Shown here: positions 1 to 64,000 of the stretch, piece after piece
Numbering within the stretch: the stretch's first letter is position 1
Layout: each line of letters starts with the position of its first letter
From: an uncultured Candidatus Saccharibacteria bacterium
GTDB lineage: Bacteria > Patescibacteriota > Minisyncoccia > Phycocordibacterales > UBA9973
NCBI GenBank assembly: GCA_964484005.1
Contig: CAZADR010000001.1
Coordinates: 43,927 to 107,926, forward strand
Length of the DNA: 64,000 nucleotides
Direction of reading: 5' to 3'
Notes under the pieces: model-generated
What the model saw: only the letters and a program-made list of their open reading frames with translations
Told to the model about the DNA's origin: nothing
Database searches by the model: none
Translations under genes and position numbers: made by a program

Positions 1-334
1 GCAACAAACTCTGAGTACACCAGTTGTAGATTTTGAAATAATATTTAAAAAATTAGGTGAAATTGTCAAAAAGTATGAGAGCTTGAAACAAGATTTAATG
101 TTTGAAGCAGAAGTATTTTATGTAAATAATGAAAATTTAGAAAAAAGTGTAAAAGAAATGTTCTTAAACCTTGAAGAGGAAAATATCAATGAAGAATTAA
201 GCAGAAAGATGCTTCAGTTGAAACAAACCTCTGATGAAGAACAAGGGAAAAATATTTTACAAGAAATAAATGAATTAAATAAAAAGAAAGAAGATATTAA
301 AAATGGTCGTTTAAGTAATAGCGCCGCGCTTTAA
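1..334 (+). CDS. C-terminal fragment of an upstream gene running off the window edge, most likely the DNA primase DnaG C-terminal helical domain
   Basis: The frame is open from the window edge to the stop at 332-334. The product is a helical, charged low-complexity tail. Position directly upstream of rpoD matches the conserved dnaG-rpoD synteny. There is no catalytic motif in view, so the identity is an inference. Confidence 0.35.
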   Translation, partial: QQTLSTPVVDFEIIFKKLGEIVKKYESLKQDLMFEAEVFYVNNENLEKSVKEMFLNLEEENINEELSRKMLQLKQTSDEEQGKNILQEINELNKKKEDIKNGRLSNSAAL

Positions 335-358
335 TGGACGATTGCGCGGCATGATTTC

Positions 359-1603
359 GTGAAATCAAAATATATGAAAAAGAAAACAAAAAACAAAAAA
401 ATAATAAAGAAAAACAAGGCTATTAAAAAAGTTAAGAAAGTTGTTAAAAAGATTAAAAAAGTTGTAAAGAAAGTAAAAAAAGTAGAGAAGAAAGTTGTTA
501 AAAAAGAAAAAATTAAAAAGTTGACCTCTACTGAAAAGAAGGCTGAATCTTTGGCTCATTTGGCAAATATTTTGATAGAAAAAGGCAGAAAGAGAGGTTT
601 TATAACTTATGATGAGATATTAAAAACTTTTCCAGACATAGAGAATAATATTTTATTTTTAGATGAACTTTATGATAAGTTTTCTGTTGCAGGGATAGAT
701 GTGCTCGAAGGCGGGAACTTGCTCAATTTGGATCTTGATGTTAATGATAAAGATTTAAACAAGGGTAGTATGCATGATTCTATTCAGATGTATTTGAAAG
801 AAATTGGGCAGTATCCTCTTATTCACGCAGGGGATGAAAAGGATCTAGCAAAGCGCATAGAACATGGAGACCTAGAAGCCAAGAATCTATTAGCTAGAGC
901 CAATTTGCGTTTGGTGGTTTCTATCGCTAAAAAATATGTAGGAAGAAGTGCAAATCTTACCTTACTTGATTTGATTCAAGAGGGAAATCTCGGTTTATTT
1001 AAAGCAGTTGAAAAGTTTGATTGGACCAAGGGATATAAGTTTTCTACTTATGCTACATGGTGGATTCGCCAATCTATCACTCGTGCACTCGCTGACCAAT
1101 CTAGAACGATTCGTATTCCAGTGCACATGGTAGAAACTATTTCAAAATATAAACAAACTCATCGTAGATTGAGCCAGGACCTAGGCAGGGAACCACTAGC
1201 AGAAGAAATTGCCACTGAGATGGGTATTCCAGTTGAAAAGATTCATGTTATTGAAAATATCAGTCAAGAAACTATTTCCCTAGAACAACCAGTAGGGGAT
1301 GATGATGATAAGTCAACTTTAGAAAACTTTATTCCAGATGATAAAATATTGCGCCCAGACCAAGAATCCTCTAGGAGAATTCTTTCTGATCAAATTCGTG
1401 AAGTTTTGGATGAATTAAATCCAAAAGAACGAAAGATTTTAGAGATGCGCTATGGACTACTAGATGGCATACAGCACACACTAGAGAGAGTAGGGGAAGA
1501 GTTTGGTGTGACCCGAGAACGTATTCGACAAATCGAAGCTAAGGTGCACGAAAAACTTCGCCAGCATGAAAAGATTTCAAGGTTGAAAAATTACTTTGAT
1601 TAA
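359..1603 (+). CDS. rpoD: RNA polymerase sigma-70 factor RpoD/SigA with a lysine-rich (KKVVKK)n N-terminal extension
   Basis: Region 2 core [11 protein letters not shown]...[13 protein letters not shown]...[16 protein letters not shown] is present. Region 4 EMRYGL...[20 protein letters not shown] is present. The N-terminus is a K-rich repeat tail. Confidence 0.95.
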
Positions 1604-1610
1604 ACAAAAA

Positions 1611-1640
1611 ATCCTCCGATAAAACGGAGGATTTTTATTA
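1611..1640. terminator. Bidirectional rho-independent terminator between rpoD (+) and the dsbA-like gene (-)
   Basis: Hairpin atcctccg-ataaaa-cggaggat followed by ttttatt on the plus strand. An A/T run lies on the other side too. Confidence 0.6.
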
Positions 1641-1651
1641 CTGAGAATTTT

Positions 1652-2383
1652 TTATTTTAATGCGGCGTCGAGTTTTTGTTTTACAGCAGAAGCAGGTTCA
1701 GCTCCTTCAATGGTATTTACTACTTTTCCATTCTTTAGAATAAAGCCTTTTGGAGTTCCAGTGACTCCTGCAGTGTTGGCTTCGTTTTTTGAATCCAATA
1801 CAGCTTGTTCATACTTGTTTTCATCTAAACATTTATCAAAGGACACTGTGTCTAGTCCTAGTGTTTTAGCGAAAGATTTTAGATTTACATCAGAAAAACC
1901 ACCTTCGTTTTCTCCATCTTGGTGAGCGTAAAGATAATCATGGTATTCCCAAAACTTCCCTTGGTCTTCAGCACATCTTGCCCCCTCAGATGCTTGAAAA
2001 GATTCTGGCCCTAGGAATGGAAAATCTCGATAAACAAATTGGACTGTACCATTGTTTACATATTCCATAACTGTAGGCATAAATGGGTCCCAGTTAGGAT
2101 CTCTTTGTTTTAGTGCTTGGATTAAAGAAGAATCAGCTCCCAGTTGTCCTGAGACTGCTCCACAGAAAGGACATTGAAAATCTTCATATAAAACAACAGT
2201 TACTTTTGCTTTTTCACTTCCCAAGGTTCTATCTTCTTTACTTACTGGAGATAGTGCCGTAATGGCGACCTTGTCACCGTTGTTTTGAGTAGGCGCAGAG
2301 CTACCTTTTAATAAAACTGCTCCAGCTATGAGTACTCCTGCTATTATGATTGCTCCTGCTATTGATTTTTGATCGTTTTGCAT
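1652..2383 (-). CDS. DsbA-family thiol-disulfide oxidoreductase (thioredoxin fold) with an N-terminal membrane anchor
   Basis: CPFC active-site motif within YEDFQCPFCGAV. There is an N-terminal transmembrane helix, and the length fits DsbA/BdbD-like proteins. Confidence 0.75.
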   Translation of the reverse strand: MQNDQKSIAGAIIIAGVLIAGAVLLKGSSAPTQNNGDKVAITALSPVSKEDRTLGSEKAKVTVVLYEDFQCPFCGAVSGQLGADSSLIQALKQRDPNWDPFMPTVMEYVNNGTVQFVYRDFPFLGPESFQASEGARCAEDQGKFWEYHDYLYAHQDGENEGGFSDVNLKSFAKTLGLDTVSFDKCLDENKYEQAVLDSKNEANTAGVTGTPKGFILKNGKVVNTIEGAEPASAVKQKLDAALK

Positions 2384-2509
2384 ATTATTTTTATATATTT
2401 TGTAATATGCTATTGTAGCATGTTTTTGAAATATGATATAATAAAGTTATTAAACAAAAGGTCTTTTATTAATTAATTTGCTTCGACTGAGGTTGGAGCT
2501 AAAAAAAAT

Positions 2510-2788
2510 ATGTGTAATGGAAAATGGGGAGGGTGTCTTTGTCACAAGATTTGTGCAGTTCTTTTGGTGGTTGGAGGATTAAACTGGGGTTTGGTAGGGT
2601 TGGGAATGTTGATTGGCAATGATTTAAATGTCGTAAACATGCTCCTTGGAGCTTGGCCTAAGATTGAAGCAATAGTTTACTTATTGGTAGGTGTTGCTGC
2701 AATCATGAATGTATTTCACTGCAAATGCAAGAAGTGCATGGAAACATGTGGTTCTTGTGGTGTTGAAAACATGGAAAATAAGATGTAA
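2510..2788 (+). CDS. DUF378-family small membrane protein with a Cys-rich C-terminal tail
   Basis: GLNWGLVG motif and two transmembrane segments are typical of DUF378. The C-terminus HCKCKKCMETCGSCG is a metal-binding-like cluster. Confidence 0.65.
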   Translation: MCNGKWGGCLCHKICAVLLVVGGLNWGLVGLGMLIGNDLNVVNMLLGAWPKIEAIVYLLVGVAAIMNVFHCKCKKCMETCGSCGVENMENKM

Positions 2789-2806
2789 TTATGTTTTTAA
2801 AATAAA

Positions 2807-2838
2807 AAGCCCCCACCAGCTGGTGGGGGCTTTTTATT
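2807..2838 (+). terminator. Rho-independent terminator
   Basis: Hairpin gcccccaccagctggtgggggc followed by tttttattt. Confidence 0.6.
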
Positions 2839-2877
2839 TACTTTTAGGGCTTAAAATGCTATAATAAAAGGGAGTTT

Positions 2878-4122
2878 ATGACATCAACTTTTGATTTTAT
2901 ATTATATATATTACTTTTTCTGTCTGTTTACGTGCAGGTCTTTTTTTTCGTTACTTTCTTGGAAAATAGGGGAAAAATAGTTATCAGAAAAGGAAAAATC
3001 AACTTGGGGTCTTATCCAGCAGTGACTATTACTGTACCTTGCTGGAATGAAGAAAAAACAGTTTTTAAGACAGTGCAGTCTATTTTGAGTCTAAATTACC
3101 CTAAAGATAAGTTGAATATATTTCTTATAGATGACGGCTCTACTGACAACACCTGGAATGAAATAAAAAAATTTGAAGGATATTCTAATATCAAAATTTT
3201 TCAAAAGAAAAACGGGGGAAAACACACTGCTCTTAATTTTGCCCTAGAAAATACTAAAACAGATTTCTTTGGTTGCTTGGATGCAGATTCTTTTGTGGAC
3301 CAAGAGGCCCTTGTCCGTTTGATGAGTTATTTTGAAAAAGATCCTTCTGTTATGGCTGTGGCTCCTTCTGTGACAGTAGATAGTCCTAAAAACATAGTCC
3401 AGATTGCGCAAAAAGCAGAATACAATATGGGTGTTTATTTTAAGAAAATGCTTGGTTTTTTGGGTGCTATAAATGTGACTCCAGGCCCGCTCACTATTTT
3501 TAGAAAAAAAGTTTTTGATGATTTGGGACCTTATCGTCACGGACACAATACCGAAGACATGGAAATAGCCTATAGGATGCAAAAAAATAATTACAAAATA
3601 GAGCACTGTAATGATGCATATGTTTATACTAATACACCCCTAACCATAGGTAAGCTTTACAAGCAAAGAGTGCGTTGGATTTACGGTTTTATAAACAATA
3701 CTTTTGATTATAGAAATGTTTTATTTAAAAAGGAATATGGCAATTTTGCTCTTTTTACCTTACCGATGGGATTTATTTCAATTGTTTCTGTGGGGTATCT
3801 TTTTGGTAGGGTAGCTTATAATTTAGCAGATTTCATTTATTCAAAATTTGTAGTTTTTAATACCGTTGGTTTTAGCTTTAATTTTAAAAAAATAAGCTTT
3901 GATCCATTTTTTATTAATACCCAAGCTGTATTTTTTCTAGTAATCGTTATTTACGCCCTGGTTTTCTTTGCTATAATTTTTGGTAGAAAAATGACTGAAG
4001 AAAAGAAGTCTTTTTCTTTAGATATTCTTTATTTTTTCCCTGTCTTTAGCCTGGTTGCGCCCTTTTGGCTTTTAAAAGCTGTTATAAATACTGTATTATC
4101 AAAAAAACCATCTTGGAGATAA
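2878..4122 (+). CDS. Processive family-2 glycosyltransferase, membrane-integrated (PgaC/IcaA/NodC/cellulose-synthase-like)
   Basis: Motifs present: VTITVPCWNEE, DDGSTDNT, DADSF, a TED-like segment, and Q(R)VRW (QRVRWIYG). There are multiple C-terminal transmembrane helices. Confidence 0.8.
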   Translation: MTSTFDFILYILLFLSVYVQVFFFVTFLENRGKIVIRKGKINLGSYPAVTITVPCWNEEKTVFKTVQSILSLNYPKDKLNIFLIDDGSTDNTWNEIKKFEGYSNIKIFQKKNGGKHTALNFALENTKTDFFGCLDADSFVDQEALVRLMSYFEKDPSVMAVAPSVTVDSPKNIVQIAQKAEYNMGVYFKKMLGFLGAINVTPGPLTIFRKKVFDDLGPYRHGHNTEDMEIAYRMQKNNYKIEHCNDAYVYTNTPLTIGKLYKQRVRWIYGFINNTFDYRNVLFKKEYGNFALFTLPMGFISIVSVGYLFGRVAYNLADFIYSKFVVFNTVGFSFNFKKISFDPFFINTQAVFFLVIVIYALVFFAIIFGRKMTEEKKSFSLDILYFFPVFSLVAPFWLLKAVINTVLSKKPSWR

Positions 4123-4125
4123 ATT

Positions 4126-4809
4126 ATGAATAATAATATTGATTGGAAAAAATATTTAATAGTGTTTCTGATTACAGTGGGACTATTTTTTACTGCGAGT
4201 TATTTAAGTGATTATTTTGTTAATAAAAAGATTAATCAGTTAAAAAATATTCAAGATCAGATAGCTATAGATATCCTCTCTTCAGAAACTCAATTTTCTT
4301 TACTTTCAGAACTTTCCTGTAAAAATATTTCTGATTCCGTTTATTCTCCAGAACTAGAAGAGCTCGGCAACAAGCTAGAATGGAGCCAGAACAACTTGAG
4401 TGTTACTGAAGAAATATCTAACTTAAAAAAGTATTATGCCTTGTTGCAGATTAAAGATTATTTAATGGCGAAAAAAATATCTGCTCGTTGTGGAACAAAA
4501 TCAGCTTTTATTCTTTATTTTTATACTACAGCAGAGAATTGCAGTTTGTGTGAAGAAGAGGGAATAGTATTGTCTTCTCTGAAGACTAAGTATCCAGAGC
4601 TTCGAGTATATTCTTTTGACTACAGTACCGATCTCTCTGCGGTAACCTCTATGCTTCAGATATATAAAATAAAAGATACTGCTCTTCCAGCTTTGGTGAT
4701 AGACGACAGTGTATTTTCTGGGTTTCAGACCTTGGAAAATCTCGAAGTTTATATAAAAGGAGCATTTAAATTAGAGGAAACAAACCCTGAAACTGAGCCT
4801 CAAAATTAA
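4126..4809 (+). CDS. Hypothetical membrane-anchored protein translationally coupled to the GT2 synthase
   Basis: The start lies 4 nt after the GT2 stop. There is an N-terminal transmembrane helix and a CxxC pair (ENCSLCEEEG). No recognised family. Confidence 0.45.
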   Translation: MNNNIDWKKYLIVFLITVGLFFTASYLSDYFVNKKINQLKNIQDQIAIDILSSETQFSLLSELSCKNISDSVYSPELEELGNKLEWSQNNLSVTEEISNLKKYYALLQIKDYLMAKKISARCGTKSAFILYFYTTAENCSLCEEEGIVLSSLKTKYPELRVYSFDYSTDLSAVTSMLQIYKIKDTALPALVIDDSVFSGFQTLENLEVYIKGAFKLEETNPETEPQN

Positions 4810-4823
4810 ATTAGTTTTTTATC

Positions 4824-4898
4824 TGAGCCGCCTCTCGGATTCGAACCGAGGACCTTCGCTTTACAAAAGCGTTGCTCTACCAACTGAGCTAAGGCGGC
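4824..4898 (-). tRNA. tRNA-Thr (anticodon UGU)
   Basis: The reverse complement reads GCCGCCTTAGCTCAGTTGGTAGAGCAACGCTTTTGTAAAGCG...GGTTCGAATCC...GGCGGCTCA. The cloverleaf is derivable and the anticodon loop is TTTGTAA. Confidence 0.85.
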
Positions 4899-4972
4899 AT
4901 TATTTATTTATCTAAACACAATACCATCTTTATTGCATTCTACCAAAACAGCTAAGGCGGCATTATTTATTT
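4888..4972. repeat. Two perfect 22-bp direct repeats (gctaaggcggcattatttattt) 63 bp apart; the first copy includes the 5' end of tRNA-Thr
   Basis: Exact duplication at 4888-4909 and 4951-4972. Confidence 0.7.
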
Positions 4973-4981
4973 TTTCAAAAA

Positions 4982-5392
4982 CTACAAATTTTCTTCTTCC
5001 TCTTCTTTTACCATCTCTTTTATTTTTTTTACTTTACTTTTGTATTCTGAAACCATTTTTAGAAACTTACTGACTTCTCTTTTTGTTTCATTTTCAACAA
5101 CATTCTTTTTATTGTATGTGTTCTTTATTTTAAACTTCAATTCTTCGTATTTATTCTTTAAGACATTGTTTATTCTGAAGTATATCCTTATTGATCCTAC
5201 TAAACCTGCATACCCGTATTTTTTAAAGTTCTTAACAGTTGAATGTTTCCATTCGTCAAAAAAATGATGGGGGATAAAGGTGTCCTCTGTTTGGTTTAAA
5301 ATTACCCCATTTTGGATTAAGAAGAACTTTCTTCCTATCATAAATGTGATTCCAGAGAGAGATACAAAAAATAAAATTAAAAGTATGTACAT
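4982..5392 (-). CDS. Hypothetical membrane protein with a K/E-rich C-terminus
   Basis: ORF with one N-terminal transmembrane helix. No motif recognised. Confidence 0.35.
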   Translation of the reverse strand: MYILLILFFVSLSGITFMIGRKFFLIQNGVILNQTEDTFIPHHFFDEWKHSTVKNFKKYGYAGLVGSIRIYFRINNVLKNKYEELKFKIKNTYNKKNVVENETKREVSKFLKMVSEYKSKVKKIKEMVKEEEEENL

Positions 5393-5425
5393 ATTTAGTC
5401 AAACCATATTCTCTATGGTTGATTG

Positions 5426-6205
5426 TTATATTGAATAACGCTTTACTTCCTTTATCTTTGCTCCATTTTTCTCCAACAACTTACCGACTGTCAACTCTCC
5501 GTCTTTTATGAAAACTTGATCCAAAAGGGTCTTTTCTTTGAAATAAGTATTCATTTTCCCGACAAGCATTTTTTCTTTTATATCTGCGGGTTTGTCTATT
5601 TCTGCTATTTCTTTTTCAAAGATTTCCTTCATTGTTTTCTTGGCCTCTTCACTTACTTCAGCCTCTGTGATGTATTCAGGCTTCATGGCTGCTACGTGCA
5701 TAGCAATATCTTTTGCTAGTTCAGCATTGCCTCCCTCTAAACTCACAATAATCCCAATTTTATTATTGTGTACATAATTTCCTAAAACATTGCCAGAAAC
5801 CTCAAAAGATTCACCGAGCTGTATATTTTCACCGGTTTTTTGGATTACTCCGTCAATCATTTCTTTTGCTTCTGTTTTCATTTTTTCTAGGCCGTCAGCA
5901 AAAGCTTTTTCTGTTAATTTTGATAGGAGATTGGTGAAGTCTTCATTTTTGGCGACAAAGTCAGTCTCGCAAAGTAGACCCACTAATAAAGTTTTGTTGT
6001 CTCCGTTTTTTATCATTAATGCACCGCTATTTAAAGATCTATCAGCTTTTTTAAGAGCGATATCTGAGCTTGTTTTCTTTAGGATTGCCAATGCTTTTTT
6101 CATGTCTCCTTCGGCTTCTTCTAGGGCACGCTTGCATTGCATCACAGAAATGCCGGTTGAATCGCGGAGCTCTTTTATTTGCTCTGTGGTGATTTGATTA
6201 GTCAT
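5426..6205 (-). CDS. tsf: Elongation factor Ts
   Basis: The N-terminal UBA-like segment ITTEQIKELRDSTGISVMQCKRALEEAEGDMKKAL is diagnostic. The gene is downstream of rpsB as in the conserved operon. Confidence 0.9.
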   Translation of the reverse strand: MTNQITTEQIKELRDSTGISVMQCKRALEEAEGDMKKALAILKKTSSDIALKKADRSLNSGALMIKNGDNKTLLVGLLCETDFVAKNEDFTNLLSKLTEKAFADGLEKMKTEAKEMIDGVIQKTGENIQLGESFEVSGNVLGNYVHNNKIGIIVSLEGGNAELAKDIAMHVAAMKPEYITEAEVSEEAKKTMKEIFEKEIAEIDKPADIKEKMLVGKMNTYFKEKTLLDQVFIKDGELTVGKLLEKNGAKIKEVKRYSI

Positions 6206-6211
6206 ATTGTT

Positions 6212-6937
6212 TTAAGACTTCTTTTCAGGTACGGACATTTGTCCTTCCTTATAAGAGGTTCCGATAGCTGTTGTAAAAAATTTAATTGAAGGAATTGCTC
6301 CATCATTTGCGACGATAGGGTAGTCGAGGCCTTTGATATTTGAGTCTGAGTTTACAAGAGCTATTACTGGTATGCCAGACTTTCTAGCCTCAGTAGCTGC
6401 TATGTGTTCGCTCTTTGCATCAATTATAAACAAAGCATCTGGAGCTTTTTTCAAACCAAGTAAACCAGTATAGTATCTGGCAAGTTTTTCCATTTTCTTT
6501 GCCATTACTACTCGCTCCTTTTTGGTATATTTGTTTAATCCTCCACCTACGCTATCTTTTTGATAGTTTTCTAGTTCAATAATTCTTTTTTTAATTTCGG
6601 TAAAATTGGAAAGAGTTCCTCCAATCCATCTTTCTGTTACATAAGGCATATTTAGAGATTCTGCGACATCTTTGACCGCTACCTTGGCCTCAGGCTTTGT
6701 GCCAACAAAAAGAACGGTTTTGTTTTGGGCTCCCAAATTTTTGATAAAAAGGGTAGCTTCATCTAAAAGAATGCTTGTTTTTTCAAGGTTTATGATGTCT
6801 CCCTTGTTCTTGGTGGTGTATATAAATGAAAAAACAGAAGGGTGTCTTCTGGTCTTGCTGTAGCCATAATGGGCCCCAGCCTTGAACATTTTTTCTACTA
6901 TTGTGCCCGCCTCTATCTTTAATTCAGCTTTTTGCAT
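6212..6937 (-). CDS. rpsB: 30S ribosomal protein S2 (start moved to an internal Met; the longest ORF would overlap the divergent proS start)
   Basis: S2 signature segments FKAGAHYGYSKTRRHP, LFVGTKPEA, ERWIGGTLSNF and ALFIIDAKSEHIA. Confidence 0.9.
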   Translation of the reverse strand: MQKAELKIEAGTIVEKMFKAGAHYGYSKTRRHPSVFSFIYTTKNKGDIINLEKTSILLDEATLFIKNLGAQNKTVLFVGTKPEAKVAVKDVAESLNMPYVTERWIGGTLSNFTEIKKRIIELENYQKDSVGGGLNKYTKKERVVMAKKMEKLARYYTGLLGLKKAPDALFIIDAKSEHIAATEARKSGIPVIALVNSDSNIKGLDYPIVANDGAIPSIKFFTTAIGTSYKEGQMSVPEKKS

Positions 6938-7012
6938 ATGCATCAATATAGCAGAAAGGGTATAGTTTTGCAACTTTGACCAAAGGGTTTTTTTCGGGTA
7001 AGATGGCAATAT

Positions 7013-8272
7013 ATGAGACAATCAAAACTTTTTACTAAAACAAGGAAAGAGATACCAGCAGACGAGACGTCCAAGAATGCAGAGTTCCTTATTCGAGCTG
7101 GTTTTATACACAAGGAGATGGCTGGGGTATATAGCTATTTGCCGTTGGGTTTGAGGGTCATAAAGAAAATCGAAAACATAATAAGGGAAGAAATGAATGC
7201 TATCGGAGGCATAGAAATGAAAACAGCAGCTTTTCAAAGTAAAGAAGTATGGGAAAAGTCTAATCGTTGGGATGATGAAGTGGTAGATGTATGGTTTAAA
7301 ACAAAATTAAAAAATGGCGGAGAGATAGGTTTGTCGTTTACCAACGAGGAAGCATATTCAAATATTTTAAAACAATATATAAGTTCTTATAAAGATTTAC
7401 CAATTTACCCATACGATTTTAAAGATATTTTTAGAAACGAGGCAAGGAGCAAATCTGGGATAATGAGAGGAAGAGAGTTTTATTGGAAAGCCATGTACTC
7501 TTTTTCTAAAGATGAAAATGAACACAATGATTTTTACGAAAAATCAAAAATAGCTTATAGTAATATTTTTAAGCGTGCAGGAATTGGTCATATAACTTAT
7601 ATTACTTTTGCTTCTGGTGGAAGTTTTTCAAAGTTTTCTCATGAATTTCAGACCATAACTTCAGTCGGAGAAGATACTATTTATTTAGATGAAAGTACGG
7701 GCTTAGCTATAAACAAAGAAGTTTTAAACGATGAAGTTTTAGAGTCATTAAATATTAAAAGAGAAAACTTAGTTGAGCAAAAAGCTGTGGAAGTAGGAAA
7801 CATCTTTTCGCTTGGAACAAAGTTTTCTGAGCCTTTTGATTTGAAATATAAAAATGAAAATGGTGAAGAAAAATTAGTGATAATGGGTAGCTATGGTATA
7901 GGCCTTAGTCGGCTCATGGGAACAATAGTAGAAGCTTTGTCTGACGACAAAGGAATCATTTGGCCAGAAACAGTCGCTCCTTTTAAAGTACACTTATTGG
8001 CTTTAGGAGATAGTGAAAAAGTAAAAGAAGAAGCCAAAAAAATGTATCTTGAGTTTGATAAAAAAAATATAGAAGTTCTTTTTGATGATAGGGTGGAAAT
8101 GTCGGCTGGAGAAAAATTTGCCGATGCTGATTTACTTGGAATGCCGTATCGAGTAGTCGTTTCTGAAAGAAGTATGAAAGAAGGTGGATTTGAAATAAAA
8201 AAAAGAAATGAAGAAAAAGGAAAAGTTGTCTCTCAGGATGAATTATTAACGATACTAAAACCGAAAGCATAA
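7013..8272 (+). CDS. proS: Prolyl-tRNA synthetase, short form lacking an editing insertion
   Basis: N-terminus KLFTKTRKEIPADETSKNAEFLIRAGFIHKEMAGVYSYLPLGLRV matches the ProRS motif-1 region. A C-terminal anticodon-binding-like domain is present. 419 aa. Confidence 0.8.
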   Translation: MRQSKLFTKTRKEIPADETSKNAEFLIRAGFIHKEMAGVYSYLPLGLRVIKKIENIIREEMNAIGGIEMKTAAFQSKEVWEKSNRWDDEVVDVWFKTKLKNGGEIGLSFTNEEAYSNILKQYISSYKDLPIYPYDFKDIFRNEARSKSGIMRGREFYWKAMYSFSKDENEHNDFYEKSKIAYSNIFKRAGIGHITYITFASGGSFSKFSHEFQTITSVGEDTIYLDESTGLAINKEVLNDEVLESLNIKRENLVEQKAVEVGNIFSLGTKFSEPFDLKYKNENGEEKLVIMGSYGIGLSRLMGTIVEALSDDKGIIWPETVAPFKVHLLALGDSEKVKEEAKKMYLEFDKKNIEVLFDDRVEMSAGEKFADADLLGMPYRVVVSERSMKEGGFEIKKRNEEKGKVVSQDELLTILKPKA

Positions 8273-8274
8273 TT

Positions 8275-9321
8275 ATGTTTGATAAATTTTACAAATTAAT
8301 TTCAAATGATATTGGCATAGACCTCGGTACTTCCAACACCTTGGTGTATTTAAAAGGGCATGGCATCGTCATCAACGAGCCTTCTGTGGTTGCAGTAAAC
8401 ATAAAAACAAATCAAGTCTTGGCAGTAGGAACACAGGCAAAAGAAATGCTCGGACGCACTCCAGGGCACATTAGAGCTATCCGTCCTCTTGTCGATGGGG
8501 TTATTTCTGACTTTGAAGTTACCGAAGAAATGCTTTCATATTTAATAAACAAAGCAGACAGAATATCAAAAAAAATAGCTAGACCAAGAGTTTTGATTGG
8601 GGTACCCTCTGGGACGACTAACGTAGAGACTCGGGCTGTCTATGATGCGGCAAGAAATGCAGGAGCTAGGGAAGTATTTTTAATAGAAGAACCAATGGCG
8701 GCTGCAATCGGTGTCAGGCTTCCCATAAAGGACCCAGTCGGTTCTATGATTATAGATATTGGAGGAGGCACCACTGACATTGCAGTTATTTCTTTGGGTG
8801 GAATTGTAAAATCTAAAAATCTAAAAATTGCTGGAGATAAATTGAACAATGACATCATCACTTATATGCGTGATGAATTCAAAATCCTGATCGGTGAGAG
8901 GACTGCAGAGATGGTAAAAATTGCTATTGGTTCTGTGTTGCCAGGAGATTATATGGAAACCGAAGTTCATGGCCGAGATCTTTTGACAGGATTGCCGAGA
9001 GAGGTAGTGGTCACAGACTCAGATATTCGTGAAGCTTTGGCCCTTTCCATAAAAGGTTTAGTGGAAGGAATAAAAGATATGCTGGAAACTACTCCTCCAG
9101 AGATATTGTCTGATATCATGCACAGAGGAATAACTTTGTCAGGAGGAGGGGCTCTCTTGCCAGGACTAGATCAACTTTTACAAAGTGTTCTAAAAATTTC
9201 GGTTTATGTAGTAGAAGATCCTCTTTCGGCTGTAGCTAGGGGGACTGGAGTTATTTTAGATGATTTACCACTTTATAAAGATGTTTTGATTGGGAATCAA
9301 GATGAGTTACCTCCTAGATAA
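8275..9321 (+). CDS. mreB: Rod-shape-determining protein MreB (actin-like ATPase)
   Basis: IGIDLGTSNTLVY phosphate-1 motif, and DIGGGTTDIAV. Confidence 0.92.
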   Translation: MFDKFYKLISNDIGIDLGTSNTLVYLKGHGIVINEPSVVAVNIKTNQVLAVGTQAKEMLGRTPGHIRAIRPLVDGVISDFEVTEEMLSYLINKADRISKKIARPRVLIGVPSGTTNVETRAVYDAARNAGAREVFLIEEPMAAAIGVRLPIKDPVGSMIIDIGGGTTDIAVISLGGIVKSKNLKIAGDKLNNDIITYMRDEFKILIGERTAEMVKIAIGSVLPGDYMETEVHGRDLLTGLPREVVVTDSDIREALALSIKGLVEGIKDMLETTPPEILSDIMHRGITLSGGGALLPGLDQLLQSVLKISVYVVEDPLSAVARGTGVILDDLPLYKDVLIGNQDELPPR

Positions 9322-10093
9322 AAAAATACAAAGAAATAAGTTTTTAAAAATCACAATTTGTGTTATTTTTTTATTTTTCTTGTTTTATTTTAGGTCTGGA
9401 GTTTTTCAATCTTTTTCTTATGTGAGTCAGATTATCTTTCGTCCAGTTTTTTCTTTGGGAAATACTATCAGCTCTAAGTTCAGTAACATTGGCTCTTATT
9501 TTAGTTTTAAAAATTCTCTATATCTTCGAAACGAAGACCTAAAGTCAAAATTAAATGAAAATGAATTGAGAATGGCGAATTATAATATTTTATTAGCAGA
9601 AAATGAAGTTTTAAAAGAAATTTTAGGTAGGAACATAGAAAATAAAAGTTTTTTACTTTCGGCTATTTTATCTAAACCAAATAAAAGTATTTATGACACA
9701 CTGGTTATAGACATAGGAATACTGCAAGGAGTAAGGATAGGTGATTTGGTTTTTGCTTTGGGAGATATACCAATTGGGCGTATTTCAGAAACTTTTCCTA
9801 ATTCTTCAAAAGTTGTTTTGTTTTCGAGCCCTAGAGAAAAAACCCAAGTAATTATAAATGATTCTTTTCTAGAAATTATAGGGAGGGGTGGTGGTAATTT
9901 TGAAATAATTTTACCCCGAGATTTTAAATTAGAAAAAGGAACTCCAGTGTTGATGCCTGGGCTTGGTTCGTATGTGCTCGCAATTGCTGAGACTATAATT
10001 TCTGATCCACGCAATCCTTTTACAGAAGCCCTACTAGTGAGTCCTGTAAATATTCAAGAGTTGAAGTTTGTGCAGATAGAAAATCAGAAGTAA
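9302..10093 (+). CDS. mreC: Rod-shape-determining protein MreC
   Basis: Immediately follows mreB. N-terminal transmembrane helix, a coiled-coil NEDLKSKLNENELRMANYNILLAENEVLKE, and a C-terminal beta domain. Confidence 0.75.
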   Translation: MSYLLDKKIQRNKFLKITICVIFLFFLFYFRSGVFQSFSYVSQIIFRPVFSLGNTISSKFSNIGSYFSFKNSLYLRNEDLKSKLNENELRMANYNILLAENEVLKEILGRNIENKSFLLSAILSKPNKSIYDTLVIDIGILQGVRIGDLVFALGDIPIGRISETFPNSSKVVLFSSPREKTQVIINDSFLEIIGRGGGNFEIILPRDFKLEKGTPVLMPGLGSYVLAIAETIISDPRNPFTEALLVSPVNIQELKFVQIENQK

Positions 10094-10101
10094 GTTTTAA
10101 A

Positions 10102-11376
10102 ATGCACTTCAAAATAGAAAAAAAATTAAAGAATAGCTTGGGTCGTGTTGGAGTGCTCACTACTCCTCATGGGGAAATTCATACTCCAGCTTTTGTGGCG
10201 GTGGGCACCAAGGCCACAGTAAAATCTTTGAACCCTGAGCAGGTAAAAGACGCGGGCACAGAAGTGGTGCTCGGAAATACTTATCATTTATATTTACAAC
10301 CTGGAGATGAGATAGTGCGAGACGCAGGGGGAATAGGTAAATTTATGAATTGGAAAGGTCCGACGATGACAGACTCTGGCGGTTTTCAGGTTTTCTCTCT
10401 CGGTGCGGCTTATGGAAAAGATATTTCAAAAGTCACAAAAATTACTGATCCTTCCCTCATGATTCCAGAGAGGTTTGATGACAGTGACGCTCCGAGATTG
10501 GCAAAGATAGGGCAAGACGGGGTTTCTTTTAAATCTCATCTTGATGGTTCTATACATTACATTACTCCAGAGAAATCAATTCAGATACAGCACAACCTCG
10601 GAGCAGATATAATCTTTGCTTTTGATGAATGCACTAGCCCAGCAGAAGACTTGCGGTATCAAGAAGAAGCCCTTGAGCGTACACATCGTTGGGCAGAGAG
10701 AAGTTTAGAAGAACACAAGAAACTAGCGCAGGCGAATGCTCTACGTCGTTCGCACTCTATCCTGAACACGCAAGAGCTTTTTGGTAGCAGCGAAGACTCC
10801 TACGAGCATTCGCCTGCGCTTTTTGGCATCGTGCAGGGAGGTAGGGAAGAGTCACTACGAAAAGAATCAGCAAATTTTTTGAAAAATTTGGATTTTGATG
10901 GTTTTGGCATTGGTGGAAGTTTTGCCAAAGAAGATATGTCCACAGCAGTAAAGTGGGTAAATGAAATTTTGCCAGAAGAAAAACCTCGGCACTTGCTCGG
11001 TATTGGTGAGCCCGAAGATTTGTTTATGGGCATAGAAAATGGTGTTGATTTATTTGATTGTGTTTTACCTACACGGCTCGGGAGAAACGGTACTCTCTAT
11101 ACCAAGAATGGAAAAATAATAATCATGAATACAAAATTCAGAACAGATTATTCTCCAATAGAAAAAGATTGTGAATGTTATACTTGTAAAAATTATACTC
11201 GTAGCTATGTGGCGCATCTTTTTCACGGCAAAGAAATGCTCGCAGGTACACTGTCTTCAATACATAACCTATATTTTATTGTTAATTTGGTAAAAAAAAT
11301 CAGACAGTCAATTTTAGACGACAATTTTTTCGAGTTTAAAGAAGAGTTTCTGAAGGGGTATTTATTAAAAAAATAA
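10102..11376 (+). CDS. tgt: Queuine tRNA-ribosyltransferase
   Basis: TPHGEIHTPAFVAVGTKA and VLGNTYHLYLQPG motifs. The zinc site CECYTCKNYTRSYVAHL is present. Confidence 0.9.
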   Translation: MHFKIEKKLKNSLGRVGVLTTPHGEIHTPAFVAVGTKATVKSLNPEQVKDAGTEVVLGNTYHLYLQPGDEIVRDAGGIGKFMNWKGPTMTDSGGFQVFSLGAAYGKDISKVTKITDPSLMIPERFDDSDAPRLAKIGQDGVSFKSHLDGSIHYITPEKSIQIQHNLGADIIFAFDECTSPAEDLRYQEEALERTHRWAERSLEEHKKLAQANALRRSHSILNTQELFGSSEDSYEHSPALFGIVQGGREESLRKESANFLKNLDFDGFGIGGSFAKEDMSTAVKWVNEILPEEKPRHLLGIGEPEDLFMGIENGVDLFDCVLPTRLGRNGTLYTKNGKIIIMNTKFRTDYSPIEKDCECYTCKNYTRSYVAHLFHGKEMLAGTLSSIHNLYFIVNLVKKIRQSILDDNFFEFKEEFLKGYLLKK

Positions 11377-11382
11377 TTCTTT

Positions 11383-11631
11383 TTATTTTAATTTAGATTC
11401 TAACTCGTCAACTCTTACTTTTAGTTTATTATGATCTTCATATTTGACTCGAGTTACAACAAAATCATCTATTCTTTTATTTGTACCTTCGAGTTGGTTT
11501 TTAACACCTTTTATTTCTTCTTTAACTTCATTAATTCTTGTATCAATTTTTTCTTCTACCTTAGAAAAACTTCTATTTATTGATTCAAGTAATTCTTTGT
11601 TTGTTATTTCCTTTTCTTTTTTATTAGTCAT
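11383..11631 (-). CDS. Small coiled-coil hypothetical protein
   Basis: ORF only, with charged heptad-like sequence. Confidence 0.3.
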   Translation of the reverse strand: MTNKKEKEITNKELLESINRSFSKVEEKIDTRINEVKEEIKGVKNQLEGTNKRIDDFVVTRVKYEDHNKLKVRVDELESKLK

Positions 11632-11858
11632 TTTATTTATTTTCTTGATTTAATAATTTATGTTTCTTTAAAAAATCCAGAATCGGTTTTCCGCATTTTG
11701 AACAAAAATCTTTATCCGCAAAAAGACCCATGCCAGCCTTTACGGGATCGCCTTCTAATTTCTTTTTGCAAATATCACATTTCCTAACATTAATCCCTAA
11801 AGTATATCACACTCTAAAAGTCTAGTTATCCCCACTTTTTCTCTACATTTCCCTTTGC

Positions 11859-11867
11859 GGGGGGGGG
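11859..11867. repeat. G9 homopolymer tract in the promoter region of the giant surface-fibre gene
   Basis: Nine consecutive G in a roughly 33% GC genome. It lies between a TTGCGG -35-like hexamer (11855-11860) and a TAAAAT -10-like hexamer (11876-11881), 38 nt before the ATG at 11905. Confidence 0.9.
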
Positions 11868-11904
11868 TTATATGTTAAAATATATAGGTTAGCGAAATAT
11901 TAAT

Positions 11905-14900
11905 ATGCTCAAGAAACCATTTATAAAAAGATTACTTTTTTCAAGCTTTTTTGGTTTGTCGTTTTTCTTTGTGTTTTTCTTTTCTGCCGTTAATCCTGTT
12001 TCTGCTTTTGATTTTAATTTTGATCTAAACTCTACTACAATCAAAGCTTCCACTTTGTCTGCCAATTTATCAGAAAATGCTTGGGATTTTTATGTTGTTA
12101 ATGTGGTAGAGCCAACTAATAATGTTTTACAAGAAGTAATTAATTTTTTTCTAGATTCAAATACTTACCAAGTTGTTTTGCCAGAAACTCCACTCCAAAC
12201 AGTTACTTCTTTTTTAAACAATACTTATAACTCTTATAACAATTACATCTTAAGACCAGGCGTAGCAGCTATTGAAAAATCAAATGTAACTTTTACAAAA
12301 ATAACTGACAATATTACAGTACCCAAAATTAGTGTTCCCAAGGTGGGCATGGTAGCAAATGTATCAAGTATTATTGATGGTGTAAACAATTTCAGTAACA
12401 CTCTCTTTTCTCTCTACGACGAATATGTCATTGATCCTTTGGCACAATTGTGGGGAGGGATATTTTTTAATATTTCAAATAATTTAAACAAAGTACCGCC
12501 AACATCGGTAGTAAAAATAGAAACTCCTCCAGCCAAAACAGAGATAGAGCCTAAGCCTCTATCTGGGTCTCCAATAGTTTACCTAAACAATAATCCTTCA
12601 ACCAATCGAGGTCTACAGGGTCCTCAAGGAATACAAGGACCAATGGGGCCACAAGGACCCACTGGCGAGAGAGGTTCATCTGGGAGTGACGGTAATACGA
12701 TAGACACCTCTTCCTTCGTCTCTGAAACTGATTTTGATAATCAAGTAAATGCCCTCTTAAATTCTATTGAAAATGGTCTGTCAGGTTTGTCTGAATCTAT
12801 CTCTGAAGAAGTCAATACAGATTTACTGACAGTAGCAGGCAATGCCACTATCGGTGGAGATTTGATGGTCAATGGGCAAGGAATATTTACCCGAGTTCCC
12901 ACTCTGGCTCATGCCTTCGCTCCTTCATGGCCACTCGGTGTTTCTAATGTTGCCGATGCCACTCTCTACATTAATCCTGCTTCTTCAGTAGCAAGTGGCA
13001 ACTTGATTGGCGCTGCCATAAACGGCACAGTAAAATTCATCGTTGATGCTGACGGAAATGTTTATGCCAATAATATGATCCTAAATGGGAGCGTCACTAG
13101 TGGCGCGACGACTGTTTCCAGTTTGTCGGTGTTGGACAATACTATCCTAGGAGATGCTGGCGTAGATACGATTACGGTAAATGGCAGAATTAATTCTGAT
13201 TTAACCTTTACGACTGACAACACCAATGATATCGGAGCAAGCGGTGTTAACAGAGCTAGGACTGGATATTTTGGTACTTCCATAATTTCTCCTGTAGTCA
13301 ATGCCACCACCGGCGTGCAAATTGCAGGTGCCGCCACGACCGGCACAATCCTGCGTGGCAACGGTACAAATTATGTGCCTACCACCGCCACTTTTGCTGA
13401 TACATACACAGCCAGCAATTTGCTCTATTCCAACGGCGCGAATACTGTTGCCGGTTTAGCGACGGCTAATAGCGGAGTCTTGGTTACTAATTCAACCGGA
13501 GTGCCATCTATTTTAGGTTCTATGACCAACGGTCAATTAGTGGTCGGCTCAACCGGCGCGACTCCTGTTTTGGCAACAATTACCGGTACCACCGATCAAA
13601 TCGTCGTTACTAATGGCGCGGGCACAATTACTCTTTCTATTCCGCAAAGCATTAATACCACTTCTACTCCACAATTTGCCAGATTGGGGGTCGGAGTCGC
13701 GGCGGACGCTACCAATATTCTGACCGCCACCTCCGCTTCCGCCACCGACCTTTCTAAAACTTTAAATATAACTCACACCGGAGCAATTACTGGTACAGGT
13801 TATGCCGGATACTTTACAAAAACTGGAGTATCTACAACAAATGTCGGCCTTTATGCTACTGCAACGGGAGCTACAAATAATTATGCGGCGATATTTGAGA
13901 ACGGCAACGTCGGCATCGGGACGACGAATCCGGGGGCGAAGTTGTCAATCAACACTGATTATTGGAATAACGCATATTTTCCCGCTGGTACGGTTATCGG
14001 TGCATATTTAGGTGCAGCGTATGCAGGATTTTTTGCTAGTGGTGCGGGCGATACTTCTAGAATAACATTAGGAAATGGAGGAACTGGGTATCAGAGTTAT
14101 ATAGAAAATTTAGCGGGAGGAGCTGGTAGTCTTAGTATTGTCAATAACAATGGCCCTGTTTTGTTTAGTGGAACCGGCAACGTCGGCATCGGGACGACGG
14201 CACCAGTTCAAAAACTTGATATGGTGGTTGGGGCGGGAGATGGTACTCAAAATGAAGCTGTTGGTATCCGCTTACGAAATACTTCTGTTGTTGGTAATAC
14301 AAACACTTTACAAATAGGTCTTAATTCTACATTTAATGCTGGTGCAGCACAGCCAGGCTATGGTTACCTTCAATCAGTTTATTGGGGAGGAAGTGTCAAT
14401 GCCCTGATTTTGAATCCTCAAGGTGGTCCAGTTACAGTTGGAACTGCTACTGATTTTAATCCAGGAGGATTTTTAGTAAAGGGAATTACTTTAGTTTCTT
14501 CTCCTACTCGTGCTGGAAATACTTTAATGGGAGGACTAGGTTTTACACATGGAGCAGGATATACACCTATTTCCGCTTCCATTTATGGAATCTATGATAA
14601 ATCTGTATGGTCTCAAGGTGCGGGTTTAGTATTTAATACAGTTTCAGGGGCAGATATTTCAGGTTCATCTGGTGTCGAGAGAATGAGAATTAGCTCAGAC
14701 GGCAACGTCGGCATCGGGACGACGGGGCCAGGGTCTCATCTTCAGATTGACGGTAATATTTCAGCAGCATCTTGGACTACCGATGGTATAGCTTTTGATT
14801 CTAACGCCGCCACTTTCACAGACACCAGTACAGCCGGAGCAGGAACTGTAGCCGTAAGAACCGCTAACAGTTTCGGAGCACCAACTTTCGCATCTACAAA

Positions 14901-15906
14901 CGCAATCACAGTAACTGACGCCTTCACTTTATATGTTCCCAAACCAATCGCTGGAACAAACACCACTATTACCAGAGCCAACTCTGCTTACTTTGAGGGG
15001 AATGTCGGGATTGGTCAAGTAGCACCAGCTTACGCCCTAGACGTCCTAGCCACCGGTACCGGAGTCATTGCTAGATTCAATAGTACCAATGCTACCGGTT
15101 GTACATTAGCTGATGGAGGAACCATCACCTGTACTTCAGATGTCAGAATGAAGAAAAACATAGAAGATATTACTTATGGTCTAGAAACCATCAAAGGTTT
15201 AAGACCCGTCTTATTCAATTGGAAATATGAAGATGATACTACTTCAAAAAACCTCGGTTTCATCGCTCAAGAAGTGGAAGCCCTAGTACCCAAACTCATC
15301 GCTACTGACGAAAACGGCATGAAGTCTTTAAATACCACCGCTATGATTCCTATTTTAACCAAAGCCATACAAGAAATGAATCTAAATCTTGAAGGAGTTG
15401 CAGGTACGATTACTCCGCTCGAAGCCTCTCCTAATGAATCTTTTGTCACTACTTTTTTTGATAATTTATTTAGCAAAGTTACCGTTTGGCTCGCTGATGC
15501 GGGGAATGGAATTGGTAAGATATTTACAACCGAAGTGGAAACCAAAAATCTCTGCGTCTCGGATGATAGCGGAGAAAAAACATGTATTACAAAATCACAG
15601 CTCGATGCCTTACTTTTAAATGCAACCGTCAGCCCTGCACCTGTGCCAGTACCCGAACCAATACCGGACCCTGTTCCAACTCCAACTCCAACTCCAACTC
15701 CTGATCCAACACCATTACCAGATCCTGTACCTGTAGTACCTCCGACATGTACTCTGCCTCAAGTCTTAGATACAACCACGAATACTTGCGTAGATCCCGC
15801 GCCAGTAATTCCGACTTGCACCCTGCCTCAAATTTTAGAAAATAATGTTTGTGTAGATCCTGTACCAACTCCACCTGCTGACACCACACCGCCAGTAACG
15901 CCATAA
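11905..15906 (+). CDS. Giant secreted tail-fibre-like surface protein with a collagen-like Gly-X-Y segment, repeated GNVGIGTT beta-structure units, a C-terminal peptidase_S74 intramolecular-chaperone autoprocessing domain, and a Pro/Thr-rich Cys-containing tail
   Basis: Signal peptide present. GLQGPQGIQGPMGPQGPTGERGSSGSDG is collagen-like. NVGIGTT(N/A/G)P recurs four times. SDVRMKKNIEDITYGLETIKGLRPVLFNW...GFIAQEVEALVP matches the endosialidase/tail-spike chaperone domain (S74). The C-terminus is PAPVPVPEPIPDPVPTPTPTPTPDP plus a TCTLPQ(V/I)L...C(V)DP motif twice. Confidence 0.85.
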   Translation: MLKKPFIKRLLFSSFFGLSFFFVFFFSAVNPVSAFDFNFDLNSTTIKASTLSANLSENAWDFYVVNVVEPTNNVLQEVINFFLDSNTYQVVLPETPLQTVTSFLNNTYNSYNNYILRPGVAAIEKSNVTFTKITDNITVPKISVPKVGMVANVSSIIDGVNNFSNTLFSLYDEYVIDPLAQLWGGIFFNISNNLNKVPPTSVVKIETPPAKTEIEPKPLSGSPIVYLNNNPSTNRGLQGPQGIQGPMGPQGPTGERGSSGSDGNTIDTSSFVSETDFDNQVNALLNSIENGLSGLSESISEEVNTDLLTVAGNATIGGDLMVNGQGIFTRVPTLAHAFAPSWPLGVSNVADATLYINPASSVASGNLIGAAINGTVKFIVDADGNVYANNMILNGSVTSGATTVSSLSVLDNTILGDAGVDTITVNGRINSDLTFTTDNTNDIGASGVNRARTGYFGTSIISPVVNATTGVQIAGAATTGTILRGNGTNYVPTTATFADTYTASNLLYSNGANTVAGLATANSGVLVTNSTGVPSILGSMTNGQLVVGSTGATPVLATITGTTDQIVVTNGAGTITLSIPQSINTTSTPQFARLGVGVAADATNILTATSASATDLSKTLNITHTGAITGTGYAGYFTKTGVSTTNVGLYATATGATNNYAAIFENGNVGIGTTNPGAKLSINTDYWNNAYFPAGTVIGAYLGAAYAGFFASGAGDTSRITLGNGGTGYQSYIENLAGGAGSLSIVNNNGPVLFSGTGNVGIGTTAPVQKLDMVVGAGDGTQNEAVGIRLRNTSVVGNTNTLQIGLNSTFNAGAAQPGYGYLQSVYWGGSVNALILNPQGGPVTVGTATDFNPGGFLVKGITLVSSPTRAGNTLMGGLGFTHGAGYTPISASIYGIYDKSVWSQGAGLVFNTVSGADISGSSGVERMRISSDGNVGIGTTGPGSHLQIDGNISAASWTTDGIAFDSNAATFTDTSTAGAGTVAVRTANSFGAPTFASTNAITVTDAFTLYVPKPIAGTNTTITRANSAYFEGNVGIGQVAPAYALDVLATGTGVIARFNSTNATGCTLADGGTITCTSDVRMKKNIEDITYGLETIKGLRPVLFNWKYEDDTTSKNLGFIAQEVEALVPKLIATDENGMKSLNTTAMIPILTKAIQEMNLNLEGVAGTITPLEASPNESFVTTFFDNLFSKVTVWLADAGNGIGKIFTTEVETKNLCVSDDSGEKTCITKSQLDALLLNATVSPAPVPVPEPIPDPVPTPTPTPTPDPTPLPDPVPVVPPTCTLPQVLDTTTNTCVDPAPVIPTCTLPQILENNVCVDPVPTPPADTTPPVTP

Positions 15907-16020
15907 AAAACATATTTTTGTATCACGAATAGCAGGTTGAACGTCCAAAAACACGGAAAGTAATGATATTTTAACCCCCGTGGGTCGTGATATGGTGCAA
16001 AACTGTGGTATAATATAAAA

Positions 16021-16380
16021 ATGGAAAAAGATGACGAAGTTGAATTACCTACGATTAATTGGCTTCCTCCTGATACCCCTCTGCAACAAACGATCGGAGA
16101 AAGTCGCATAGCGGACGCTTGTCAATATTGTAACTCTAAAAATTTCGTCAAGCGGGGCACTCGCCAGAATCAATATCAAAGTGTCCAGCTTTATTTGTGC
16201 AAAAATGAAGAATGTGGTCGCACTTTTACCGCACAAGACGTGAAAGGCAAACATTTTCCGTTGAATGTGGTGATTGAGGCTATGAGTTATTATAATCTTG
16301 GATTTTCATTAGAAGAAACTTGTAGGATTATAAAAAAGAAATTCAACGTAGCTCCGGATGCTGCGACTCTTGGAAGCTGA
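16021..16380 (+). CDS. Zinc-ribbon plus HTH protein with IS1 InsA-like architecture
   Basis: CQYC-x16-LYLCKNEEC zinc ribbon followed by a helix-turn-helix (VIEAMSYYNLGFSLEETCRII). GC content is about 45% against about 30% in the flanks. It ends at a TGA that is in frame with the next ORF. Confidence 0.55.
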   Translation: MEKDDEVELPTINWLPPDTPLQQTIGESRIADACQYCNSKNFVKRGTRQNQYQSVQLYLCKNEECGRTFTAQDVKGKHFPLNVVIEAMSYYNLGFSLEETCRIIKKKFNVAPDAATLGS

Positions 16381-16416
16381 GTAGACGAATACAAAGAACT
16401 TTGTCGCTATGAACGT

Positions 16417-17283
16417 TTGCGTCCATATGCAATAAAAATGTGCCAGCCAAAAGATACGATTGAAGTCGTCTCTATGGCGCATCGGCAACTTTACCGTTTT
16501 CGTTATCATCGTCCGAAAACCGCCCTAATGTTGACGGAATTTAAAAATCGCAACCTTCGTCGTTTGCAAGAATATTTGAACGCGGTTTCGAGTGAGACAC
16601 CGCACCAATATTTTCAGGACGGTGAGCGCATGAGCGATGTGCGGAGTAAGTTTAGCACCGCAGATATGATTGTAAAATCAAAAAATAATTATGCGAATCG
16701 ATTGGCAAAATTCGTCTTGCAGACGGTTTCTGAAAATAAGGCTCGCCATGAGGCGCTCCAGCGGTTTTTTATTGCGAATGATTCCTGTACGGTGGCGACG
16801 GAAGTGCCGGTGTATATCAGGAGAGAAGATGTGGAACATATGGAAAACGTGCTGAAGTTTAAGGTTGTCGGAGAGAGTGGACTTGAGTTTAAAGGGAAAA
16901 AAGAGGGACAGCTGCCAAAAGGCAATTCAACATCGGCAGCTCTACGCAGCCTACCTCGGCTGCTAACTGGACACATTGATCTTGTGCAGATAAGGAATGG
17001 TCAAGTTCACATTATGGATTACAAGCCGAATGCGGCTAAAGAGCGCCCCATCGAACAGCTCACATGGTATGCGTTAGCGCTTTCACGCCTCACCGGTCTG
17101 CGGCTTTTTGAATTCACTTGCGCCTGGTTTGATGAAAAAGATTATTACCAATTTTTTCCGTTGCATGTGGTAAAAAAATTGCAAACTAAAGCAATAAAAC
17201 CACGGAAGCGTATAATAAACTTTAAAGATGGCACTAAAGTCGAGGTACCGAGGGAAAATCCGGGGAAAGTCATAATTGTTTAA
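16417..17283 (+). CDS. RecB/Cas4-like PD-(D/E)xK nuclease-domain protein
   Basis: The C-terminal half carries GHIDLV (D), MDYK (D-x-K) and QLTWYALAL (QxxxY), in the order typical of RecB-family nuclease domains. It shares a frame with 16021-16380, separated by a single TGA. GC is elevated. Confidence 0.5.
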   Translation: MRPYAIKMCQPKDTIEVVSMAHRQLYRFRYHRPKTALMLTEFKNRNLRRLQEYLNAVSSETPHQYFQDGERMSDVRSKFSTADMIVKSKNNYANRLAKFVLQTVSENKARHEALQRFFIANDSCTVATEVPVYIRREDVEHMENVLKFKVVGESGLEFKGKKEGQLPKGNSTSAALRSLPRLLTGHIDLVQIRNGQVHIMDYKPNAAKERPIEQLTWYALALSRLTGLRLFEFTCAWFDEKDYYQFFPLHVVKKLQTKAIKPRKRIINFKDGTKVEVPRENPGKVIIV

Positions 17284-17818
17284 TTTTATGGATAAAAAAT
17301 GGGATAAAACAAAAAATGAATATGTAGGAGGGTATAAACCATCGGGTAGTTTTGGTAGCGGGAGTTACAAAAAATCGTTTACGCCAAAACGTCCAGTCAA
17401 AACTTTTCGCGATTTGGATGTCTACCAAGGAACCGTGGAATGTTCAGTTTTGATTACAAAAAATATTGCCCCCGCTCTCATCAAGTTGAAATATGCTTAC
17501 GGAGAGCGCTTGAGTGATTGTGCACTCGCCGTTCCGCTTTTCATTGCCGAATCGCACTCGCTCCGTTTTGCAGATTTTGCGCTCGGTGTCGGTTATTTGG
17601 AAAAAGCAATGTCGGCATCGAATAAAATGGTCGTGTATTTGGAACATGCCAAAGGAATTTACGGCGCCAAACTCGACCAAAACCTGATTGAAGATATTAT
17701 CGGGAGGTATGTGAGCTGTCGCATAAAAATGTTTCATTTGGAAAAATCTTGGAAGCGTTTTCGGACAGAATACGGCGACGAGAAAAAGGAAAAAGGAGCA
17801 GGCGGATTTAAATACTAG
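17276..17818 (+). CDS. Four-helix-bundle protein (23S rRNA intervening-sequence protein / Avd-like family) with a G/S/K-rich N-terminal extension
   Basis: FRDLDVYQ...AESHSLRFADFALGVGYLEKAM...YLEHAKGIYG fits the TIGR02436 pattern (FRDL-V-WQ). Confidence 0.55.
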   Translation: MFNFMDKKWDKTKNEYVGGYKPSGSFGSGSYKKSFTPKRPVKTFRDLDVYQGTVECSVLITKNIAPALIKLKYAYGERLSDCALAVPLFIAESHSLRFADFALGVGYLEKAMSASNKMVVYLEHAKGIYGAKLDQNLIEDIIGRYVSCRIKMFHLEKSWKRFRTEYGDEKKEKGAGGFKY

Positions 17819-17829
17819 TTGATTTATTT

Positions 17830-19305
17830 ATGAAGCAAAAATCAATTGTTTTTACCCCAACTTTGTTTTACGAATATGCGATTTGTCCACACTGGATTTG
17901 GCACGATCGTTTCAGCGATCCGAAAGAAAAAGGCGAAATGCCCGAGCTATCTTTGCGGTTGTTTGAACAAGGTGTACTGCACGAAAAAGATTATATAAAA
18001 GACCTGATATTTACTCAAGTTAAAGCAGTTAATTTGAAGGTGGCGTTTACACAGACTATGAGCTTAATGCAAGCAGGTGCAGAGCTCATATATCAAGGAG
18101 TTATCCAATTTGAACAAGATGGCATTTTATATCAAGGCCGTCCCGATTTACTTAAAAAAGTATCGGGAAAATCTAAATTTGGAGATTACTATTACCAACC
18201 GATAGATATTAAATCAACAAAAGAGATAAAAACTGAACATGAATATCAGTTAATTTTTTACGGATTAGTTTTAAAACATGTTCAAGGAATATTCCCCAAT
18301 GAAGCAGCTATTATTAATAAAGATAAAAAAACTGTTTTGTTTTCAATGAGTGAGGAAGAACAACGAAAAACAATAGGGCATATGAAAGAAATTATAGCTG
18401 TTTTAGAGGGTAATAAACCACTCTTGAAATTGGTTTCCAGTTGCAAAGACAGCCCTTGGTATAAAAAATGCGTGTCTGAAGCGGAAGCCAAGAATGACAT
18501 TGCTTTACTATATCATTTGGACTCTCGAGCTTATCCAACCTTACGCGCTTATGGCATTAACACGGTAGCGGAAGCAGCTAATATGGATATTGCCACGCTC
18601 CCTAAAATTCCGTATGCTAGTCGGGAAACCTTGGAGAGAGTCAAGTTGCAAGCAGAGAGCCTTTTGGAAAACAAACTTAAGTGGATAGCCAAACCAGTAT
18701 TATCTAACGCCAAGTTGAAAATCTTTTTTGATATTGAAGGCGATCCACTATTGCAGACTCAATATATGTTTGGTTTTTGGATTTCTGGCGATCCAGAGTT
18801 TAAATATGCTCAAATTGGTCACGTTCGGAAACATAAAGACGAAGGTAAATACTTTCTATACTTTTTAGCCGAAGACCCAAGCGAAGAAGAAATGATGTGG
18901 AAACAATTTTTACAATGGCTGGATATTTTACCTAATGATGATTACGCAATATTTCACTATGCCAAATATGAAAAAATATGGACCCAAAAACTGAAGGAAA
19001 AATATGGCGGGTCCAAAAAGTTCACAGAGTTTCATTCAAAACTATTTGACCTAGAAGATGCACGCAAAGAATCAGTTATCTTTCCTCTTTATTTTTATTC
19101 CATTAAAGACATCGCTAAGTCAAAATTTGTCAATTTTAAGTGGCGACATGAGAAAGCAGGTGGCGCTCAGAGCATCTTTTGGTATGAAAAGTGGTTGGAA
19201 GAAGTGAATTGTGATGTTCTTAATGATATAATTGATTACAATGAAGATGACGTCAGAGCGACCGAGTTTTTCTATCTTTGGTTAAAAAACTATTGCATTT
19301 TTTGA
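17830..19305 (+). CDS. RecB-family nuclease of the TM0106 type with a C-terminal RNase-H-like (YprB-like) domain
   Basis: N-terminal Cys motif YEYAICPHWIWHD. GRPDLL (D), IDIKS (D-x-K) and QLIFYGLVL (QxxxY). The C-terminal FFDIEGDP segment resembles an RNase-H-fold exonuclease motif. Confidence 0.6.
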   Translation: MKQKSIVFTPTLFYEYAICPHWIWHDRFSDPKEKGEMPELSLRLFEQGVLHEKDYIKDLIFTQVKAVNLKVAFTQTMSLMQAGAELIYQGVIQFEQDGILYQGRPDLLKKVSGKSKFGDYYYQPIDIKSTKEIKTEHEYQLIFYGLVLKHVQGIFPNEAAIINKDKKTVLFSMSEEEQRKTIGHMKEIIAVLEGNKPLLKLVSSCKDSPWYKKCVSEAEAKNDIALLYHLDSRAYPTLRAYGINTVAEAANMDIATLPKIPYASRETLERVKLQAESLLENKLKWIAKPVLSNAKLKIFFDIEGDPLLQTQYMFGFWISGDPEFKYAQIGHVRKHKDEGKYFLYFLAEDPSEEEMMWKQFLQWLDILPNDDYAIFHYAKYEKIWTQKLKEKYGGSKKFTEFHSKLFDLEDARKESVIFPLYFYSIKDIAKSKFVNFKWRHEKAGGAQSIFWYEKWLEEVNCDVLNDIIDYNEDDVRATEFFYLWLKNYCIF

Positions 19306-19356
19306 CTTTTAATAAGTGTGGGGGTATACTAAATCCTGTTTTTAATTTTTAACCCA

Positions 19357-20766
19357 ATGCCGAATAAAAAAATAAAAAACTCAAAGAGACCACAGAAGAA
19401 TTGGAAAAAGTTTTGGAAGCTAGGAGCTGATGAATTTAACACTCAGTATTTTGGAGTGAATAAAGACGGCGAGCTCACTGCGACTGAAGGTCATCACATT
19501 TATAATTTAAATGACATAGCTCATAAATTTGGTACACCTCTCCAAGTTATTTTTCCTTTTATTATAGAAGACAGACTCAAGGACTTGATTGGATATTTCC
19601 AAGCCTATATGAAGATTTATGGCTATAAAGGAAAGTTCTTTTATCACTATCCAATGAAGGTAAACCAAAATAAAGAATTTATCCTTCCGCTTCTTTCTGA
19701 AGGCGCAAACTTGGAAGTAACTTCTGCTAACGAGCTTTGGTTGGTAAAAAAGCTTTGGGAAGGAGAAAAATTTAATAGTAAGATTCGAGTACTATGTAAC
19801 GGTCCAAAGACACATCAATATTTAGATTTGATAGAAGAATTACGAGGGAAGGGAATGAACATTGTGCCTATTATAGAATCCAACGAAGAGATAGAGAGAA
19901 TATTAAAACATAAAGGAGATGTAGGGGTGCGAATAGATATGGACATCAAGGCGGACACACACTGGGACAAGAAATTTGACCGTTTTGGTCTTTCAGAAAA
20001 AGATGTTTTGGGTTTGGGTAAAATAAAAAATTTAAAAATACTTCATTATCACCTTGGTTCACAAATAAAAACACAAAAAAGTATTTTAGATGGAATCAAG
20101 CATGCTTTTAGTATTTATACACAACTTCAAAAGACTCATCCTACTTTAGACACTTTGGATATTGGTGGGGGATTTGGTATTCCTTATGAAAAGAAAAAGT
20201 TTTATACCGCTAAGGGTGTTTCTAGTAAAATAATTAAAGTATTAAAAAATTTGTCAGATAAGGCTGGTATTAGACATCCAAACCTAGCAGTAGAATGGGG
20301 ACAATATATAGTGGCTCCTGCACAGATAACGATCTACAAAGTTATTTCTAAAAAAATAATTCCAAAAGCCAACGCCAGAGCTTGGTACATTGTAGATGGA
20401 AGTTTCATGAATGATCTCAAGGATACTTGGGCGATACACCAGAAATGGCACATTATACCTGCAAACAATATGCATGGTGCACTGAAGACCGTGTGGCTCG
20501 CTGGGAGTACTTGTGACTCGGATGATAAATATACAGCTGGAGGAAATTATATTTTAATGCCAAAGCTTCATAATGAAAAAGAAGATCAGCTAGTGGCTAT
20601 CTTTGATACAGGCGCATACCAAGACGGACTCGCTTCTCATCACTGCCTACTCGCAGCACCTCTTAAGATAATAGCTCAGGACGGAATGATAAAAATTGCT
20701 CGTAAGCGTGAAAATGCTGAATCTATTGGTAAACTTTTTGGTTGGACTAATGGAGATCATAAATAA
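19357..20766 (+). CDS. speA: PLP-dependent Orn/DAP/Arg decarboxylase-family enzyme, most like a short biosynthetic arginine decarboxylase
   Basis: FGTPLQVIF, HYPMKVNQN, EVTSANEL, HYHLGSQI...LDIGGGFGIPY and GSTCDSDD motifs match the fold-III decarboxylase / SpeA pattern. Confidence 0.6.
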   Translation: MPNKKIKNSKRPQKNWKKFWKLGADEFNTQYFGVNKDGELTATEGHHIYNLNDIAHKFGTPLQVIFPFIIEDRLKDLIGYFQAYMKIYGYKGKFFYHYPMKVNQNKEFILPLLSEGANLEVTSANELWLVKKLWEGEKFNSKIRVLCNGPKTHQYLDLIEELRGKGMNIVPIIESNEEIERILKHKGDVGVRIDMDIKADTHWDKKFDRFGLSEKDVLGLGKIKNLKILHYHLGSQIKTQKSILDGIKHAFSIYTQLQKTHPTLDTLDIGGGFGIPYEKKKFYTAKGVSSKIIKVLKNLSDKAGIRHPNLAVEWGQYIVAPAQITIYKVISKKIIPKANARAWYIVDGSFMNDLKDTWAIHQKWHIIPANNMHGALKTVWLAGSTCDSDDKYTAGGNYILMPKLHNEKEDQLVAIFDTGAYQDGLASHHCLLAAPLKIIAQDGMIKIARKRENAESIGKLFGWTNGDHK

Positions 20767-20769
20767 AAT

Positions 20770-21243
20770 ATGAAAAATTTTAAACAGCTATTTTCTCACG
20801 ATTCGCGTTCTATCTTTTTTAAGATTTCCTTTTTTTTAGTTATTTTTTTATTTTTTATTTTTTATTTTTCTCAAAAATCTGGAGAGATTAAAATAGTAAA
20901 AATTGCAGGGCAGGAAATAAGGGTAGAATTAGCAAGAACACCAGAAGCTCAACAGCAAGGGTTGAGTGGCAGAGAAAGCTTAGAGGATAATACTGGAATG
21001 TTGTTTGTTTTTGAAAACCCAGGTATATATTATTTTTGGATGAAAGACATGAAATTTCCCATTGACATGATTTGGATTAATGAAGAACAAAAAGTGGTTC
21101 ATATAAAAAAGAATGCAAAACCAGAATCATTTCCTGAAAGTTTTGGAAATGATGAAAATGCAAAATATGTTTTAGAAATTCCTGCCGGTTTTTCTGATAC
21201 GAATAATCTAAAAGAAGGGGACAGTGTTATTTTTACATATTAG
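20770..21243 (+). CDS. DUF192 (COG1430) domain protein with an N-terminal membrane anchor
   Basis: ELARTPEAQQQGLSGRESLEDNTGMLFVF...FWMKDMKFPIDMIW matches the DUF192 signature. Confidence 0.7.
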   Translation: MKNFKQLFSHDSRSIFFKISFFLVIFLFFIFYFSQKSGEIKIVKIAGQEIRVELARTPEAQQQGLSGRESLEDNTGMLFVFENPGIYYFWMKDMKFPIDMIWINEEQKVVHIKKNAKPESFPESFGNDENAKYVLEIPAGFSDTNNLKEGDSVIFTY

Positions 21244-21257
21244 AAATTTAGCAAAAG

Positions 21258-21295
21258 AAAATCCCCCACTTTTGGTAGGGGATTTTCGTTTTTTA
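21258..21295 (+). terminator. Rho-independent terminator
   Basis: aatccccc-acttttggta-ggggatt followed by ttcgtttttt. Confidence 0.5.
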
Positions 21296-21297
21296 CA

Positions 21298-21709
21298 GGT
21301 ATCTATAAGCCGAATTTTGTATTTAATGCCAAAGCATTATAGATAGCAATTTATCTAGGCCTGAAATTGCTCTCAGGCTCAAGCGATTCTCCCCCACACC
21401 TTTCGGAATGATGCGCATTTGCGCGTTGCTTTTAGCAACTTCATTCTGAAAGGTGTGGGGGCACGATCTTGCACAGAGGTAAGGGTTTAGCCGTTTCACC
21501 CTTCGACTTCGCTCAGGGCAAGCCCTAAGTTTATATGAAGATTTATCCATTTCTGGATACCCTAACCCTTTCGAGTTAAGACGTCTCTGCTCGCACCTAT
21601 GTATCACTACATACGGGGGTTACCCGCTACCATTCCCATCTCTTTCGAGACTCGCTGTGTTCGGACTTTCCTCTATATAGCTTGCGCCATATAGTAGCTA
21701 TCCGATACC
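21298..21709 (-). ncRNA. rnpB: RNase P RNA, bacterial type A, with an extended perfect hairpin insertion
   Basis: The minus strand carries AGGAAAGTCCGAAC (P4 5' strand), AGCGGGTAACCCCCG, AAGGGTGAAACGGC, GCTTGAG and GCAATTTCAGGCCTAGATAAATTGC (the CCUAGAUGAAUG region), and ACAAAATTCGGCTTA (P4 3' strand). A P1 pairing ggtatc/gatacc joins the ends. Confidence 0.8.
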
Positions 21710-21816
21710 TGCAAGGGTATTATACAACGCTTGCTTTATTTATTCAAGTATGATATACTATGTTTGTGAGTGTGAGGTTGTTCTCACATTTTTAAATAGA
21801 CAACATAAGTGCCGCA

Positions 21817-21848
21817 AAAGACGCCCCTCGGGGCGTCTTTTGTTTTGT
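21817..21848. terminator. GC-rich hairpin with a U-tract between the rnpB 5' side and the next plus-strand gene
   Basis: aaagacgcccc-tcg-gggcgtcttt followed by tgttttg. Confidence 0.4.
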
Positions 21849-21893
21849 ATGGGCTTAACTTGCAGAACAGGGTGAGGGTGTTATAATTTAAGT

Positions 21894-22106
21894 ATGAAAA
21901 TAGAATCATCGAATTTAAACGAGAATATTAATTGGACCAAGACTTACAGGAAGCTAATAGAGGATTTGCGAACTAGAGCTAAACAGGAAGGAAGAAACCC
22001 AGATCAAGTGGTGAGAGAGCTTAGCGAAGAAGCTCAAAAAGACTTAGTTTCAAAGCAAGCACTCGAAGAAACATCTCTTAGTGTAGCGAAAGGGCTAAAT
22101 CATTAA
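21894..22106 (+). CDS. Small hypothetical protein (70 aa)
   Basis: ORF only, charged and helical. Confidence 0.3.
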   Translation: MKIESSNLNENINWTKTYRKLIEDLRTRAKQEGRNPDQVVRELSEEAQKDLVSKQALEETSLSVAKGLNH

Positions 22107-22134
22107 TATTTAAAAAATAAAGAATAAATACATC

Positions 22135-23727
22135 ATGTTGAAAAAAATAAATTTCTCTAGCACAGGTAAACTTCTTCTTTTTTTATTTATAATTTTACCT
22201 TTTCTTTTTCAAGGAAATACTCAAACTTTCGGACAAACTGTTTCGGGTTGTACTTCTTCTGGACCATATAACACGATTACAGGCGAACTTTGTAATACTG
22301 GAACTGCGAGTGGGTGTCTCCCTGGTTATTTATTTAGCTCAACGACAGGTAAGCTTTGTCCAGTTGTAACTTCTACCACTCCACCATCAACTCCTTCTGT
22401 GGGTTCTTTGGCAACCTTGAACTATGTAAAAGATTTATTGAGAATTAGATCTACATATCAATATCCTCAATTTATATATGGAGCTACTGTGGCAAATAAC
22501 AAATTTATATTTAGAGGGAAAGGTTGTTTGCAAAATATGGCAAATACGGGTACTGGTGGAGGTGTGTGGATTGCATCAGAAGATGGTTCCACTATTACTG
22601 AAAGAGATACTTGCATGGATGCTGGTGCGCCACAAAGAAATAGAGGTGCTTCTTTTCACGGACAGACTACTTCTGGTAATATCTTTTTAAACTGGAGTGG
22701 AGATGGATTTGTTAAGGAAAATATTTCTGCCGGTCCCGAAGAGGCAAATCACGCTGTGTATTATAGTAAAGCTGGAATTCCTAGATCATCTTCTCCTTTG
22801 CACCTTTATAATAATGATTTAATTGTTTTAAAAAATAGAATACTTGCACCCAATTCTCGTAGGGATTATTCTTCCCGTGATTTAATAAGCTTGCCCGACT
22901 GGAAACTTATTGGGACTGCCGCTGTTCCTTCCGGATTTGAAGGAAGAAGTTTTTCTGGTTTTGGTTTTGGTGATTTTATGGTTTATCCTGTTGATGGATC
23001 TCTTTTCTCAGTTTCCAAAACTGGTGAAATTAAAAAAATCAAAAATCTTCCAAGTGCTGAACATATTTATCGTATTGGAAATTCCTTAAGTTATGGTTTT
23101 GACTATTCCACGACACCAGCAAAGCTTGCTGTTATGGAGGTCAATAGATCATATGTTGTGGGTCAACAATTTGCTAATAATCGTAAAATATCCGTTTACA
23201 AGCTTTCTTTGGGTGGTGTAACTTTAGACAAAGTAATTAATCTTCCAGATGATGATGCTTTTCCATCAGTGAGAGGAGATTATGCTTTGAACAGTTTTGG
23301 AATTTGGGGTGATTATGTTGTAGTAGGAGCTCAGGATAGAAGTTATAAGTTCCACGAACTTCAACTTTGGAAGGGGGGTCAAAAAATACACACTCTTACA
23401 ATAAACAACGAAGCTGCTCCAGACCACATATTAATTTCTAAAAATGGATATGTGGCAACTTCAATGTGGTCAAGTACATTTAAAGTTCTTGGAGAATTAA
23501 ATGATGATGGACAACCTAAAACTGAAGGAGGAACAGCAGCCATTCTTTATAAAATTAAAGTACCTACCTCAAATACAATTCCAATTCCAGGGCCAGGAGG
23601 CATTCCGGTGGATGTAAATTGTGACAATGCTTCAGGTAGCTTGGCTGATCTTTGTAAGCAGTATAAAGAGATATTAAGAAAAACCTGTCTTGTGGCTCCA
23701 AATATTGCTATTTGTCAGAATCAGTAA
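22135..23727 (+). CDS. Secreted hypothetical protein (530 aa) with an N-terminal Cys-spaced repeat
   Basis: Signal peptide. Repeats CTSSGPYNTITGELC / CLPGYLFSSTTGKLC. No enzymatic motif recognised. Confidence 0.55.
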   Translation: MLKKINFSSTGKLLLFLFIILPFLFQGNTQTFGQTVSGCTSSGPYNTITGELCNTGTASGCLPGYLFSSTTGKLCPVVTSTTPPSTPSVGSLATLNYVKDLLRIRSTYQYPQFIYGATVANNKFIFRGKGCLQNMANTGTGGGVWIASEDGSTITERDTCMDAGAPQRNRGASFHGQTTSGNIFLNWSGDGFVKENISAGPEEANHAVYYSKAGIPRSSSPLHLYNNDLIVLKNRILAPNSRRDYSSRDLISLPDWKLIGTAAVPSGFEGRSFSGFGFGDFMVYPVDGSLFSVSKTGEIKKIKNLPSAEHIYRIGNSLSYGFDYSTTPAKLAVMEVNRSYVVGQQFANNRKISVYKLSLGGVTLDKVINLPDDDAFPSVRGDYALNSFGIWGDYVVVGAQDRSYKFHELQLWKGGQKIHTLTINNEAAPDHILISKNGYVATSMWSSTFKVLGELNDDGQPKTEGGTAAILYKIKVPTSNTIPIPGPGGIPVDVNCDNASGSLADLCKQYKEILRKTCLVAPNIAICQNQ

Positions 23728-23742
23728 AAGTTAACATAATTA

Positions 23743-23774
23743 AAAACACCCTGTTTAAACAGGGTGTTTTTAAT
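23743..23774. terminator. Bidirectional terminator between the 530-aa gene (+) and tRNA-Ala (-)
   Basis: aacaccctg-tttaaa-cagggtgtt flanked by T/A runs on both sides. Confidence 0.55.
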
Positions 23775-23776
23775 TA

Positions 23777-23852
23777 TGGTGGACCTGAGGAGACTCGAAC
23801 TCCTTACCCCCTCATTGCAAATGAGGTGCTCTACCAGATGAGCTACAGGCCC
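23777..23852 (-). tRNA. tRNA-Ala (anticodon UGC), CCA encoded
   Basis: The reverse complement reads GGGCCTGTAGCTCATCTGGTAGAGCACCTCATTTGCAATGAGG...GGAGTTCGAGTCTCCTCAGGTCCACCA. Confidence 0.9.
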
Positions 23853-23934
23853 TTAAGAACACAAAGATATTCTAACTTATTTTACCAATAATGCAAATCT
23901 TTTGGATATCTTTTTTATAGTGTACAATTGCGAA

Positions 23935-24969
23935 ATGCGTTATAAATTCTTTACTAATTCTGAAAAGGCCTGGCGAGCTATGTTTGATGTTATAAAAGAC
24001 GCAAAAAAGTCTGTCTATCTCGAGATGTATATTTTTGAAAATAACATGGTGCAATACGACTTTTTGATGTTATTAAAGAAAAAAGCTGAAAGTGGAACTC
24101 GGGTGAGGATAGTGTTAGATTCTTTTGGAAGTGCTGGATTAAATAAAATAGATATAGCTTCTTTGAAGGAAAGTGGTGCAGAGATTTTTTTCTTTAGTCA
24201 TTTTTTACACAGAATACACCGAAAGATTTTGGTGATTGATGAAAAGATTGCTTTTATAGGCGGAGTAAATTTTCACCAAATTTCTAGACGTTGGAATGAT
24301 TTGACGGTACAAGTAAAAGAGGGGAAACTCGTATTGTCTATTATTGGGTCTTTTGCGAAGGTGTACAGAGAGTGCGGAGGAAGGGATCCAATAATTCTTG
24401 CTCAAAACAAAAGTTTGGTTTTAGATAAGACACACACTTGGCTGATAGAACATTTTCCAATAAGAAACAAAGCAAGTTTGAAAAGGATTTATAAGAAAAA
24501 TATAAGAAAAGCGCAGATGAATATAATTTTAGCGACTCCTTATTTTATGCCTAGGCATTGGATGATAGCAGTTCTTCACCAAGCAGTCTTGCGAGGTGTA
24601 AGGGTGGAGGTTTTGGTACCCAGAATTACAAATCATTACTGGGTAAATCGTGTTAATTATTTTTTTATGTTTAAACTTTCGAAACTTGGAATTAATTTCT
24701 ATTTAGAACCAAAAATGAATCATGCCAAAGTTATGGTTGTTGATAATAAAGAAGGGATTATGGGTTCTCATAATTTAGATTTTCTTTCTTTTGAAATAAA
24801 CTCTGAAGTCGGGATATTTTTAAAAGATAAAGATGCAGTACAAAAGCTCGTGCAAATCATGACAGATTGGAAAAAAGATGCAGTTCTTTTTGATGCCCCA
24901 AATTATAAGCCTAAAATTATAGATTATATTTTGTCTCCAATAATTAGTCTTTTCTTGAAGATTTTCTAA
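23935..24969 (+). CDS. Phospholipase-D-family protein with two HKD motifs (cardiolipin-synthase / Nuc-like)
   Basis: HRKILVIDEKIAFIGGVNF and HAKVMVVDNKEGIMGSHNLD, i.e. two HxK(x)4D(x)6G motifs. Start moved to an internal Met. Confidence 0.75.
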   Translation: MRYKFFTNSEKAWRAMFDVIKDAKKSVYLEMYIFENNMVQYDFLMLLKKKAESGTRVRIVLDSFGSAGLNKIDIASLKESGAEIFFFSHFLHRIHRKILVIDEKIAFIGGVNFHQISRRWNDLTVQVKEGKLVLSIIGSFAKVYRECGGRDPIILAQNKSLVLDKTHTWLIEHFPIRNKASLKRIYKKNIRKAQMNIILATPYFMPRHWMIAVLHQAVLRGVRVEVLVPRITNHYWVNRVNYFFMFKLSKLGINFYLEPKMNHAKVMVVDNKEGIMGSHNLDFLSFEINSEVGIFLKDKDAVQKLVQIMTDWKKDAVLFDAPNYKPKIIDYILSPIISLFLKIF

Positions 24970-25022
24970 GACAATAATAATTGTTTGTTTTTTGTTAGAT
25001 TTCTGTTAATATGACTATATAT

Positions 25023-25096
25023 TCCGGGGTAGCTCAGCGGTAGAGCGGTCGCCTGTTAAGCGATTGGTCGTAGGTTCGATCCCTACCCCCGGAGCA
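25023..25096 (+). tRNA. tRNA-Asn (anticodon GUU); serves as an integration site
   Basis: TCCGGGGTAGCTCAGCGGTAGAGCGGTCGCCTGTTAAGCGAT...GTAGGTTCGATCCCTACCCCCGGAGCA. The last 14 nt overlap the 3' end of the serine recombinase ORF on the opposite strand. Confidence 0.9.
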
Positions 25097-26642
25097 ATGT
25101 TTTGTATTTAGTGCTATTTTCACTTTTTACCTTACTGGTATTAGGTTTTTTGAGTTCGAATTTATTTTGAGCGTCAATTCTCTCTTGAATCCTCTTTGAA
25201 ATCTTTTTTACTGAACTCTTTAAAACAGTATCAGCTTTCTTGTCTTTCAAGATTAGGTTCGCGAAAATGTGAGATAAGAGCAACCGGCGTTCTTCTGGGC
25301 TTCTCTTTTCGTATATTTCTCTGGCCCGGCGTGCGAGATCCAAGATGTTTATATACAACTCAAAATATTTTGTTTCCTCGTTCTTCAACTTGGTTATTTG
25401 ATTTTGGATTTCAGCTTGCTCGGTGTTTATCTCTTTCTGCTTCGCTTCCCACCTTTCTTGGGTTATTTTTTCGGACAATCTGTCATTGTAGAGTATATCC
25501 AGTTGCCTCTGTAAAGCGTTATAGCGAAGATCTAGGGCTTTAAGAGTATTTTCCTTGTATTCGGATTCTAGCTTATGATCTGCCTTAATTTTGTCCCTTA
25601 TGAGGTCTGCCTCTTTTTCAGTTATATTCTCAAAGAAACGGAATGCTCCTATCAAGGAAACATCCAGATCAGTTTCTTTAGTCATTCCTTTTTGGGAACA
25701 GGGCCGGTTGTGTTTGCAAGAATAATAAACAATTCCTTTTTGTATCTCACCACTTATTGAACCTCCACATTCTCCACACTCAATCATTTTACTGAACTGA
25801 AAGGTATGTCTTTTGTAATGCGGTGATTTACCTCGTGTAAGTGTAAATTGCACCTTATCAAAAAGCTCCTTCGATACCAACGGTTCGTGCTTTCCGTTAT
25901 GCACAAAATCGTTCCATCTTAATAATCCCATATAAAATGGGTCGCGTAGTATATCTTCCAATCTACTCTTTGAGAGCTTACTACCATTTCTAGTTCTTAA
26001 TCCATCCTCATATAATTTTTCCCGCAAACCAGTTAGAGAGTAATTTCTGGTTGCGTAATACTCAAATGCTTTCTTGATAAAGCGACTTTTATCTTCATCT
26101 ATGATATGAATTTTGTGTCCCTTTTCACCGATCGTTTTATATCCTATTGGAGGTTTTGCCGGTAGCCATCCCTGTGCAATTTTTTCTTTCTGACCCTTTT
26201 TAACTTCTTCCGAAAGATTAGAAATATACTTCTTCGCAAGGACTATTTCAATATCCCAACGAAACTTCTCGTCTGATTTGGCGTATCTGTGTATTACTAG
26301 ATTTTGTTTCACGAAATGTATCTGGTGTTTTTCGTCTGCCTCTATCCAATCATTCGCAGTTATTGCGTCCACAAAATTTCTTGTAAGACGATCCACCTTT
26401 TCACAAAGTAAAATAGGAACATCTTTCTTTTTTAGATATTCCATCATTTCCCCGAATATCTTTCTTTGCTTTGCGCCACTAGCAGATTCTGCCGGAGCGA
26501 ATGACCTAACTACCTCAAAACCTTTCCTGTTTGCATATTCTACAAGCAACTTCTCTTGGGAGGGCAAAGAATAACCAGTTTCTTCTTGTTCCTTTGAGGA
26601 TACTCTGCAATAAATTACGCATTTGATTCTAGTTAGATTCAT
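25083..26642 (-). CDS. Large serine recombinase (integrase), copy 1; C-terminus encoded within the tRNA-Asn 3' end
   Basis: VIYCRVSSKEQEETGYSLPSQ catalytic Ser region. DRLTRN. C-terminal zinc-ribbon and coiled-coil typical of large serine recombinases. The stop codon TAG lies at 25083-25085 inside the tRNA. Confidence 0.85.
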   Translation of the reverse strand: MNLTRIKCVIYCRVSSKEQEETGYSLPSQEKLLVEYANRKGFEVVRSFAPAESASGAKQRKIFGEMMEYLKKKDVPILLCEKVDRLTRNFVDAITANDWIEADEKHQIHFVKQNLVIHRYAKSDEKFRWDIEIVLAKKYISNLSEEVKKGQKEKIAQGWLPAKPPIGYKTIGEKGHKIHIIDEDKSRFIKKAFEYYATRNYSLTGLREKLYEDGLRTRNGSKLSKSRLEDILRDPFYMGLLRWNDFVHNGKHEPLVSKELFDKVQFTLTRGKSPHYKRHTFQFSKMIECGECGGSISGEIQKGIVYYSCKHNRPCSQKGMTKETDLDVSLIGAFRFFENITEKEADLIRDKIKADHKLESEYKENTLKALDLRYNALQRQLDILYNDRLSEKITQERWEAKQKEINTEQAEIQNQITKLKNEETKYFELYINILDLARRAREIYEKRSPEERRLLLSHIFANLILKDKKADTVLKSSVKKISKRIQERIDAQNKFELKKPNTSKVKSENSTKYKTLLRG

Positions 26643-26687
26643 ACATTTTTATTATACAATTAAAGTTGATAATCTCAAAAATAGTTT

Positions 26688-27245
26688 TTAACCACCAGCT
26701 AAAAATGTCATTTTATCTCTTATTTCTTTTTTTCTTTTATTTATCTCTTCTTGCTCTTCCAAATTGCTTCCAAAGCATATATCTCTGTTTGTTTTCTCTG
26801 GGGTATTCTCTGTATAGATAGTTTGCTTAAATTTACTAGCCAGTTTGCAGGATTCAGCAAACTGGTTTGCGGACACTGGCATATTTATAAAAGATTTTAG
26901 TATAGCGACAAGTTTATTTTTGTTTATGTGGAAGTACCTCTTTCTAGGAATACCACGAAGTTCTACTTCAAGCACATCGAGTTTCTTCCAAATTTTTATC
27001 GCCTTTTCTTGTTGGCTTCTAGTTAAACAGCTTTCTTGGTAAATTTCCCTTATTGTTTTATAAGTCCAATCTGGGTCTGAACCTTTGTTATCCCAATAGA
27101 GTAACTGTGATAGAAAAAGCCCAGCAGTTGCACTTTTAGCTAATCTGCCGAGTATTGGATTAAATGCGATAGGTTTTGCACCCAATATTTCAATAATAAG
27201 AGAGTTGTAGTTTGTATTAGCCCTGCCTTGATTTTTGTTTTTCAT
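26688..27245 (-). CDS. Winged-HTH protein resembling the replication-initiator RepA_N / DnaD-like N-terminal domain
   Basis: ATAGLFLSQLLYWDNKG...WTYKTIREIYQESCLTRSQQEKAIKIWKKLDVLEV resembles the RepA_N pattern. Low-confidence family call. Confidence 0.4.
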   Translation of the reverse strand: MKNKNQGRANTNYNSLIIEILGAKPIAFNPILGRLAKSATAGLFLSQLLYWDNKGSDPDWTYKTIREIYQESCLTRSQQEKAIKIWKKLDVLEVELRGIPRKRYFHINKNKLVAILKSFINMPVSANQFAESCKLASKFKQTIYTENTPEKTNRDICFGSNLEEQEEINKRKKEIRDKMTFLAGG

Positions 27246-27262
27246 ATCAGCTCTTTTATTTT

Positions 27263-27451
27263 TTAATGATCAGAACCTAAAACTGACCCACTAGGAGCTG
27301 ATACTAATGGGTCTGTTTTAAGCACCGATTTTTCTTTTTGTTTATCCTCGTAATCAAAACGTGCGAGCAAATCAAAAAAGGAAGACAGCTCGTCCAGCTC
27401 TTCTTTGTCTAAATGTTCTATTGAGGTGAGATTGTTATCTTCGCTATACAC
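27263..27451 (-). CDS. Small acidic hypothetical protein (62 aa)
   Basis: ORF only. Confidence 0.2.
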   Translation of the reverse strand: MYSEDNNLTSIEHLDKEELDELSSFFDLLARFDYEDKQKEKSVLKTDPLVSAPSGSVLGSDH

Positions 27452-27623
27452 TTGGGTCTTTTTTTGACCCCGTTTGTTTATTGCGACAAATAAAAAACGG
27501 ATTGTCCCGTAGCAGAATCCGTAGCAAGAGGTTTTGGATCTCTATCTCAAGAGATCGCCAATGTATTGAGTTACTCAGATTATAGCACTTCTTATAATAC
27601 CGGCAAATATGTTATCCACACTA

Positions 27624-30041
27624 TTATTTATCGTTATCTTTCTTCTTCTTTTCAGCTTTAGGTTTTTTAGATTTTTCGCGAGCTATTTTTTCTTCCATTT
27701 CCTTGCCAAATTTACTATCCACAATAAAAGAACCCCACACTTCAAAAATAAATTTATCTATATCATATTGTTCAACAACTTGATACATCATTGCTTCTGC
27801 ATCATCGCGGATGCTCAATGATCCGTTAATACTTTCTCTTTCGTAATCATCGCGCCACCTCCATAATTCTCGTTTTAATTGATCCTTATGAGGTAATCCC
27901 AAAACATTGTGGTCTTCAGGATCAACTCCGGCAGGCAAATTAGTAAGGTGTTTTGCAAAATACTTTGCTTCAAATTCTGTGATTTTTATTTTCAGATCAG
28001 CAAATATATCCATCCATCCCTTTTTTAGAGCAATAATGCCTAAATAACAGGCCTTTTCTAAAACTCTTGGTTCGTTGTATCCATATCCTCTTGTAGTTTT
28101 TTGCAAAGTATCTTTTGTTATTGAATAAAGACAATTTATACAATCTTGAACGAGCGCTTTGTCTTCCAATTTTTCTGCTACAATTATGCCTGTTTTTGCA
28201 ACACTATCTGTAAGGGTGTTGAAAGGATTTGAGCCACCATCAAACTTCTCGGCGTGGCTTACAAAAAAACTTGGCAGGTGGATGTTCCAAGCTAGACGGC
28301 TTTTTAATTCAGTCACATCTTTTTTAAAATCATCATCTTGTATTAGATCAACTATAAGATTATTTATATTGAACAGAAGACGACCTATACTATCAGTAAG
28401 AGTTGTGTCACAGCTTTTTACTGTTTCCGATAAAATCCGCAAACTCATATTTAATTCACGAAAGAACTCTATTAGATTTCTTTTATACCTATCCTTTTCT
28501 CTTGTATCTGTAATTTTAGAATAATGTTCCATTATTACCGCAAGGGTGGTGTAAAACTCATCATAACCCTTACTTAAACTGAAACGAGTTTGTATATCGT
28601 CAGGAAGCAAACCAGCTTTAATAAAATTATTGATGTGATTTGCGATGGTAGCAATGTTTTTTAAAGCGCCCTTGATATGTATCTGTCTATCAATATCAGG
28701 ACTAGTAAATACTGCGCTAATGATACGAAGAAATGTCGTGGAACAGAGATCCACAATAATGGTTTGTTTTTGAGATAGACCATAAATGGCTACACTCATT
28801 ATTTTATCTAGTAGTCCGTGAAGTGTTAAAGAAAGTCCTTTCTGTGAAGCTATAACTGCGATATCACGAAGCACTTGCAAACCTTTATAAACGACCTCTA
28901 TATTTTTTGCTCGTTGTCCGCTTTCAATGTAAAAGTTTAAATTTCCCAGTATTAGATCTAATATGGGGTTTTCGTTTCTCTGGCTTATGAAAGTGATTTC
29001 TTGTGCCTTGCCTGCCAATCCGCGATAAATATCAATTATATAGGTAGCAAGTTCGTCCTTGCCATCTTTGATAAACTTTTCTCCCGCCTTATTTAATCTT
29101 TCAAGATTTTTATTAACGAAAGTTTGGCTATCACTTTCTACTGCAAGAAATACTGTGCCAGATGGTAGTATGAGGGATGAGGTTTTTCGTGCTTCAAAAA
29201 ATCTAATCAGTATTCTATAAACTGCTGTGAACCCTCGCTTGGTAGTGCCTACCTCTTGCTTGTCGCTTAATTTTAATGAAATCTCTACAAGATTTTCTAT
29301 TTGCCTATCAAGGTTTATCATAAACGGCTGTAAAAATTGATTATATGCTTGGGCAAGTCCCATATCGTTAGTGATAGAGGGATTTCTGGTGTGAAGCAAA
29401 TCAGCTAACCGTTCTGCATCGGATTGCAATTTATTTAAAAATCTCACTCCCTCTTTTTCTAAAAAAGAAATTGCTTCTGACGGGTTTAGTTTTTGCCGGA
29501 CATTTTTATATTGCCAATCTATCAAAGCAAAAACGGCTCCAACTAATACAAGAGATAACAATACTATTCCCGAACTGATGTTATGTAAAATTGTTGTTAA
29601 ACTTCCAACATAAAGCCCACCGCCTAAAAATAAGAGTGTGATAATTATCACTACAAAATAAACAAACTTTTCTTTCCAGTCGTGTATAAAAACCTCAAAA
29701 TACTGGGATGAGTAAAGCTCTGCCGCACTCTGAATAAGGAAAATTGAAATAGTGAATACTATCGCAATAGTGCCTCCGGTCATTGCTCCGAGAGCGACTA
29801 GATAATTGCTTAAAATATCTTGCGTAAAGTTTAGTCCGCCAAAATAATTTACTATTAAGCCAATACCAAGACCGATTACTAAAAAAGATAGTCGTCTCAT
29901 CCAGCCAAAATGTTTTCCCAGAGATGATAAAAATCTTTTCCATCTTCCCAGATATAACCACATTGTCAGCTTGTAGCTATATTTTAGGTATTGAAGCCAT
30001 CCCTGTTTCCACTCTTTTATTTCTGCTAATAAAAGTTTCAT
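27624..30041 (-). CDS. 805-aa polytopic membrane protein of unknown function with a large helical cytoplasmic domain and a K-rich C-terminal tail (element cargo)
   Basis: About 5 N-terminal transmembrane helices, a long alpha-helical region and a KSKKPKAEKKKKDNDK tail. No recognised catalytic motif. Confidence 0.6.
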   Translation of the reverse strand: MKLLLAEIKEWKQGWLQYLKYSYKLTMWLYLGRWKRFLSSLGKHFGWMRRLSFLVIGLGIGLIVNYFGGLNFTQDILSNYLVALGAMTGGTIAIVFTISIFLIQSAAELYSSQYFEVFIHDWKEKFVYFVVIIITLLFLGGGLYVGSLTTILHNISSGIVLLSLVLVGAVFALIDWQYKNVRQKLNPSEAISFLEKEGVRFLNKLQSDAERLADLLHTRNPSITNDMGLAQAYNQFLQPFMINLDRQIENLVEISLKLSDKQEVGTTKRGFTAVYRILIRFFEARKTSSLILPSGTVFLAVESDSQTFVNKNLERLNKAGEKFIKDGKDELATYIIDIYRGLAGKAQEITFISQRNENPILDLILGNLNFYIESGQRAKNIEVVYKGLQVLRDIAVIASQKGLSLTLHGLLDKIMSVAIYGLSQKQTIIVDLCSTTFLRIISAVFTSPDIDRQIHIKGALKNIATIANHINNFIKAGLLPDDIQTRFSLSKGYDEFYTTLAVIMEHYSKITDTREKDRYKRNLIEFFRELNMSLRILSETVKSCDTTLTDSIGRLLFNINNLIVDLIQDDDFKKDVTELKSRLAWNIHLPSFFVSHAEKFDGGSNPFNTLTDSVAKTGIIVAEKLEDKALVQDCINCLYSITKDTLQKTTRGYGYNEPRVLEKACYLGIIALKKGWMDIFADLKIKITEFEAKYFAKHLTNLPAGVDPEDHNVLGLPHKDQLKRELWRWRDDYERESINGSLSIRDDAEAMMYQVVEQYDIDKFIFEVWGSFIVDSKFGKEMEEKIAREKSKKPKAEKKKKDNDK

Positions 30042-30201
30042 AATAAGCTGTATCTTAACATTTTGGGCTTAAAAAATATACTGAAATTGGGTTTCTGGCA
30101 AAATCTCAAAAAATTGCAATAAGACAAGAGTAATTATATAATTATTGGATAACTTAATAAGAAAGACCTAAACCCTGTGGATGGCCTTAAAACTATAGGA
30201 T

Positions 30202-30316
30202 ATGGTCGCAAAGTCGGATCACGCATAAAGAACCCATCGCAGGGTTGCGTGATCCGCCATATCGGGAAACCGGTATGAGAGGTTTCGGCCTCTACCTGTG
30301 GTGGGCTTTTTGTTTT
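30202..30316 (+). ncRNA. Candidate structured RNA element A (unknown family), ending in a U-tract 12 nt before the ATG at 30328
   Basis: Nested hairpins ggatcacgc/gcgtgatcc and aaccc/gggtt, a GAAA-tetraloop hairpin cgg-gaaa-ccg, and agagg/cctct, followed by gggctttttgtttt. It is homologous to element B at 37884-37999, with compensatory substitutions in each stem. Confidence 0.35.
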
Positions 30317-30327
30317 AGTAAAATTAT

Positions 30328-31344
30328 ATGAAAAAATTCTGGCAAATATCGAAAATAGCAATAGCAAGTATAGCAATATTTTCATTTCTCGTTCTTGTAT
30401 TTTTAGTTATTATTGTTTGGGATGATACTGACACAGAAACATCACAAAATGCGGATTTTTTAGCTAAACAACAAGAAGCACTTAATAAAGCAATAGATGA
30501 GATCGAAACAAAATCAAATCTAGAAACAGATGAATTAAAGAAAGAGATTGAAAATTTAAAAAGTAAAACCACCAAACAAACTCAAAACCAACAACAAGCT
30601 AATAATAACATTGCTGAATTAAAGAATGAGTTAAAATCCACTGATGCTTTAGTTAATGAAAATTATGACGAACAATCTGATGTTGTCTTAGATTCCATTG
30701 CTAAAGTTGCTTGTTTTTTAACTAAAAATAAGACCATTTTTGGTTCGGGTTCAGTATGGGGCGTAGGTGATGATTATTATTTAGTTACCAATAAACACGT
30801 TTTAGAAGAAGCAGATAGAGAAGATGAAAGTTGCGCTATATCGATTGCTAGAGATTGGAATGCAGTGGCTAATGATGTTGAAAAGGCCTATCAAGATGAT
30901 AACTTACTTATATATAGTTTAGACCTGAATTATACCTATTGGGAGATAGATGGGTTTGATTTTGCAATCACTAAAATAATTGAAGATAAGCAACCACTCT
31001 CTTTTCTCGATGATATTGCGATGGAAACAAATGAGACTGAGTGTAATGAGAATTTAGGGGTTGGAGAAAAAATAAAAATTATAGGATTTCCTTATACTAG
31101 TTCTGTTGCTCTACCCACTATTACAGAAGGAATTATTTCAAGTTTTGAGTATATTGGTGATAGTAGTTACTATATAACATCTGCAAAAATTGAACACGGA
31201 AATTCTGGCGGAATGGCGGTAACTAATAACTATCATTGTCTGATAGGTATACCCTCTGCTGTTGTTGTCGGTGATTCAGAGAGTTTAGGAAGGATTCTTG
31301 TTTTAACAGAGAAAGATTTAAAAACTCTTTTTGATCAGATTTAG
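30328..31344 (+). CDS. Membrane-anchored trypsin-like (S1 family) serine protease with an N-terminal transmembrane helix and coiled-coil
   Basis: LVTNKHV (His), a conserved Asp, and the GNSGG (HGNSGGMAV) Ser motif. Confidence 0.65.
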   Translation: MKKFWQISKIAIASIAIFSFLVLVFLVIIVWDDTDTETSQNADFLAKQQEALNKAIDEIETKSNLETDELKKEIENLKSKTTKQTQNQQQANNNIAELKNELKSTDALVNENYDEQSDVVLDSIAKVACFLTKNKTIFGSGSVWGVGDDYYLVTNKHVLEEADREDESCAISIARDWNAVANDVEKAYQDDNLLIYSLDLNYTYWEIDGFDFAITKIIEDKQPLSFLDDIAMETNETECNENLGVGEKIKIIGFPYTSSVALPTITEGIISSFEYIGDSSYYITSAKIEHGNSGGMAVTNNYHCLIGIPSAVVVGDSESLGRILVLTEKDLKTLFDQI

Positions 31345-31354
31345 TAGATAATTT

Positions 31355-31849
31355 ATGGAAAAAGAAAAACCTAGATCATTTAGATTAAGTCGAGAAACAA
31401 TGTTTGATAATACCATTTATGGAGATATGTCTAAAAAAGATTGGTGGAAGTTTAAAAAGGTAAGTTACAAAGTAAATTATAGAAATCTTGCTTTATTATT
31501 TATCTTTTTCTTATTTCTAATACCAACGTTATTCCCTGTTGGTAGCATTGCTCTCATTATTTGGATTATTTTATGGATAAAACATAAACTATCTCAACCA
31601 AGAGAGGTTGTTATTGCTTCAAAAACGCTTACTCCGGAAGATATTAAAAAATTTCTTGGAAATGGAGCAGATAACCTAACCAACGAAGAAGCCCAAAAAC
31701 TTTTTATGGAATTACCTGTAGAAAAACAAATGGAAGCTGTTTTTAGCAATTCTCCAAAGGAGTTAAAAAGAGAAAGAAACGTAAAAATAATTGTGAGCAT
31801 TATTGTTCTAGTTGGCCTAGCGGTATTGCCTTTTTTATTACTAAATTAA
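31355..31849 (+). CDS. Hypothetical membrane protein
   Basis: ORF with transmembrane helices. Confidence 0.4.
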   Translation: MEKEKPRSFRLSRETMFDNTIYGDMSKKDWWKFKKVSYKVNYRNLALLFIFFLFLIPTLFPVGSIALIIWIILWIKHKLSQPREVVIASKTLTPEDIKKFLGNGADNLTNEEAQKLFMELPVEKQMEAVFSNSPKELKRERNVKIIVSIIVLVGLAVLPFLLLN

Positions 31850-31894
31850 GCAGATAATAATTTATGAAAAAATTAAAAGTTAATAAAAAACAAA

Positions 31895-32188
31895 ATGAAT
31901 AATAGCTGGGGTGTTGGACTTCTGATTGGTGGAATTATTGGAATATCTATAGGCGCAACTTTTGGGCCTTCTAAAAAAGACTATGAACGAGCAAAAGGGC
32001 AATGTTATATCGTCCGAGATGATTATAGTTCTGCTCTTGAAGATGCCACTTCAAGTATTGAGGAAGCAAATAGCCAAATAGCTGATGGGCAAGGTTATGC
32101 TTGGTCTTCTTATAATGAAATGGGAGAGGCTTTAGAGAATTTATACGAAGTTGATGATGCTGACAATCCCGGAACTACTTGTTATTAG
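31895..32188 (+). CDS. Hypothetical small protein with an N-terminal transmembrane helix
   Basis: ORF only. Confidence 0.35.
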   Translation: MNNSWGVGLLIGGIIGISIGATFGPSKKDYERAKGQCYIVRDDYSSALEDATSSIEEANSQIADGQGYAWSSYNEMGEALENLYEVDDADNPGTTCY

Positions 32189-32357
32189 AAATTAGCTAAT
32201 GCAATGAAATACTACTTTAAAAAATTTCTATACTTTACCATAATGATCGCATTTTTCTATATGACTTTTTATATTCTCGGTGGATGGGCGTTATTTTTTT
32301 GGGTGCCTTTTATATTTTATCAATTAGAGTAATTAAGTATCTAGTTCTAAAAATTAT

Positions 32358-32711
32358 ATGGAAAACAATGATAAAAAAATGTGGGGTCTTGAATCAGATA
32401 CATATGATAAATTGGCAAGTAGTCATTCTAGGGCAAATATATTTTTATGGATTGTTGGGGGCTTAATATACAATTTTTTTAATGGCGATTTAATAAGTTT
32501 GTCATCTGTCTTAGTTGTTTTCCCCGGCATATTTATTGCTTCTTTTGCTTCAATTCCAACCTTCTGGGTTAATGTTAAAAAAATGCAGATACTCCAAAAA
32601 ACAAATAATATACTAGTGCTAATAGGATTCACTATTTGGTATGCGGTTGATCTTATTTTTCCAATTCTAATGAGTATTCTATTTATCAAGTTTATTAGTT
32701 TGTTTAATTAA
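32358..32711 (+). CDS. Hypothetical membrane protein
   Basis: ORF with multiple transmembrane segments. Confidence 0.35.
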   Translation: MENNDKKMWGLESDTYDKLASSHSRANIFLWIVGGLIYNFFNGDLISLSSVLVVFPGIFIASFASIPTFWVNVKKMQILQKTNNILVLIGFTIWYAVDLIFPILMSILFIKFISLFN

Positions 32712-33101
32712 ATTTTATAGAAGATTATATGGAAAAATTAAAACAATACAAATATATAATTTTAATAGTATTGCTAACTTTTGGGTTTGTTTTTTATTGG
32801 TATGAATGGAGACCACACGGAATATAACAAATCACGCAAGAAGAAGTAATTATTATTTAATGTTATAATATAACTATGAAAAACAAAACCCCAACAACAC
32901 GAGAATTAGTAGATAATACATATATTGATTCTGCGTTGCGTGGACTTAAACGTCTTTTAGATGACGACTTTAGGGATGGTAAAATTAGTGAAACTGAATA
33001 TAAAAAACGATCAGATAAATTTACAGAAGCTATAAACGCCCCAGAATAACCCTAGAAATAGGTTTTTTTGATGGGCTAGAATCTGTTGGAATTAAATATA
33101 A

Positions 33102-33653
33102 TTACTTCACCCATTTCTTCCCAGTTAATTTTTCCAGAAGCATCTCTCTCAACTGTTGATCAGAATATCCAGCAAACTTATTAATATGATGTTTGTCCGG
33201 AGAGTATAGACCCTTTAACTTATAAGCCATATCTAGTCCATCTATTATCGCCCTATTATTATCGACAGAATAGAAAGCTATTTTACCTTTTGCTGATTCT
33301 TGTATTACAACGACTTTTAATCTAGCATCCTCTAAACATTCTTTTATTTCTTTGTCTTTCATTTTTTTAGGAAAGCTAAAGTGTTTTATTTCTTTTGCTT
33401 CTAAAAGTTCTAAATGTTTATTCACTAAAAACTCATCATCTATAAAAGATTTCATTAAAACATCCCAGCTTTTAGTTTGTCTTAACTGTTGAGGATTGTC
33501 TGCATAGTTTTGAGAATATCCGGCTTCTTTAATTGAAGCTCCCAATGTCTTACCTTTTCCAAGATTTTCCAAGATTTTTCTATGTCGCTCTAATGGCTTT
33601 TTTTCTCTATTTACTTTTTTATTCATCACTTCTTTATTAAAATTACTTACCAA
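33102..33653 (-). CDS. HTH protein resembling a phage terminase small subunit (Terminase_2-like)
   Basis: ILENLGKGKTLGASIKEAGYSQNYADNPQQL resembles the ...AGYS...A... HTH of small terminase subunits. It sits immediately downstream of recombinase 2. Confidence 0.4.
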   Translation of the reverse strand: MVSNFNKEVMNKKVNREKKPLERHRKILENLGKGKTLGASIKEAGYSQNYADNPQQLRQTKSWDVLMKSFIDDEFLVNKHLELLEAKEIKHFSFPKKMKDKEIKECLEDARLKVVVIQESAKGKIAFYSVDNNRAIIDGLDMAYKLKGLYSPDKHHINKFAGYSDQQLREMLLEKLTGKKWVK

Positions 33654-33680
33654 ACTTTATTAAAATGATTCTCTGATAGT

Positions 33681-35345
33681 TTAATACGCTAAAAGTGACT
33701 TTATTTCAGCCAATGCTATACTAGGAAAAGGATATTCTTCGAGCCAATTTATAGTTCGAAAGTCGTCCACAATACCGAGCAATGTTTTGTATTTATAGTC
33801 AAAATCAGACTTTTGTATTGGAGATACAAGGCTTTTTTGTAGTTCGTAGACTTCATTTAGCTTAGGAATCCATTCAAGCAGATATTTGCATGCTAAATTG
33901 TAATTTGGCTTTATTTCATTTACGTTTTGTGCGAAGTTCGTAAATAATTGAGCAAACAATAACCTCTTTTCATCTGTAAGTGCTTGCTCGTAAATTTCTT
34001 TAGCCTTGAAAGCTAATTCGTGGATTATTAAACGCAACTCTTGGTAATCATCGCTTTGGCTAACAACTTTTTCAAGCGTAGATTCAAGGGCATCTTCTTC
34101 AGTTTTACATTCAGCAATCTTTCTTTCGCAATATTCAAGTGGTACTTCTTTGTTTATTGTTGCCTCAAAATATTTATCTTTCTGTTTTCTTATGCTTGTG
34201 AGTAGCCCATTCAGTCTTTGAATTTCAGTTTCCCTTAACTTCACATTCTCAGCATTTTCTTCCAAGATAATTCCTTCAATCCATTTTAGTACCGCTTCAT
34301 TCTTAGGGGCTATTTTAAAGAATACGGGGTCTACCTGCTTTTCTACTTCTTCCTCCTTGATATAGGTCTTTTTGGTGCAATGACGAGATTTTAAGTGGTT
34401 ATTACAATGTCCATAAAGAATACCTTTTTGTGTTTCCCAGCTCAATACTCCGCCACAACCATCACAAAAGATTTTTCCTTGAAATAAATAATTGTGCTTG
34501 GTGGTAATAACATTTTTACCTCTTCTTTTAAGAACACTTTGTGCTTTCTCAAATAAGTCTTTGGTAATTAAAGGCTTGTGTTTTGCTGGGTATATTTCAC
34601 CTTTCCATTTCATTTTGCCATAGTAGAATGGGTCTTGAAGTAATTCATAGATTCTACTTTGTAAAACTTTATTTCCATTTGTTGAACGAAGCCCCGTTTT
34701 ATACATTTCATCCTCAAGACTTTGTATAGAATAGTTTCCCGTAGCATATAGCTCAAACATTTTTCTAATATGCGGAGCAACCCCATCATCAATCACATGT
34801 ATTTTGTGTCCTTTGTCCCCAATAGTTTTATATCCAGTTGGTGGTTTGGTTGGCAACCATCCTTGTGCTATTTTTTCTTTCTGCCCCTTTTTCACTTCTT
34901 CGGAAAGGTTAGCTATATATTTCTTTGCAAGAACAATCTCAATATCCCAACGAAATTTTTCGTCCGATTTGGCATACTTGTGTATTACAAGGTTCTGCTT
35001 AACAAAGTGAAGCTGTCTTTCTTCATTAGCCTCAATCCAATCATTTGCTACGACTGCTTCCTTGAGGTTTCTGGTGAGTCGGTCAACTTTTTCACACAAA
35101 AGAATTTGAATATTATTTTTTCCCATATAGCCCATCATTTCAGCAAAGATTTTTCTTTGTTTTGTTCCACTTGCAGATTCTGCAACAGAAAAAGGTTTTG
35201 CCACTTCAAAACCTTTTCTATTTGCATATTCAATTAGTAATTTTTCTTGCGAGGGAAGCGAGTACCCCGTATCCTCTTGTTCTTTTGATGATACACGGCA
35301 ATAAATAACGGCTTTATTCTTTGTGTTTTTTATTTGAGTTTTCAT
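33681..35345 (-). CDS. Large serine recombinase (integrase), copy 2, full length
   Basis: VIYCRVSSKEQEDTGYSLPSQ...DRLTRN, roughly 60-70% identical to copy 1 over the catalytic domain. An internal site at 33777-33795 repeats the copy-1/tRNA junction sequence. Confidence 0.85.
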   Translation of the reverse strand: MKTQIKNTKNKAVIYCRVSSKEQEDTGYSLPSQEKLLIEYANRKGFEVAKPFSVAESASGTKQRKIFAEMMGYMGKNNIQILLCEKVDRLTRNLKEAVVANDWIEANEERQLHFVKQNLVIHKYAKSDEKFRWDIEIVLAKKYIANLSEEVKKGQKEKIAQGWLPTKPPTGYKTIGDKGHKIHVIDDGVAPHIRKMFELYATGNYSIQSLEDEMYKTGLRSTNGNKVLQSRIYELLQDPFYYGKMKWKGEIYPAKHKPLITKDLFEKAQSVLKRRGKNVITTKHNYLFQGKIFCDGCGGVLSWETQKGILYGHCNNHLKSRHCTKKTYIKEEEVEKQVDPVFFKIAPKNEAVLKWIEGIILEENAENVKLRETEIQRLNGLLTSIRKQKDKYFEATINKEVPLEYCERKIAECKTEEDALESTLEKVVSQSDDYQELRLIIHELAFKAKEIYEQALTDEKRLLFAQLFTNFAQNVNEIKPNYNLACKYLLEWIPKLNEVYELQKSLVSPIQKSDFDYKYKTLLGIVDDFRTINWLEEYPFPSIALAEIKSLLAY

Positions 35346-35521
35346 TTAGTTAGATTCTTGCCTACAAAGTTTTTAAAGGTTTTCTTGTCTATTCTGTATT
35401 CCTTGCCAAATTTATATGCTTTAAGTTTCCTTGCCCTTATATATCGGTAAATAGTTATTATATTTAGCTTCAGTATTTCCGCTAATTCTTCGGCTGTATA
35501 GAATTGCTCTTTTTTTCTCAT
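35342..35521 (-). CDS. Excisionase-family HTH protein (59 aa) overlapping the start of recombinase 2 by 4 nt (ATGA); not in the supplied ORF track
   Basis: Minus-strand translation MRKKEQFYTAEELAEILKLNIITIYRYIRARKLKAYKFGKEYRIDKKTFKNFVGKNLTK shows the Xis/MerR-like HTH_17 pattern (TxxEAAExLGVSxxTIYRxIxxGKLPAxRxGRxxRI). Confidence 0.5.
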   Translation of the reverse strand: MRKKEQFYTAEELAEILKLNIITIYRYIRARKLKAYKFGKEYRIDKKTFKNFVGKNLTK

Positions 35522-35580
35522 GTTCCAATTTTATCATACTGGACTTTTCTATACAACCAAAGTTATCCACATTTACCTTA

Positions 35581-35763
35581 TCACGCAGGCAAAGTATTTT
35601 TCTCCTCCTTCTTAAGGCGTTGATAGATACCAAACAGAGTTAAATAATAATTAGCCACTCCATTGGCAATTTCAGCCACTTCCTGTTCAGAATAATTCTC
35701 AAAATCAACATGGTCTTTGTGAATCTCCTTGAATTTATTTATTTGTTCCTGTCGCAGTTCCAT
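35581..35763 (-). CDS. Small hypothetical protein (60 aa)
   Basis: ORF only. Confidence 0.25.
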   Translation of the reverse strand: MELRQEQINKFKEIHKDHVDFENYSEQEVAEIANGVANYYLTLFGIYQRLKKEEKNTLPA

Positions 35764-35961
35764 GTTTAGTTTCTAATTTACTTTTGACGCCCCATTGGGG
35801 GAAACTGACCAGATAGTTTTATCTTTACATCACCACATAATATTATTTGGCTGAACAAGGGGATATATTCTCTGTCCAGAATATAAAATCTTTACAGGTT
35901 CATCTGTCCGAAGGATAGATGAATAATATCAATTATTATATGTGTATATTATTTGTGTATA

Positions 35962-36207
35962 CTATCTGGTATTGGTTGGCTGTTCTTCACTTAACGAGTT
36001 AATGGTTTCAACAAAGTCTTTGTCATTCTCTACAACGCTGAAAGCTTTTTCAGTAACGGTGTACCATTTTGTTTTGTCATATCCGTGTTTATTGAACCTT
36101 CCAGTGTCTATGTATGATTTCTTTTTGAGATTGTCTAAAATTCGTCTAATTGTTGCTATTGTCCAAAAAGAATATTGCTCTTTAAACTTAAGTACAGAAT
36201 TAAACAT
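35962..36207 (-). CDS. Small winged-HTH-like hypothetical protein (possibly RepA_N/DnaD-like)
   Basis: SFWTIATIRRILDNLKKKSYIDTGRFNKHGYDKTKWYTV. Weak resemblance only. Confidence 0.3.
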   Translation of the reverse strand: MFNSVLKFKEQYSFWTIATIRRILDNLKKKSYIDTGRFNKHGYDKTKWYTVTEKAFSVVENDKDFVETINSLSEEQPTNTR

Positions 36208-36478
36208 CCAATATTTACCTTGATAATAGTGATATTCACTCTTTTTTCTTTTGTTGAGATTAACCTAAAAATATATGTTGCTGAACATAATGGCTTCCTC
36301 AACGCCAACATCTTTTGCCACACTTTCACTAAAATAATATTTTTTTATATCATTGTTTTCCATATGTAATTAATGCTTTATGATGTAAACTATGCTTTTC
36401 TTTTTTCGTTTCTACATACACATCATTTAAGCTCATTTTTATTGCTTATAATAAAGAGGAGCTTCAAAAACAGGTACG

Positions 36479-36694
36479 CTACAACATGTCTTTTGTTAGG
36501 TCGTACAAATATTTTAATATTTGCCCCTTTTCGTCTTTTGCATACTCTTCCTTATCAACTAATTTGTTAAAATATCTTCTAATTCTATCTCTACTGAACT
36601 TTTTTCCACGTACTGTGTTGGCAAAACAAGTAAATGACGACCAGAAAGGGTTTTTCCTCTGAATATATTCAAATCTTCTTTTTATACTTCTCAT
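36479..36694 (-). CDS. Small basic hypothetical protein
   Basis: ORF only. Confidence 0.25.
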   Translation of the reverse strand: MRSIKRRFEYIQRKNPFWSSFTCFANTVRGKKFSRDRIRRYFNKLVDKEEYAKDEKGQILKYLYDLTKDML

Positions 36695-36843
36695 TATTTT
36701 ATTAGTTATTAATATTTCTCTTAACTAGACTGGGAAATCAGTCCAAGCAGTAGTTTTTGTTACGACATAATAAAATCACCACTTCTATGATTATAGAAAG
36801 TGGTATATATACAATTTACAATATTGTAAAAATAGGATGTGGA

Positions 36844-37578
36844 TTAATGCACATTAAACCTCCAACTTGAGCTTTTATAACTTCCATCAAGTTCTTCTCT
36901 CATAAAAACTTTATCAGAGTAAAGAGGCTTTTTTAGTTCTTTGTTTAAATCGGATATATATTGACGAAGCGTTTTCTCTCTTTGCTTTGATTGCATTCCT
37001 AATATATCGTAAATCTCTTCCTCTCCCACTGTTTCGTATTCTGCTTCAATGAAAATTTTACATAATTTCTTTAATCTTTTTGGTAAGGTAATGATTTCAT
37101 CATGAATTCTTATCGTATCATCATTATAAAGCTCCAAATCCCCAACACTTTTTTCCCTCATAGGTATTCGTAAAGATAAATCAATGCCACTCTTATATAA
37201 GATTTCATCTGTCTGTTTTAATGTTAAAACACTTTTAAAAGACTGTTTGTATTTTCTTAATTTCTTTAAATTTACATTTATATAGGTAATAACAAAATCA
37301 TCAGTTTCAATACGGCTTCCGTCTTCATTATATATTGACCCCTTAGAATAATCGGACATGGCTGGAATAGGTGTTCTTGAAGTCATTTTTAAGATTTTTT
37401 GTTCTTCTAAATTCAATAAAAATGAAATGCATTCTGAACTCGGTAATTTGAATTCCCAAGTCATTAATTCATAGCCCCCTCTAGGATTATTTTTTCTACT
37501 TTCTTTTGGATAAAGAAGAACTTGCTCCTCAATAAAAGATAAAATTCTTAAACACTCTACGAATTTCTTCTGCTCCAT
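36844..37578 (-). CDS. Hypothetical protein (244 aa), element cargo
   Basis: ORF only. No motif recognised. Confidence 0.4.
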   Translation of the reverse strand: MEQKKFVECLRILSFIEEQVLLYPKESRKNNPRGGYELMTWEFKLPSSECISFLLNLEEQKILKMTSRTPIPAMSDYSKGSIYNEDGSRIETDDFVITYINVNLKKLRKYKQSFKSVLTLKQTDEILYKSGIDLSLRIPMREKSVGDLELYNDDTIRIHDEIITLPKRLKKLCKIFIEAEYETVGEEEIYDILGMQSKQREKTLRQYISDLNKELKKPLYSDKVFMREELDGSYKSSSWRFNVH

Positions 37579-37883
37579 TTCTAGATTGTATTACAAAAAG
37601 TTCTAAAATCCCACCATTTTTCAGATGAGTATATTCGGTGTATCCTCTTTCATTTGGGTGTCCTCCCCCCGTACCCCTTATCAAATAAGAATATTACTAA
37701 TAGTAAATATTAAAATATAGATGTCGTAATGTAAGCTGTATTTGCTTATAGAAAGGCTATAACAACCTCTTTAATGGTCTATAAACACGCTATAAACCCT
37801 TATTGATGGTAAATTTATAGAAAGGTGCTATTATTGTTTTATAACTTAATATAAGAGTAGCCTAAACTTTTGTAGACAAAAGC

Positions 37884-37999
37884 ATGGTGAACGAAGTCAG
37901 GTAATGCATAAAAAACCCTTCATGGGGTCGCATTACCTGCCGTACAGGGAAACTTGTATGAGAGACTTAGGTCTCTACCCGTGAGGGGCTTTTTGTTTG
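37884..37999 (+). ncRNA. Candidate structured RNA element B, homolog of element A
   Basis: Same architecture as A with covarying stems: aggtaatgc/gcattacct, cagg-gaaa-cttg, agagac/gtctct, then gggctttttgtttg. Confidence 0.35.
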
Positions 38000-38040
38000 C
38001 CAATTACGGAAATTATTAATGATAAACAAAATACAAATAT

Positions 38041-38232
38041 ATGGAAAAGGAAACTTTTGGTCAATTCTTGGGTCGTAACTGGTGGCTGTTGCTTATTAGT
38101 TTTATTCACATGCTGAGGAATGGTGAAGATTTTACAGGAGGCGAGAAATTATTACTTTTTATCATTACTGGTGGAATAATAATATTTCTAATGTTTCTTT
38201 ATTGGTCTTATCAAAATAAGAAAAATAATTAA
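38041..38232 (+). CDS. Small membrane protein
   Basis: ORF with 2 transmembrane helices. Confidence 0.3.
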   Translation: MEKETFGQFLGRNWWLLLISFIHMLRNGEDFTGGEKLLLFIITGGIIIFLMFLYWSYQNKKNN

Positions 38233-38237
38233 TAATT

Positions 38238-38666
38238 ATGAAAAGAACACAAAGTATATTTTTAATTTTAATTGGAGTTGCTGTTTTAATTTTTACAATC
38301 TTTTATATCTCAAAAGAAGATACGAAAGATTTATTGGCAAAACAAGAGAGTTGCGTTAAGGCTTACGAAAAAATGAGTGCTGAAGCTCCAAAATCAAGTT
38401 TAGACAACGAAGGAATGATGACTGTTTCAAACCATGCCTTGTATAGTCAAACACAAAAAAGCTGTGTTGAAACTTTATATGTAAGCACTCTTTCTTTTAA
38501 AGACAAAAAACCTGAAGCAAAAGGTTATTTTTCAATAAAAGATATTTATACGGGAGAAGTTTATTTCGTTAAATTATTTACAAATGATACTGAAAGTAAA
38601 GATGTGGAAGCTTGGTATAAGTCAAAACTGAACGAATTAAAAACGTTTGGTAGTGATGAAAAATAA
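38238..38666 (+). CDS. Small secreted / lipoprotein-like hypothetical protein
   Basis: Signal peptide. ORF only. Confidence 0.4.
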   Translation: MKRTQSIFLILIGVAVLIFTIFYISKEDTKDLLAKQESCVKAYEKMSAEAPKSSLDNEGMMTVSNHALYSQTQKSCVETLYVSTLSFKDKKPEAKGYFSIKDIYTGEVYFVKLFTNDTESKDVEAWYKSKLNELKTFGSDEK

Positions 38667-38706
38667 GAAACTTATTAGATTTATATTATTAGTTAAAAAA
38701 ATAATT

Positions 38707-39066
38707 ATGAATAAATATATATTAAGCATGTTTGTATTAGTCGGTTTATTGGTTAGCGTAAACAACATCTACGCAAAAACTGTGCCTAGTAATCAAGTAA
38801 ATGCAATTGTAAAGATATTAAAAACTCTAGGTATAGAAAGTGGAAAAATAAGCGAGATAAAAAAGATATTGGAGGACGACAACATTACTACCCCCGTTAA
38901 AAACTACAGTCCAAACACAGGAAAAGAAATTATTCCTGAACCCAAAATAGAGGCTACTGGTTGTGAAAATAACTACAAGTTTAATATAAAAACTGGTCAA
39001 CCATGTTCAAGTTATAAAGCACCAACACCTCAGAAATGTTCTGGTTGGTGTCCCGCAAGTGCATAA
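38707..39066 (+). CDS. Small secreted Cys-containing hypothetical protein
   Basis: Signal peptide MNKYILSMFVLVGLLVSVNNIYA. C-terminal Cys pairs. Confidence 0.4.
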   Translation: MNKYILSMFVLVGLLVSVNNIYAKTVPSNQVNAIVKILKTLGIESGKISEIKKILEDDNITTPVKNYSPNTGKEIIPEPKIEATGCENNYKFNIKTGQPCSSYKAPTPQKCSGWCPASA

Positions 39067-39131
39067 ATAAAGATTGATTTTCCTAGTAAAAGTTGTAATA
39101 TCAAAATATTAGTAATAATCTCTAATATTAC

Positions 39132-39626
39132 ATGGAAAATACACCAAAGGATGACTGGTTTAAAAAGGCAATAGCTATAGCAATTCTACTCATAGGAGCC
39201 TCTGTGTTTTATTATTTTATTATTTTTCTTCCCTCAGAAAAAAGGGCTGAAAAAGATAAAGAAGCACAAAAAGAACAAGCTCTTGAAGCAAAAATAGCAG
39301 AAGAAAATTTAAAAGAAGAAGAGAGAAAACAAAATCTCCAAATATGTTTAGAAGAAAGCGAATACCAAACAACCTCTTCTCATTTATGGCTTTGTTCAAG
39401 CATAGGGAGAACTGAAAAATCTTGTGGGGAAGTTTTTGCTTCATCAAAAAATGTTTTTGATTCCTTAGCAAACTATAGGAGAATTTTCGGGGTTGAAAAA
39501 ACTGTTGATGACTTTGATGGGTTTTCAGAAAAATGTAATTGCGGGTTAGAAAAATACAGGAGAGATGAGTTTGCAGTAGAAAAAAAAGAAAGAGACGATA
39601 TTTGTTTTAAAACTTACGGAAATTAG
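39132..39626 (+). CDS. Membrane-anchored coiled-coil protein with a Cys-rich C-terminal domain
   Basis: Transmembrane helix, a K/E coiled-coil, and 6 Cys in the C-terminal half. Confidence 0.4.
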   Translation: MENTPKDDWFKKAIAIAILLIGASVFYYFIIFLPSEKRAEKDKEAQKEQALEAKIAEENLKEEERKQNLQICLEESEYQTTSSHLWLCSSIGRTEKSCGEVFASSKNVFDSLANYRRIFGVEKTVDDFDGFSEKCNCGLEKYRRDEFAVEKKERDDICFKTYGN

Positions 39627-39627
39627 T

Positions 39628-39858
39628 ATGAAAAAAATAAAAGAAATTTTAATAAAACTAAACGATTGGAAGTTTATTATTCTGATAATATTTATCCTTG
39701 GTAGTGCTTTTTATTGGTATGAGTTGAGACCAATACAAGAAAAAAAGGATTGTTTTGAAATGGCGAAAGAGTACGTTGTGGAAACAAAGGATTCTGGTAA
39801 TATAGAAGCCAGATTTAATAATGTTTTTGATTTATGTTTAAAGAAGAAAGGGTTATAG
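39628..39858 (+). CDS. Small membrane protein
   Basis: ORF with one transmembrane helix. Confidence 0.3.
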   Translation: MKKIKEILIKLNDWKFIILIIFILGSAFYWYELRPIQEKKDCFEMAKEYVVETKDSGNIEARFNNVFDLCLKKKGL

Positions 39859-39866
39859 TAAAATAT

Positions 39867-40220
39867 ATGAAAAAGATAATCCTCACGTTAATAATCCTAG
39901 CTCTAACTATCCCTGTTATTTCTTTTGCTCATTCTGGTAGGACTGATTCTTCGGGCTGTCATACTTGCCGTACAAATTGCCCTAATTGGGGTCTAGATTA
40001 TGGAGAATATCATTGTCATAGGTCAAAAGGCGTTGCTCAGCCTCTAGAGCCAGTTAGAAGCATTAGAAATGAAGGTGGTGTGGGACAAACTGTTCCAGCC
40101 CCTGAATATAAAATTCCAGCCAATACTGTAAATACGCCAGCAATAAATACAACTCCAACGCCCTCAACCCAAACAGAAAAAAAGAGCTGGATTGTAAGAT
40201 TTTTTAGCTGGTTGTTTTAA
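39867..40220 (+). CDS. Small secreted His/Cys-rich protein
   Basis: Signal peptide. HSGRTDSSGCHTCRTNCPNWGLDYGEYHCH is a metal-binding-like motif. Confidence 0.4.
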   Translation: MKKIILTLIILALTIPVISFAHSGRTDSSGCHTCRTNCPNWGLDYGEYHCHRSKGVAQPLEPVRSIRNEGGVGQTVPAPEYKIPANTVNTPAINTTPTPSTQTEKKSWIVRFFSWLF

Positions 40221-40230
40221 GTAAAATTTT

Positions 40231-40638
40231 ATGAAAAAAATTTTAAAATATTTTGGATTCATTATTTTGGTTCTTATTGGATTGTTTTTATTTGTTGCTA
40301 ATTTTTCTTCTATCAAATCAAATTTTCAATGCTCTGGTAAAATAACCTATCAAGAGACAACAGAATCAAAAACTATTTATATTATATTAGAAGAATATAG
40401 ATGGTGGGTAGGTCTTTGGGGTGATTCAGATGGTAATATGAAACTAGAAATTCCTAATGAGGATTTTGATTATTTTGATTCCATATTAGAAAATGGTAAT
40501 CTGCTTTCTATCTTTAAAACTTCTTATAATCCAAACCCAGAAAAAAAACTAGTTGGAAATTTTTCAACACTAAGTAAAACGTTAGATTTAGATACATCCT
40601 TTGGTGTTTTTAGTGGTTCTTGTAATATTATTAATTAG
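40231..40638 (+). CDS. Small secreted / membrane-anchored hypothetical protein
   Basis: N-terminal transmembrane helix or signal peptide. Confidence 0.4.
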   Translation: MKKILKYFGFIILVLIGLFLFVANFSSIKSNFQCSGKITYQETTESKTIYIILEEYRWWVGLWGDSDGNMKLEIPNEDFDYFDSILENGNLLSIFKTSYNPNPEKKLVGNFSTLSKTLDLDTSFGVFSGSCNIIN

Positions 40639-40646
40639 ATAAATTT

Positions 40647-40895
40647 ATGAAAAATAAAAAATTAATTATTATAATTCTGATTCTTTTAGTAGTAGGCGGA
40701 ACATTTTTTTATCTGACCAAGACATGCAATCCGCCATTTATTAAAGGGAATATTAATAGTGAGGGTGAAAAAATTTATCACATACCAAGCGGACAATTCT
40801 ATGACAAAACCATAATAGATAGAAGTGCGGGCGAAAGGTGTTTTATCTCAGAAAAAAGAGCTATCTATTCTGGCTGGAGGGCTTCATCAAAATAG
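40647..40895 (+). CDS. Small secreted hypothetical protein
   Basis: N-terminal transmembrane helix or signal peptide. Confidence 0.35.
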   Translation: MKNKKLIIIILILLVVGGTFFYLTKTCNPPFIKGNINSEGEKIYHIPSGQFYDKTIIDRSAGERCFISEKRAIYSGWRASSK

Positions 40896-40942
40896 AGATA
40901 ATTATATTTAACATACATAGGACAATGTGATAAAGTTCGTAG

Positions 40943-42502
40943 ATGCCACCGAATAAAGACCAAAAGGTAAAACTAACTTTTTCAGACTATTTTAATATCC
41001 CAAAAGAAACTTTAAAACAAGAGGGCTATTTTGATATTTCCCTCGCATCAGATTTACCAGTTTTTATTGACCCTTTTCACCTTTTTTATAGCAAAAAATT
41101 GGCTTATAAAAAACTTCACGAAGATATAATTAAATATCTAATTTTTCTCAAAGAAACTTCAAAAAATAATGGAAATAAACTATCAAACGGAATGATTGAG
41201 GAATACTATAGTTTTCATGAAGTAGAACAGACATGGTTAGGTTTTAGTGTTAAAGACAATAAGGGGCATGGGCTAGGAAAAAAGTTTGCTAAAGCACTTA
41301 ACGCAAATTTTAATGCCATGTTTGATGATTTTGGTGTTGGCATTAGTTCCCATCATCTTGAAAAGCTTACTCTTGTTTCAGATAATGTTGGCAAGGATAC
41401 TATCAGTGATTTTACTACGAATTTAATTTTAGGATACCTTGCTAAAGAAACAGAAAAATTTACCTTAAAACATATTGAAGAAAAACAAAGACAAAAATTT
41501 GCAGTTGAAAAAGCCGAATTTGACTACGAAGATAAAACTTGGACATCAAAAGTATTTACTTTACCAATATTCAATCAAGATTTTGTTTTGTTAACACCAA
41601 TAGATTTATTAACTAAAGATGAAACATGGATAAATAAAAATGAACTGCTTGATAAGTTTTCAGAAATCCCTTACTCTATTTCTAACCAAGCCCTAAGAGA
41701 AAAACTTTCTAGGTATTTTCAATCAAGAATTATTACTAATTCACCAAGCAAGATAGATAAAAAAACTGGCAAGGAGGTTATAAACATAACTCAAAAATCA
41801 AAGAGAATTTCAGCAAAAGAAACCATAACAGAATTCCCAGAGGCTATAGATTACTATATTAAAAAGAAAGAAGAAAATGGAGAACAAGCAATTAAGGGTG
41901 GGCTTGAAAAAGTTGCAGAAACCCGACAATTTGTTGAAGAGCAGTTTAGAGATTTTGCCACACTAGTTGAAAGCCATGGTGGTTTAAGCACAAAAAGACC
42001 CTCTTCTTTTGAAGAATCTCTAAAAGCAAGTCTTTACTTTAAGGAATGTGTTGAACTGCACGATGGATATAAAAATTTATATTACAAAGATTCTGTTTCG
42101 GGTCTAATTCCTCATGATGAACCCTCAATACAAAGATTGTATTGGTTTGTTTGGAACGGAAATTCAAGTGATTTAAACAAAGAAGTTTCAAATGGCTTGG
42201 GAACTGTTGACTACACAGCCTCTAATGGCAAAAAGGATAAAACACTTATTGAATTTAAGCTTGCTAGTAGTGGCTCTCTGAAAGATAATTTAAAAAATCA
42301 GCTAGAAAAGTATAAAGAAGTAAACAAAACAAAAAAAGGAATATGGATAATAATATTTTTTACTGCTGACGAAGAATTTAAATTAAAAACAATTCTTAGG
42401 GAACTTGAAATGGATAAAGTGGAAGGTATTATTCTTGTGGACGCAAGGTTAGATAACAAAATTACTGCGTCAAAAATCAAATCTTTAAAATCCAATGAGT
42501 AA
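40943..42502 (+). CDS. Hypothetical 519-aa protein, first gene of a two-gene operon with an Mrr-cat-like nuclease
   Basis: No recognised domain. The C-terminal segment GTVDYTASNGKKDKTLIEFKLA could be a PD-(D/E)xK-like motif. It overlaps the next gene by 8 nt. Confidence 0.45.
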   Translation: MPPNKDQKVKLTFSDYFNIPKETLKQEGYFDISLASDLPVFIDPFHLFYSKKLAYKKLHEDIIKYLIFLKETSKNNGNKLSNGMIEEYYSFHEVEQTWLGFSVKDNKGHGLGKKFAKALNANFNAMFDDFGVGISSHHLEKLTLVSDNVGKDTISDFTTNLILGYLAKETEKFTLKHIEEKQRQKFAVEKAEFDYEDKTWTSKVFTLPIFNQDFVLLTPIDLLTKDETWINKNELLDKFSEIPYSISNQALREKLSRYFQSRIITNSPSKIDKKTGKEVINITQKSKRISAKETITEFPEAIDYYIKKKEENGEQAIKGGLEKVAETRQFVEEQFRDFATLVESHGGLSTKRPSSFEESLKASLYFKECVELHDGYKNLYYKDSVSGLIPHDEPSIQRLYWFVWNGNSSDLNKEVSNGLGTVDYTASNGKKDKTLIEFKLASSGSLKDNLKNQLEKYKEVNKTKKGIWIIIFFTADEEFKLKTILRELEMDKVEGIILVDARLDNKITASKIKSLKSNE

Positions 42503-43337
42503 AAAAACAAAAGAAGAAGAGGTAGATGAAATAAAACAAAAAAGTGGGCATGGGCTTCATCTTAAAGTTGCCAACTATCTTGAATCTAAGGGTTGGGAAG
42601 TTGTTATTGGTCAATATTATATTGATATTGCAACTGGTTTATCTCGTGATTTAGATATACTTGCGACAAAGTATTTTCCAATAGCTGATAGCGGTACAAA
42701 CCTAAGAATTCGCTTTTTTATTGAATGCAAATATGTAGAAAATATAAATGTTGTTTGGTTCACACCAAAAGATTTAAAAAAGTCGCAGGCTCTTATTGCG
42801 GATACTGGTTTAATGAGAGGAAGTGAAGAACATGAAATGCGTATTGCAAATCCAGCAAGTTATATGCCTCTTTATCATCATTATATGGAAAATTCTCCTG
42901 TGGCTAAATTAACTGATAAAAAAGGTCAACAAGACATATTCTATCAAGGTGTTAATAGCTCTGTTCATGGAATGATTGCATTAAGAAACACTAACTACGA
43001 AAGGTTCAGTTTTGATTATCCAGTAATAGTTTTTGATTCTTTTGAGAAAATATTCCGTGCGACTGAAGACAATAAAAATATAGAAATTACTGAAAATTTT
43101 CAACGAGCCATTGATTACTCATATAAGCAAGAAGACCAGCTCAAAAGTAAGTATTTTATAATTGACATTGTGTCTTTTGAGTTAATAGACTCATTTTTAG
43201 AAAACATAGAAAAAGCGGATGTAGAGATTATGAAAAGTAAGGCATTCTCTCAGATTAAGGAAGAAAGATTTCAAGAAAGAATGCATAATATAAATAGGTA
43301 TTCTAATGATGACCCCTTTAATGATTACGGTATTTAA
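42495..43337 (+). CDS. Restriction-endonuclease-fold (Mrr catalytic-domain-like PD-(D/E)xK) protein
   Basis: GHGLHLKVANYLESKGWEV ... RDLDILA ... FIECKY matches the Mrr_cat pattern (G.G..E..L...G..V ... D.DI.A ... (Q/E)CK). Confidence 0.5.
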   Translation: MSKKTKEEEVDEIKQKSGHGLHLKVANYLESKGWEVVIGQYYIDIATGLSRDLDILATKYFPIADSGTNLRIRFFIECKYVENINVVWFTPKDLKKSQALIADTGLMRGSEEHEMRIANPASYMPLYHHYMENSPVAKLTDKKGQQDIFYQGVNSSVHGMIALRNTNYERFSFDYPVIVFDSFEKIFRATEDNKNIEITENFQRAIDYSYKQEDQLKSKYFIIDIVSFELIDSFLENIEKADVEIMKSKAFSQIKEERFQERMHNINRYSNDDPFNDYGI

Positions 43338-43436
43338 CTTTTTGTGGATTAAGTAATATATTATTAATGGGTGTGGGGTAATACTATTTAACAATAGAAA
43401 GTAATTTGTGTATTTGTTGTAAAGAAACAGAGGGGA

Positions 43437-44045
43437 ATGGGAAAACCTCTTCCCATTTTATCGTTCGTAAGCTATACTTCCAAGCGAGCAGAGAGAAAAT
43501 ATCTAAATAAATACTTAATTTTACAAAAGTGGTATAATTTTTCTATGGCAATAGAAAATAAAGCTTTTCTTTTATATGTTCGGAATTTTATTTTTGGGGC
43601 AGAAGATAGTCTGGTATCTACTGTTGGTCTGTTGGCTGGGGTGGTTTCGGCTGGGATGGCTCAAAGTGAAATATTGATTTCAGGTATAGTTTTAATTTGC
43701 GTAGAAGCATTTTCTATGTCGGTGGGAAGTTTTTTATCTGAGAGGACGACCGAAGAGTCTTGTATTGGGTACGAGGAGAAAAATAGTAATTCTTTACTAG
43801 CCTCTATAATTATGTTTTTTTCTTATTTTGTATGCGGGATGATTCCTTTATTTCCTTACTTTTTTATTTCAATTAATCTTGCTTTTTGGTGGTCTATATC
43901 TTTGAGTCTTGTTTCTTTGTTTGTTTTAGGTTTTATAAGTGCAAAGATTTTAAAAACTAAAATACTAAAAAGTGCTATCAGGATGATGCTTATTGGTGGA
44001 CTAGCGATAGGGCTGGGAGTCTTGGTGGGTATGATTATGAAATAA
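43437..44045 (+). CDS. VIT1/CCC1-family (DUF125) membrane protein; true start possibly the internal Met near 43542
   Basis: GAEDSLVSTVGLLAGV...EAFSMSVGSFLSE and a C-terminal transmembrane bundle, typical of VIT-family iron/manganese transporters. Confidence 0.55.
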   Translation: MGKPLPILSFVSYTSKRAERKYLNKYLILQKWYNFSMAIENKAFLLYVRNFIFGAEDSLVSTVGLLAGVVSAGMAQSEILISGIVLICVEAFSMSVGSFLSERTTEESCIGYEEKNSNSLLASIIMFFSYFVCGMIPLFPYFFISINLAFWWSISLSLVSLFVLGFISAKILKTKILKSAIRMMLIGGLAIGLGVLVGMIMK

Positions 44046-44097
44046 AATTGTATTTATTAATTTGCATGTACTTCTAATTTTTTGATATAATAAACTT

Positions 44098-44634
44098 ATG
44101 GAGAATTTTAAATTTATTCTTGGATCAATGATAGTTTTAGCTGTGATTGGATTGGGGGGCTATTGGGCTATAACCTCAATGCAGACTGGTAATGAATATG
44201 TAAGTACTCAAAAGATAGAAGATTTAGAAGACAAAAATGAAGAGCTAGAAAAAGAAGTTCGAAGACTTAAAAATGAGCTTAGTGCTTTGCAGCCAGAAGT
44301 GGTAGCAGAAGAAGAGAAAGAGCCACAAAAAGAAGAACCAACTCCAAAACCAGTGGAGACAGCTTACAAGCATCAGGTATTAATTGGTGAGTTGCAAGAG
44401 TTGATAGATGACAATATATTTCTAAAATTAAAATCAGCTGGTACCAGAGTCGGAACTGTGCAGAATTTTCTAAATATATATAATAAGACTTCAAATAGGG
44501 TAGATAATGATTACGGCGCAAGTACCAAGACTGCAGTAGCCGCTTTTCAAAAAGCACAGGGCTTGACCGCGGACGGGGAAGCAGGACCTGGGACATTTAA
44601 AAAGATGATTGAGTGGCTTAAAAAACAAGGCTAA
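44098..44634 (+). CDS. Membrane-anchored coiled-coil protein with a C-terminal peptidoglycan-binding domain (PG_binding_1)
   Basis: TVQNFLNIYNK...DNDYGASTKTAVAAFQKAQGLTADGEAGPGT. Confidence 0.65.
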   Translation: MENFKFILGSMIVLAVIGLGGYWAITSMQTGNEYVSTQKIEDLEDKNEELEKEVRRLKNELSALQPEVVAEEEKEPQKEEPTPKPVETAYKHQVLIGELQELIDDNIFLKLKSAGTRVGTVQNFLNIYNKTSNRVDNDYGASTKTAVAAFQKAQGLTADGEAGPGTFKKMIEWLKKQG

Positions 44635-44638
44635 ATTT

Positions 44639-45040
44639 ATGTTAAAAGATTTTAAGCAATTTTTACTTAGAGGAAATGTGGTTGATCTGGCTGTCGGTGT
44701 GGTCATCGGTGCTGCTTTTGGTACTGTGGTCTCTGCTTTGGTTTCCGACCTACTTACTCCTTTAATATCAGCTATTGCAAAAGTACCTGACTTTTCAGGA
44801 TTTTTTGTGACTATTAATGATAGTAAGTTTATGATTGGGCATTTTATTAATGCTTTGATTTCTTTTGTATTAGTTGCAGCGGCTGTATTCTTCTTTGTAG
44901 TAAAGCCGATGAATCTATTAGTTGAACATTCTCGCAAAGGACCACCAGCTGATCCAACTACTAAAAAATGTAAAGAATGTCTAAGTGAGATTCCGATTGA
45001 AGCCAAGAGATGTTCACATTGCACTCAATTAGTTTCTTAA
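44639..45040 (+). CDS. mscL: Large-conductance mechanosensitive channel MscL with a C-terminal CxxC...CxxC zinc-ribbon extension
   Basis: MLKDFKQFLLRGNVVDLAVGVVIGAAFG is the MscL N-terminal signature. The C-terminus is KKCKECLSEIPIEAKRCSHC. Confidence 0.85.
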   Translation: MLKDFKQFLLRGNVVDLAVGVVIGAAFGTVVSALVSDLLTPLISAIAKVPDFSGFFVTINDSKFMIGHFINALISFVLVAAAVFFFVVKPMNLLVEHSRKGPPADPTTKKCKECLSEIPIEAKRCSHCTQLVS

Positions 45041-45078
45041 TTTTATAAACAAAAACAGGGATGAGGTGGACAAAAGTC

Positions 45079-45837
45079 CTACCTCATCCCTGTGCATTGA
45101 TTTGGAAAATAAACTTCTTTTGGTGCTTGTATCTCCCAGAAAAGAGGAGGTTGTTCGCATATTTCTATGCGGTAAACTGATACTGTCCGTCCGTCTTTGT
45201 TCTCCTCATATTTGTGATGGAAAACAGACAAACCTTTTGGTTTTTTTACACGAATACAGTTTTGTTTCTGTTTCTGAAGTTTTGGTAATTTCTCCAGCCA
45301 GCTTTGCAAGAGCTCTTGCTGTTCTTCGTTTGGCGGAGGGCCCAGCTTGCTCTTGAATCTAGAATTGGGACCTTGCAGGGTAAAGCTCACTGATTCCGCA
45401 AAATCGCCAGCTCCGGTGCTGAAATCGGTGTGCCTAGATTCTGGGTACCAGGGTGTGTACGGAGACAGGTTCCTAACAGAGAGCCACTTTGCTCTTAGTT
45501 CTGGAGTCAGGTACGTGTAGTCGAAGGCATGCGCCAATTCATGCACCATAGTGGCTGCGACCTGAGAAGGAGAGTGTTCTGGACGAATCCAAATTGTAAT
45601 ACTCTTTGCTTCTCCGGGGTTAGTCATCCCCAGGTAACCCTTCCTACCAGGAGCAAAAATTACTTCCTTCCATCCTTCCGGGCGCCAAACGAGACGTACC
45701 TCTTTTGTGGCCAGGTTTCCAAGTTCCTGGTGAGCATGTGTCTTTCCTTTTGAATCTTTCCAGGGTTCAGCCGGAGAGGAAGATAGAGCAAACAGCAATA
45801 GAATAGTTGTCAAAGTACCAAGGATTGCTCGTCGCAT
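45079..45837 (-). CDS. Secreted HExxH zinc-metallopeptidase-like protein, GC-elevated (about 48%)
   Basis: Signal peptide. MVHELAHAFDY is the HExxH motif. Confidence 0.5.
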   Translation of the reverse strand: MRRAILGTLTTILLLFALSSSPAEPWKDSKGKTHAHQELGNLATKEVRLVWRPEGWKEVIFAPGRKGYLGMTNPGEAKSITIWIRPEHSPSQVAATMVHELAHAFDYTYLTPELRAKWLSVRNLSPYTPWYPESRHTDFSTGAGDFAESVSFTLQGPNSRFKSKLGPPPNEEQQELLQSWLEKLPKLQKQKQNCIRVKKPKGLSVFHHKYEENKDGRTVSVYRIEICEQPPLFWEIQAPKEVYFPNQCTGMR

Positions 45838-45930
45838 TTGCTTCCTCCTTTTTTGTTAGTCTATTCCAAATATCACAAGAGCACAATAGCTTAAAAAAGA
45901 AGAAAAAAGTGTTATAATTTTATCTATAAT

Positions 45931-46317
45931 ATGAAAAAAGTAATCTTTATCTTTTTTATTGCGTTTATTTTAAATTTAATTTGGGAAAATTTACATTCAG
46001 TTTTGTATGTTAATTATAAAGGAGGAGAAATAACTCAGTTTATACTTCTTCGCGCCACTCTATCCGATGCTATTTATATTGTCTTTATGGTTTTTCCTTT
46101 TATTGTTTTTCCAACTCTAAAAAATAAAGATTGGTTGGTAGTTATTTTGGGATTTATTATTTCCATCAGCATAGAATATTATGCACTTTCTACTGGAAGA
46201 TGGGCTTATAATTCTATGATGCCGATCATTCCATTTCTGGGGGTGGGCCTGACACCGACTATCCAACTCGGTATTCTCGGGTATATTTCGATTAGATTGG
46301 AAGAAAAATTCTCCTAA
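45931..46317 (+). CDS. Hypothetical polytopic membrane protein
   Basis: ORF with 3-4 transmembrane helices. Confidence 0.4.
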   Translation: MKKVIFIFFIAFILNLIWENLHSVLYVNYKGGEITQFILLRATLSDAIYIVFMVFPFIVFPTLKNKDWLVVILGFIISISIEYYALSTGRWAYNSMMPIIPFLGVGLTPTIQLGILGYISIRLEEKFS

Positions 46318-46349
46318 CGAGGACGGTTCTCACTACTTTTATCCATAAA

Positions 46350-46380
46350 AAAAGAGGCATTCTTTCGAATGCCTCTTTTG
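46350..46380. terminator. Bidirectional terminator
   Basis: aaagaggcattc-tttc-gaatgcctcttt. Confidence 0.5.
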
Positions 46381-46400
46381 CCGTAGGATACCGCTACAGT

Positions 46401-47012
46401 TCAGTAAGAGCCGAATCCCGGACGAGACGGGCTCTTGTAGAGGACGCCGTGGTCGCCGGTGCCGGAGTCGTTGTAGACTTCCAGCAATACGACGAACTCA
46501 CCCCAGATGGCGGGACCGATGACGACGCCGTCGGCACCGACCCAGTTGCCGCTGATCAGAGTTGCGTCGGCCGGGGCTGCGACGATCTTGACGAAGTAGT
46601 TCCACTTCGCCGTCTTGCCGTCGGTATCTTCGTACTCGCCTTTCGTGTGGTTCGTGAGCCAGGCGCCGGAGCCGATGTACGAAGGATAACCGTAATGCCG
46701 GTCTAGCTTGTTGTCGCTGTCACAGTCCTTGTTGGACAGCCACGCGCTATTCCACTTCATCACCAGGTTGTCGTTCGCGTATGCTTGGCACCAGGCGGCG
46801 TTGCGATAGGCGTCACAGTAAGTGCCGTTGAACATCATGGCCTGGTAGTTGTATCCCCACTGGTCGTAACCAGTGGTGATGACGTTACCGGCGCCGTCGA
46901 GGATGATGTCATCCTGGATGGTGGCACATGTCTGTGCCGACGCCGTGGTCGCAGTGTTGAACACCAACAACACGAATAACGATAAGACAAAGAACTTCAA
47001 GAACTTTTTCAT
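46401..47012 (-). CDS. Secreted protein of unknown function encoded by a strongly GC-rich gene (about 60% GC) with an AT-rich signal-peptide segment; uses a TGA stop
   Basis: Signal peptide MKKFLKFFVLSLFVLLVFNTATTASA. The mature part is rich in G/Y/W/N/D. No family recognised. Composition is sharply different from the host. Confidence 0.55.
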   Translation of the reverse strand: MKKFLKFFVLSLFVLLVFNTATTASAQTCATIQDDIILDGAGNVITTGYDQWGYNYQAMMFNGTYCDAYRNAAWCQAYANDNLVMKWNSAWLSNKDCDSDNKLDRHYGYPSYIGSGAWLTNHTKGEYEDTDGKTAKWNYFVKIVAAPADATLISGNWVGADGVVIGPAIWGEFVVLLEVYNDSGTGDHGVLYKSPSRPGFGSY

Positions 47013-47175
47013 TTATAATCTCCTATGACTAAGTAATCTCTTAAGTTCAGAGACACTTGACACATTGAAGCATTATATCTATTAATATTAAATAGTCAAG
47101 AATAGGAAAGGGAATAGGAAATTTAAATAAATTATAGTATAATACAATTTATATTATTAAATAACATATCAATTT

Positions 47176-47301
47176 ATGGCAAAAAGAGGAACCACACTTA
47201 GCCCAAAAAAGAAATCAAGACGATCTCACAAAACCAAGAAGAGACTCGAGATAAAGAGAACGATGCTCGCTAAAAAGTCTAAAAACAAGAAACGCGGATA
47301 A
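47176..47301 (+). CDS. 41-aa highly basic small protein (ribosomal-protein-like); not in the supplied ORF track
   Basis: MAKRGTTLSPKKKSRRSHKTKKRLEIKRTMLAKKSKNKKRG, followed by a clean terminator at 47331-47362. Identity uncertain. Confidence 0.3.
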   Translation: MAKRGTTLSPKKKSRRSHKTKKRLEIKRTMLAKKSKNKKRG

Positions 47302-47330
47302 AATTAAGAAAAAACCTTGATATTGTCTAG

Positions 47331-47362
47331 CAAAATACCCCTATTTTAGGGGTATTTTTTGT
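47331..47362 (+). terminator. Rho-independent terminator
   Basis: aaatacccct-atttt-aggggtattt followed by tttt. Confidence 0.55.
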
Positions 47363-47425
47363 GCACCTCTTATGCACCCATTGTGCACTATTTAGCTTGA
47401 CGCTAGGTGTATCAGGGAGTAGATT
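47361..47425 (+). promoter_or_regulatory. Three (G/A)TGCAC direct repeats at 11-bp phasing upstream of a TTGACG-N17-TAGATT promoter-like element for the beta-helix protein gene
   Basis: GTGCAC at 47361, ATGCAC at 47372 and GTGCAC at 47383. TTGACG at 47397-47402 and TAGATT at 47420-47425. Confidence 0.3.
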
Positions 47426-47493
47426 TAGAAAAATGTTCAAATTCTATTAGGTTTTGTTTTTAAAGGTTTAATTATTAGTTTAATAAAAAATAT

Positions 47494-49788
47494 ATGAAAA
47501 AATATTTCTTATCTAGTTTAGGTTTTATGGTTTTAGGTTCTCTCTTGGTCGGACAAAGTGCATTAGCAGCGACAAATCCTGTCACGGGAAGCGTTGGTAG
47601 TATTACGCAAACTGATGCTATTTTGAATGGTACAAATGGAGACACTGATGCTATTGGGCATTCTTTCTGGGTATCTGATTCAACTTTTGCAACAGATTCT
47701 CCAACAATACCTCCAGGAGTTTATTCCACAGTTGATATGGGTGCGATAGCAGCTGGAGCTTCTTTTTCTGCTTCACTAACAAGTGACTTTACTGGATTTC
47801 CAGGAGCTACTGCAAATACTCCCTATTACTTTGCTGCATGGTCAAATGTAAGCGGTACTTGGTATCCAGGTGAAGTTTTAAGTTTTACGACACTTCCTGG
47901 CCCTGTTTTTATTGACACAAACTCAAATTCAGTATTTGATGAAGGAGAATTAGATTTTGACACCATAGAAGCCGCGGTAAGTGCCTCTGTTCCTGGTGAT
48001 ATTATTATTGTAACTGAAGGCCCTTTTGTATTAAATAGCACAATAAATTTAAACAAAGATATTACCTTAAAAGGGATGGGGAATCCACTTATTCAAGTAT
48101 CTGGTTCTAATATTCTTTTTAACGTTTCGGCAACAGGGGTTACAATTCAAGGATTTCAAATTCAGAAGACAGATAAATTGAGTCAAACCTTAATTCACAT
48201 AGCTTCTAGTGATACCACAATAGAAAGTAATGAAATTTTTGGTGATTATGTAGTTGGAGAGGGTGATGTAGCTCGAGCAATGGTTTTACAGGGAGGTCTT
48301 ACTGGTATAAATATTGCAAATAATACTATTCACGATTTACGCCAACCTGCATATGTTAGTGGAGTTACCACAGGAACTGTTTCTAATAATTATGTGTATA
48401 AGACTAAGGGGTGGGTTATAGAACAAGGAGATCTAACTTTTACAGATAACACTTGGGGGGAAGGGGCGAATGCAAACGTATACGACATTGCTATTCTTGC
48501 GACGGTTGGGGCTTCTTATTATACAAATATTCCAGCAATGTCTGCCGCAAACAATGATGCTTCTATAGAAGATCAACGTGGAGTTTCTGCCACTCTTTCT
48601 CTGGTATATGTTGATGGATCAGTGGAGGTGAGTGGAACCGGGACACAAAATAGCCCAAAGAAAACTCTTACAGAAGGGGTGATGCGTGTTGTGGAAGGCG
48701 GAAAGATTGTTCTTCTCTCTAATCTTTCTACTGCTTCAACCGTAGAAATAAATAAATCTTTAACACTCGAAGGTGGAGACAGTACTCTTACTGCTTCTGC
48801 GGGTTTGACGGGTACTGTTCTACTAATTACTTCAAATGATGTGACAGTAAAAAATCTTACTGTGGATGGAGGGGGGCTACCAGTACAAGGGATTCAGGCT
48901 TACAAAGTTACCGGTATCCTTTTGGATAATATAACTGCTCAAAATACTGGAAAGTCTGGCATTATGGTAAACGGCTCTACTTTGACTGTAAATAATGTAG
49001 AAACTCTTAACAATAACTGGCACGGAATAAACGTAGATCAAGGTTCAGGAGTTACTACTCTTGCAGAACTTACAGTAAATGGCACAAGTGTCCATACTGA
49101 AGTAGGCCCAGATATATTCGTAGATAACAATACAAAAGGATCTGTTGTGGATAATAATGACCAATATAGTACTGTTCCGGTGGGTCTTGGGACGGCTTAC
49201 TACCTTTTTACTAAATTTACTCTTACCTATATTGCAGGTGCTAATGGCTCAATAACAGGAAACTTGTCTCAAGACGTGATTGAAGGACAAGACGGAACAA
49301 CCGTTACTGCGGTTGCTAATGACGGATATCATTTTGATAGTTGGAGTGACGGACTTACTACAGCTGCTAGAACTGATACGAATGTAACTGGAGCACTTTC
49401 ATTTACTGCGAATTTTGCAATAGATCAATCTTCTGGTGGTAATAGTGGAAGCAGGAGAGCCACTCCTGCTACTCCTGCAACCCCAGCTGTTCCTGGAGTA
49501 AGTCCCGCAACACCAGCAACACCTGCTACCCCCGGTCAGGTTCTCGGTGCGGAGAAGTTTATCTTTACACTTTTCTTGAAAAAAGGTCCACCCTATAATG
49601 TAGGTACACAGGGGAATGAAGTCATGGAACTTCAGAAATTCTTGAATGCAGCAGGTTTTGGTATATTGGCAGTTGATGGGAAATTTGGACCATTAACCGA
49701 AGCGGCTGTTATCAAATTCCAATTAGCAAATGGACTCGTAGGAGATGGAATAGTAGGACCTCTCACTAGAGCAGTGTTGAATAAATAA
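47494..49788 (+). CDS. Secreted right-handed beta-helix (pectate-lyase-fold-like) protein with a PT-rich linker and a C-terminal peptidoglycan-binding domain
   Basis: Signal peptide. Repeated NNTIHD / SNNYVY / TDNTWG beta-helix rungs. ATPATPATPAVPGVSPATPATPATPG linker. C-terminal GNEVMELQKFLNAAGF...DGKFGPLTEAAVIKFQ (PG_binding_1). Confidence 0.7.
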   Translation: MKKYFLSSLGFMVLGSLLVGQSALAATNPVTGSVGSITQTDAILNGTNGDTDAIGHSFWVSDSTFATDSPTIPPGVYSTVDMGAIAAGASFSASLTSDFTGFPGATANTPYYFAAWSNVSGTWYPGEVLSFTTLPGPVFIDTNSNSVFDEGELDFDTIEAAVSASVPGDIIIVTEGPFVLNSTINLNKDITLKGMGNPLIQVSGSNILFNVSATGVTIQGFQIQKTDKLSQTLIHIASSDTTIESNEIFGDYVVGEGDVARAMVLQGGLTGINIANNTIHDLRQPAYVSGVTTGTVSNNYVYKTKGWVIEQGDLTFTDNTWGEGANANVYDIAILATVGASYYTNIPAMSAANNDASIEDQRGVSATLSLVYVDGSVEVSGTGTQNSPKKTLTEGVMRVVEGGKIVLLSNLSTASTVEINKSLTLEGGDSTLTASAGLTGTVLLITSNDVTVKNLTVDGGGLPVQGIQAYKVTGILLDNITAQNTGKSGIMVNGSTLTVNNVETLNNNWHGINVDQGSGVTTLAELTVNGTSVHTEVGPDIFVDNNTKGSVVDNNDQYSTVPVGLGTAYYLFTKFTLTYIAGANGSITGNLSQDVIEGQDGTTVTAVANDGYHFDSWSDGLTTAARTDTNVTGALSFTANFAIDQSSGGNSGSRRATPATPATPAVPGVSPATPATPATPGQVLGAEKFIFTLFLKKGPPYNVGTQGNEVMELQKFLNAAGFGILAVDGKFGPLTEAAVIKFQLANGLVGDGIVGPLTRAVLNK

Positions 49789-49804
49789 AAAAGAAATTCT
49801 TTTT

Positions 49805-49840
49805 CAAAACCCCATCTTTACAGATGGGGTTTTGTTTGTT
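49805..49840 (+). terminator. Rho-independent terminator
   Basis: aaaaccccatct-ttaca-gatggggtttt followed by gtttgtt. Confidence 0.55.
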
Positions 49841-49851
49841 ATAATAGTCCA

Positions 49852-50820
49852 ATGTTTCATTGGTTTAAAAAGCATTTTATACCGCACGAAGACAATAACC
49901 ATCGTCCGCATCTGTTGCGAGAGTCCAGTATTAAAAATATTATTGTGATTGTTCTTTTTTTGGAAATAATTACTTTTTTAATACCAACTCTGTCTCACAT
50001 AAACATCACCGGAGGAATGGCGGCAGTGTTGCCAGCGATATTGTCTGACCTTACAAATAGTGAAAGACAAACACAAAATTTAAAAACTCTTACAGTAAGT
50101 CCAGTTTTAAATAAAGCGGCAGAAATGAAAGCTTTGGATATGGCTACAAATAGTTACTTTGCTCATACTAGCCCTGAAGGAAAAACTCCATGGTATTGGC
50201 TTGAAAAAGTTGGATATAAATATCAGTATGCCGGAGAAAACCTGGCTGTTAATTTTAGTGATTCCAAGGATGTGACAAATGCTTGGATGAAAAGTCCTAC
50301 TCATAAAGCAAATATTATAAAAGGGAATTATACAGAAGTCGGTACCGGGATTGCAAATGGTTTATACCAAGGAGTGGAGACGGTGTTTGTCGTGCAAGTG
50401 TATGCAAACCCTCTTTTGAGTGTAAAAATAATAGAACCAACAAATACAGAAGCTAAAACAATTAAAGAAGTATCAAAAATTGAACCTCCTAAAGAAGAGA
50501 TAAATATTCTCGGGGCAGAAGTTGTGGCTGATACAGAAAATATCACAAGTACACAAATTCAAAATTCAACATTTTGGCAAAAAATACTTGCTTCACCTCG
50601 CAACACCATGAATATAATTTTATTTGCCGTTTTGATGATTATTGCTTTTGCCTTGGCTCTATATATGTTTATAAAAATTAAACATTATCATTTTGATTTG
50701 ATTACTAATGGATTAATTGTTCTCGCTATTTTGGGAGTTATTTTTGTTGGAAATTATTACTGGAGCAATAGTCAAATGGTTGTTTCAAAAAGTTTCGATT
50801 ATTCGGTTGAAAACAAATAA
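49852..50820 (+). CDS. CAP / SCP (cysteine-rich secretory protein) domain protein flanked by N- and C-terminal transmembrane helices
   Basis: NSYFAHTSPEGKTPWYWL...YAGENLAV...AWMKSPTHKANII matches the CAP-domain signatures. Confidence 0.7.
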   Translation: MFHWFKKHFIPHEDNNHRPHLLRESSIKNIIVIVLFLEIITFLIPTLSHINITGGMAAVLPAILSDLTNSERQTQNLKTLTVSPVLNKAAEMKALDMATNSYFAHTSPEGKTPWYWLEKVGYKYQYAGENLAVNFSDSKDVTNAWMKSPTHKANIIKGNYTEVGTGIANGLYQGVETVFVVQVYANPLLSVKIIEPTNTEAKTIKEVSKIEPPKEEINILGAEVVADTENITSTQIQNSTFWQKILASPRNTMNIILFAVLMIIAFALALYMFIKIKHYHFDLITNGLIVLAILGVIFVGNYYWSNSQMVVSKSFDYSVENK

Positions 50821-50844
50821 TTCTTTTTTAATTTTTAATTTCTA

Positions 50845-52014
50845 ATGCAAAATAAATCGTTTAAAATTCATCCTGATGTTCTCAAGTTGGGTACGGTGAG
50901 TTTTTTGACTGACATTAGTTCAGAGGCTATATTTTCAGTATTTTCTGTGTTTTTCACAGTTATTGTGGGTGCTCCTGCTTCTTTGCTTGGATTAATAGAA
51001 GGTATCGCAGATTTTTCTGCCTCATCTCTGGATTATTTTGCGGGCTGGCTTTCTGATAAATCAGGAAAAAGAAAACAGCTCACTTTGTTTGGCTATGGTT
51101 TTTCAACCATAGCGAAATTGATGCTTTTGGTGGGTACTTCAGTCACTGCCCTTGCTTCATTTAGAATAATAGAACGTATTGGTAAAAGTTTTCGTGGTCC
51201 ACCTAGGGATGCTTGGCTCTCTGCTGTGGCCGAAGAATCCACTAGGGGATACACTTTTGCTGTTCACAAAGCTATGGATAAAGCAGGAGCGGTGTTGGGA
51301 CCACTGGTAGCTTATTTTCTTCTTTTGTATTTGGGGCAGAGTTTGAATACTTTTCGTATTATTTTTATTGTTTCTCTTTTTACTGCAGTCGCTGCGGTAG
51401 TAGTCCTCGCTTTGATGAAAGATAGGCCAGGGATTCCACACGAAAGAGAAAATATTTTCAAAGCTTGGGGAACATTGAGTCCGAAGTTTAAAAGTTACCT
51501 TATACCGGCAGGGATTTTTTCTTTGGCTTATTTTAGTTTTGGGTTTTTATTATTGAGAGCCTATGATATTGGTTTTGCTATCAAAGATGTAGTGCTTTTA
51601 TATGCTCTTTTTAATGTTTCTTTTGTATTTATTTCTATACCGATAGGCAAACTGGGTGATTATATTGGGCGTCGATATATCATCGTTCTCGGATATCTAA
51701 TTTATATAATTATGAATTTAGGTTTTATCTTTGCGACAAAAAAATGGGAAGTTGTCGTTTTGTTTTTGTTGTTTGGTATTTTTTATAGTATAGATGAAGC
51801 CCAAGGTAAGGCATTTATAACAGATATAGAAAAAGACAGGAGGGCTACTGCGATAGGGGCTTACAACTTTGTCGTTGGTCTCATATACCTACTCGCTTCT
51901 GTAATCGCAGGCTTACTTTGGGTCATAAACCCTATTTTTGCCTTTATTTTTGCTGTAATAATAACCGTTATCGCAATGTTTGTCTTTATGTCTATTTTTT
52001 GGCGAAAAGTTTAA
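50845..52014 (+). CDS. Major-facilitator-superfamily transporter
   Basis: 12 predicted transmembrane helices. MFS-like GxxxDKxGKR (LSDKSGKRK) loop motif. Confidence 0.7.
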   Translation: MQNKSFKIHPDVLKLGTVSFLTDISSEAIFSVFSVFFTVIVGAPASLLGLIEGIADFSASSLDYFAGWLSDKSGKRKQLTLFGYGFSTIAKLMLLVGTSVTALASFRIIERIGKSFRGPPRDAWLSAVAEESTRGYTFAVHKAMDKAGAVLGPLVAYFLLLYLGQSLNTFRIIFIVSLFTAVAAVVVLALMKDRPGIPHERENIFKAWGTLSPKFKSYLIPAGIFSLAYFSFGFLLLRAYDIGFAIKDVVLLYALFNVSFVFISIPIGKLGDYIGRRYIIVLGYLIYIIMNLGFIFATKKWEVVVLFLLFGIFYSIDEAQGKAFITDIEKDRRATAIGAYNFVVGLIYLLASVIAGLLWVINPIFAFIFAVIITVIAMFVFMSIFWRKV

Positions 52015-52050
52015 CTTTTTTTAAAGAAGTTTTTGTGATAAAATAGGGTT

Positions 52051-52725
52051 ATGGAAAACTTAAAAAATAACAGTGTTTGGATTATTAGCTCGGTGTTGTT
52101 GGTTTTTTCTATAATTTTCTTTTTCTCTGCTCAAGCTTTTTCTGATCAAGGCTCATTTGTCGAGGTAAAAGGATTGTCTGAAAGGATAGTCAAAGCAGAT
52201 GTCGCAATTTGGTCAATCAATTTTGAAGTAAAATCAAACAACATAGATACTCTTTATGCAGATATTGAAAAAAATATAAATAGTATAAAAGAATTTCTTT
52301 TAGAAAAAGACTTTGAAGATTCAGAGATAAGTATTGCCCCAGTAAATATTTATCAAGACACATATAAAGAAGCTTTGTTTAGATACAATTCCACTACCCA
52401 GCTTTCTGTTTACACTAAAAAAGTTGATAAAGTTAGGTCTGCCTCCAAAGACACACTGCTTTTGGTAAAGAAGGGAGTGACCCTAAATCAAAATTATATA
52501 ACTTTTGAATTTTCAGACATCAACAGCATTAAGCCAGAGATGCTCGCTGAGGCAATCAAAAATGCCAGAGCTTCCGCGGAACAATTTGCCACTGAATCAG
52601 GCTCTCGCCTTGGCTCTATTTCTCGTGGAAATCAGGGAGTATTTGATATTTCTGATAAAGATCCAGGTTCTCCTGAGTACAAGAAAATTCGAGTGGTTTC
52701 TAGTTTGAGATTTTTACTTAAATAA
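52051..52725 (+). CDS. SIMPL-domain (DUF541) protein
   Basis: N-terminal transmembrane helix. VKGLSERIVKADVAIWSINFEVKS... is typical of SIMPL/BP26-like proteins. Confidence 0.6.
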   Translation: MENLKNNSVWIISSVLLVFSIIFFFSAQAFSDQGSFVEVKGLSERIVKADVAIWSINFEVKSNNIDTLYADIEKNINSIKEFLLEKDFEDSEISIAPVNIYQDTYKEALFRYNSTTQLSVYTKKVDKVRSASKDTLLLVKKGVTLNQNYITFEFSDINSIKPEMLAEAIKNARASAEQFATESGSRLGSISRGNQGVFDISDKDPGSPEYKKIRVVSSLRFLLK

Positions 52726-52743
52726 AAATATTTTACTATAGTT

Positions 52744-53247
52744 ATGAAAAAGAAGACTCCTATAAAAAAATCTAAGAAAGTCATAATGGTAAGCGGGGGG
52801 TTTGATCCAGTACATGTTGGTCATTTAGACATGTTTAAAGAAGCAAAAGAGCTCGGAGATGAACTCGTTGTGGTTGTAAATAACGATAATTGGAAAAAAG
52901 CAAAAAGGCGTTATGTTTTTATGCCGGACCAAGATCGCAGGGAAATAATAGAAGCCCTAAAGTTTGTTGATAGGGTAGTACTTACCGAACACGAAGATCC
53001 TAAAACCCCGAAAGACATGAGTGTAATAAATGAATTAAAAAAAATTAGGCCACACATTTTTGCCAATGGCGGGGATAGAAACGAAGAAGATGCAAAAGAT
53101 CCCGAATCCTCATTGTTTTACGAAGTAGAGCTTTGTAAAAACTTGGGGATTGAAATGGTTTTTGGTATAGGGAAGAAAGGAAAAATAAGAAGTTCATCAG
53201 ATTTGGTGAAAGAAGCTGCAAAAAAACATAAAAATAAGAAAAAATAA
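52744..53247 (+). CDS. Cytidylyltransferase-family nucleotidyltransferase (TagD / RfaE-domain-II-like)
   Basis: VSGGFDPVHVGHLDMF is the H-x-G-H nucleotidyltransferase motif. Short, about 167 aa. Confidence 0.65.
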   Translation: MKKKTPIKKSKKVIMVSGGFDPVHVGHLDMFKEAKELGDELVVVVNNDNWKKAKRRYVFMPDQDRREIIEALKFVDRVVLTEHEDPKTPKDMSVINELKKIRPHIFANGGDRNEEDAKDPESSLFYEVELCKNLGIEMVFGIGKKGKIRSSSDLVKEAAKKHKNKKK

Positions 53248-53248
53248 A

Positions 53249-54016
53249 ATGCTACCAGATAAAAAAATTTTTGCTTTTGACGTGGATGGAACACTTACCG
53301 TGAGTAAAACTTTGATTACAGAGAGTATGGCGCACTTGATAAAAGAGTTGGTAAAACAAAGAATGGTTCTCGCCATTGCGGGAGGCAGTTTTCATCAGCT
53401 TGAGACGCAGTTTCTCCCTCCATTTTTAAATGATGATTCCATGATGCCCTATATTCGCAACTTTACACTTTTGCCGACAAGTGGAAGTCAAAGATATGAA
53501 TATGATGAGGTAAAAAAAGAATGGCTGATGACCGACAAAGAGCCACTTGATGCAAGGGTAAAAGAGAGAGCTATGAAGCTTTTGCAAGAAGTAATAGATA
53601 ATCCTATTTATGAAATACCCTCAAATCCGATAGGAAATATTATAGAGGACAGAGATACCCAGATTACCTTTACTCCAAATGGACAACAAGCTCCGGTAGA
53701 AATAAAGATGAAGTTTGATCCAGATAAAAAGAAAAGAGAACGCATAAAAGCCATGCTCGAGCCAGAGTTACCAGAAGTTAGTATTTTAATTAATGGAACT
53801 TCTAGTATTGATATACTTCCAAAGGGATTTAATAAGGCGGTAGGGTTAAATAGATATCTGAAAAAAGCAGGTCTTGATAAGTCAGATGTGCTCTTTATAG
53901 GTGATGGTATTTTCCCTGGAGGCAATGATTATTCTGTAATGGAGGCTGGTTTTGACACAATAGCCGTTAAAAACCCTCTTGAGACTGAGGCGATTATAAA
54001 AGGTTGGATTAGCTAA
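53249..54016 (+). CDS. HAD-IIB hydrolase, eukaryotic-type phosphomannomutase-like
   Basis: FAFDVDGTLT is the DxDGT motif. IAGGSFHQLETQF parallels the PMM VGGSD..K..EQLG region. FIGDG near the C-terminus. Confidence 0.6.
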   Translation: MLPDKKIFAFDVDGTLTVSKTLITESMAHLIKELVKQRMVLAIAGGSFHQLETQFLPPFLNDDSMMPYIRNFTLLPTSGSQRYEYDEVKKEWLMTDKEPLDARVKERAMKLLQEVIDNPIYEIPSNPIGNIIEDRDTQITFTPNGQQAPVEIKMKFDPDKKKRERIKAMLEPELPEVSILINGTSSIDILPKGFNKAVGLNRYLKKAGLDKSDVLFIGDGIFPGGNDYSVMEAGFDTIAVKNPLETEAIIKGWIS

Positions 54017-54047
54017 AAAATTATTTAGTTATATAATATAAACATAT

Positions 54048-54398
54048 ATGGCAGAATTTGATATTTATCAAGAAGAAAGGCCCTGGGGAAACTTTCGACA
54101 ATTTACCCACAACTCTCCCTCAACTGTAAAAATCCTTTCTATAAAACCGAATACTTCTTTAAGTTTACAATACCACAACAATAGGGAAGAGTTTTGGAAG
54201 GTGCTTTCTGGGCAACCCGTTGTGACTATTGGTGAGCAAAAAATCAAAGCAAAAGCTGGAGATGAATTTAAAATAGAAAAACTTCAACCACATAGGCTCG
54301 AAGCAGGAGAGGAGGACGTTCAGGTCTTGGAAATAGCTTATGGAAATTTTGAGGAAAGTGATATTATAAGGCTAGAAGATAAATATGGCCGTATCTAA
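54048..54398 (+). CDS. Cupin-domain protein (mannose-6-phosphate-isomerase type-II C-terminal cupin-like)
   Basis: EERPWGNF...LSLQYHNNREEFWKVLSG is a cupin motif. Confidence 0.6.
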   Translation: MAEFDIYQEERPWGNFRQFTHNSPSTVKILSIKPNTSLSLQYHNNREEFWKVLSGQPVVTIGEQKIKAKAGDEFKIEKLQPHRLEAGEEDVQVLEIAYGNFEESDIIRLEDKYGRI

Positions 54399-55635
54399 AA
54401 AGAAAAAAATAAAAAAAGTTTTAACAAAAAAGAAAGTAAAGAAAGTAGTTAAAAAAAATATTAAGAAAACTGTTAAGAAAAAAGCAGCTAAGGTTGTTCG
54501 TCGTGTTAAAAAAGTAGTTAAAAAAACTACTAAAAAAGTTTCAGTAAAAAAGAAAATTCTGAAGAAAAAAATAACAAAAATAATAAAAAAAAGTGTAAAG
54601 AAAGTTGTAAAAAAGAAAATACCAGCACTTCACCTAGAAAGATCCAACAGGAATCCAATCATTATTCCAGAAGAAAATCTATATTGGGAGTCTAAGGCTT
54701 CTTTTAATCCGAGTGCTTTGTACCACGACGGAAAAGTGCACATCATTTACAGAGCGATTGGGGATAGTGACATTTCTGTTTTAGGATATGCGGAAAGTAA
54801 AGATGGTTTGTTTTTTAATAAAGATTTAAAAAAATTAGCTTATTTTAGTAAGAGTAGGCAAGCAGAGAAAAGAGATCCTGCCGATAAGCTAGTAAACTAT
54901 AGCTCTGGTGGAGGGTGGGGCGGAGGATGTGAGGATCCACGCCTTACTTTGATTGGTGATAGAGTATATATGATATATACATTGTTTGACGGTTGGGGTT
55001 CTCTTCGATTGGCGCTCACTTCTATAAGTCTAGATGATTTCTTGGCCAAGCGTTTTTATTGGAAAGAGCCAGTTTTAATTTCTCCACCTAACGAAATAAA
55101 TAAAAACTGGGTTTTGTTTCCTGAAAAAATAAAAGGCAAGTATGCCATTTTACATAGTTTTGCACCCAAAATATTGATTGAATATTTTGATGATTTAAAA
55201 GAATTAAACGGTAGAAGATTTATAAAGAGTAATAACACCAGGCCCGTAGACAAAACTCGAACTTGGGACAGCTGGTTTCGGGGAGTAGGACCATCTCCAA
55301 TAAAAACAAAATATGGCTGGCTTATTATTTACCACGCCATGGATCACAAAAATCCAGATAGATATAGGATAGGAGCGATGATATTGGATACTAAAGATCC
55401 TACAAAAGTTCTTTATCGCTCCAAAGATCCAATTTTGGAACCTGAAGAGTGGTATGAGAATGAGGGCTATAAAAGAGGAGTTATTTATTCCTGTGGCGCT
55501 ATCGTAAAAGATAAAAAACTTTTTATCTACTATGGGGGTGCAGACAAGGTGTCGTGTGTCGCTACAGCTGATTTGGAAAAGTTCTTGAACGAACTCACTC
55601 ATTTTAAAGTACCAAAATTAAAAACTAAAAAATAA
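54385..55635 (+). CDS. GH130-family (DUF377, beta-mannoside phosphorylase-like) glycosidase with a lysine-rich (KKVxKK)n N-terminal extension
   Basis: NPIIIPEENLYWESKASFNPSALYHDGKVHIIYRAIGDSDISVLGYAESKDGLFF is the GH130 N-terminal signature. The first 75 aa are K-rich repeats resembling the rpoD N-terminus. Confidence 0.75.
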   Translation: MAVSKKKKIKKVLTKKKVKKVVKKNIKKTVKKKAAKVVRRVKKVVKKTTKKVSVKKKILKKKITKIIKKSVKKVVKKKIPALHLERSNRNPIIIPEENLYWESKASFNPSALYHDGKVHIIYRAIGDSDISVLGYAESKDGLFFNKDLKKLAYFSKSRQAEKRDPADKLVNYSSGGGWGGGCEDPRLTLIGDRVYMIYTLFDGWGSLRLALTSISLDDFLAKRFYWKEPVLISPPNEINKNWVLFPEKIKGKYAILHSFAPKILIEYFDDLKELNGRRFIKSNNTRPVDKTRTWDSWFRGVGPSPIKTKYGWLIIYHAMDHKNPDRYRIGAMILDTKDPTKVLYRSKDPILEPEEWYENEGYKRGVIYSCGAIVKDKKLFIYYGGADKVSCVATADLEKFLNELTHFKVPKLKTKK

Positions 55636-55649
55636 AAGTTAATTTATTT

Positions 55650-57578
55650 ATGTATGTAGTAAAAAGATCTCACCATAACCCAATTTTGAAACCCAATAAA
55701 GATAATTATTGGGAAGCATTTGCTTCTTTCAACATGAGTGTCATAAAAAAAGGTAAATCTTTTTATGGTGTTTATCGTGCTATTTCTGCTGAAGATAAAT
55801 TTATTACTCCACACCAGATCTCTGTGATAGGCATTGGTAAGTCCAAAGATGGGAGACATTTTGAGGAACGCAAGCCCTTTATCACTCCACAGGAAGAATG
55901 GGAAAAGTATGGATGTGAAGACCCCCGTATCACTTTTTTTGAAGGGAAATATTATACTTTTTATACTGCTCTTTCCAAGTATCCATTTGAGGCCAGTGGT
56001 ATAAAAGTCGCAGTTGCTATATCTAAAGATTTAAAAAAAGTTGATGAACGGCATTTGGTGACTCCATTTAACGCCAAAGCGATGACACTTTTTCCAGAAC
56101 GAGTTAATGGGAAGATTACAGTGATAGTAACCGTAAATACAGATATGCCACCTTCTAAGATTGCTATAGCTCAGGTTAAAAAAATGGAAGATCTGTGGGA
56201 CCAAAATTTTTGGAATAAATGGTATGAAAAAATAGATGAACACACTATTGATTTAAGAAGGGTAGAGACAGACCATACAGAGGTGGGTGCTACTCCTATC
56301 AAGACTTCTCGTGGTTGGCTTCTTTTGTATTCTCACATTCAACATTATTTTGGAGGTGGGGACCGTGTTTTTGGAATAGAGGGTGCTTTACTTGATTTGG
56401 ATAATCCGCTCAAGATTATTGGGCATACTCGTGGGCCGCTTTTGGTTCCAAGAGAGCCCTATGAGCTCTTGGGGCATGTCTCAGATATTGTATTTCCCAG
56501 CGGGGCAGTCTTGGAAAAAGATATGCTTTATATATATTATGGAGCAGCAGACACGACCGCCTGTATGGCACATGTAAATATAATTGACCTTGTGTCTACC
56601 ATGAGAAAAGAGACAGCCTCCAATTGGCATTTTCTTCGCTCTTTAAACAATCCTATTATTACTCCAGATAGAAATCATCCATGGGAATCTAAGGCAACTT
56701 TTAACCCAGCAACTTTGCGTATACGAAACACAACTCATATTTTGTATCGTGCTTTGTCCGATGATAATACTTCTTCTATTGGTTATGCATCAACTAAAGA
56801 TGGTTTTTTTATAGATAAAAGAGAGGAGACCCCTGCTTATGTCCCTAGAGAGGATTTTGAATTAAAAAAAGTGGCAGGAGGCAATTCTGGCTGTGAAGAT
56901 CCTCGTTTAACTAAAATTGGAAAGACTATCTATATGTGTTATACCGCTTTTGATGGCATAGGCCCACCTAGGGTGGCTGTCACTTCTATCTCAGAGAAAA
57001 ATTTTTTAGAGAAAAATTGGAAATGGGAAAAACCAGTCCTTGTTACTCCGGCTGGTTTTGACGATAAGGATACCTGTATTTTTCCTGAAAAAACTAATGG
57101 TAAATATTTTATTTTACACAGAGTTGGAGATGAGATGTGTGGTGATTATTTAAAATCACTTAGTTTTAAAACAGAAACAGTCAAGAAATGTATCAGAATC
57201 ATGGGACCAAGAGCAAACTCTTGGGATAGCGCAAAAGTCGGAATTTCGGCTCCACCAATAAAAACAAAACATGGTTGGTTGCTCTTATATCATGGAGTTT
57301 CCAAAACTAGTTCTACTTATCGTATTGGAGCAGTGCTTCTAGATATAAATGATCCAGCAATTGTGTTGGCTCGAACCACTGACCCTATATTTGAACCAGA
57401 AGAACCATACGAAAAGAATGGCATAGTAAATAATGTCGTATTTCCATGTGGAATGATTGAAAAAAATGGCTTTTTATATATATATTATGGGGGTGCAGAT
57501 ACTGTTGTCGGAGTTGCCACTATTGATATGGATATCGTGATAAGAGCGTTGACCAGAAATCTAAAAAACAAGAAGTAA
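55650..57578 (+). CDS. Protein with two tandem GH130-family domains
   Basis: NPILKPNKDNYWEAFASFN...YRAI...IGIGKSKDGRHF, and again NPIITPDRNHPWESKATFNPATL...YRALSDDNTSSIGYASTKDGFF. Confidence 0.75.
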   Translation: MYVVKRSHHNPILKPNKDNYWEAFASFNMSVIKKGKSFYGVYRAISAEDKFITPHQISVIGIGKSKDGRHFEERKPFITPQEEWEKYGCEDPRITFFEGKYYTFYTALSKYPFEASGIKVAVAISKDLKKVDERHLVTPFNAKAMTLFPERVNGKITVIVTVNTDMPPSKIAIAQVKKMEDLWDQNFWNKWYEKIDEHTIDLRRVETDHTEVGATPIKTSRGWLLLYSHIQHYFGGGDRVFGIEGALLDLDNPLKIIGHTRGPLLVPREPYELLGHVSDIVFPSGAVLEKDMLYIYYGAADTTACMAHVNIIDLVSTMRKETASNWHFLRSLNNPIITPDRNHPWESKATFNPATLRIRNTTHILYRALSDDNTSSIGYASTKDGFFIDKREETPAYVPREDFELKKVAGGNSGCEDPRLTKIGKTIYMCYTAFDGIGPPRVAVTSISEKNFLEKNWKWEKPVLVTPAGFDDKDTCIFPEKTNGKYFILHRVGDEMCGDYLKSLSFKTETVKKCIRIMGPRANSWDSAKVGISAPPIKTKHGWLLLYHGVSKTSSTYRIGAVLLDINDPAIVLARTTDPIFEPEEPYEKNGIVNNVVFPCGMIEKNGFLYIYYGGADTVVGVATIDMDIVIRALTRNLKNKK

Positions 57579-57591
57579 TTATCTTTGTTTT

Positions 57592-58866
57592 TTAGATTTG
57601 AGAAATATCTCTGGGTGAAAAAAGATTGATGGTCCAATCTAGGGCTACTCTTATTTTCTTTCTCCACGAAAGAAGCTTGAAAAGATAAATAGTTCTCCAG
57701 AGCCACCAGGTAATGTGTCCAGAAAAAGTGAAATTTGATATTTCTCCGATAGCCATCCAGCGTCCAATAGATAAAAGATTCCCTGAATTTTTATAAATAA
57801 ATCTTTCTGGTCTTTGGTTTTTTATTAAGAGCTCAATATTTTTGACTACAGCCTTGGCTTCTTTTTCAGCTACTTGGGCGAGGGCGGGTAGGGGTCTTTT
57901 GTTTTGTTCAAAAAAAGCCACATCTCCAATAGCAAAGACTTCTTTTTGGTCTTCTAATTGTAAATATTCATTTACTATAAGTCTGCCGTCTGGAGATTTT
58001 AAGACTTCCTGATTAAATTTTAATTCTCTTGGTTTTACACCAGCTACCCAAATAACAGTATTGGTAAATATTTTTTTACCTGCCCCGTAGGGAGTAATCT
58101 TTCCTTTGGGGTTTTCTCCTACCATAATATAAGAATCTGCTACTTCTATGACTTCGTTATTTAGCATCACCTCAATCCCTTTTTTCTGAAGTACTTCTAG
58201 GCTTTTCTTTTGTGCCTTTTCTCCAAAAGAGGGAATTAGTTCTCCTGTTTTTTGTATTAAGACAATTGAGATATCTTCCATAACTTCTTTTGTGTAATAA
58301 TGAGAAAAACTTTCTTTAATTAGTTCTTCCAGCTCGGCCGCTAGCTCTACTCCCGTAGGCCCACCTCCGACAATCACAAACTTTAACATTCTTTTTCTTT
58401 CTTCTCTGTCTTTAATCTGTGAAGCTTTTTCAACTTGTTTGATGCAGTGGTGTTTTATTTTTATTGCATCTTCTATATTTTTTAGCGTAAAAGAATATTC
58501 TTCTGCGCCTTTTGTGTCGTAAAAATTGGTTTCGGCTCCGGGTGCCAAGATTAGGTAATCATAATTTACTGTCGTATCGTTTACTTTGACTGTATGGTTT
58601 TCAAAGTTTATAAACTCCGCCTTACCTAAATAAAAATTCTTTAGACAACAGCCTAAAACTTTTCGAATAGGTTCTATTATATTTACGGGGTTTATCCCGC
58701 CAGTAGCTACCTCGTGTAAAAGCGGAGTAAACAGAAAATGGTCTTTTTCTCCTACCATTGAGAGTTCTATTTGTTTATTTTTGTCGAATAGTTTATGTAG
58801 ATTTCTAAGGGTATATACACCACCAAAACCATTACCGATTATGAGTATTTTTATGGGTTTTACCAT
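57592..58866 (-). CDS. ndh: Type II NADH dehydrogenase (NDH-2), FAD-dependent pyridine-nucleotide-disulfide oxidoreductase
   Basis: ILIIGNGFGGVY (GxGxxG), a second VIVGGGPTGVE Rossmann motif, and a C-terminal membrane-anchoring region. Confidence 0.8.
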   Translation of the reverse strand: MVKPIKILIIGNGFGGVYTLRNLHKLFDKNKQIELSMVGEKDHFLFTPLLHEVATGGINPVNIIEPIRKVLGCCLKNFYLGKAEFINFENHTVKVNDTTVNYDYLILAPGAETNFYDTKGAEEYSFTLKNIEDAIKIKHHCIKQVEKASQIKDREERKRMLKFVIVGGGPTGVELAAELEELIKESFSHYYTKEVMEDISIVLIQKTGELIPSFGEKAQKKSLEVLQKKGIEVMLNNEVIEVADSYIMVGENPKGKITPYGAGKKIFTNTVIWVAGVKPRELKFNQEVLKSPDGRLIVNEYLQLEDQKEVFAIGDVAFFEQNKRPLPALAQVAEKEAKAVVKNIELLIKNQRPERFIYKNSGNLLSIGRWMAIGEISNFTFSGHITWWLWRTIYLFKLLSWRKKIRVALDWTINLFSPRDISQI

Positions 58867-58925
58867 GGGTTTATTATATCAAAAAATGGGTTTTTGTTGC
58901 TAAAAAAACATGTTATAATGTAGGT

Positions 58926-59321
58926 ATGCAAATAAATTTACAGGGTAAGAATTTTGAATTAACAGATGCTATCAAGGATTATGTTTTAAAAAGAGTAACC
59001 AATCTAGAAAAATTACTTTCAAGCATAGAGGAAAAAGGCGGAGAAGTGTTGGTAAACTTTGAGGTTGGTAAAAGCACCAATCACCATAAATCAGGAGATG
59101 TTTTTCATGCAGATTGTTTGATTAATATAAATGGTGAGAAGTTTTATTCTAGTTCAGACCAAGAAGATATTTATCCAGCTATCGATGAGATTAAAGAGAC
59201 TCTCTTTAATGAAATTAGAAAAAACAAAGATCGCAAACAAACTTTGTTTAAGCGCGGAGCAGCGAGTGTAAAGAAAATGTTAAAAGGTCTTTCTGGTAGA
59301 AACCCTTTTACTTCTAAATAG
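58926..59321 (+). CDS. hpf: Ribosome hibernation promoting factor / RaiA family
   Basis: MQINLQGKNFELTDAIKDYVLKRV is the HPF N-terminal signature. Confidence 0.85.
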   Translation: MQINLQGKNFELTDAIKDYVLKRVTNLEKLLSSIEEKGGEVLVNFEVGKSTNHHKSGDVFHADCLININGEKFYSSSDQEDIYPAIDEIKETLFNEIRKNKDRKQTLFKRGAASVKKMLKGLSGRNPFTSK

Positions 59322-60195
59322 TATTCTTTAGAAAATCTTCGTATTTTTTTTCTTTTTTACCCTCAGGGAGAACTTTTTTGATTATAAATTGCTCGTTTTT
59401 CAATACTGCATCAGTAATGATTATTCTTTTGTCATTTACAAAAAAGAATGTTCGGGGCCAGGTGGAGTAAGCTCTGAACTTATTATAGTTTAATTTTGCA
59501 TCAGCGTTTAAGTCTATCAAGCCGTCTTCTTTTTTTATTTTTTTACAAAAAGTAGCCCGTGTCTCGTCTTGGGCAACAGGTACAATTTTTCCATTTATAA
59601 AGTCTGGTAAAATCCTTAGCAACAATTCTCCGCCAATCTTTATCAATCTTTCGCGGAACTCGGAAGCTTTTTCTTCTGGGAAAATATCTACTTCTTCTGT
59701 TCCAATAATTGGCCCAGAGTCCATCTTATATTCCATCTTTTGGATAGTGATTCCTGTCTCTGTGTCGCCGTTTAGAATTGCAGACTCTACTGGGGATGCT
59801 CCGCGGTATCTAGGGAGAAGGGAATAGTGGATGTTTATAGAGCCGAGCTTGGGCATATTTATTATTTCTTCAGGTATTATTTTTCCGTAAGCGACGACCA
59901 AGAAGAAATCTATGTTTCCCCCAAAGAAGGACTTCGGGGAGTTTCCCCGAAGTCCTTCTTTGGGGATGTGATCTTTTAATGTTTCTGGCTGAATGTAGGG
60001 AATGTTGTTTTCTTGTGCCCAGACTTTGACAGGAGGGGGAGTTAGGAGCATCTTACGGCCCTGGGGCTTGTCTGGTGAAGTAATAATGAGTGATGGCATA
60101 TATCCATTTTCTTTTAGAATATCTAGGGTTTTAGAGGCCACATCTGGAGTACCCCAAAACACAAAATTTAATTTTTTAGTTGTTTTATCCATCAT
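59314..60195 (-). CDS. fmt: Methionyl-tRNA formyltransferase
   Basis: FVFWGTPDVASKTLDIL, a SLLPRYRGASP-like motif, and position downstream of def. Confidence 0.9.
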   Translation of the reverse strand: MMDKTTKKLNFVFWGTPDVASKTLDILKENGYMPSLIITSPDKPQGRKMLLTPPPVKVWAQENNIPYIQPETLKDHIPKEGLRGNSPKSFFGGNIDFFLVVAYGKIIPEEIINMPKLGSINIHYSLLPRYRGASPVESAILNGDTETGITIQKMEYKMDSGPIIGTEEVDIFPEEKASEFRERLIKIGGELLLRILPDFINGKIVPVAQDETRATFCKKIKKEDGLIDLNADAKLNYNKFRAYSTWPRTFFFVNDKRIIITDAVLKNEQFIIKKVLPEGKKEKKYEDFLKNTI

Positions 60196-60198
60196 AAA

Positions 60199-60759
60199 TT
60201 ATTTTACTTGAGGTAATTCTTCCCGTATATCTTTTGCGTGGTCTGTAAATAAGACACCGTCCAGGTGATCAGTTTCGTGTTGAAAGATTTGTGCTAAAAG
60301 CCCAGAAGCTCCTCTGGTAAACTTTTTACCAGTTTCATCATAAGCAGACACTGTGGCTTTTTTTGATCTATGTGTTTTACCATAGAGCCACCTTACAGAG
60401 AGACAGCCCTCTGGCACCCATTCTTTGTCTCTGGAGAGTTTGGAAATCTTCGGATTGATAAAAACCATATCTTTTATTTCCTCTTTCTTTTCTTTTTCAG
60501 TTATATTATTTTCATTCAACGATATTTCTTCTCTATTTTTACCAAAGTTTTTATCAAATATTTTTCCTGAGACAACAAAAATACGAAGGGCATAGCCTAT
60601 CTGTGGAGCTGCGATAGCTACTCCATCATCTTGGCTTTTTAAAGCATCTGACATTTCTTTTAAAATTGTTTTTATTTTTTTTGTTTTAATATCAGAAACA
60701 AGCACCTCTTCCGCTATTTGGTGTAATACTTTTTCTTTTTGTTGAAGAATTTTCTTCAT
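60199..60759 (-). CDS. def: Peptide deformylase (with an internal K/E-rich insertion)
   Basis: GIAAPQIG, EGCLSV and HETDHLDG motifs. Confidence 0.9.
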   Translation of the reverse strand: MKKILQQKEKVLHQIAEEVLVSDIKTKKIKTILKEMSDALKSQDDGVAIAAPQIGYALRIFVVSGKIFDKNFGKNREEISLNENNITEKEKKEEIKDMVFINPKISKLSRDKEWVPEGCLSVRWLYGKTHRSKKATVSAYDETGKKFTRGASGLLAQIFQHETDHLDGVLFTDHAKDIREELPQVK

Positions 60760-60765
60760 TGTTTT

Positions 60766-62079
60766 TTATTTAAGCTCTTTTAAATATTCCAAAAGCTTGT
60801 TTAGTTTTACTGTGTCTTGAGATCTATTGGACATATCTCTCACTATTACTGCATTATCAATTGCTTCTTTTACTCCAAAGATAATAGCATAGGGGATAGC
60901 GAGCTTTTCTGCAATGGCTAATTGTGAGCCGAGGCTGTCTTTAGAAAGAGATTGGGCTATGGGGATATGTGCCTTGCGTAATATTTCTATTATATTTAAG
61001 CTTTTTAGTTTAGCTTCGGAGCCAAGTTGAATAAAATATATTTTAGGTTTCTTTAATATGCGTGGTGAAAGTTTTTTATACCAGTTTGATTCTACTATTC
61101 TATCTACTCCCATGGAAAAGCCAACAGCAGGTACATCTTTTTTACCTCCTACTTGTTTGGCTAGGTAGTCGTATCTTCCACCAGAGGCGATCTGAGTAGG
61201 CAAGCCTCCATCTTCTCCGCTTCCGTTGTCTGTGTAAACTTCAAAAACAGTACGAGTGTAATAAGAGAGTCCTCTCACTAAGTTTTTATTGATGTTGTAA
61301 TTTATACCCATTTCTTCTAAATATTCCAATACTTCCTTGAAATGTTTTTTACAAGAAGCACACAAGAAAGAAATTGCATCTGGTGCATTTTCGTTTATTT
61401 CTTTTGTCTTTTCTTCTTTGGAGTCTAGGATGCGAAGGGGATTGGTCTTGAGCCTTTCTCGGTCTATGGCTGGTAAGCTGCTAAGGTGTTTTCTGTAGTA
61501 ACCAGTAAGTTCTTTTATGTATCCACCTCTGCATTCTTTGTCTCCTATTGAGTTTATGTCTATGGTGAGGTTAGTAGCTCCTGCTTCCTCTAAGATACTC
61601 ATACCTGCTTTTATAACCAACGCATCCATTATACTTTTGTCGTTTCCGAGAACATCTAAATCAAATTGCCAAAACTGTCGGTATCGTCCTCGTTGAGGCT
61701 TGTCATGTCTAAAAACAGGACCGTATTGGTAAAACATTACAGGTTGCGGCATAGTTTGCATGCCGTGTTCAATATAGGCACGCATAAGAGGTGCGGTGTG
61801 TTCTGGTCTGAGAGCTAGGTGATCTCCACCCTTAGTTTTTAGAGTGTACATTTCTTTATCTACAATATCTGTTCCTGCACCAATACTTCCCGTTAGGATT
61901 TCTTCATTTTCTAATATAGGAGTTTCGATGGGTTTAAATCCATAGTAAACGGCTACTTCTTGCGCTTTTTCAAAAAATCCTTGGAAAGCATAGTATTGTT
62001 CGTTCATTAAGTCCCTCATCCCTTTTGGTGATGCTACTTCTGCTCCCTTATTTTTATTTGAATGCGTTGTTTTTTTCAT
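60766..62079 (-). CDS. hisS: Histidyl-tRNA synthetase
   Basis: PKGMRDL, KEMYTLKTKGGDHLALRPEHTAP, GGRYD and GFSMGVDR motifs. Confidence 0.9.
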   Translation of the reverse strand: MKKTTHSNKNKGAEVASPKGMRDLMNEQYYAFQGFFEKAQEVAVYYGFKPIETPILENEEILTGSIGAGTDIVDKEMYTLKTKGGDHLALRPEHTAPLMRAYIEHGMQTMPQPVMFYQYGPVFRHDKPQRGRYRQFWQFDLDVLGNDKSIMDALVIKAGMSILEEAGATNLTIDINSIGDKECRGGYIKELTGYYRKHLSSLPAIDRERLKTNPLRILDSKEEKTKEINENAPDAISFLCASCKKHFKEVLEYLEEMGINYNINKNLVRGLSYYTRTVFEVYTDNGSGEDGGLPTQIASGGRYDYLAKQVGGKKDVPAVGFSMGVDRIVESNWYKKLSPRILKKPKIYFIQLGSEAKLKSLNIIEILRKAHIPIAQSLSKDSLGSQLAIAEKLAIPYAIIFGVKEAIDNAVIVRDMSNRSQDTVKLNKLLEYLKELK

Positions 62080-62087
62080 TTTTTATT

Positions 62088-62636
62088 TTATTGTTTATAA
62101 TCTCCAGGCAAAACATCTATATTACTGATAGGCAATAAACGTAAGAATGCTTTTCCTGAAATAAGGTTCATTTTTACTGCTCCCCAATATCTGGAATCTG
62201 AGCTGGCACTTCGGTTGTCTCCCATTACAAAAAATTCATCTTCTTTTAAAACAAAATGTGTATCGTTGTTGCCTATATTTTTAACATAAGGTTCTGTGAG
62301 AACAAAACCTTCTTTTTGATCGGCATTAGTGATGGTCACCATGTTGCCCTTGATATCTATGGTTTCATTTGGTAAGCCGATTATTCTTTTTATAAAGAAT
62401 TTGGTTGTGTCACCAGGATACCTAAATACCACAACATCATCTCTTTTTGGATCAGTTAATTTGTAAGATATTTTATCTACTATCAAATAATCACCGTTTT
62501 CAAACGTTGGTACCATTGAAGAACCTGAGACCACAAATGGCTCAGCTACCAAAACACGAATAGGTATGACGATAATAAGCGCGATTATAGCAAAACGCAC
62601 GAGTTCCCAAAACGATTGTCCTTTTGTTTGTTCCAT
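62088..62636 (-). CDS. lepB: Signal peptidase I
   Basis: SGSSMVPT (Ser box), KRIIGLPNE (Lys box) and GDNRSASSDSRYWG. Confidence 0.85.
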   Translation of the reverse strand: MEQTKGQSFWELVRFAIIALIIVIPIRVLVAEPFVVSGSSMVPTFENGDYLIVDKISYKLTDPKRDDVVVFRYPGDTTKFFIKRIIGLPNETIDIKGNMVTITNADQKEGFVLTEPYVKNIGNNDTHFVLKEDEFFVMGDNRSASSDSRYWGAVKMNLISGKAFLRLLPISNIDVLPGDYKQ

Positions 62637-62698
62637 GCTTATAATATAACATAAAAAACTCTTGACAGCATGTCACAGATTGTTTTGTAATAAATAAC

Positions 62699-62744
62699 CC
62701 CCCGCACCAGGTGAAGGGGAATTCCCCTTCACCTGGTGCGGGGG
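62699..62744. repeat. Perfect 46-bp GC-rich palindrome (23-bp arms) centred on GAATTC, in the divergent lepB/pth intergenic region
   Basis: cccccgcaccaggtgaaggggaa | ttccccttcacctggtgcggggg. No mismatches across the arms. Confidence 0.9.
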
Positions 62745-62770
62745 AGCGTCTGTGTGTTATTATTCATTCT

Positions 62771-63310
62771 ATGAAATTAGTTGTTGGATTAGGAAATCCT
62801 GGAGAAGAATATGAAAACACAAGGCACAATACGGGGCGTATTTTAGTTGATTTAGTGGAGAAAAAAATAGAACAAAACAACAGTAAGCTTAAAATAAAAT
62901 TTCTAAAACCAGATACTTTTATGAATCATTCTGGTAAAGCTGTGGCTCCTTTTATAAAAACAAAAAAAGATTTAGAAAATCTGGTTGTGATTTATGATGA
63001 CATAGATTTACCACTTGGAAAAATAAAGATTTCCTTCAATCGTTCTTCGGGTGGACACAACGGACTTGGCTCTATAATCAAGGCTTTGAAAAGCGAAGAA
63101 TTTTTGCGTATTAGAGTCGGTATTGCACCTGCGACTCCGTCTGGAAAACTAAAAAAGCCATCAGGTGAGAAAGCTGTATTAAATTTCTTATTGGGTGAAT
63201 TCAAAAAACCAGAATTAGAAACAATTAAGAAACTTTCCAAAACAGTTGCTCTTGCTGTAGAAACTATTTTTTCTGAGAGCAAAGAGAAAGCGATGTCACT
63301 TTATAATTAG
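62771..63310 (+). CDS. pth: Peptidyl-tRNA hydrolase (start moved to MKLVVGLGNPG; the longer ORF reads through the palindrome)
   Basis: MKLVVGLGNPGEEYENTRHNTG and FMNHSGKAV are Pth signatures. Confidence 0.9.
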   Translation: MKLVVGLGNPGEEYENTRHNTGRILVDLVEKKIEQNNSKLKIKFLKPDTFMNHSGKAVAPFIKTKKDLENLVVIYDDIDLPLGKIKISFNRSSGGHNGLGSIIKALKSEEFLRIRVGIAPATPSGKLKKPSGEKAVLNFLLGEFKKPELETIKKLSKTVALAVETIFSESKEKAMSLYN

Positions 63311-63315
63311 ATTTC

Positions 63316-63789
63316 ATGAAAGATCCCCAAAAGACACTTAATTGGATTGTTGATATTTTTAAGAAAAATAATATACCTTTTGTTATTACTGGTGGTCTCG
63401 CGGCAAAAAGCTATGGATCACCAAGAGAATTAAATGATATTGATATAGATATTCATGATAAAGATTTGTATTTAATTTCTGAACAGGTTAAACCTTATAT
63501 TGTTTTTGGTCCAAAAAAATACAAAGATGAACGATGGGACTTATTGCTTTTGATGTTAAATCATGAAGGACAAGATATAGATATTAGTGGTGGAGATACT
63601 TTAAAAATATGTGATGCGAGATCTGGGGAATGGGAAGTTGATACAACTGATTTTTCTGATGTTGAAAAAAGAGACATTTTTGGAATTCAAGTTCCAGTAA
63701 TATCCAAAAAAAGACTTATTGATTACAAATCTATGTTAGTTGGAGAACACCAAAAAATAGATATTAAAGCGATAGGTGAATGTAAATAA
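63316..63789 (+). CDS. Nucleotidyltransferase-fold protein (ANT(2'')-like / MJ1651-like), uncharacterised
   Basis: ITGGLAAKSYGSPRELNDIDIDI resembles the GG.A....G..R...D.D nucleotidyltransferase motif. Confidence 0.45.
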   Translation: MKDPQKTLNWIVDIFKKNNIPFVITGGLAAKSYGSPRELNDIDIDIHDKDLYLISEQVKPYIVFGPKKYKDERWDLLLLMLNHEGQDIDISGGDTLKICDARSGEWEVDTTDFSDVEKRDIFGIQVPVISKKRLIDYKSMLVGEHQKIDIKAIGECK

Positions 63790-64000
63790 TTAGATTTCCT
63801 TGATGGCTTCGATGATGATGCTTTTTTCGCCGTTTTTGTTGGAGATTTTTCCTGAAAAAGCGATGCACTTTTCAGGTACCAATATGTCTATGCTTTCTTT
63901 GAAGATGGAAGGGAAGGCGACAGCTTCGATGGAGTCGGTGAGGTCGGCTATTTTAAGAAATGCCATGCGTTCGTTGTTTTTGGTGACTACTTGCCTAGAG
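63790..64000 (-). CDS. dnaE: 3' fragment of the DNA polymerase III alpha subunit (C-terminal OB-fold region); the gene continues beyond the window
   Basis: The minus-strand frame open to the window edge translates ...VVTKNNERMAFLKIADLTDSIEAVAFPSIFKESIDILVPEKCIAFSGKISNKNGEKSIIIEAIKEI*. This matches the DnaE C-terminal RMAF..LED..G.iE.vvFP pattern. Confidence 0.55.
   Translation of the reverse strand, partial: SRQVVTKNNERMAFLKIADLTDSIEAVAFPSIFKESIDILVPEKCIAFSGKISNKNGEKSIIIEAIKEI

What the first reader, a model, noticed from the sequence alone, without database searches (positions are those of the whole stretch)
62699..62744. Perfect 46-bp GC-rich palindrome centred on GAATTC between the divergent lepB and pth genes
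The 23-bp arms, cccccgcaccaggtgaaggggaa / ttccccttcacctggtgcggggg, have no mismatches. This is extremely unlikely by chance in AT-rich DNA. The palindrome is not positioned as a terminator, because the two genes diverge from it. It could be an operator for a dimeric regulator coordinating lepB and pth, a cruciform-forming element, or a miniature inverted-repeat insertion. The longest pth ORF artificially reads through it.
Basis: seen in the sequence. Interest (0 to 1): 0.5.

Follow-up and report, generated by a model that had tools for sequence, protein, structure and literature searches.

The report
Dispersed perfect-palindrome hairpin insertion, not operator
The 46-bp perfect palindrome is real, but it is a lineage-specific insertion of a small hairpin-forming element that turns up at unrelated places in other ultra-small (CPR) bacterial genomes, not a control site shared by lepB and pth.

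Summary
In detail: 62699-62744 is a perfect 23+23 bp palindrome with no loop, 70% GC in a 35% GC genome. It is identical in three independent assemblies. The organism is a Candidatus Nomurabacteria (CPR) bacterium.

The operator idea fails. The two closest relatives (HisS 97% identical) lack the palindrome. Among 52 related species only one distant one (L043) has a version at this site. Five more copies, all perfect, lie in unrelated contexts in metagenomes (rplN|rplX, upstream of rplC, near ssb, dksA-like|metK, near ftsK).

Across the seven copies, six stem positions vary. Every change is mirrored in the other arm, with no G·U pair and no mismatch.

The palindrome belongs to a discrete class of GC-rich perfect palindromes with 21-26 bp arms. 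Each arm is itself a small quasi-palindrome. Members sit in 2-13-nt intercistronic spacers, in promoter regions, and in frame inside genes; a second copy is inside fmt at 59919-59965.

Best reading: a selfish or neutral REPIN/RPE-like hairpin element, inserted in the only permissive stretch between the distal and proximal pth promoter elements. I infer that hairpin-templated copying keeps the arms identical. How it moves is unknown.

The parts
62699..62744 (.). 46-bp perfect palindrome (family A), 23-bp arms, no spacer, centre GAATTC
   Evidence: identical in L001, L002 and L005
62699..62721 (.). Left arm. It is itself a quasi-palindrome (CCCC-CG-CACC-A-GGTG-AA-GGGG, 8 of 10 positions self-complementary).
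   Evidence: P=0.003 against shuffles; folds alone at -9.2 kcal/mol
62722..62744 (.). Right arm, the exact reverse complement of the left arm
62663..62668 (+). TTGACA, conserved -35-like hexamer of the distal pth promoter (P1). TTGAC is present in 51 of 52 related intergenic regions.
   Evidence: promoter role inferred, not mapped
62686..62691 (+). TGTAAT, -10-like hexamer of P1, 17 nt after TTGACA. The predicted start is about 62697-62699, so a P1 transcript would begin with the hairpin.
   Evidence: sequence; the TTGAC-N(16-19)-T[AGC]TAAT/TAnTAT-like pattern occurs in 25 of 52 species; inferred
62755..62763 (+). TGTTATTAT, extended -10 (P2), 7 nt before the pth ATG. It predicts a leaderless pth mRNA that does not contain the palindrome.
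   Evidence: TGnTAnnAT lies 5-8 nt (6-7 in all but two) before the ATG in 41 of 52 species; inferred
62771..63310 (+). pth (peptidyl-tRNA hydrolase), true start MKLVVGLGNPG
62088..62636 (-). lepB (signal peptidase I)
62643..62651 (-). TGTTATATT on the minus strand, an extended -10 6 nt before the lepB ATG. The palindrome leaves it untouched.
   Evidence: sequence; inferred
62689..62698 (-). GTTATTTATT tract that follows the hairpin on the minus strand (terminator-like configuration)
   Evidence: no other terminator-like site on either strand in 63000-64000
59919..59965 (-). Second palindrome of the same architecture (22-bp arms, 3-nt loop, CCCC...GGGGA|TCCCC...GGGG), in frame inside fmt. It encodes PKEGLRGNSPKSFFGG.

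Best explanation
The palindrome is one copy of a dispersed family of short (43-52 bp) GC-rich perfect palindromes found in Nomurabacteria and related CPR genomes. Each element is an inverted doublet of a ~21-24-nt quasi-palindromic unit (X X' X X'). It can therefore fold as one long 21-26-bp hairpin or as two small hairpins.

Here it is a lineage-specific insertion into the only permissive stretch of the lepB|pth control region. That stretch lies downstream of the distal pth promoter (TTGACA-N17-TGTAAT) and upstream of the proximal extended -10 (TGTTATTAT-N7-ATG). The lepB promoter and the proximal pth promoter are left intact.

Shown here: the element is an insertion relative to close relatives, it is dispersed across unrelated contexts, it has the nested architecture, and its arms vary only symmetrically.

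Inferred: it behaves as selfish or neutral DNA, like REPINs, Rickettsia palindromic elements and mitochondrial hairpin-forming repeats. Its two arms are kept identical by intrastrand template switching during replication; any change in one arm is either erased or copied to the other. Locally it puts a 5'-terminal stem-loop on P1 transcripts and a terminator-like hairpin on minus-strand read-through, while pth can still be expressed as a leaderless mRNA from P2. The agent that moves it is not identified.
For: (1) Insertion. L143 and L147 (HisS 97% identical, Pth 92% and 87%) have a 96-97-nt intergenic region with the same flanking promoter motifs, but ~22 nt (GTATTGGGGCAAATTAAAATTG) where the window has AAATAAC + 46 nt + AGCGTCTG. 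Of the 120 best Pth homologues, only the window's own carries a palindrome-encoded N-terminal extension.

(2) Patchy at this site. Among 52 species only L043 (HisS 85%, more distant than more than 30 species that lack it) has a version, with three substitutions per arm, all mirrored.

(3) Dispersed. An exact scan for the 18-nt core found five more copies with perfect 23-26-bp arms. They lie between rplN and rplX, 8 nt upstream of rplC, near ssb, between a dksA-like gene and metK, and near ftsK. L105 and L116 share an identical 46-mer in different contexts and in contigs of different GC content.

(4) Strict arm symmetry. All 161 cells of the 23-bp core are Watson-Crick. Six pairs vary, all by changes on both sides, none on one side only. 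The covariation score is 0.205 against 0.100 in shuffles and at most 0.079 in slid controls.

(5) Discrete class. Perfect-arm lengths in 949 kb of Nomurabacteria DNA are bimodal, with a second mode at 22-26 bp (11 cases). Dinucleotide shuffles reach at most 12-13. A mismatch-tolerant scan found 9 perfect and 0 imperfect GC-rich hairpins with arms of 21 bp or more.

(6) Nested architecture. Every arm tested is self-complementary.

(7) Behaviour of an insertion element. Members fill intercistronic spacers that are 2-13 nt long in other species (hisS-def in L042 and L054; lepB-hisS in L056). They also lie in frame in coding sequence (fmt in the window, L031 and L050; a 790-aa ORF in L083). The fmt site carries three different inserts in the three closest genomes.

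(8) Permissive site. At least ten other species carry unrelated GC-rich hairpins at the same place in the lepB|pth spacer.

(9) Template switching is documented to create perfect stems and to keep them paired (PMC8794818, PMC7202029).
Against: Copy number is low. There are two same-architecture palindromes in about 72 kb of this genome, and their sequences differ. Only seven family-A copies were found in all, despite a scan of 241 million metagenome records. That is unlike REPs or MITEs.

There is no target-site duplication and no conserved flanking motif. No Y1/RAYT or DDE transposase is encoded in the 64-kb window; the rest of the genome was not searched.

The insertion boundaries against L143 and L147 are not clean, because the whole spacer has diverged.

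The narrow arm length (21-26 bp) and the frequent position 8-15 nt upstream of a start codon could instead reflect a selected RNA function. Template switching is inferred from the pattern, not observed.
Confidence: 0.62

Rival explanations
1. It is a selected RNA hairpin. Examples would be a 5'-terminal stabiliser of the pth leader, an RNase III processing or stability element between cistrons, or a translational insulator, recruited repeatedly because a stem of about 22-26 bp is what the RNA machinery recognises.
For: All intergenic copies lie in transcribed spacers. Several end 8-15 nt before the next ATG. The predicted P1 start puts the hairpin about 2 nt from the 5' end. Arm lengths cluster at 21-26 bp, about two helical turns. 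Pairing is maintained by double-sided changes.
Against: There is no G·U pair among the 161 core pairs or in the outer, search-unconstrained parts of the copies; RNA-level selection normally tolerates wobble. The element is absent from the closest relatives with the same gene order. Same-architecture palindromes sit in frame in coding sequence, where cleavage would be harmful. No Rfam family matches; the best is 33 bits against a gathering score of 90, a generic miRNA hairpin.
Confidence: 0.15
2. It is a purely local product of replication template switching: an inverted duplication of a pre-existing small hairpin at this spot. It is not mobile, and its similarity to other copies is convergent.
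For: The arms are perfect, and each arm is a quasi-palindrome. L011 has a single small hairpin (CCCCAAAC-TAG-GTTTGGGG) at the same position. The window's terminator-like palindrome at 2800-2839 shares CCCCCACCAG/CTGGTGGGGG with the outer part of this one. Long AT-rich terminator hairpins in these genomes are also perfect zero-loop palindromes. The literature shows that such events create perfect stems (PMC8794818).
Against: Near-identical 46-mers (20-23 of 23 arm positions) occur in unrelated contexts in other organisms. Two copies are identical over the whole 46 nt. Convergence cannot plausibly produce that. No single-unit copy of the family-A arm was found in the held loci.
Confidence: 0.12
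3. It is an intrinsic terminator or insulator acting on the minus strand. It would stop read-through from the convergent dnaE (antisense to pth) before it reaches the lepB promoter.
For: The consensus scan flags the hairpin plus GTTATTTATT on the minus strand. No other terminator-like site lies between the dnaE stop (63790) and the palindrome. The orf157 and dnaE stops abut, at 63789 and 63790.
Against: The closest relatives have the same convergent layout but no hairpin there. The L043 copy has no T tract in the lepB direction. A 23-bp stem is about twice the G+C core (~8-11 bp) of this genome's ordinary terminator hairpins at 2800-2839 and 23735-23778. Other family copies sit inside operons, where termination would be harmful.
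Confidence: 0.06
4. It is an operator bound by a dimeric regulator that coordinates lepB and pth.
For: It has dyad symmetry and lies between divergent genes.
Against: It is not conserved with the gene pair, being present in 2 of 52 species and absent in the closest relatives. It lies downstream of the shared -35 region, outside the lepB promoter. Copies occur at ribosomal-protein, ssb and metK loci. Sequence varies while complementarity is kept. At 46 bp it is far longer than usual operators.
Confidence: 0.03

Closest known systems
REPINs / REP sequences (REP doublets forming hairpins, mobilised by RAYT transposases; PMC3116915, PMC3337134)
   Same: The basic unit is a short imperfect palindrome, and two units in inverted orientation form a longer hairpin. 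Copies are mostly extragenic and lack target-site duplications. In most family-A copies the arm foot even reads GTAG/CTAC.
   Different: There is no spacer between the two units, and the doublet is a perfect palindrome. Copy number is very low and the copies within one genome differ in sequence. Some members lie in frame inside genes. No RAYT gene was found in the window. The window's own copy has GCGG instead of GTAG. The hosts are CPR bacteria.
Rickettsia palindromic elements (RPEs) and other prokaryotic MITEs (review PMC10969869)
   Same: These are selfish palindromic insertions in a reduced genome. They are tolerated in intergenic DNA and, in frame, in permissive loops of essential proteins. 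Here the fmt loop is the example.
   Different: RPEs are about 100-150 bp imperfect palindromes with many copies per genome (from memory). Here the elements are 43-52 bp, perfect and low-copy. No terminal inverted repeats flank an internal segment; the element is nothing but the two arms.
Mitochondrial repetitive hairpin-forming elements and double-hairpin elements (sponges, fungi; PMC2800124)
   Same: Both are short perfect hairpins (15-18-bp arms in sponges), single or double. They are scattered in intergenic regions and inside genes, and patchy among close relatives. That pattern has been interpreted as repeated invasion of compact genomes. No function or transposase is known.
   Different: Organelle genomes versus free bacterial chromosomes. 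Many mitochondrial elements are AT-rich and occur in tens of copies per small genome. There is no sequence relationship.
Quasipalindrome correction / template-switch mutation (PMC8794818, PMC7202029)
   Same: This mechanism creates perfect reverse-complement stems and fixes mismatches in existing ones. It would give exactly the all-or-none mirrored substitutions seen here.
   Different: It is a mutational process, not an element family. On its own it does not explain near-identical copies in unrelated loci of different organisms.

Membership tests
REPIN / REP | Unit is a short imperfect palindrome; two units in inverted orientation fold into a larger hairpin | tested here: met
   Each 23-nt arm is self-complementary at 8 of 10 positions. 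The second arm is the exact reverse complement of the first. There is no spacer, unlike described REPINs.
REPIN / REP | Tens to hundreds of near-identical copies within one genome | tested here: not met
   The arm matches nothing else in the 64-kb window, even with 3 mismatches. The only other same-architecture palindrome, at 59919, has a different sequence. Only about 72 kb of the genome was available, so this is a limited test.
REPIN / REP | A cognate RAYT (Y1 HUH transposase) gene in the genome, usually flanked by REPs | tested here: inconclusive
   Pfam scans of about 48 window proteins found no Y1_Tnp or DDE transposase. The rest of the genome could not be searched.
REPIN / REP | Conserved GT(A/G)G tetranucleotide at the hairpin foot (from memory) | tested here: inconclusive
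   Five of seven family-A copies read ...GGTGTAGGG(G) and L088 reads GTGG. The window copy reads GGTGCGGGGG.
MITE (transposase-derived) | Terminal inverted repeats plus target-site duplication | tested here: not met
   The element consists only of the two arms. No duplication and no common flanking motif appear in the seven copies.
Rickettsia-type palindromic elements | Palindromic insertion found both between genes and in frame within protein-coding genes | tested here: met
   This holds for the class, not for this copy. fmt carries one in the window, L031 and L050, and a 790-aa ORF carries one in L083. A peptide search found no family-A copy translated inside proteins.
Intrinsic terminator | G+C-rich stem followed directly by a U tract, located downstream of a gene on that strand | tested here: inconclusive
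   Minus strand: the stem is followed by GTTATTTATT, but the nearest upstream minus-strand gene is dnaE, about 1 kb away. Plus strand: no U tract adjacent to the stem. The feature is not conserved in relatives.
Operator of a locus-specific regulator | Conserved with the regulated genes across related species | tested here: not met
   Present in 2 of 52 species and absent from the two closest relatives.
Known structured RNA (Rfam 15) | Match at or above a family's gathering score | tested here: not met
   No match at gathering threshold. The best sub-threshold match is mir-7143, 33 bits against 90.
TIGR array (TIGR-Tas, PMC12045711) | Tandem 36-nt units with edge and loop repeats, next to a Nop-domain Tas gene | tested here: not met
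   This is a solitary palindrome with two ~23-nt units. The neighbours are lepB and pth. The array description was read.

The most novel reading that the evidence does not exclude
Nomurabacteria and related CPR bacteria may carry a previously undescribed kind of mobile DNA: 'perfect-palindrome double-hairpin elements' with a discrete arm length of 21-26 bp. These elements insert without target duplication into promoters, into 2-13-nt intercistronic spacers, and in frame into essential genes. They move between organisms, and their two arms evolve in strict concert. On this reading they are recognised and mobilised by an as yet unidentified hairpin-specific enzyme, rather than arising passively.
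Probability: 0.3. Interest if true: 0.65.

Novelty: new variant of a known kind. Interest (0 to 1): 0.45.

Why it matters
CPR bacteria have tiny, tightly packed genomes that are usually thought to hold little repetitive or selfish DNA. These data show otherwise. Their 2-13-nt intergenic spacers, their promoter regions and even a loop of the essential Fmt protein are repeatedly colonised by several kinds of hairpin-forming inserts, and the inserts turn over between genomes that are 97% identical in HisS.

The strictly mirrored evolution of the arms is an unusually clean natural example of concerted change in a stem: 161 of 161 core pairs are Watson-Crick, and six positions vary by double-sided changes only. 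It is a useful test case for template-switch mutagenesis in organisms with reduced repair repertoires.

There are practical consequences. These palindromes break k=31 assemblies. They also mislead gene callers, as in the 20-residue false N-terminal extension of Pth.

Tried and rejected
- Assembly artefact: rejected. The palindrome is identical in three MEGAHIT assemblies, and Logan contigs break inside it.
- Known RNA family: none.
- Phage origin: no blastn match in 50,697 phage records.
- TIGR array: rejected after reading the description.
- Transposase in the window: none. Only two large serine recombinases were found, in a separate low-GC island.
- Target-site duplication or conserved insertion motif: none seen.
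- Single-unit (half) copies of the family-A arm: none in 149 held loci.
- Protein-level census of translated family-A palindromes: the first query was too short. The 61-aa query found 2 word-sharing candidates and no scored hit.
- Extending the genome leftwards by looking up the first window protein: not on record.
- My first pattern for the class used gaps that were too long and found nothing. It was corrected.
- My first Pth query in the sandbox started at 62773 instead of 62771. The Pth identities printed are therefore off-frame and should be ignored. One search gives the correct values. The intergenic sequences carry two extra bases (AT of the ATG) for the same reason.

Full report
**1. 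The observation**

Positions 62699-62744 are a perfect palindrome: CCCCCGCACCAGGTGAAGGGGAA|TTCCCCTTCACCTGGTGCGGGGG. The arms are 23 nt each, with no spacer, and the centre is GAATTC. Allowing three mismatches, the arm matches only itself in the window, against 0.01 expected. The arms are 70% G+C, in a stretch of 34.5% G+C. The hairpin alone folds at -49.6 kcal/mol as RNA and -29.4 as DNA.

The palindrome lies in the 134-nt spacer between lepB (62088-62636, minus strand) and pth. The longest pth ORF (GTG 62711) starts inside the palindrome, and the public gene call uses that start (199 aa). The conserved start is the ATG at 62771.

The same 46-mer is in three independent MEGAHIT assemblies. Three k=31 Logan contigs end inside it, which is how a de Bruijn graph behaves at a true perfect palindrome. 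So the feature is real.

**2. Organism and local architecture**

A scan with HisS returned 80 loci. Many are titled Candidatus Nomurabacteria or Paceibacterota, some carry other or generic CPR labels, and their HisS is 77-90% identical to the window's. The order pth<>lepB-hisS-def-fmt is conserved.

I aligned the lepB|pth spacers of 52 species and found a common skeleton:
- On the lepB side there is an extended -10 (TGTTATATT on the minus strand) 6 nt before the ATG.
- Next comes a near-invariant TTGAC(A), present in 51 of 52.
- In 25 of 52 a -10-like hexamer follows 16-19 nt later (17 nt in the window).
- Then comes a hypervariable stretch of 0-200 nt.
- Last is TGnTAnnAT, 6-7 nt before the pth ATG in 41 of 52.

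In the shortest spacers (64-70 nt) the TTGACA and the proximal -10 form one ordinary promoter.

I infer two points from this. First, both genes are expressed as leaderless or nearly leaderless mRNAs. Second, the only stretch that can accept extra DNA is the one between the distal -10 and the proximal -10. The palindrome sits exactly there, 7 nt after TGTAAT and 10 nt before TGTTATTAT. A transcript from the distal promoter would start about two bases before the hairpin. A transcript from the proximal promoter would not contain it.

**3. It is an insertion, not a conserved control element**

A protein search with Pth found closer relatives than the species set. I fetched their contigs. L143 (HisS 97%, Pth 92%) and L147 (HisS 97%, Pth 87%) have the same promoter motifs. 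However, they carry about 22 nt (GTATTGGGGCAAATTAAAATTG) where the window has AAATAAC, the 46-mer and AGCGTCTG.

Among the 52 species only L043 has a version at this site: TCCCCTACACCAGGAGAAGGGGAA|TTCCCCTTCTCCTGGTGTAGGGGA. L043 is more distant than more than 30 species that lack it. At least ten other species carry unrelated G+C-rich hairpins at the same spot. Of the 120 best Pth homologues, only the window's own has a palindrome-encoded extension.

**4. It is dispersed**

One exact scan of the metagenome collection for the 18-nt core GAAGGGGAATTCCCCTTC gave 56 stretches. Most are unrelated short hairpins. Five are clearly the same element, each with perfect arms of 23-26 bp, in low-GC contigs. 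Their contexts are unrelated to lepB and pth:
- between rplN and rplX (L124);
- 8 nt upstream of rplC (L116);
- near ssb (L105);
- between a dksA-like gene and metK, directly followed by TGTTATACT-N7-ATG (L142);
- near ftsK (L088).

L105 and L116 share an identical 46-mer although their contigs differ in context and in G+C content.

**5. Mirrored evolution of the arms**

I aligned the seven copies and counted pairs.
- In the 23-bp core all 161 cells are Watson-Crick.
- Six pairs vary, and each varies by a change on both sides.
- There is no one-sided change, no G·U pair and no mismatch.
- The covariation score is 0.205, against 0.100 in shuffles (0 of 500 reach it) and at most 0.079 when the partners are slid.

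The outer 14-17 bp of each arm in the metagenome copies were not constrained by the search, so their perfection is an observation, not a selection effect.

Complete absence of wobble intermediates is not what RNA-level selection usually gives. It is what a DNA-level copying process gives. Intrastrand template switching is documented to create perfect stems and to repair existing ones (PMC8794818, PMC7202029). I therefore infer, but have not shown, that the arms are homogenised in this way.

In keeping with this, long hairpins in these genomes are generally perfect. Of the 29 hairpins with at least 16 pairs, 20 have no mismatch, including ordinary AT-flanked terminator hairpins.

**6. A discrete class with a nested design**

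I scanned 949 kb (the window, 80 species loci and two close relatives).
- Perfect-arm lengths fall off from 10 to 15 bp, are rare at 16-21 bp, and show a second mode at 22-26 bp with 11 cases. Dinucleotide shuffles never exceed 13 bp.
- Nine of the eleven are G+C-rich. The mismatch-tolerant scan found no imperfect G+C-rich hairpin with arms of 21 bp or more.
- With the metagenome copies, including a second one in L088, there are 15 such elements.
- They fall into sequence subfamilies: CACCAGGTG (this one), GTCAGAC, GATAGCGCCTTAGGC and CCCAAAG. A related family, GTTGGACAYCTG, has shorter arms of 17-20 bp.
- In every case each arm is itself significantly self-complementary. The element is therefore X X' X X'. 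It can form one long hairpin or two short ones; for this copy the two short ones fold at -9.2 and -9.8 kcal/mol. The long register is the one kept perfect.

**7. Where the class sits**

The hisS-def and lepB-hisS spacers are 2-13 nt in most species. In L042, L054 and L056 they are filled by 44-49-nt palindromes that abut the stop codon and end 8 nt before the next ATG.

Three species, the window among them, carry such a palindrome in frame in a variable loop of Fmt. The window's copy is at 59919-59965 and encodes PKEGLRGNSPKSFFGG. L083 carries one inside a 790-aa ORF.

The Fmt site holds three different inserts in the three closest genomes. This is the behaviour of insertion elements that survive only where they do no harm.

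**8. What I could not find**

- No target-site duplication or common flanking motif.
- No transposase in the window.
- No known RNA family.
- No phage match.
- No translated family-A copies in the protein collection.
- No single-unit copies.

Copy number is low, which is the main weakness of the mobile-element reading.

**9. Verdict**

The palindrome is real and far beyond chance. Its most likely identity is a lineage-specific copy of a dispersed, REPIN/RPE-like family of perfect double-hairpin insertions in CPR bacteria. It is tolerated here because it falls between two pth promoter elements and outside the lepB promoter. A dedicated operator role is not supported.

Possible local side effects remain untested. 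One is a 5' stem-loop on distal-promoter transcripts. Another is a terminator-like hairpin on the minus strand, where it is followed by GTTATTTATT and is the first such signal downstream of dnaE.

The closest analogues are REPINs (PMC3116915), Rickettsia palindromic elements (PMC10969869) and mitochondrial hairpin-forming repeats (PMC2800124). It differs from all of them in being a perfect, spacerless, low-copy doublet with a fixed arm length. I rate it a new variant of a known kind, of moderate interest.

Noticed in passing
window 59919-59965 (inside fmt, 59314-60195, minus strand); L143 2545-3465; L147 2527-3468; L012, L013, L015, L036, L053 and others: One loop of Fmt, between QPEKL and (D)LFxVVAYGK, is an insertion hot spot. 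The window has a 47-nt perfect palindrome there. L143 and many other species have a ~100-nt in-frame element that folds into a long stem with two inner hairpins (-45 to -69 kcal/mol for the excised fmt segments), encoding motifs such as LRTLGRSDGDGQRKFSAENFRGEQN. L147 has a third kind. The three closest genomes thus carry three different inserts.
   Followed up: partly
window 62637-62770 and the lepB|pth spacers of L007-L086: Both divergent genes have an extended -10 (TGnTAnnnT) 6-7 nt before their ATG; for pth this holds in 41 of 52 species. They share a near-invariant TTGACA/TGTCAA between them (51 of 52). This suggests leaderless mRNAs and back-to-back promoters in Nomurabacteria.
   Followed up: partly
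window about 25000-43500: A low-GC (0.30-0.32) island lies next to tRNA-Asn (25023-25095). It has two large serine recombinases (25083-26642 and 33681-35345, both minus strand), many ORFs without Pfam matches, and two LOOT RNA matches (30165-30293 and 37859-37976). It is probably an integrated mobile element or prophage.
   Followed up: no
L003, L004, L006 (Logan contigs): k=31 assemblies end inside the palindrome. Perfect palindromes longer than k fragment such assemblies at exactly these sites.
   Followed up: yes
window 62711-62770; protein P0001: The public gene call for Pth starts at GTG 62711 within the palindrome. This adds 20 spurious residues (MKGNSPSPGAGERLCVIIHS). Several relatives have similar false extensions read through other hairpin inserts (P0041, P0061).
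   Followed up: yes
hisS-def and lepB-hisS spacers of L013, L017, L022, L025, L027, L029, L033, L046, L050, L053, L070, L083 and others: Other families of small hairpin inserts fill the normally 2-13-nt intercistronic spacers. One is CCCAGTAG...CTACGGG, which overlaps the lepB stop codon in six species. Another is a MITE-like AATCCCGTTAGA...TCTAACGGG element, also seen in lepB|pth spacers. Others are repeats of ctaggttctag and CCTCCCCCT...AGGGGGAGG nested in ACCCCT...AGGGGT.
   Followed up: partly
window 2800-2839 and 23735-23778: Ordinary bidirectional terminator-type hairpins here are also perfect zero-loop palindromes, with 20- and 22-bp arms that include their A/T tracts. The one at 2800 shares CCCCCACCAG/CTGGTGGGGG with the outer part of the 62699 palindrome.
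   Followed up: partly
window 63789/63790; L143 6537-6540: dnaE converges on orf157 and pth with no spacer. In L143 pth and dnaE overlap by 4 nt. No terminator-like signal lies between them, so antisense read-through of pth seems likely.
   Followed up: partly
window 63316-63789; L147 6582-6947: The gene downstream of pth is variable. In the window it is a 157-aa protein with a borderline Pfam match to aminoglycoside-2''-adenylyltransferase (nucleotidyltransferase fold; 23.5 bits against a cut-off of 21). In L147 and L148 it is a DUF559 (Vsr-like endonuclease) gene. L143 has nothing there.
   Followed up: no
window 11905-15906: A 1333-aa protein with a Peptidase_S74 (endosialidase chaperone) domain lies in a stretch of higher G+C (0.42-0.44) than the rest of the window.
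   Followed up: no
L088 840-913: Immediately upstream of the L088 family-A palindrome, the flank (gtgcccccacacctg) repeats the first ~12 nt of the arm. This may be a partial third unit.
   Followed up: no
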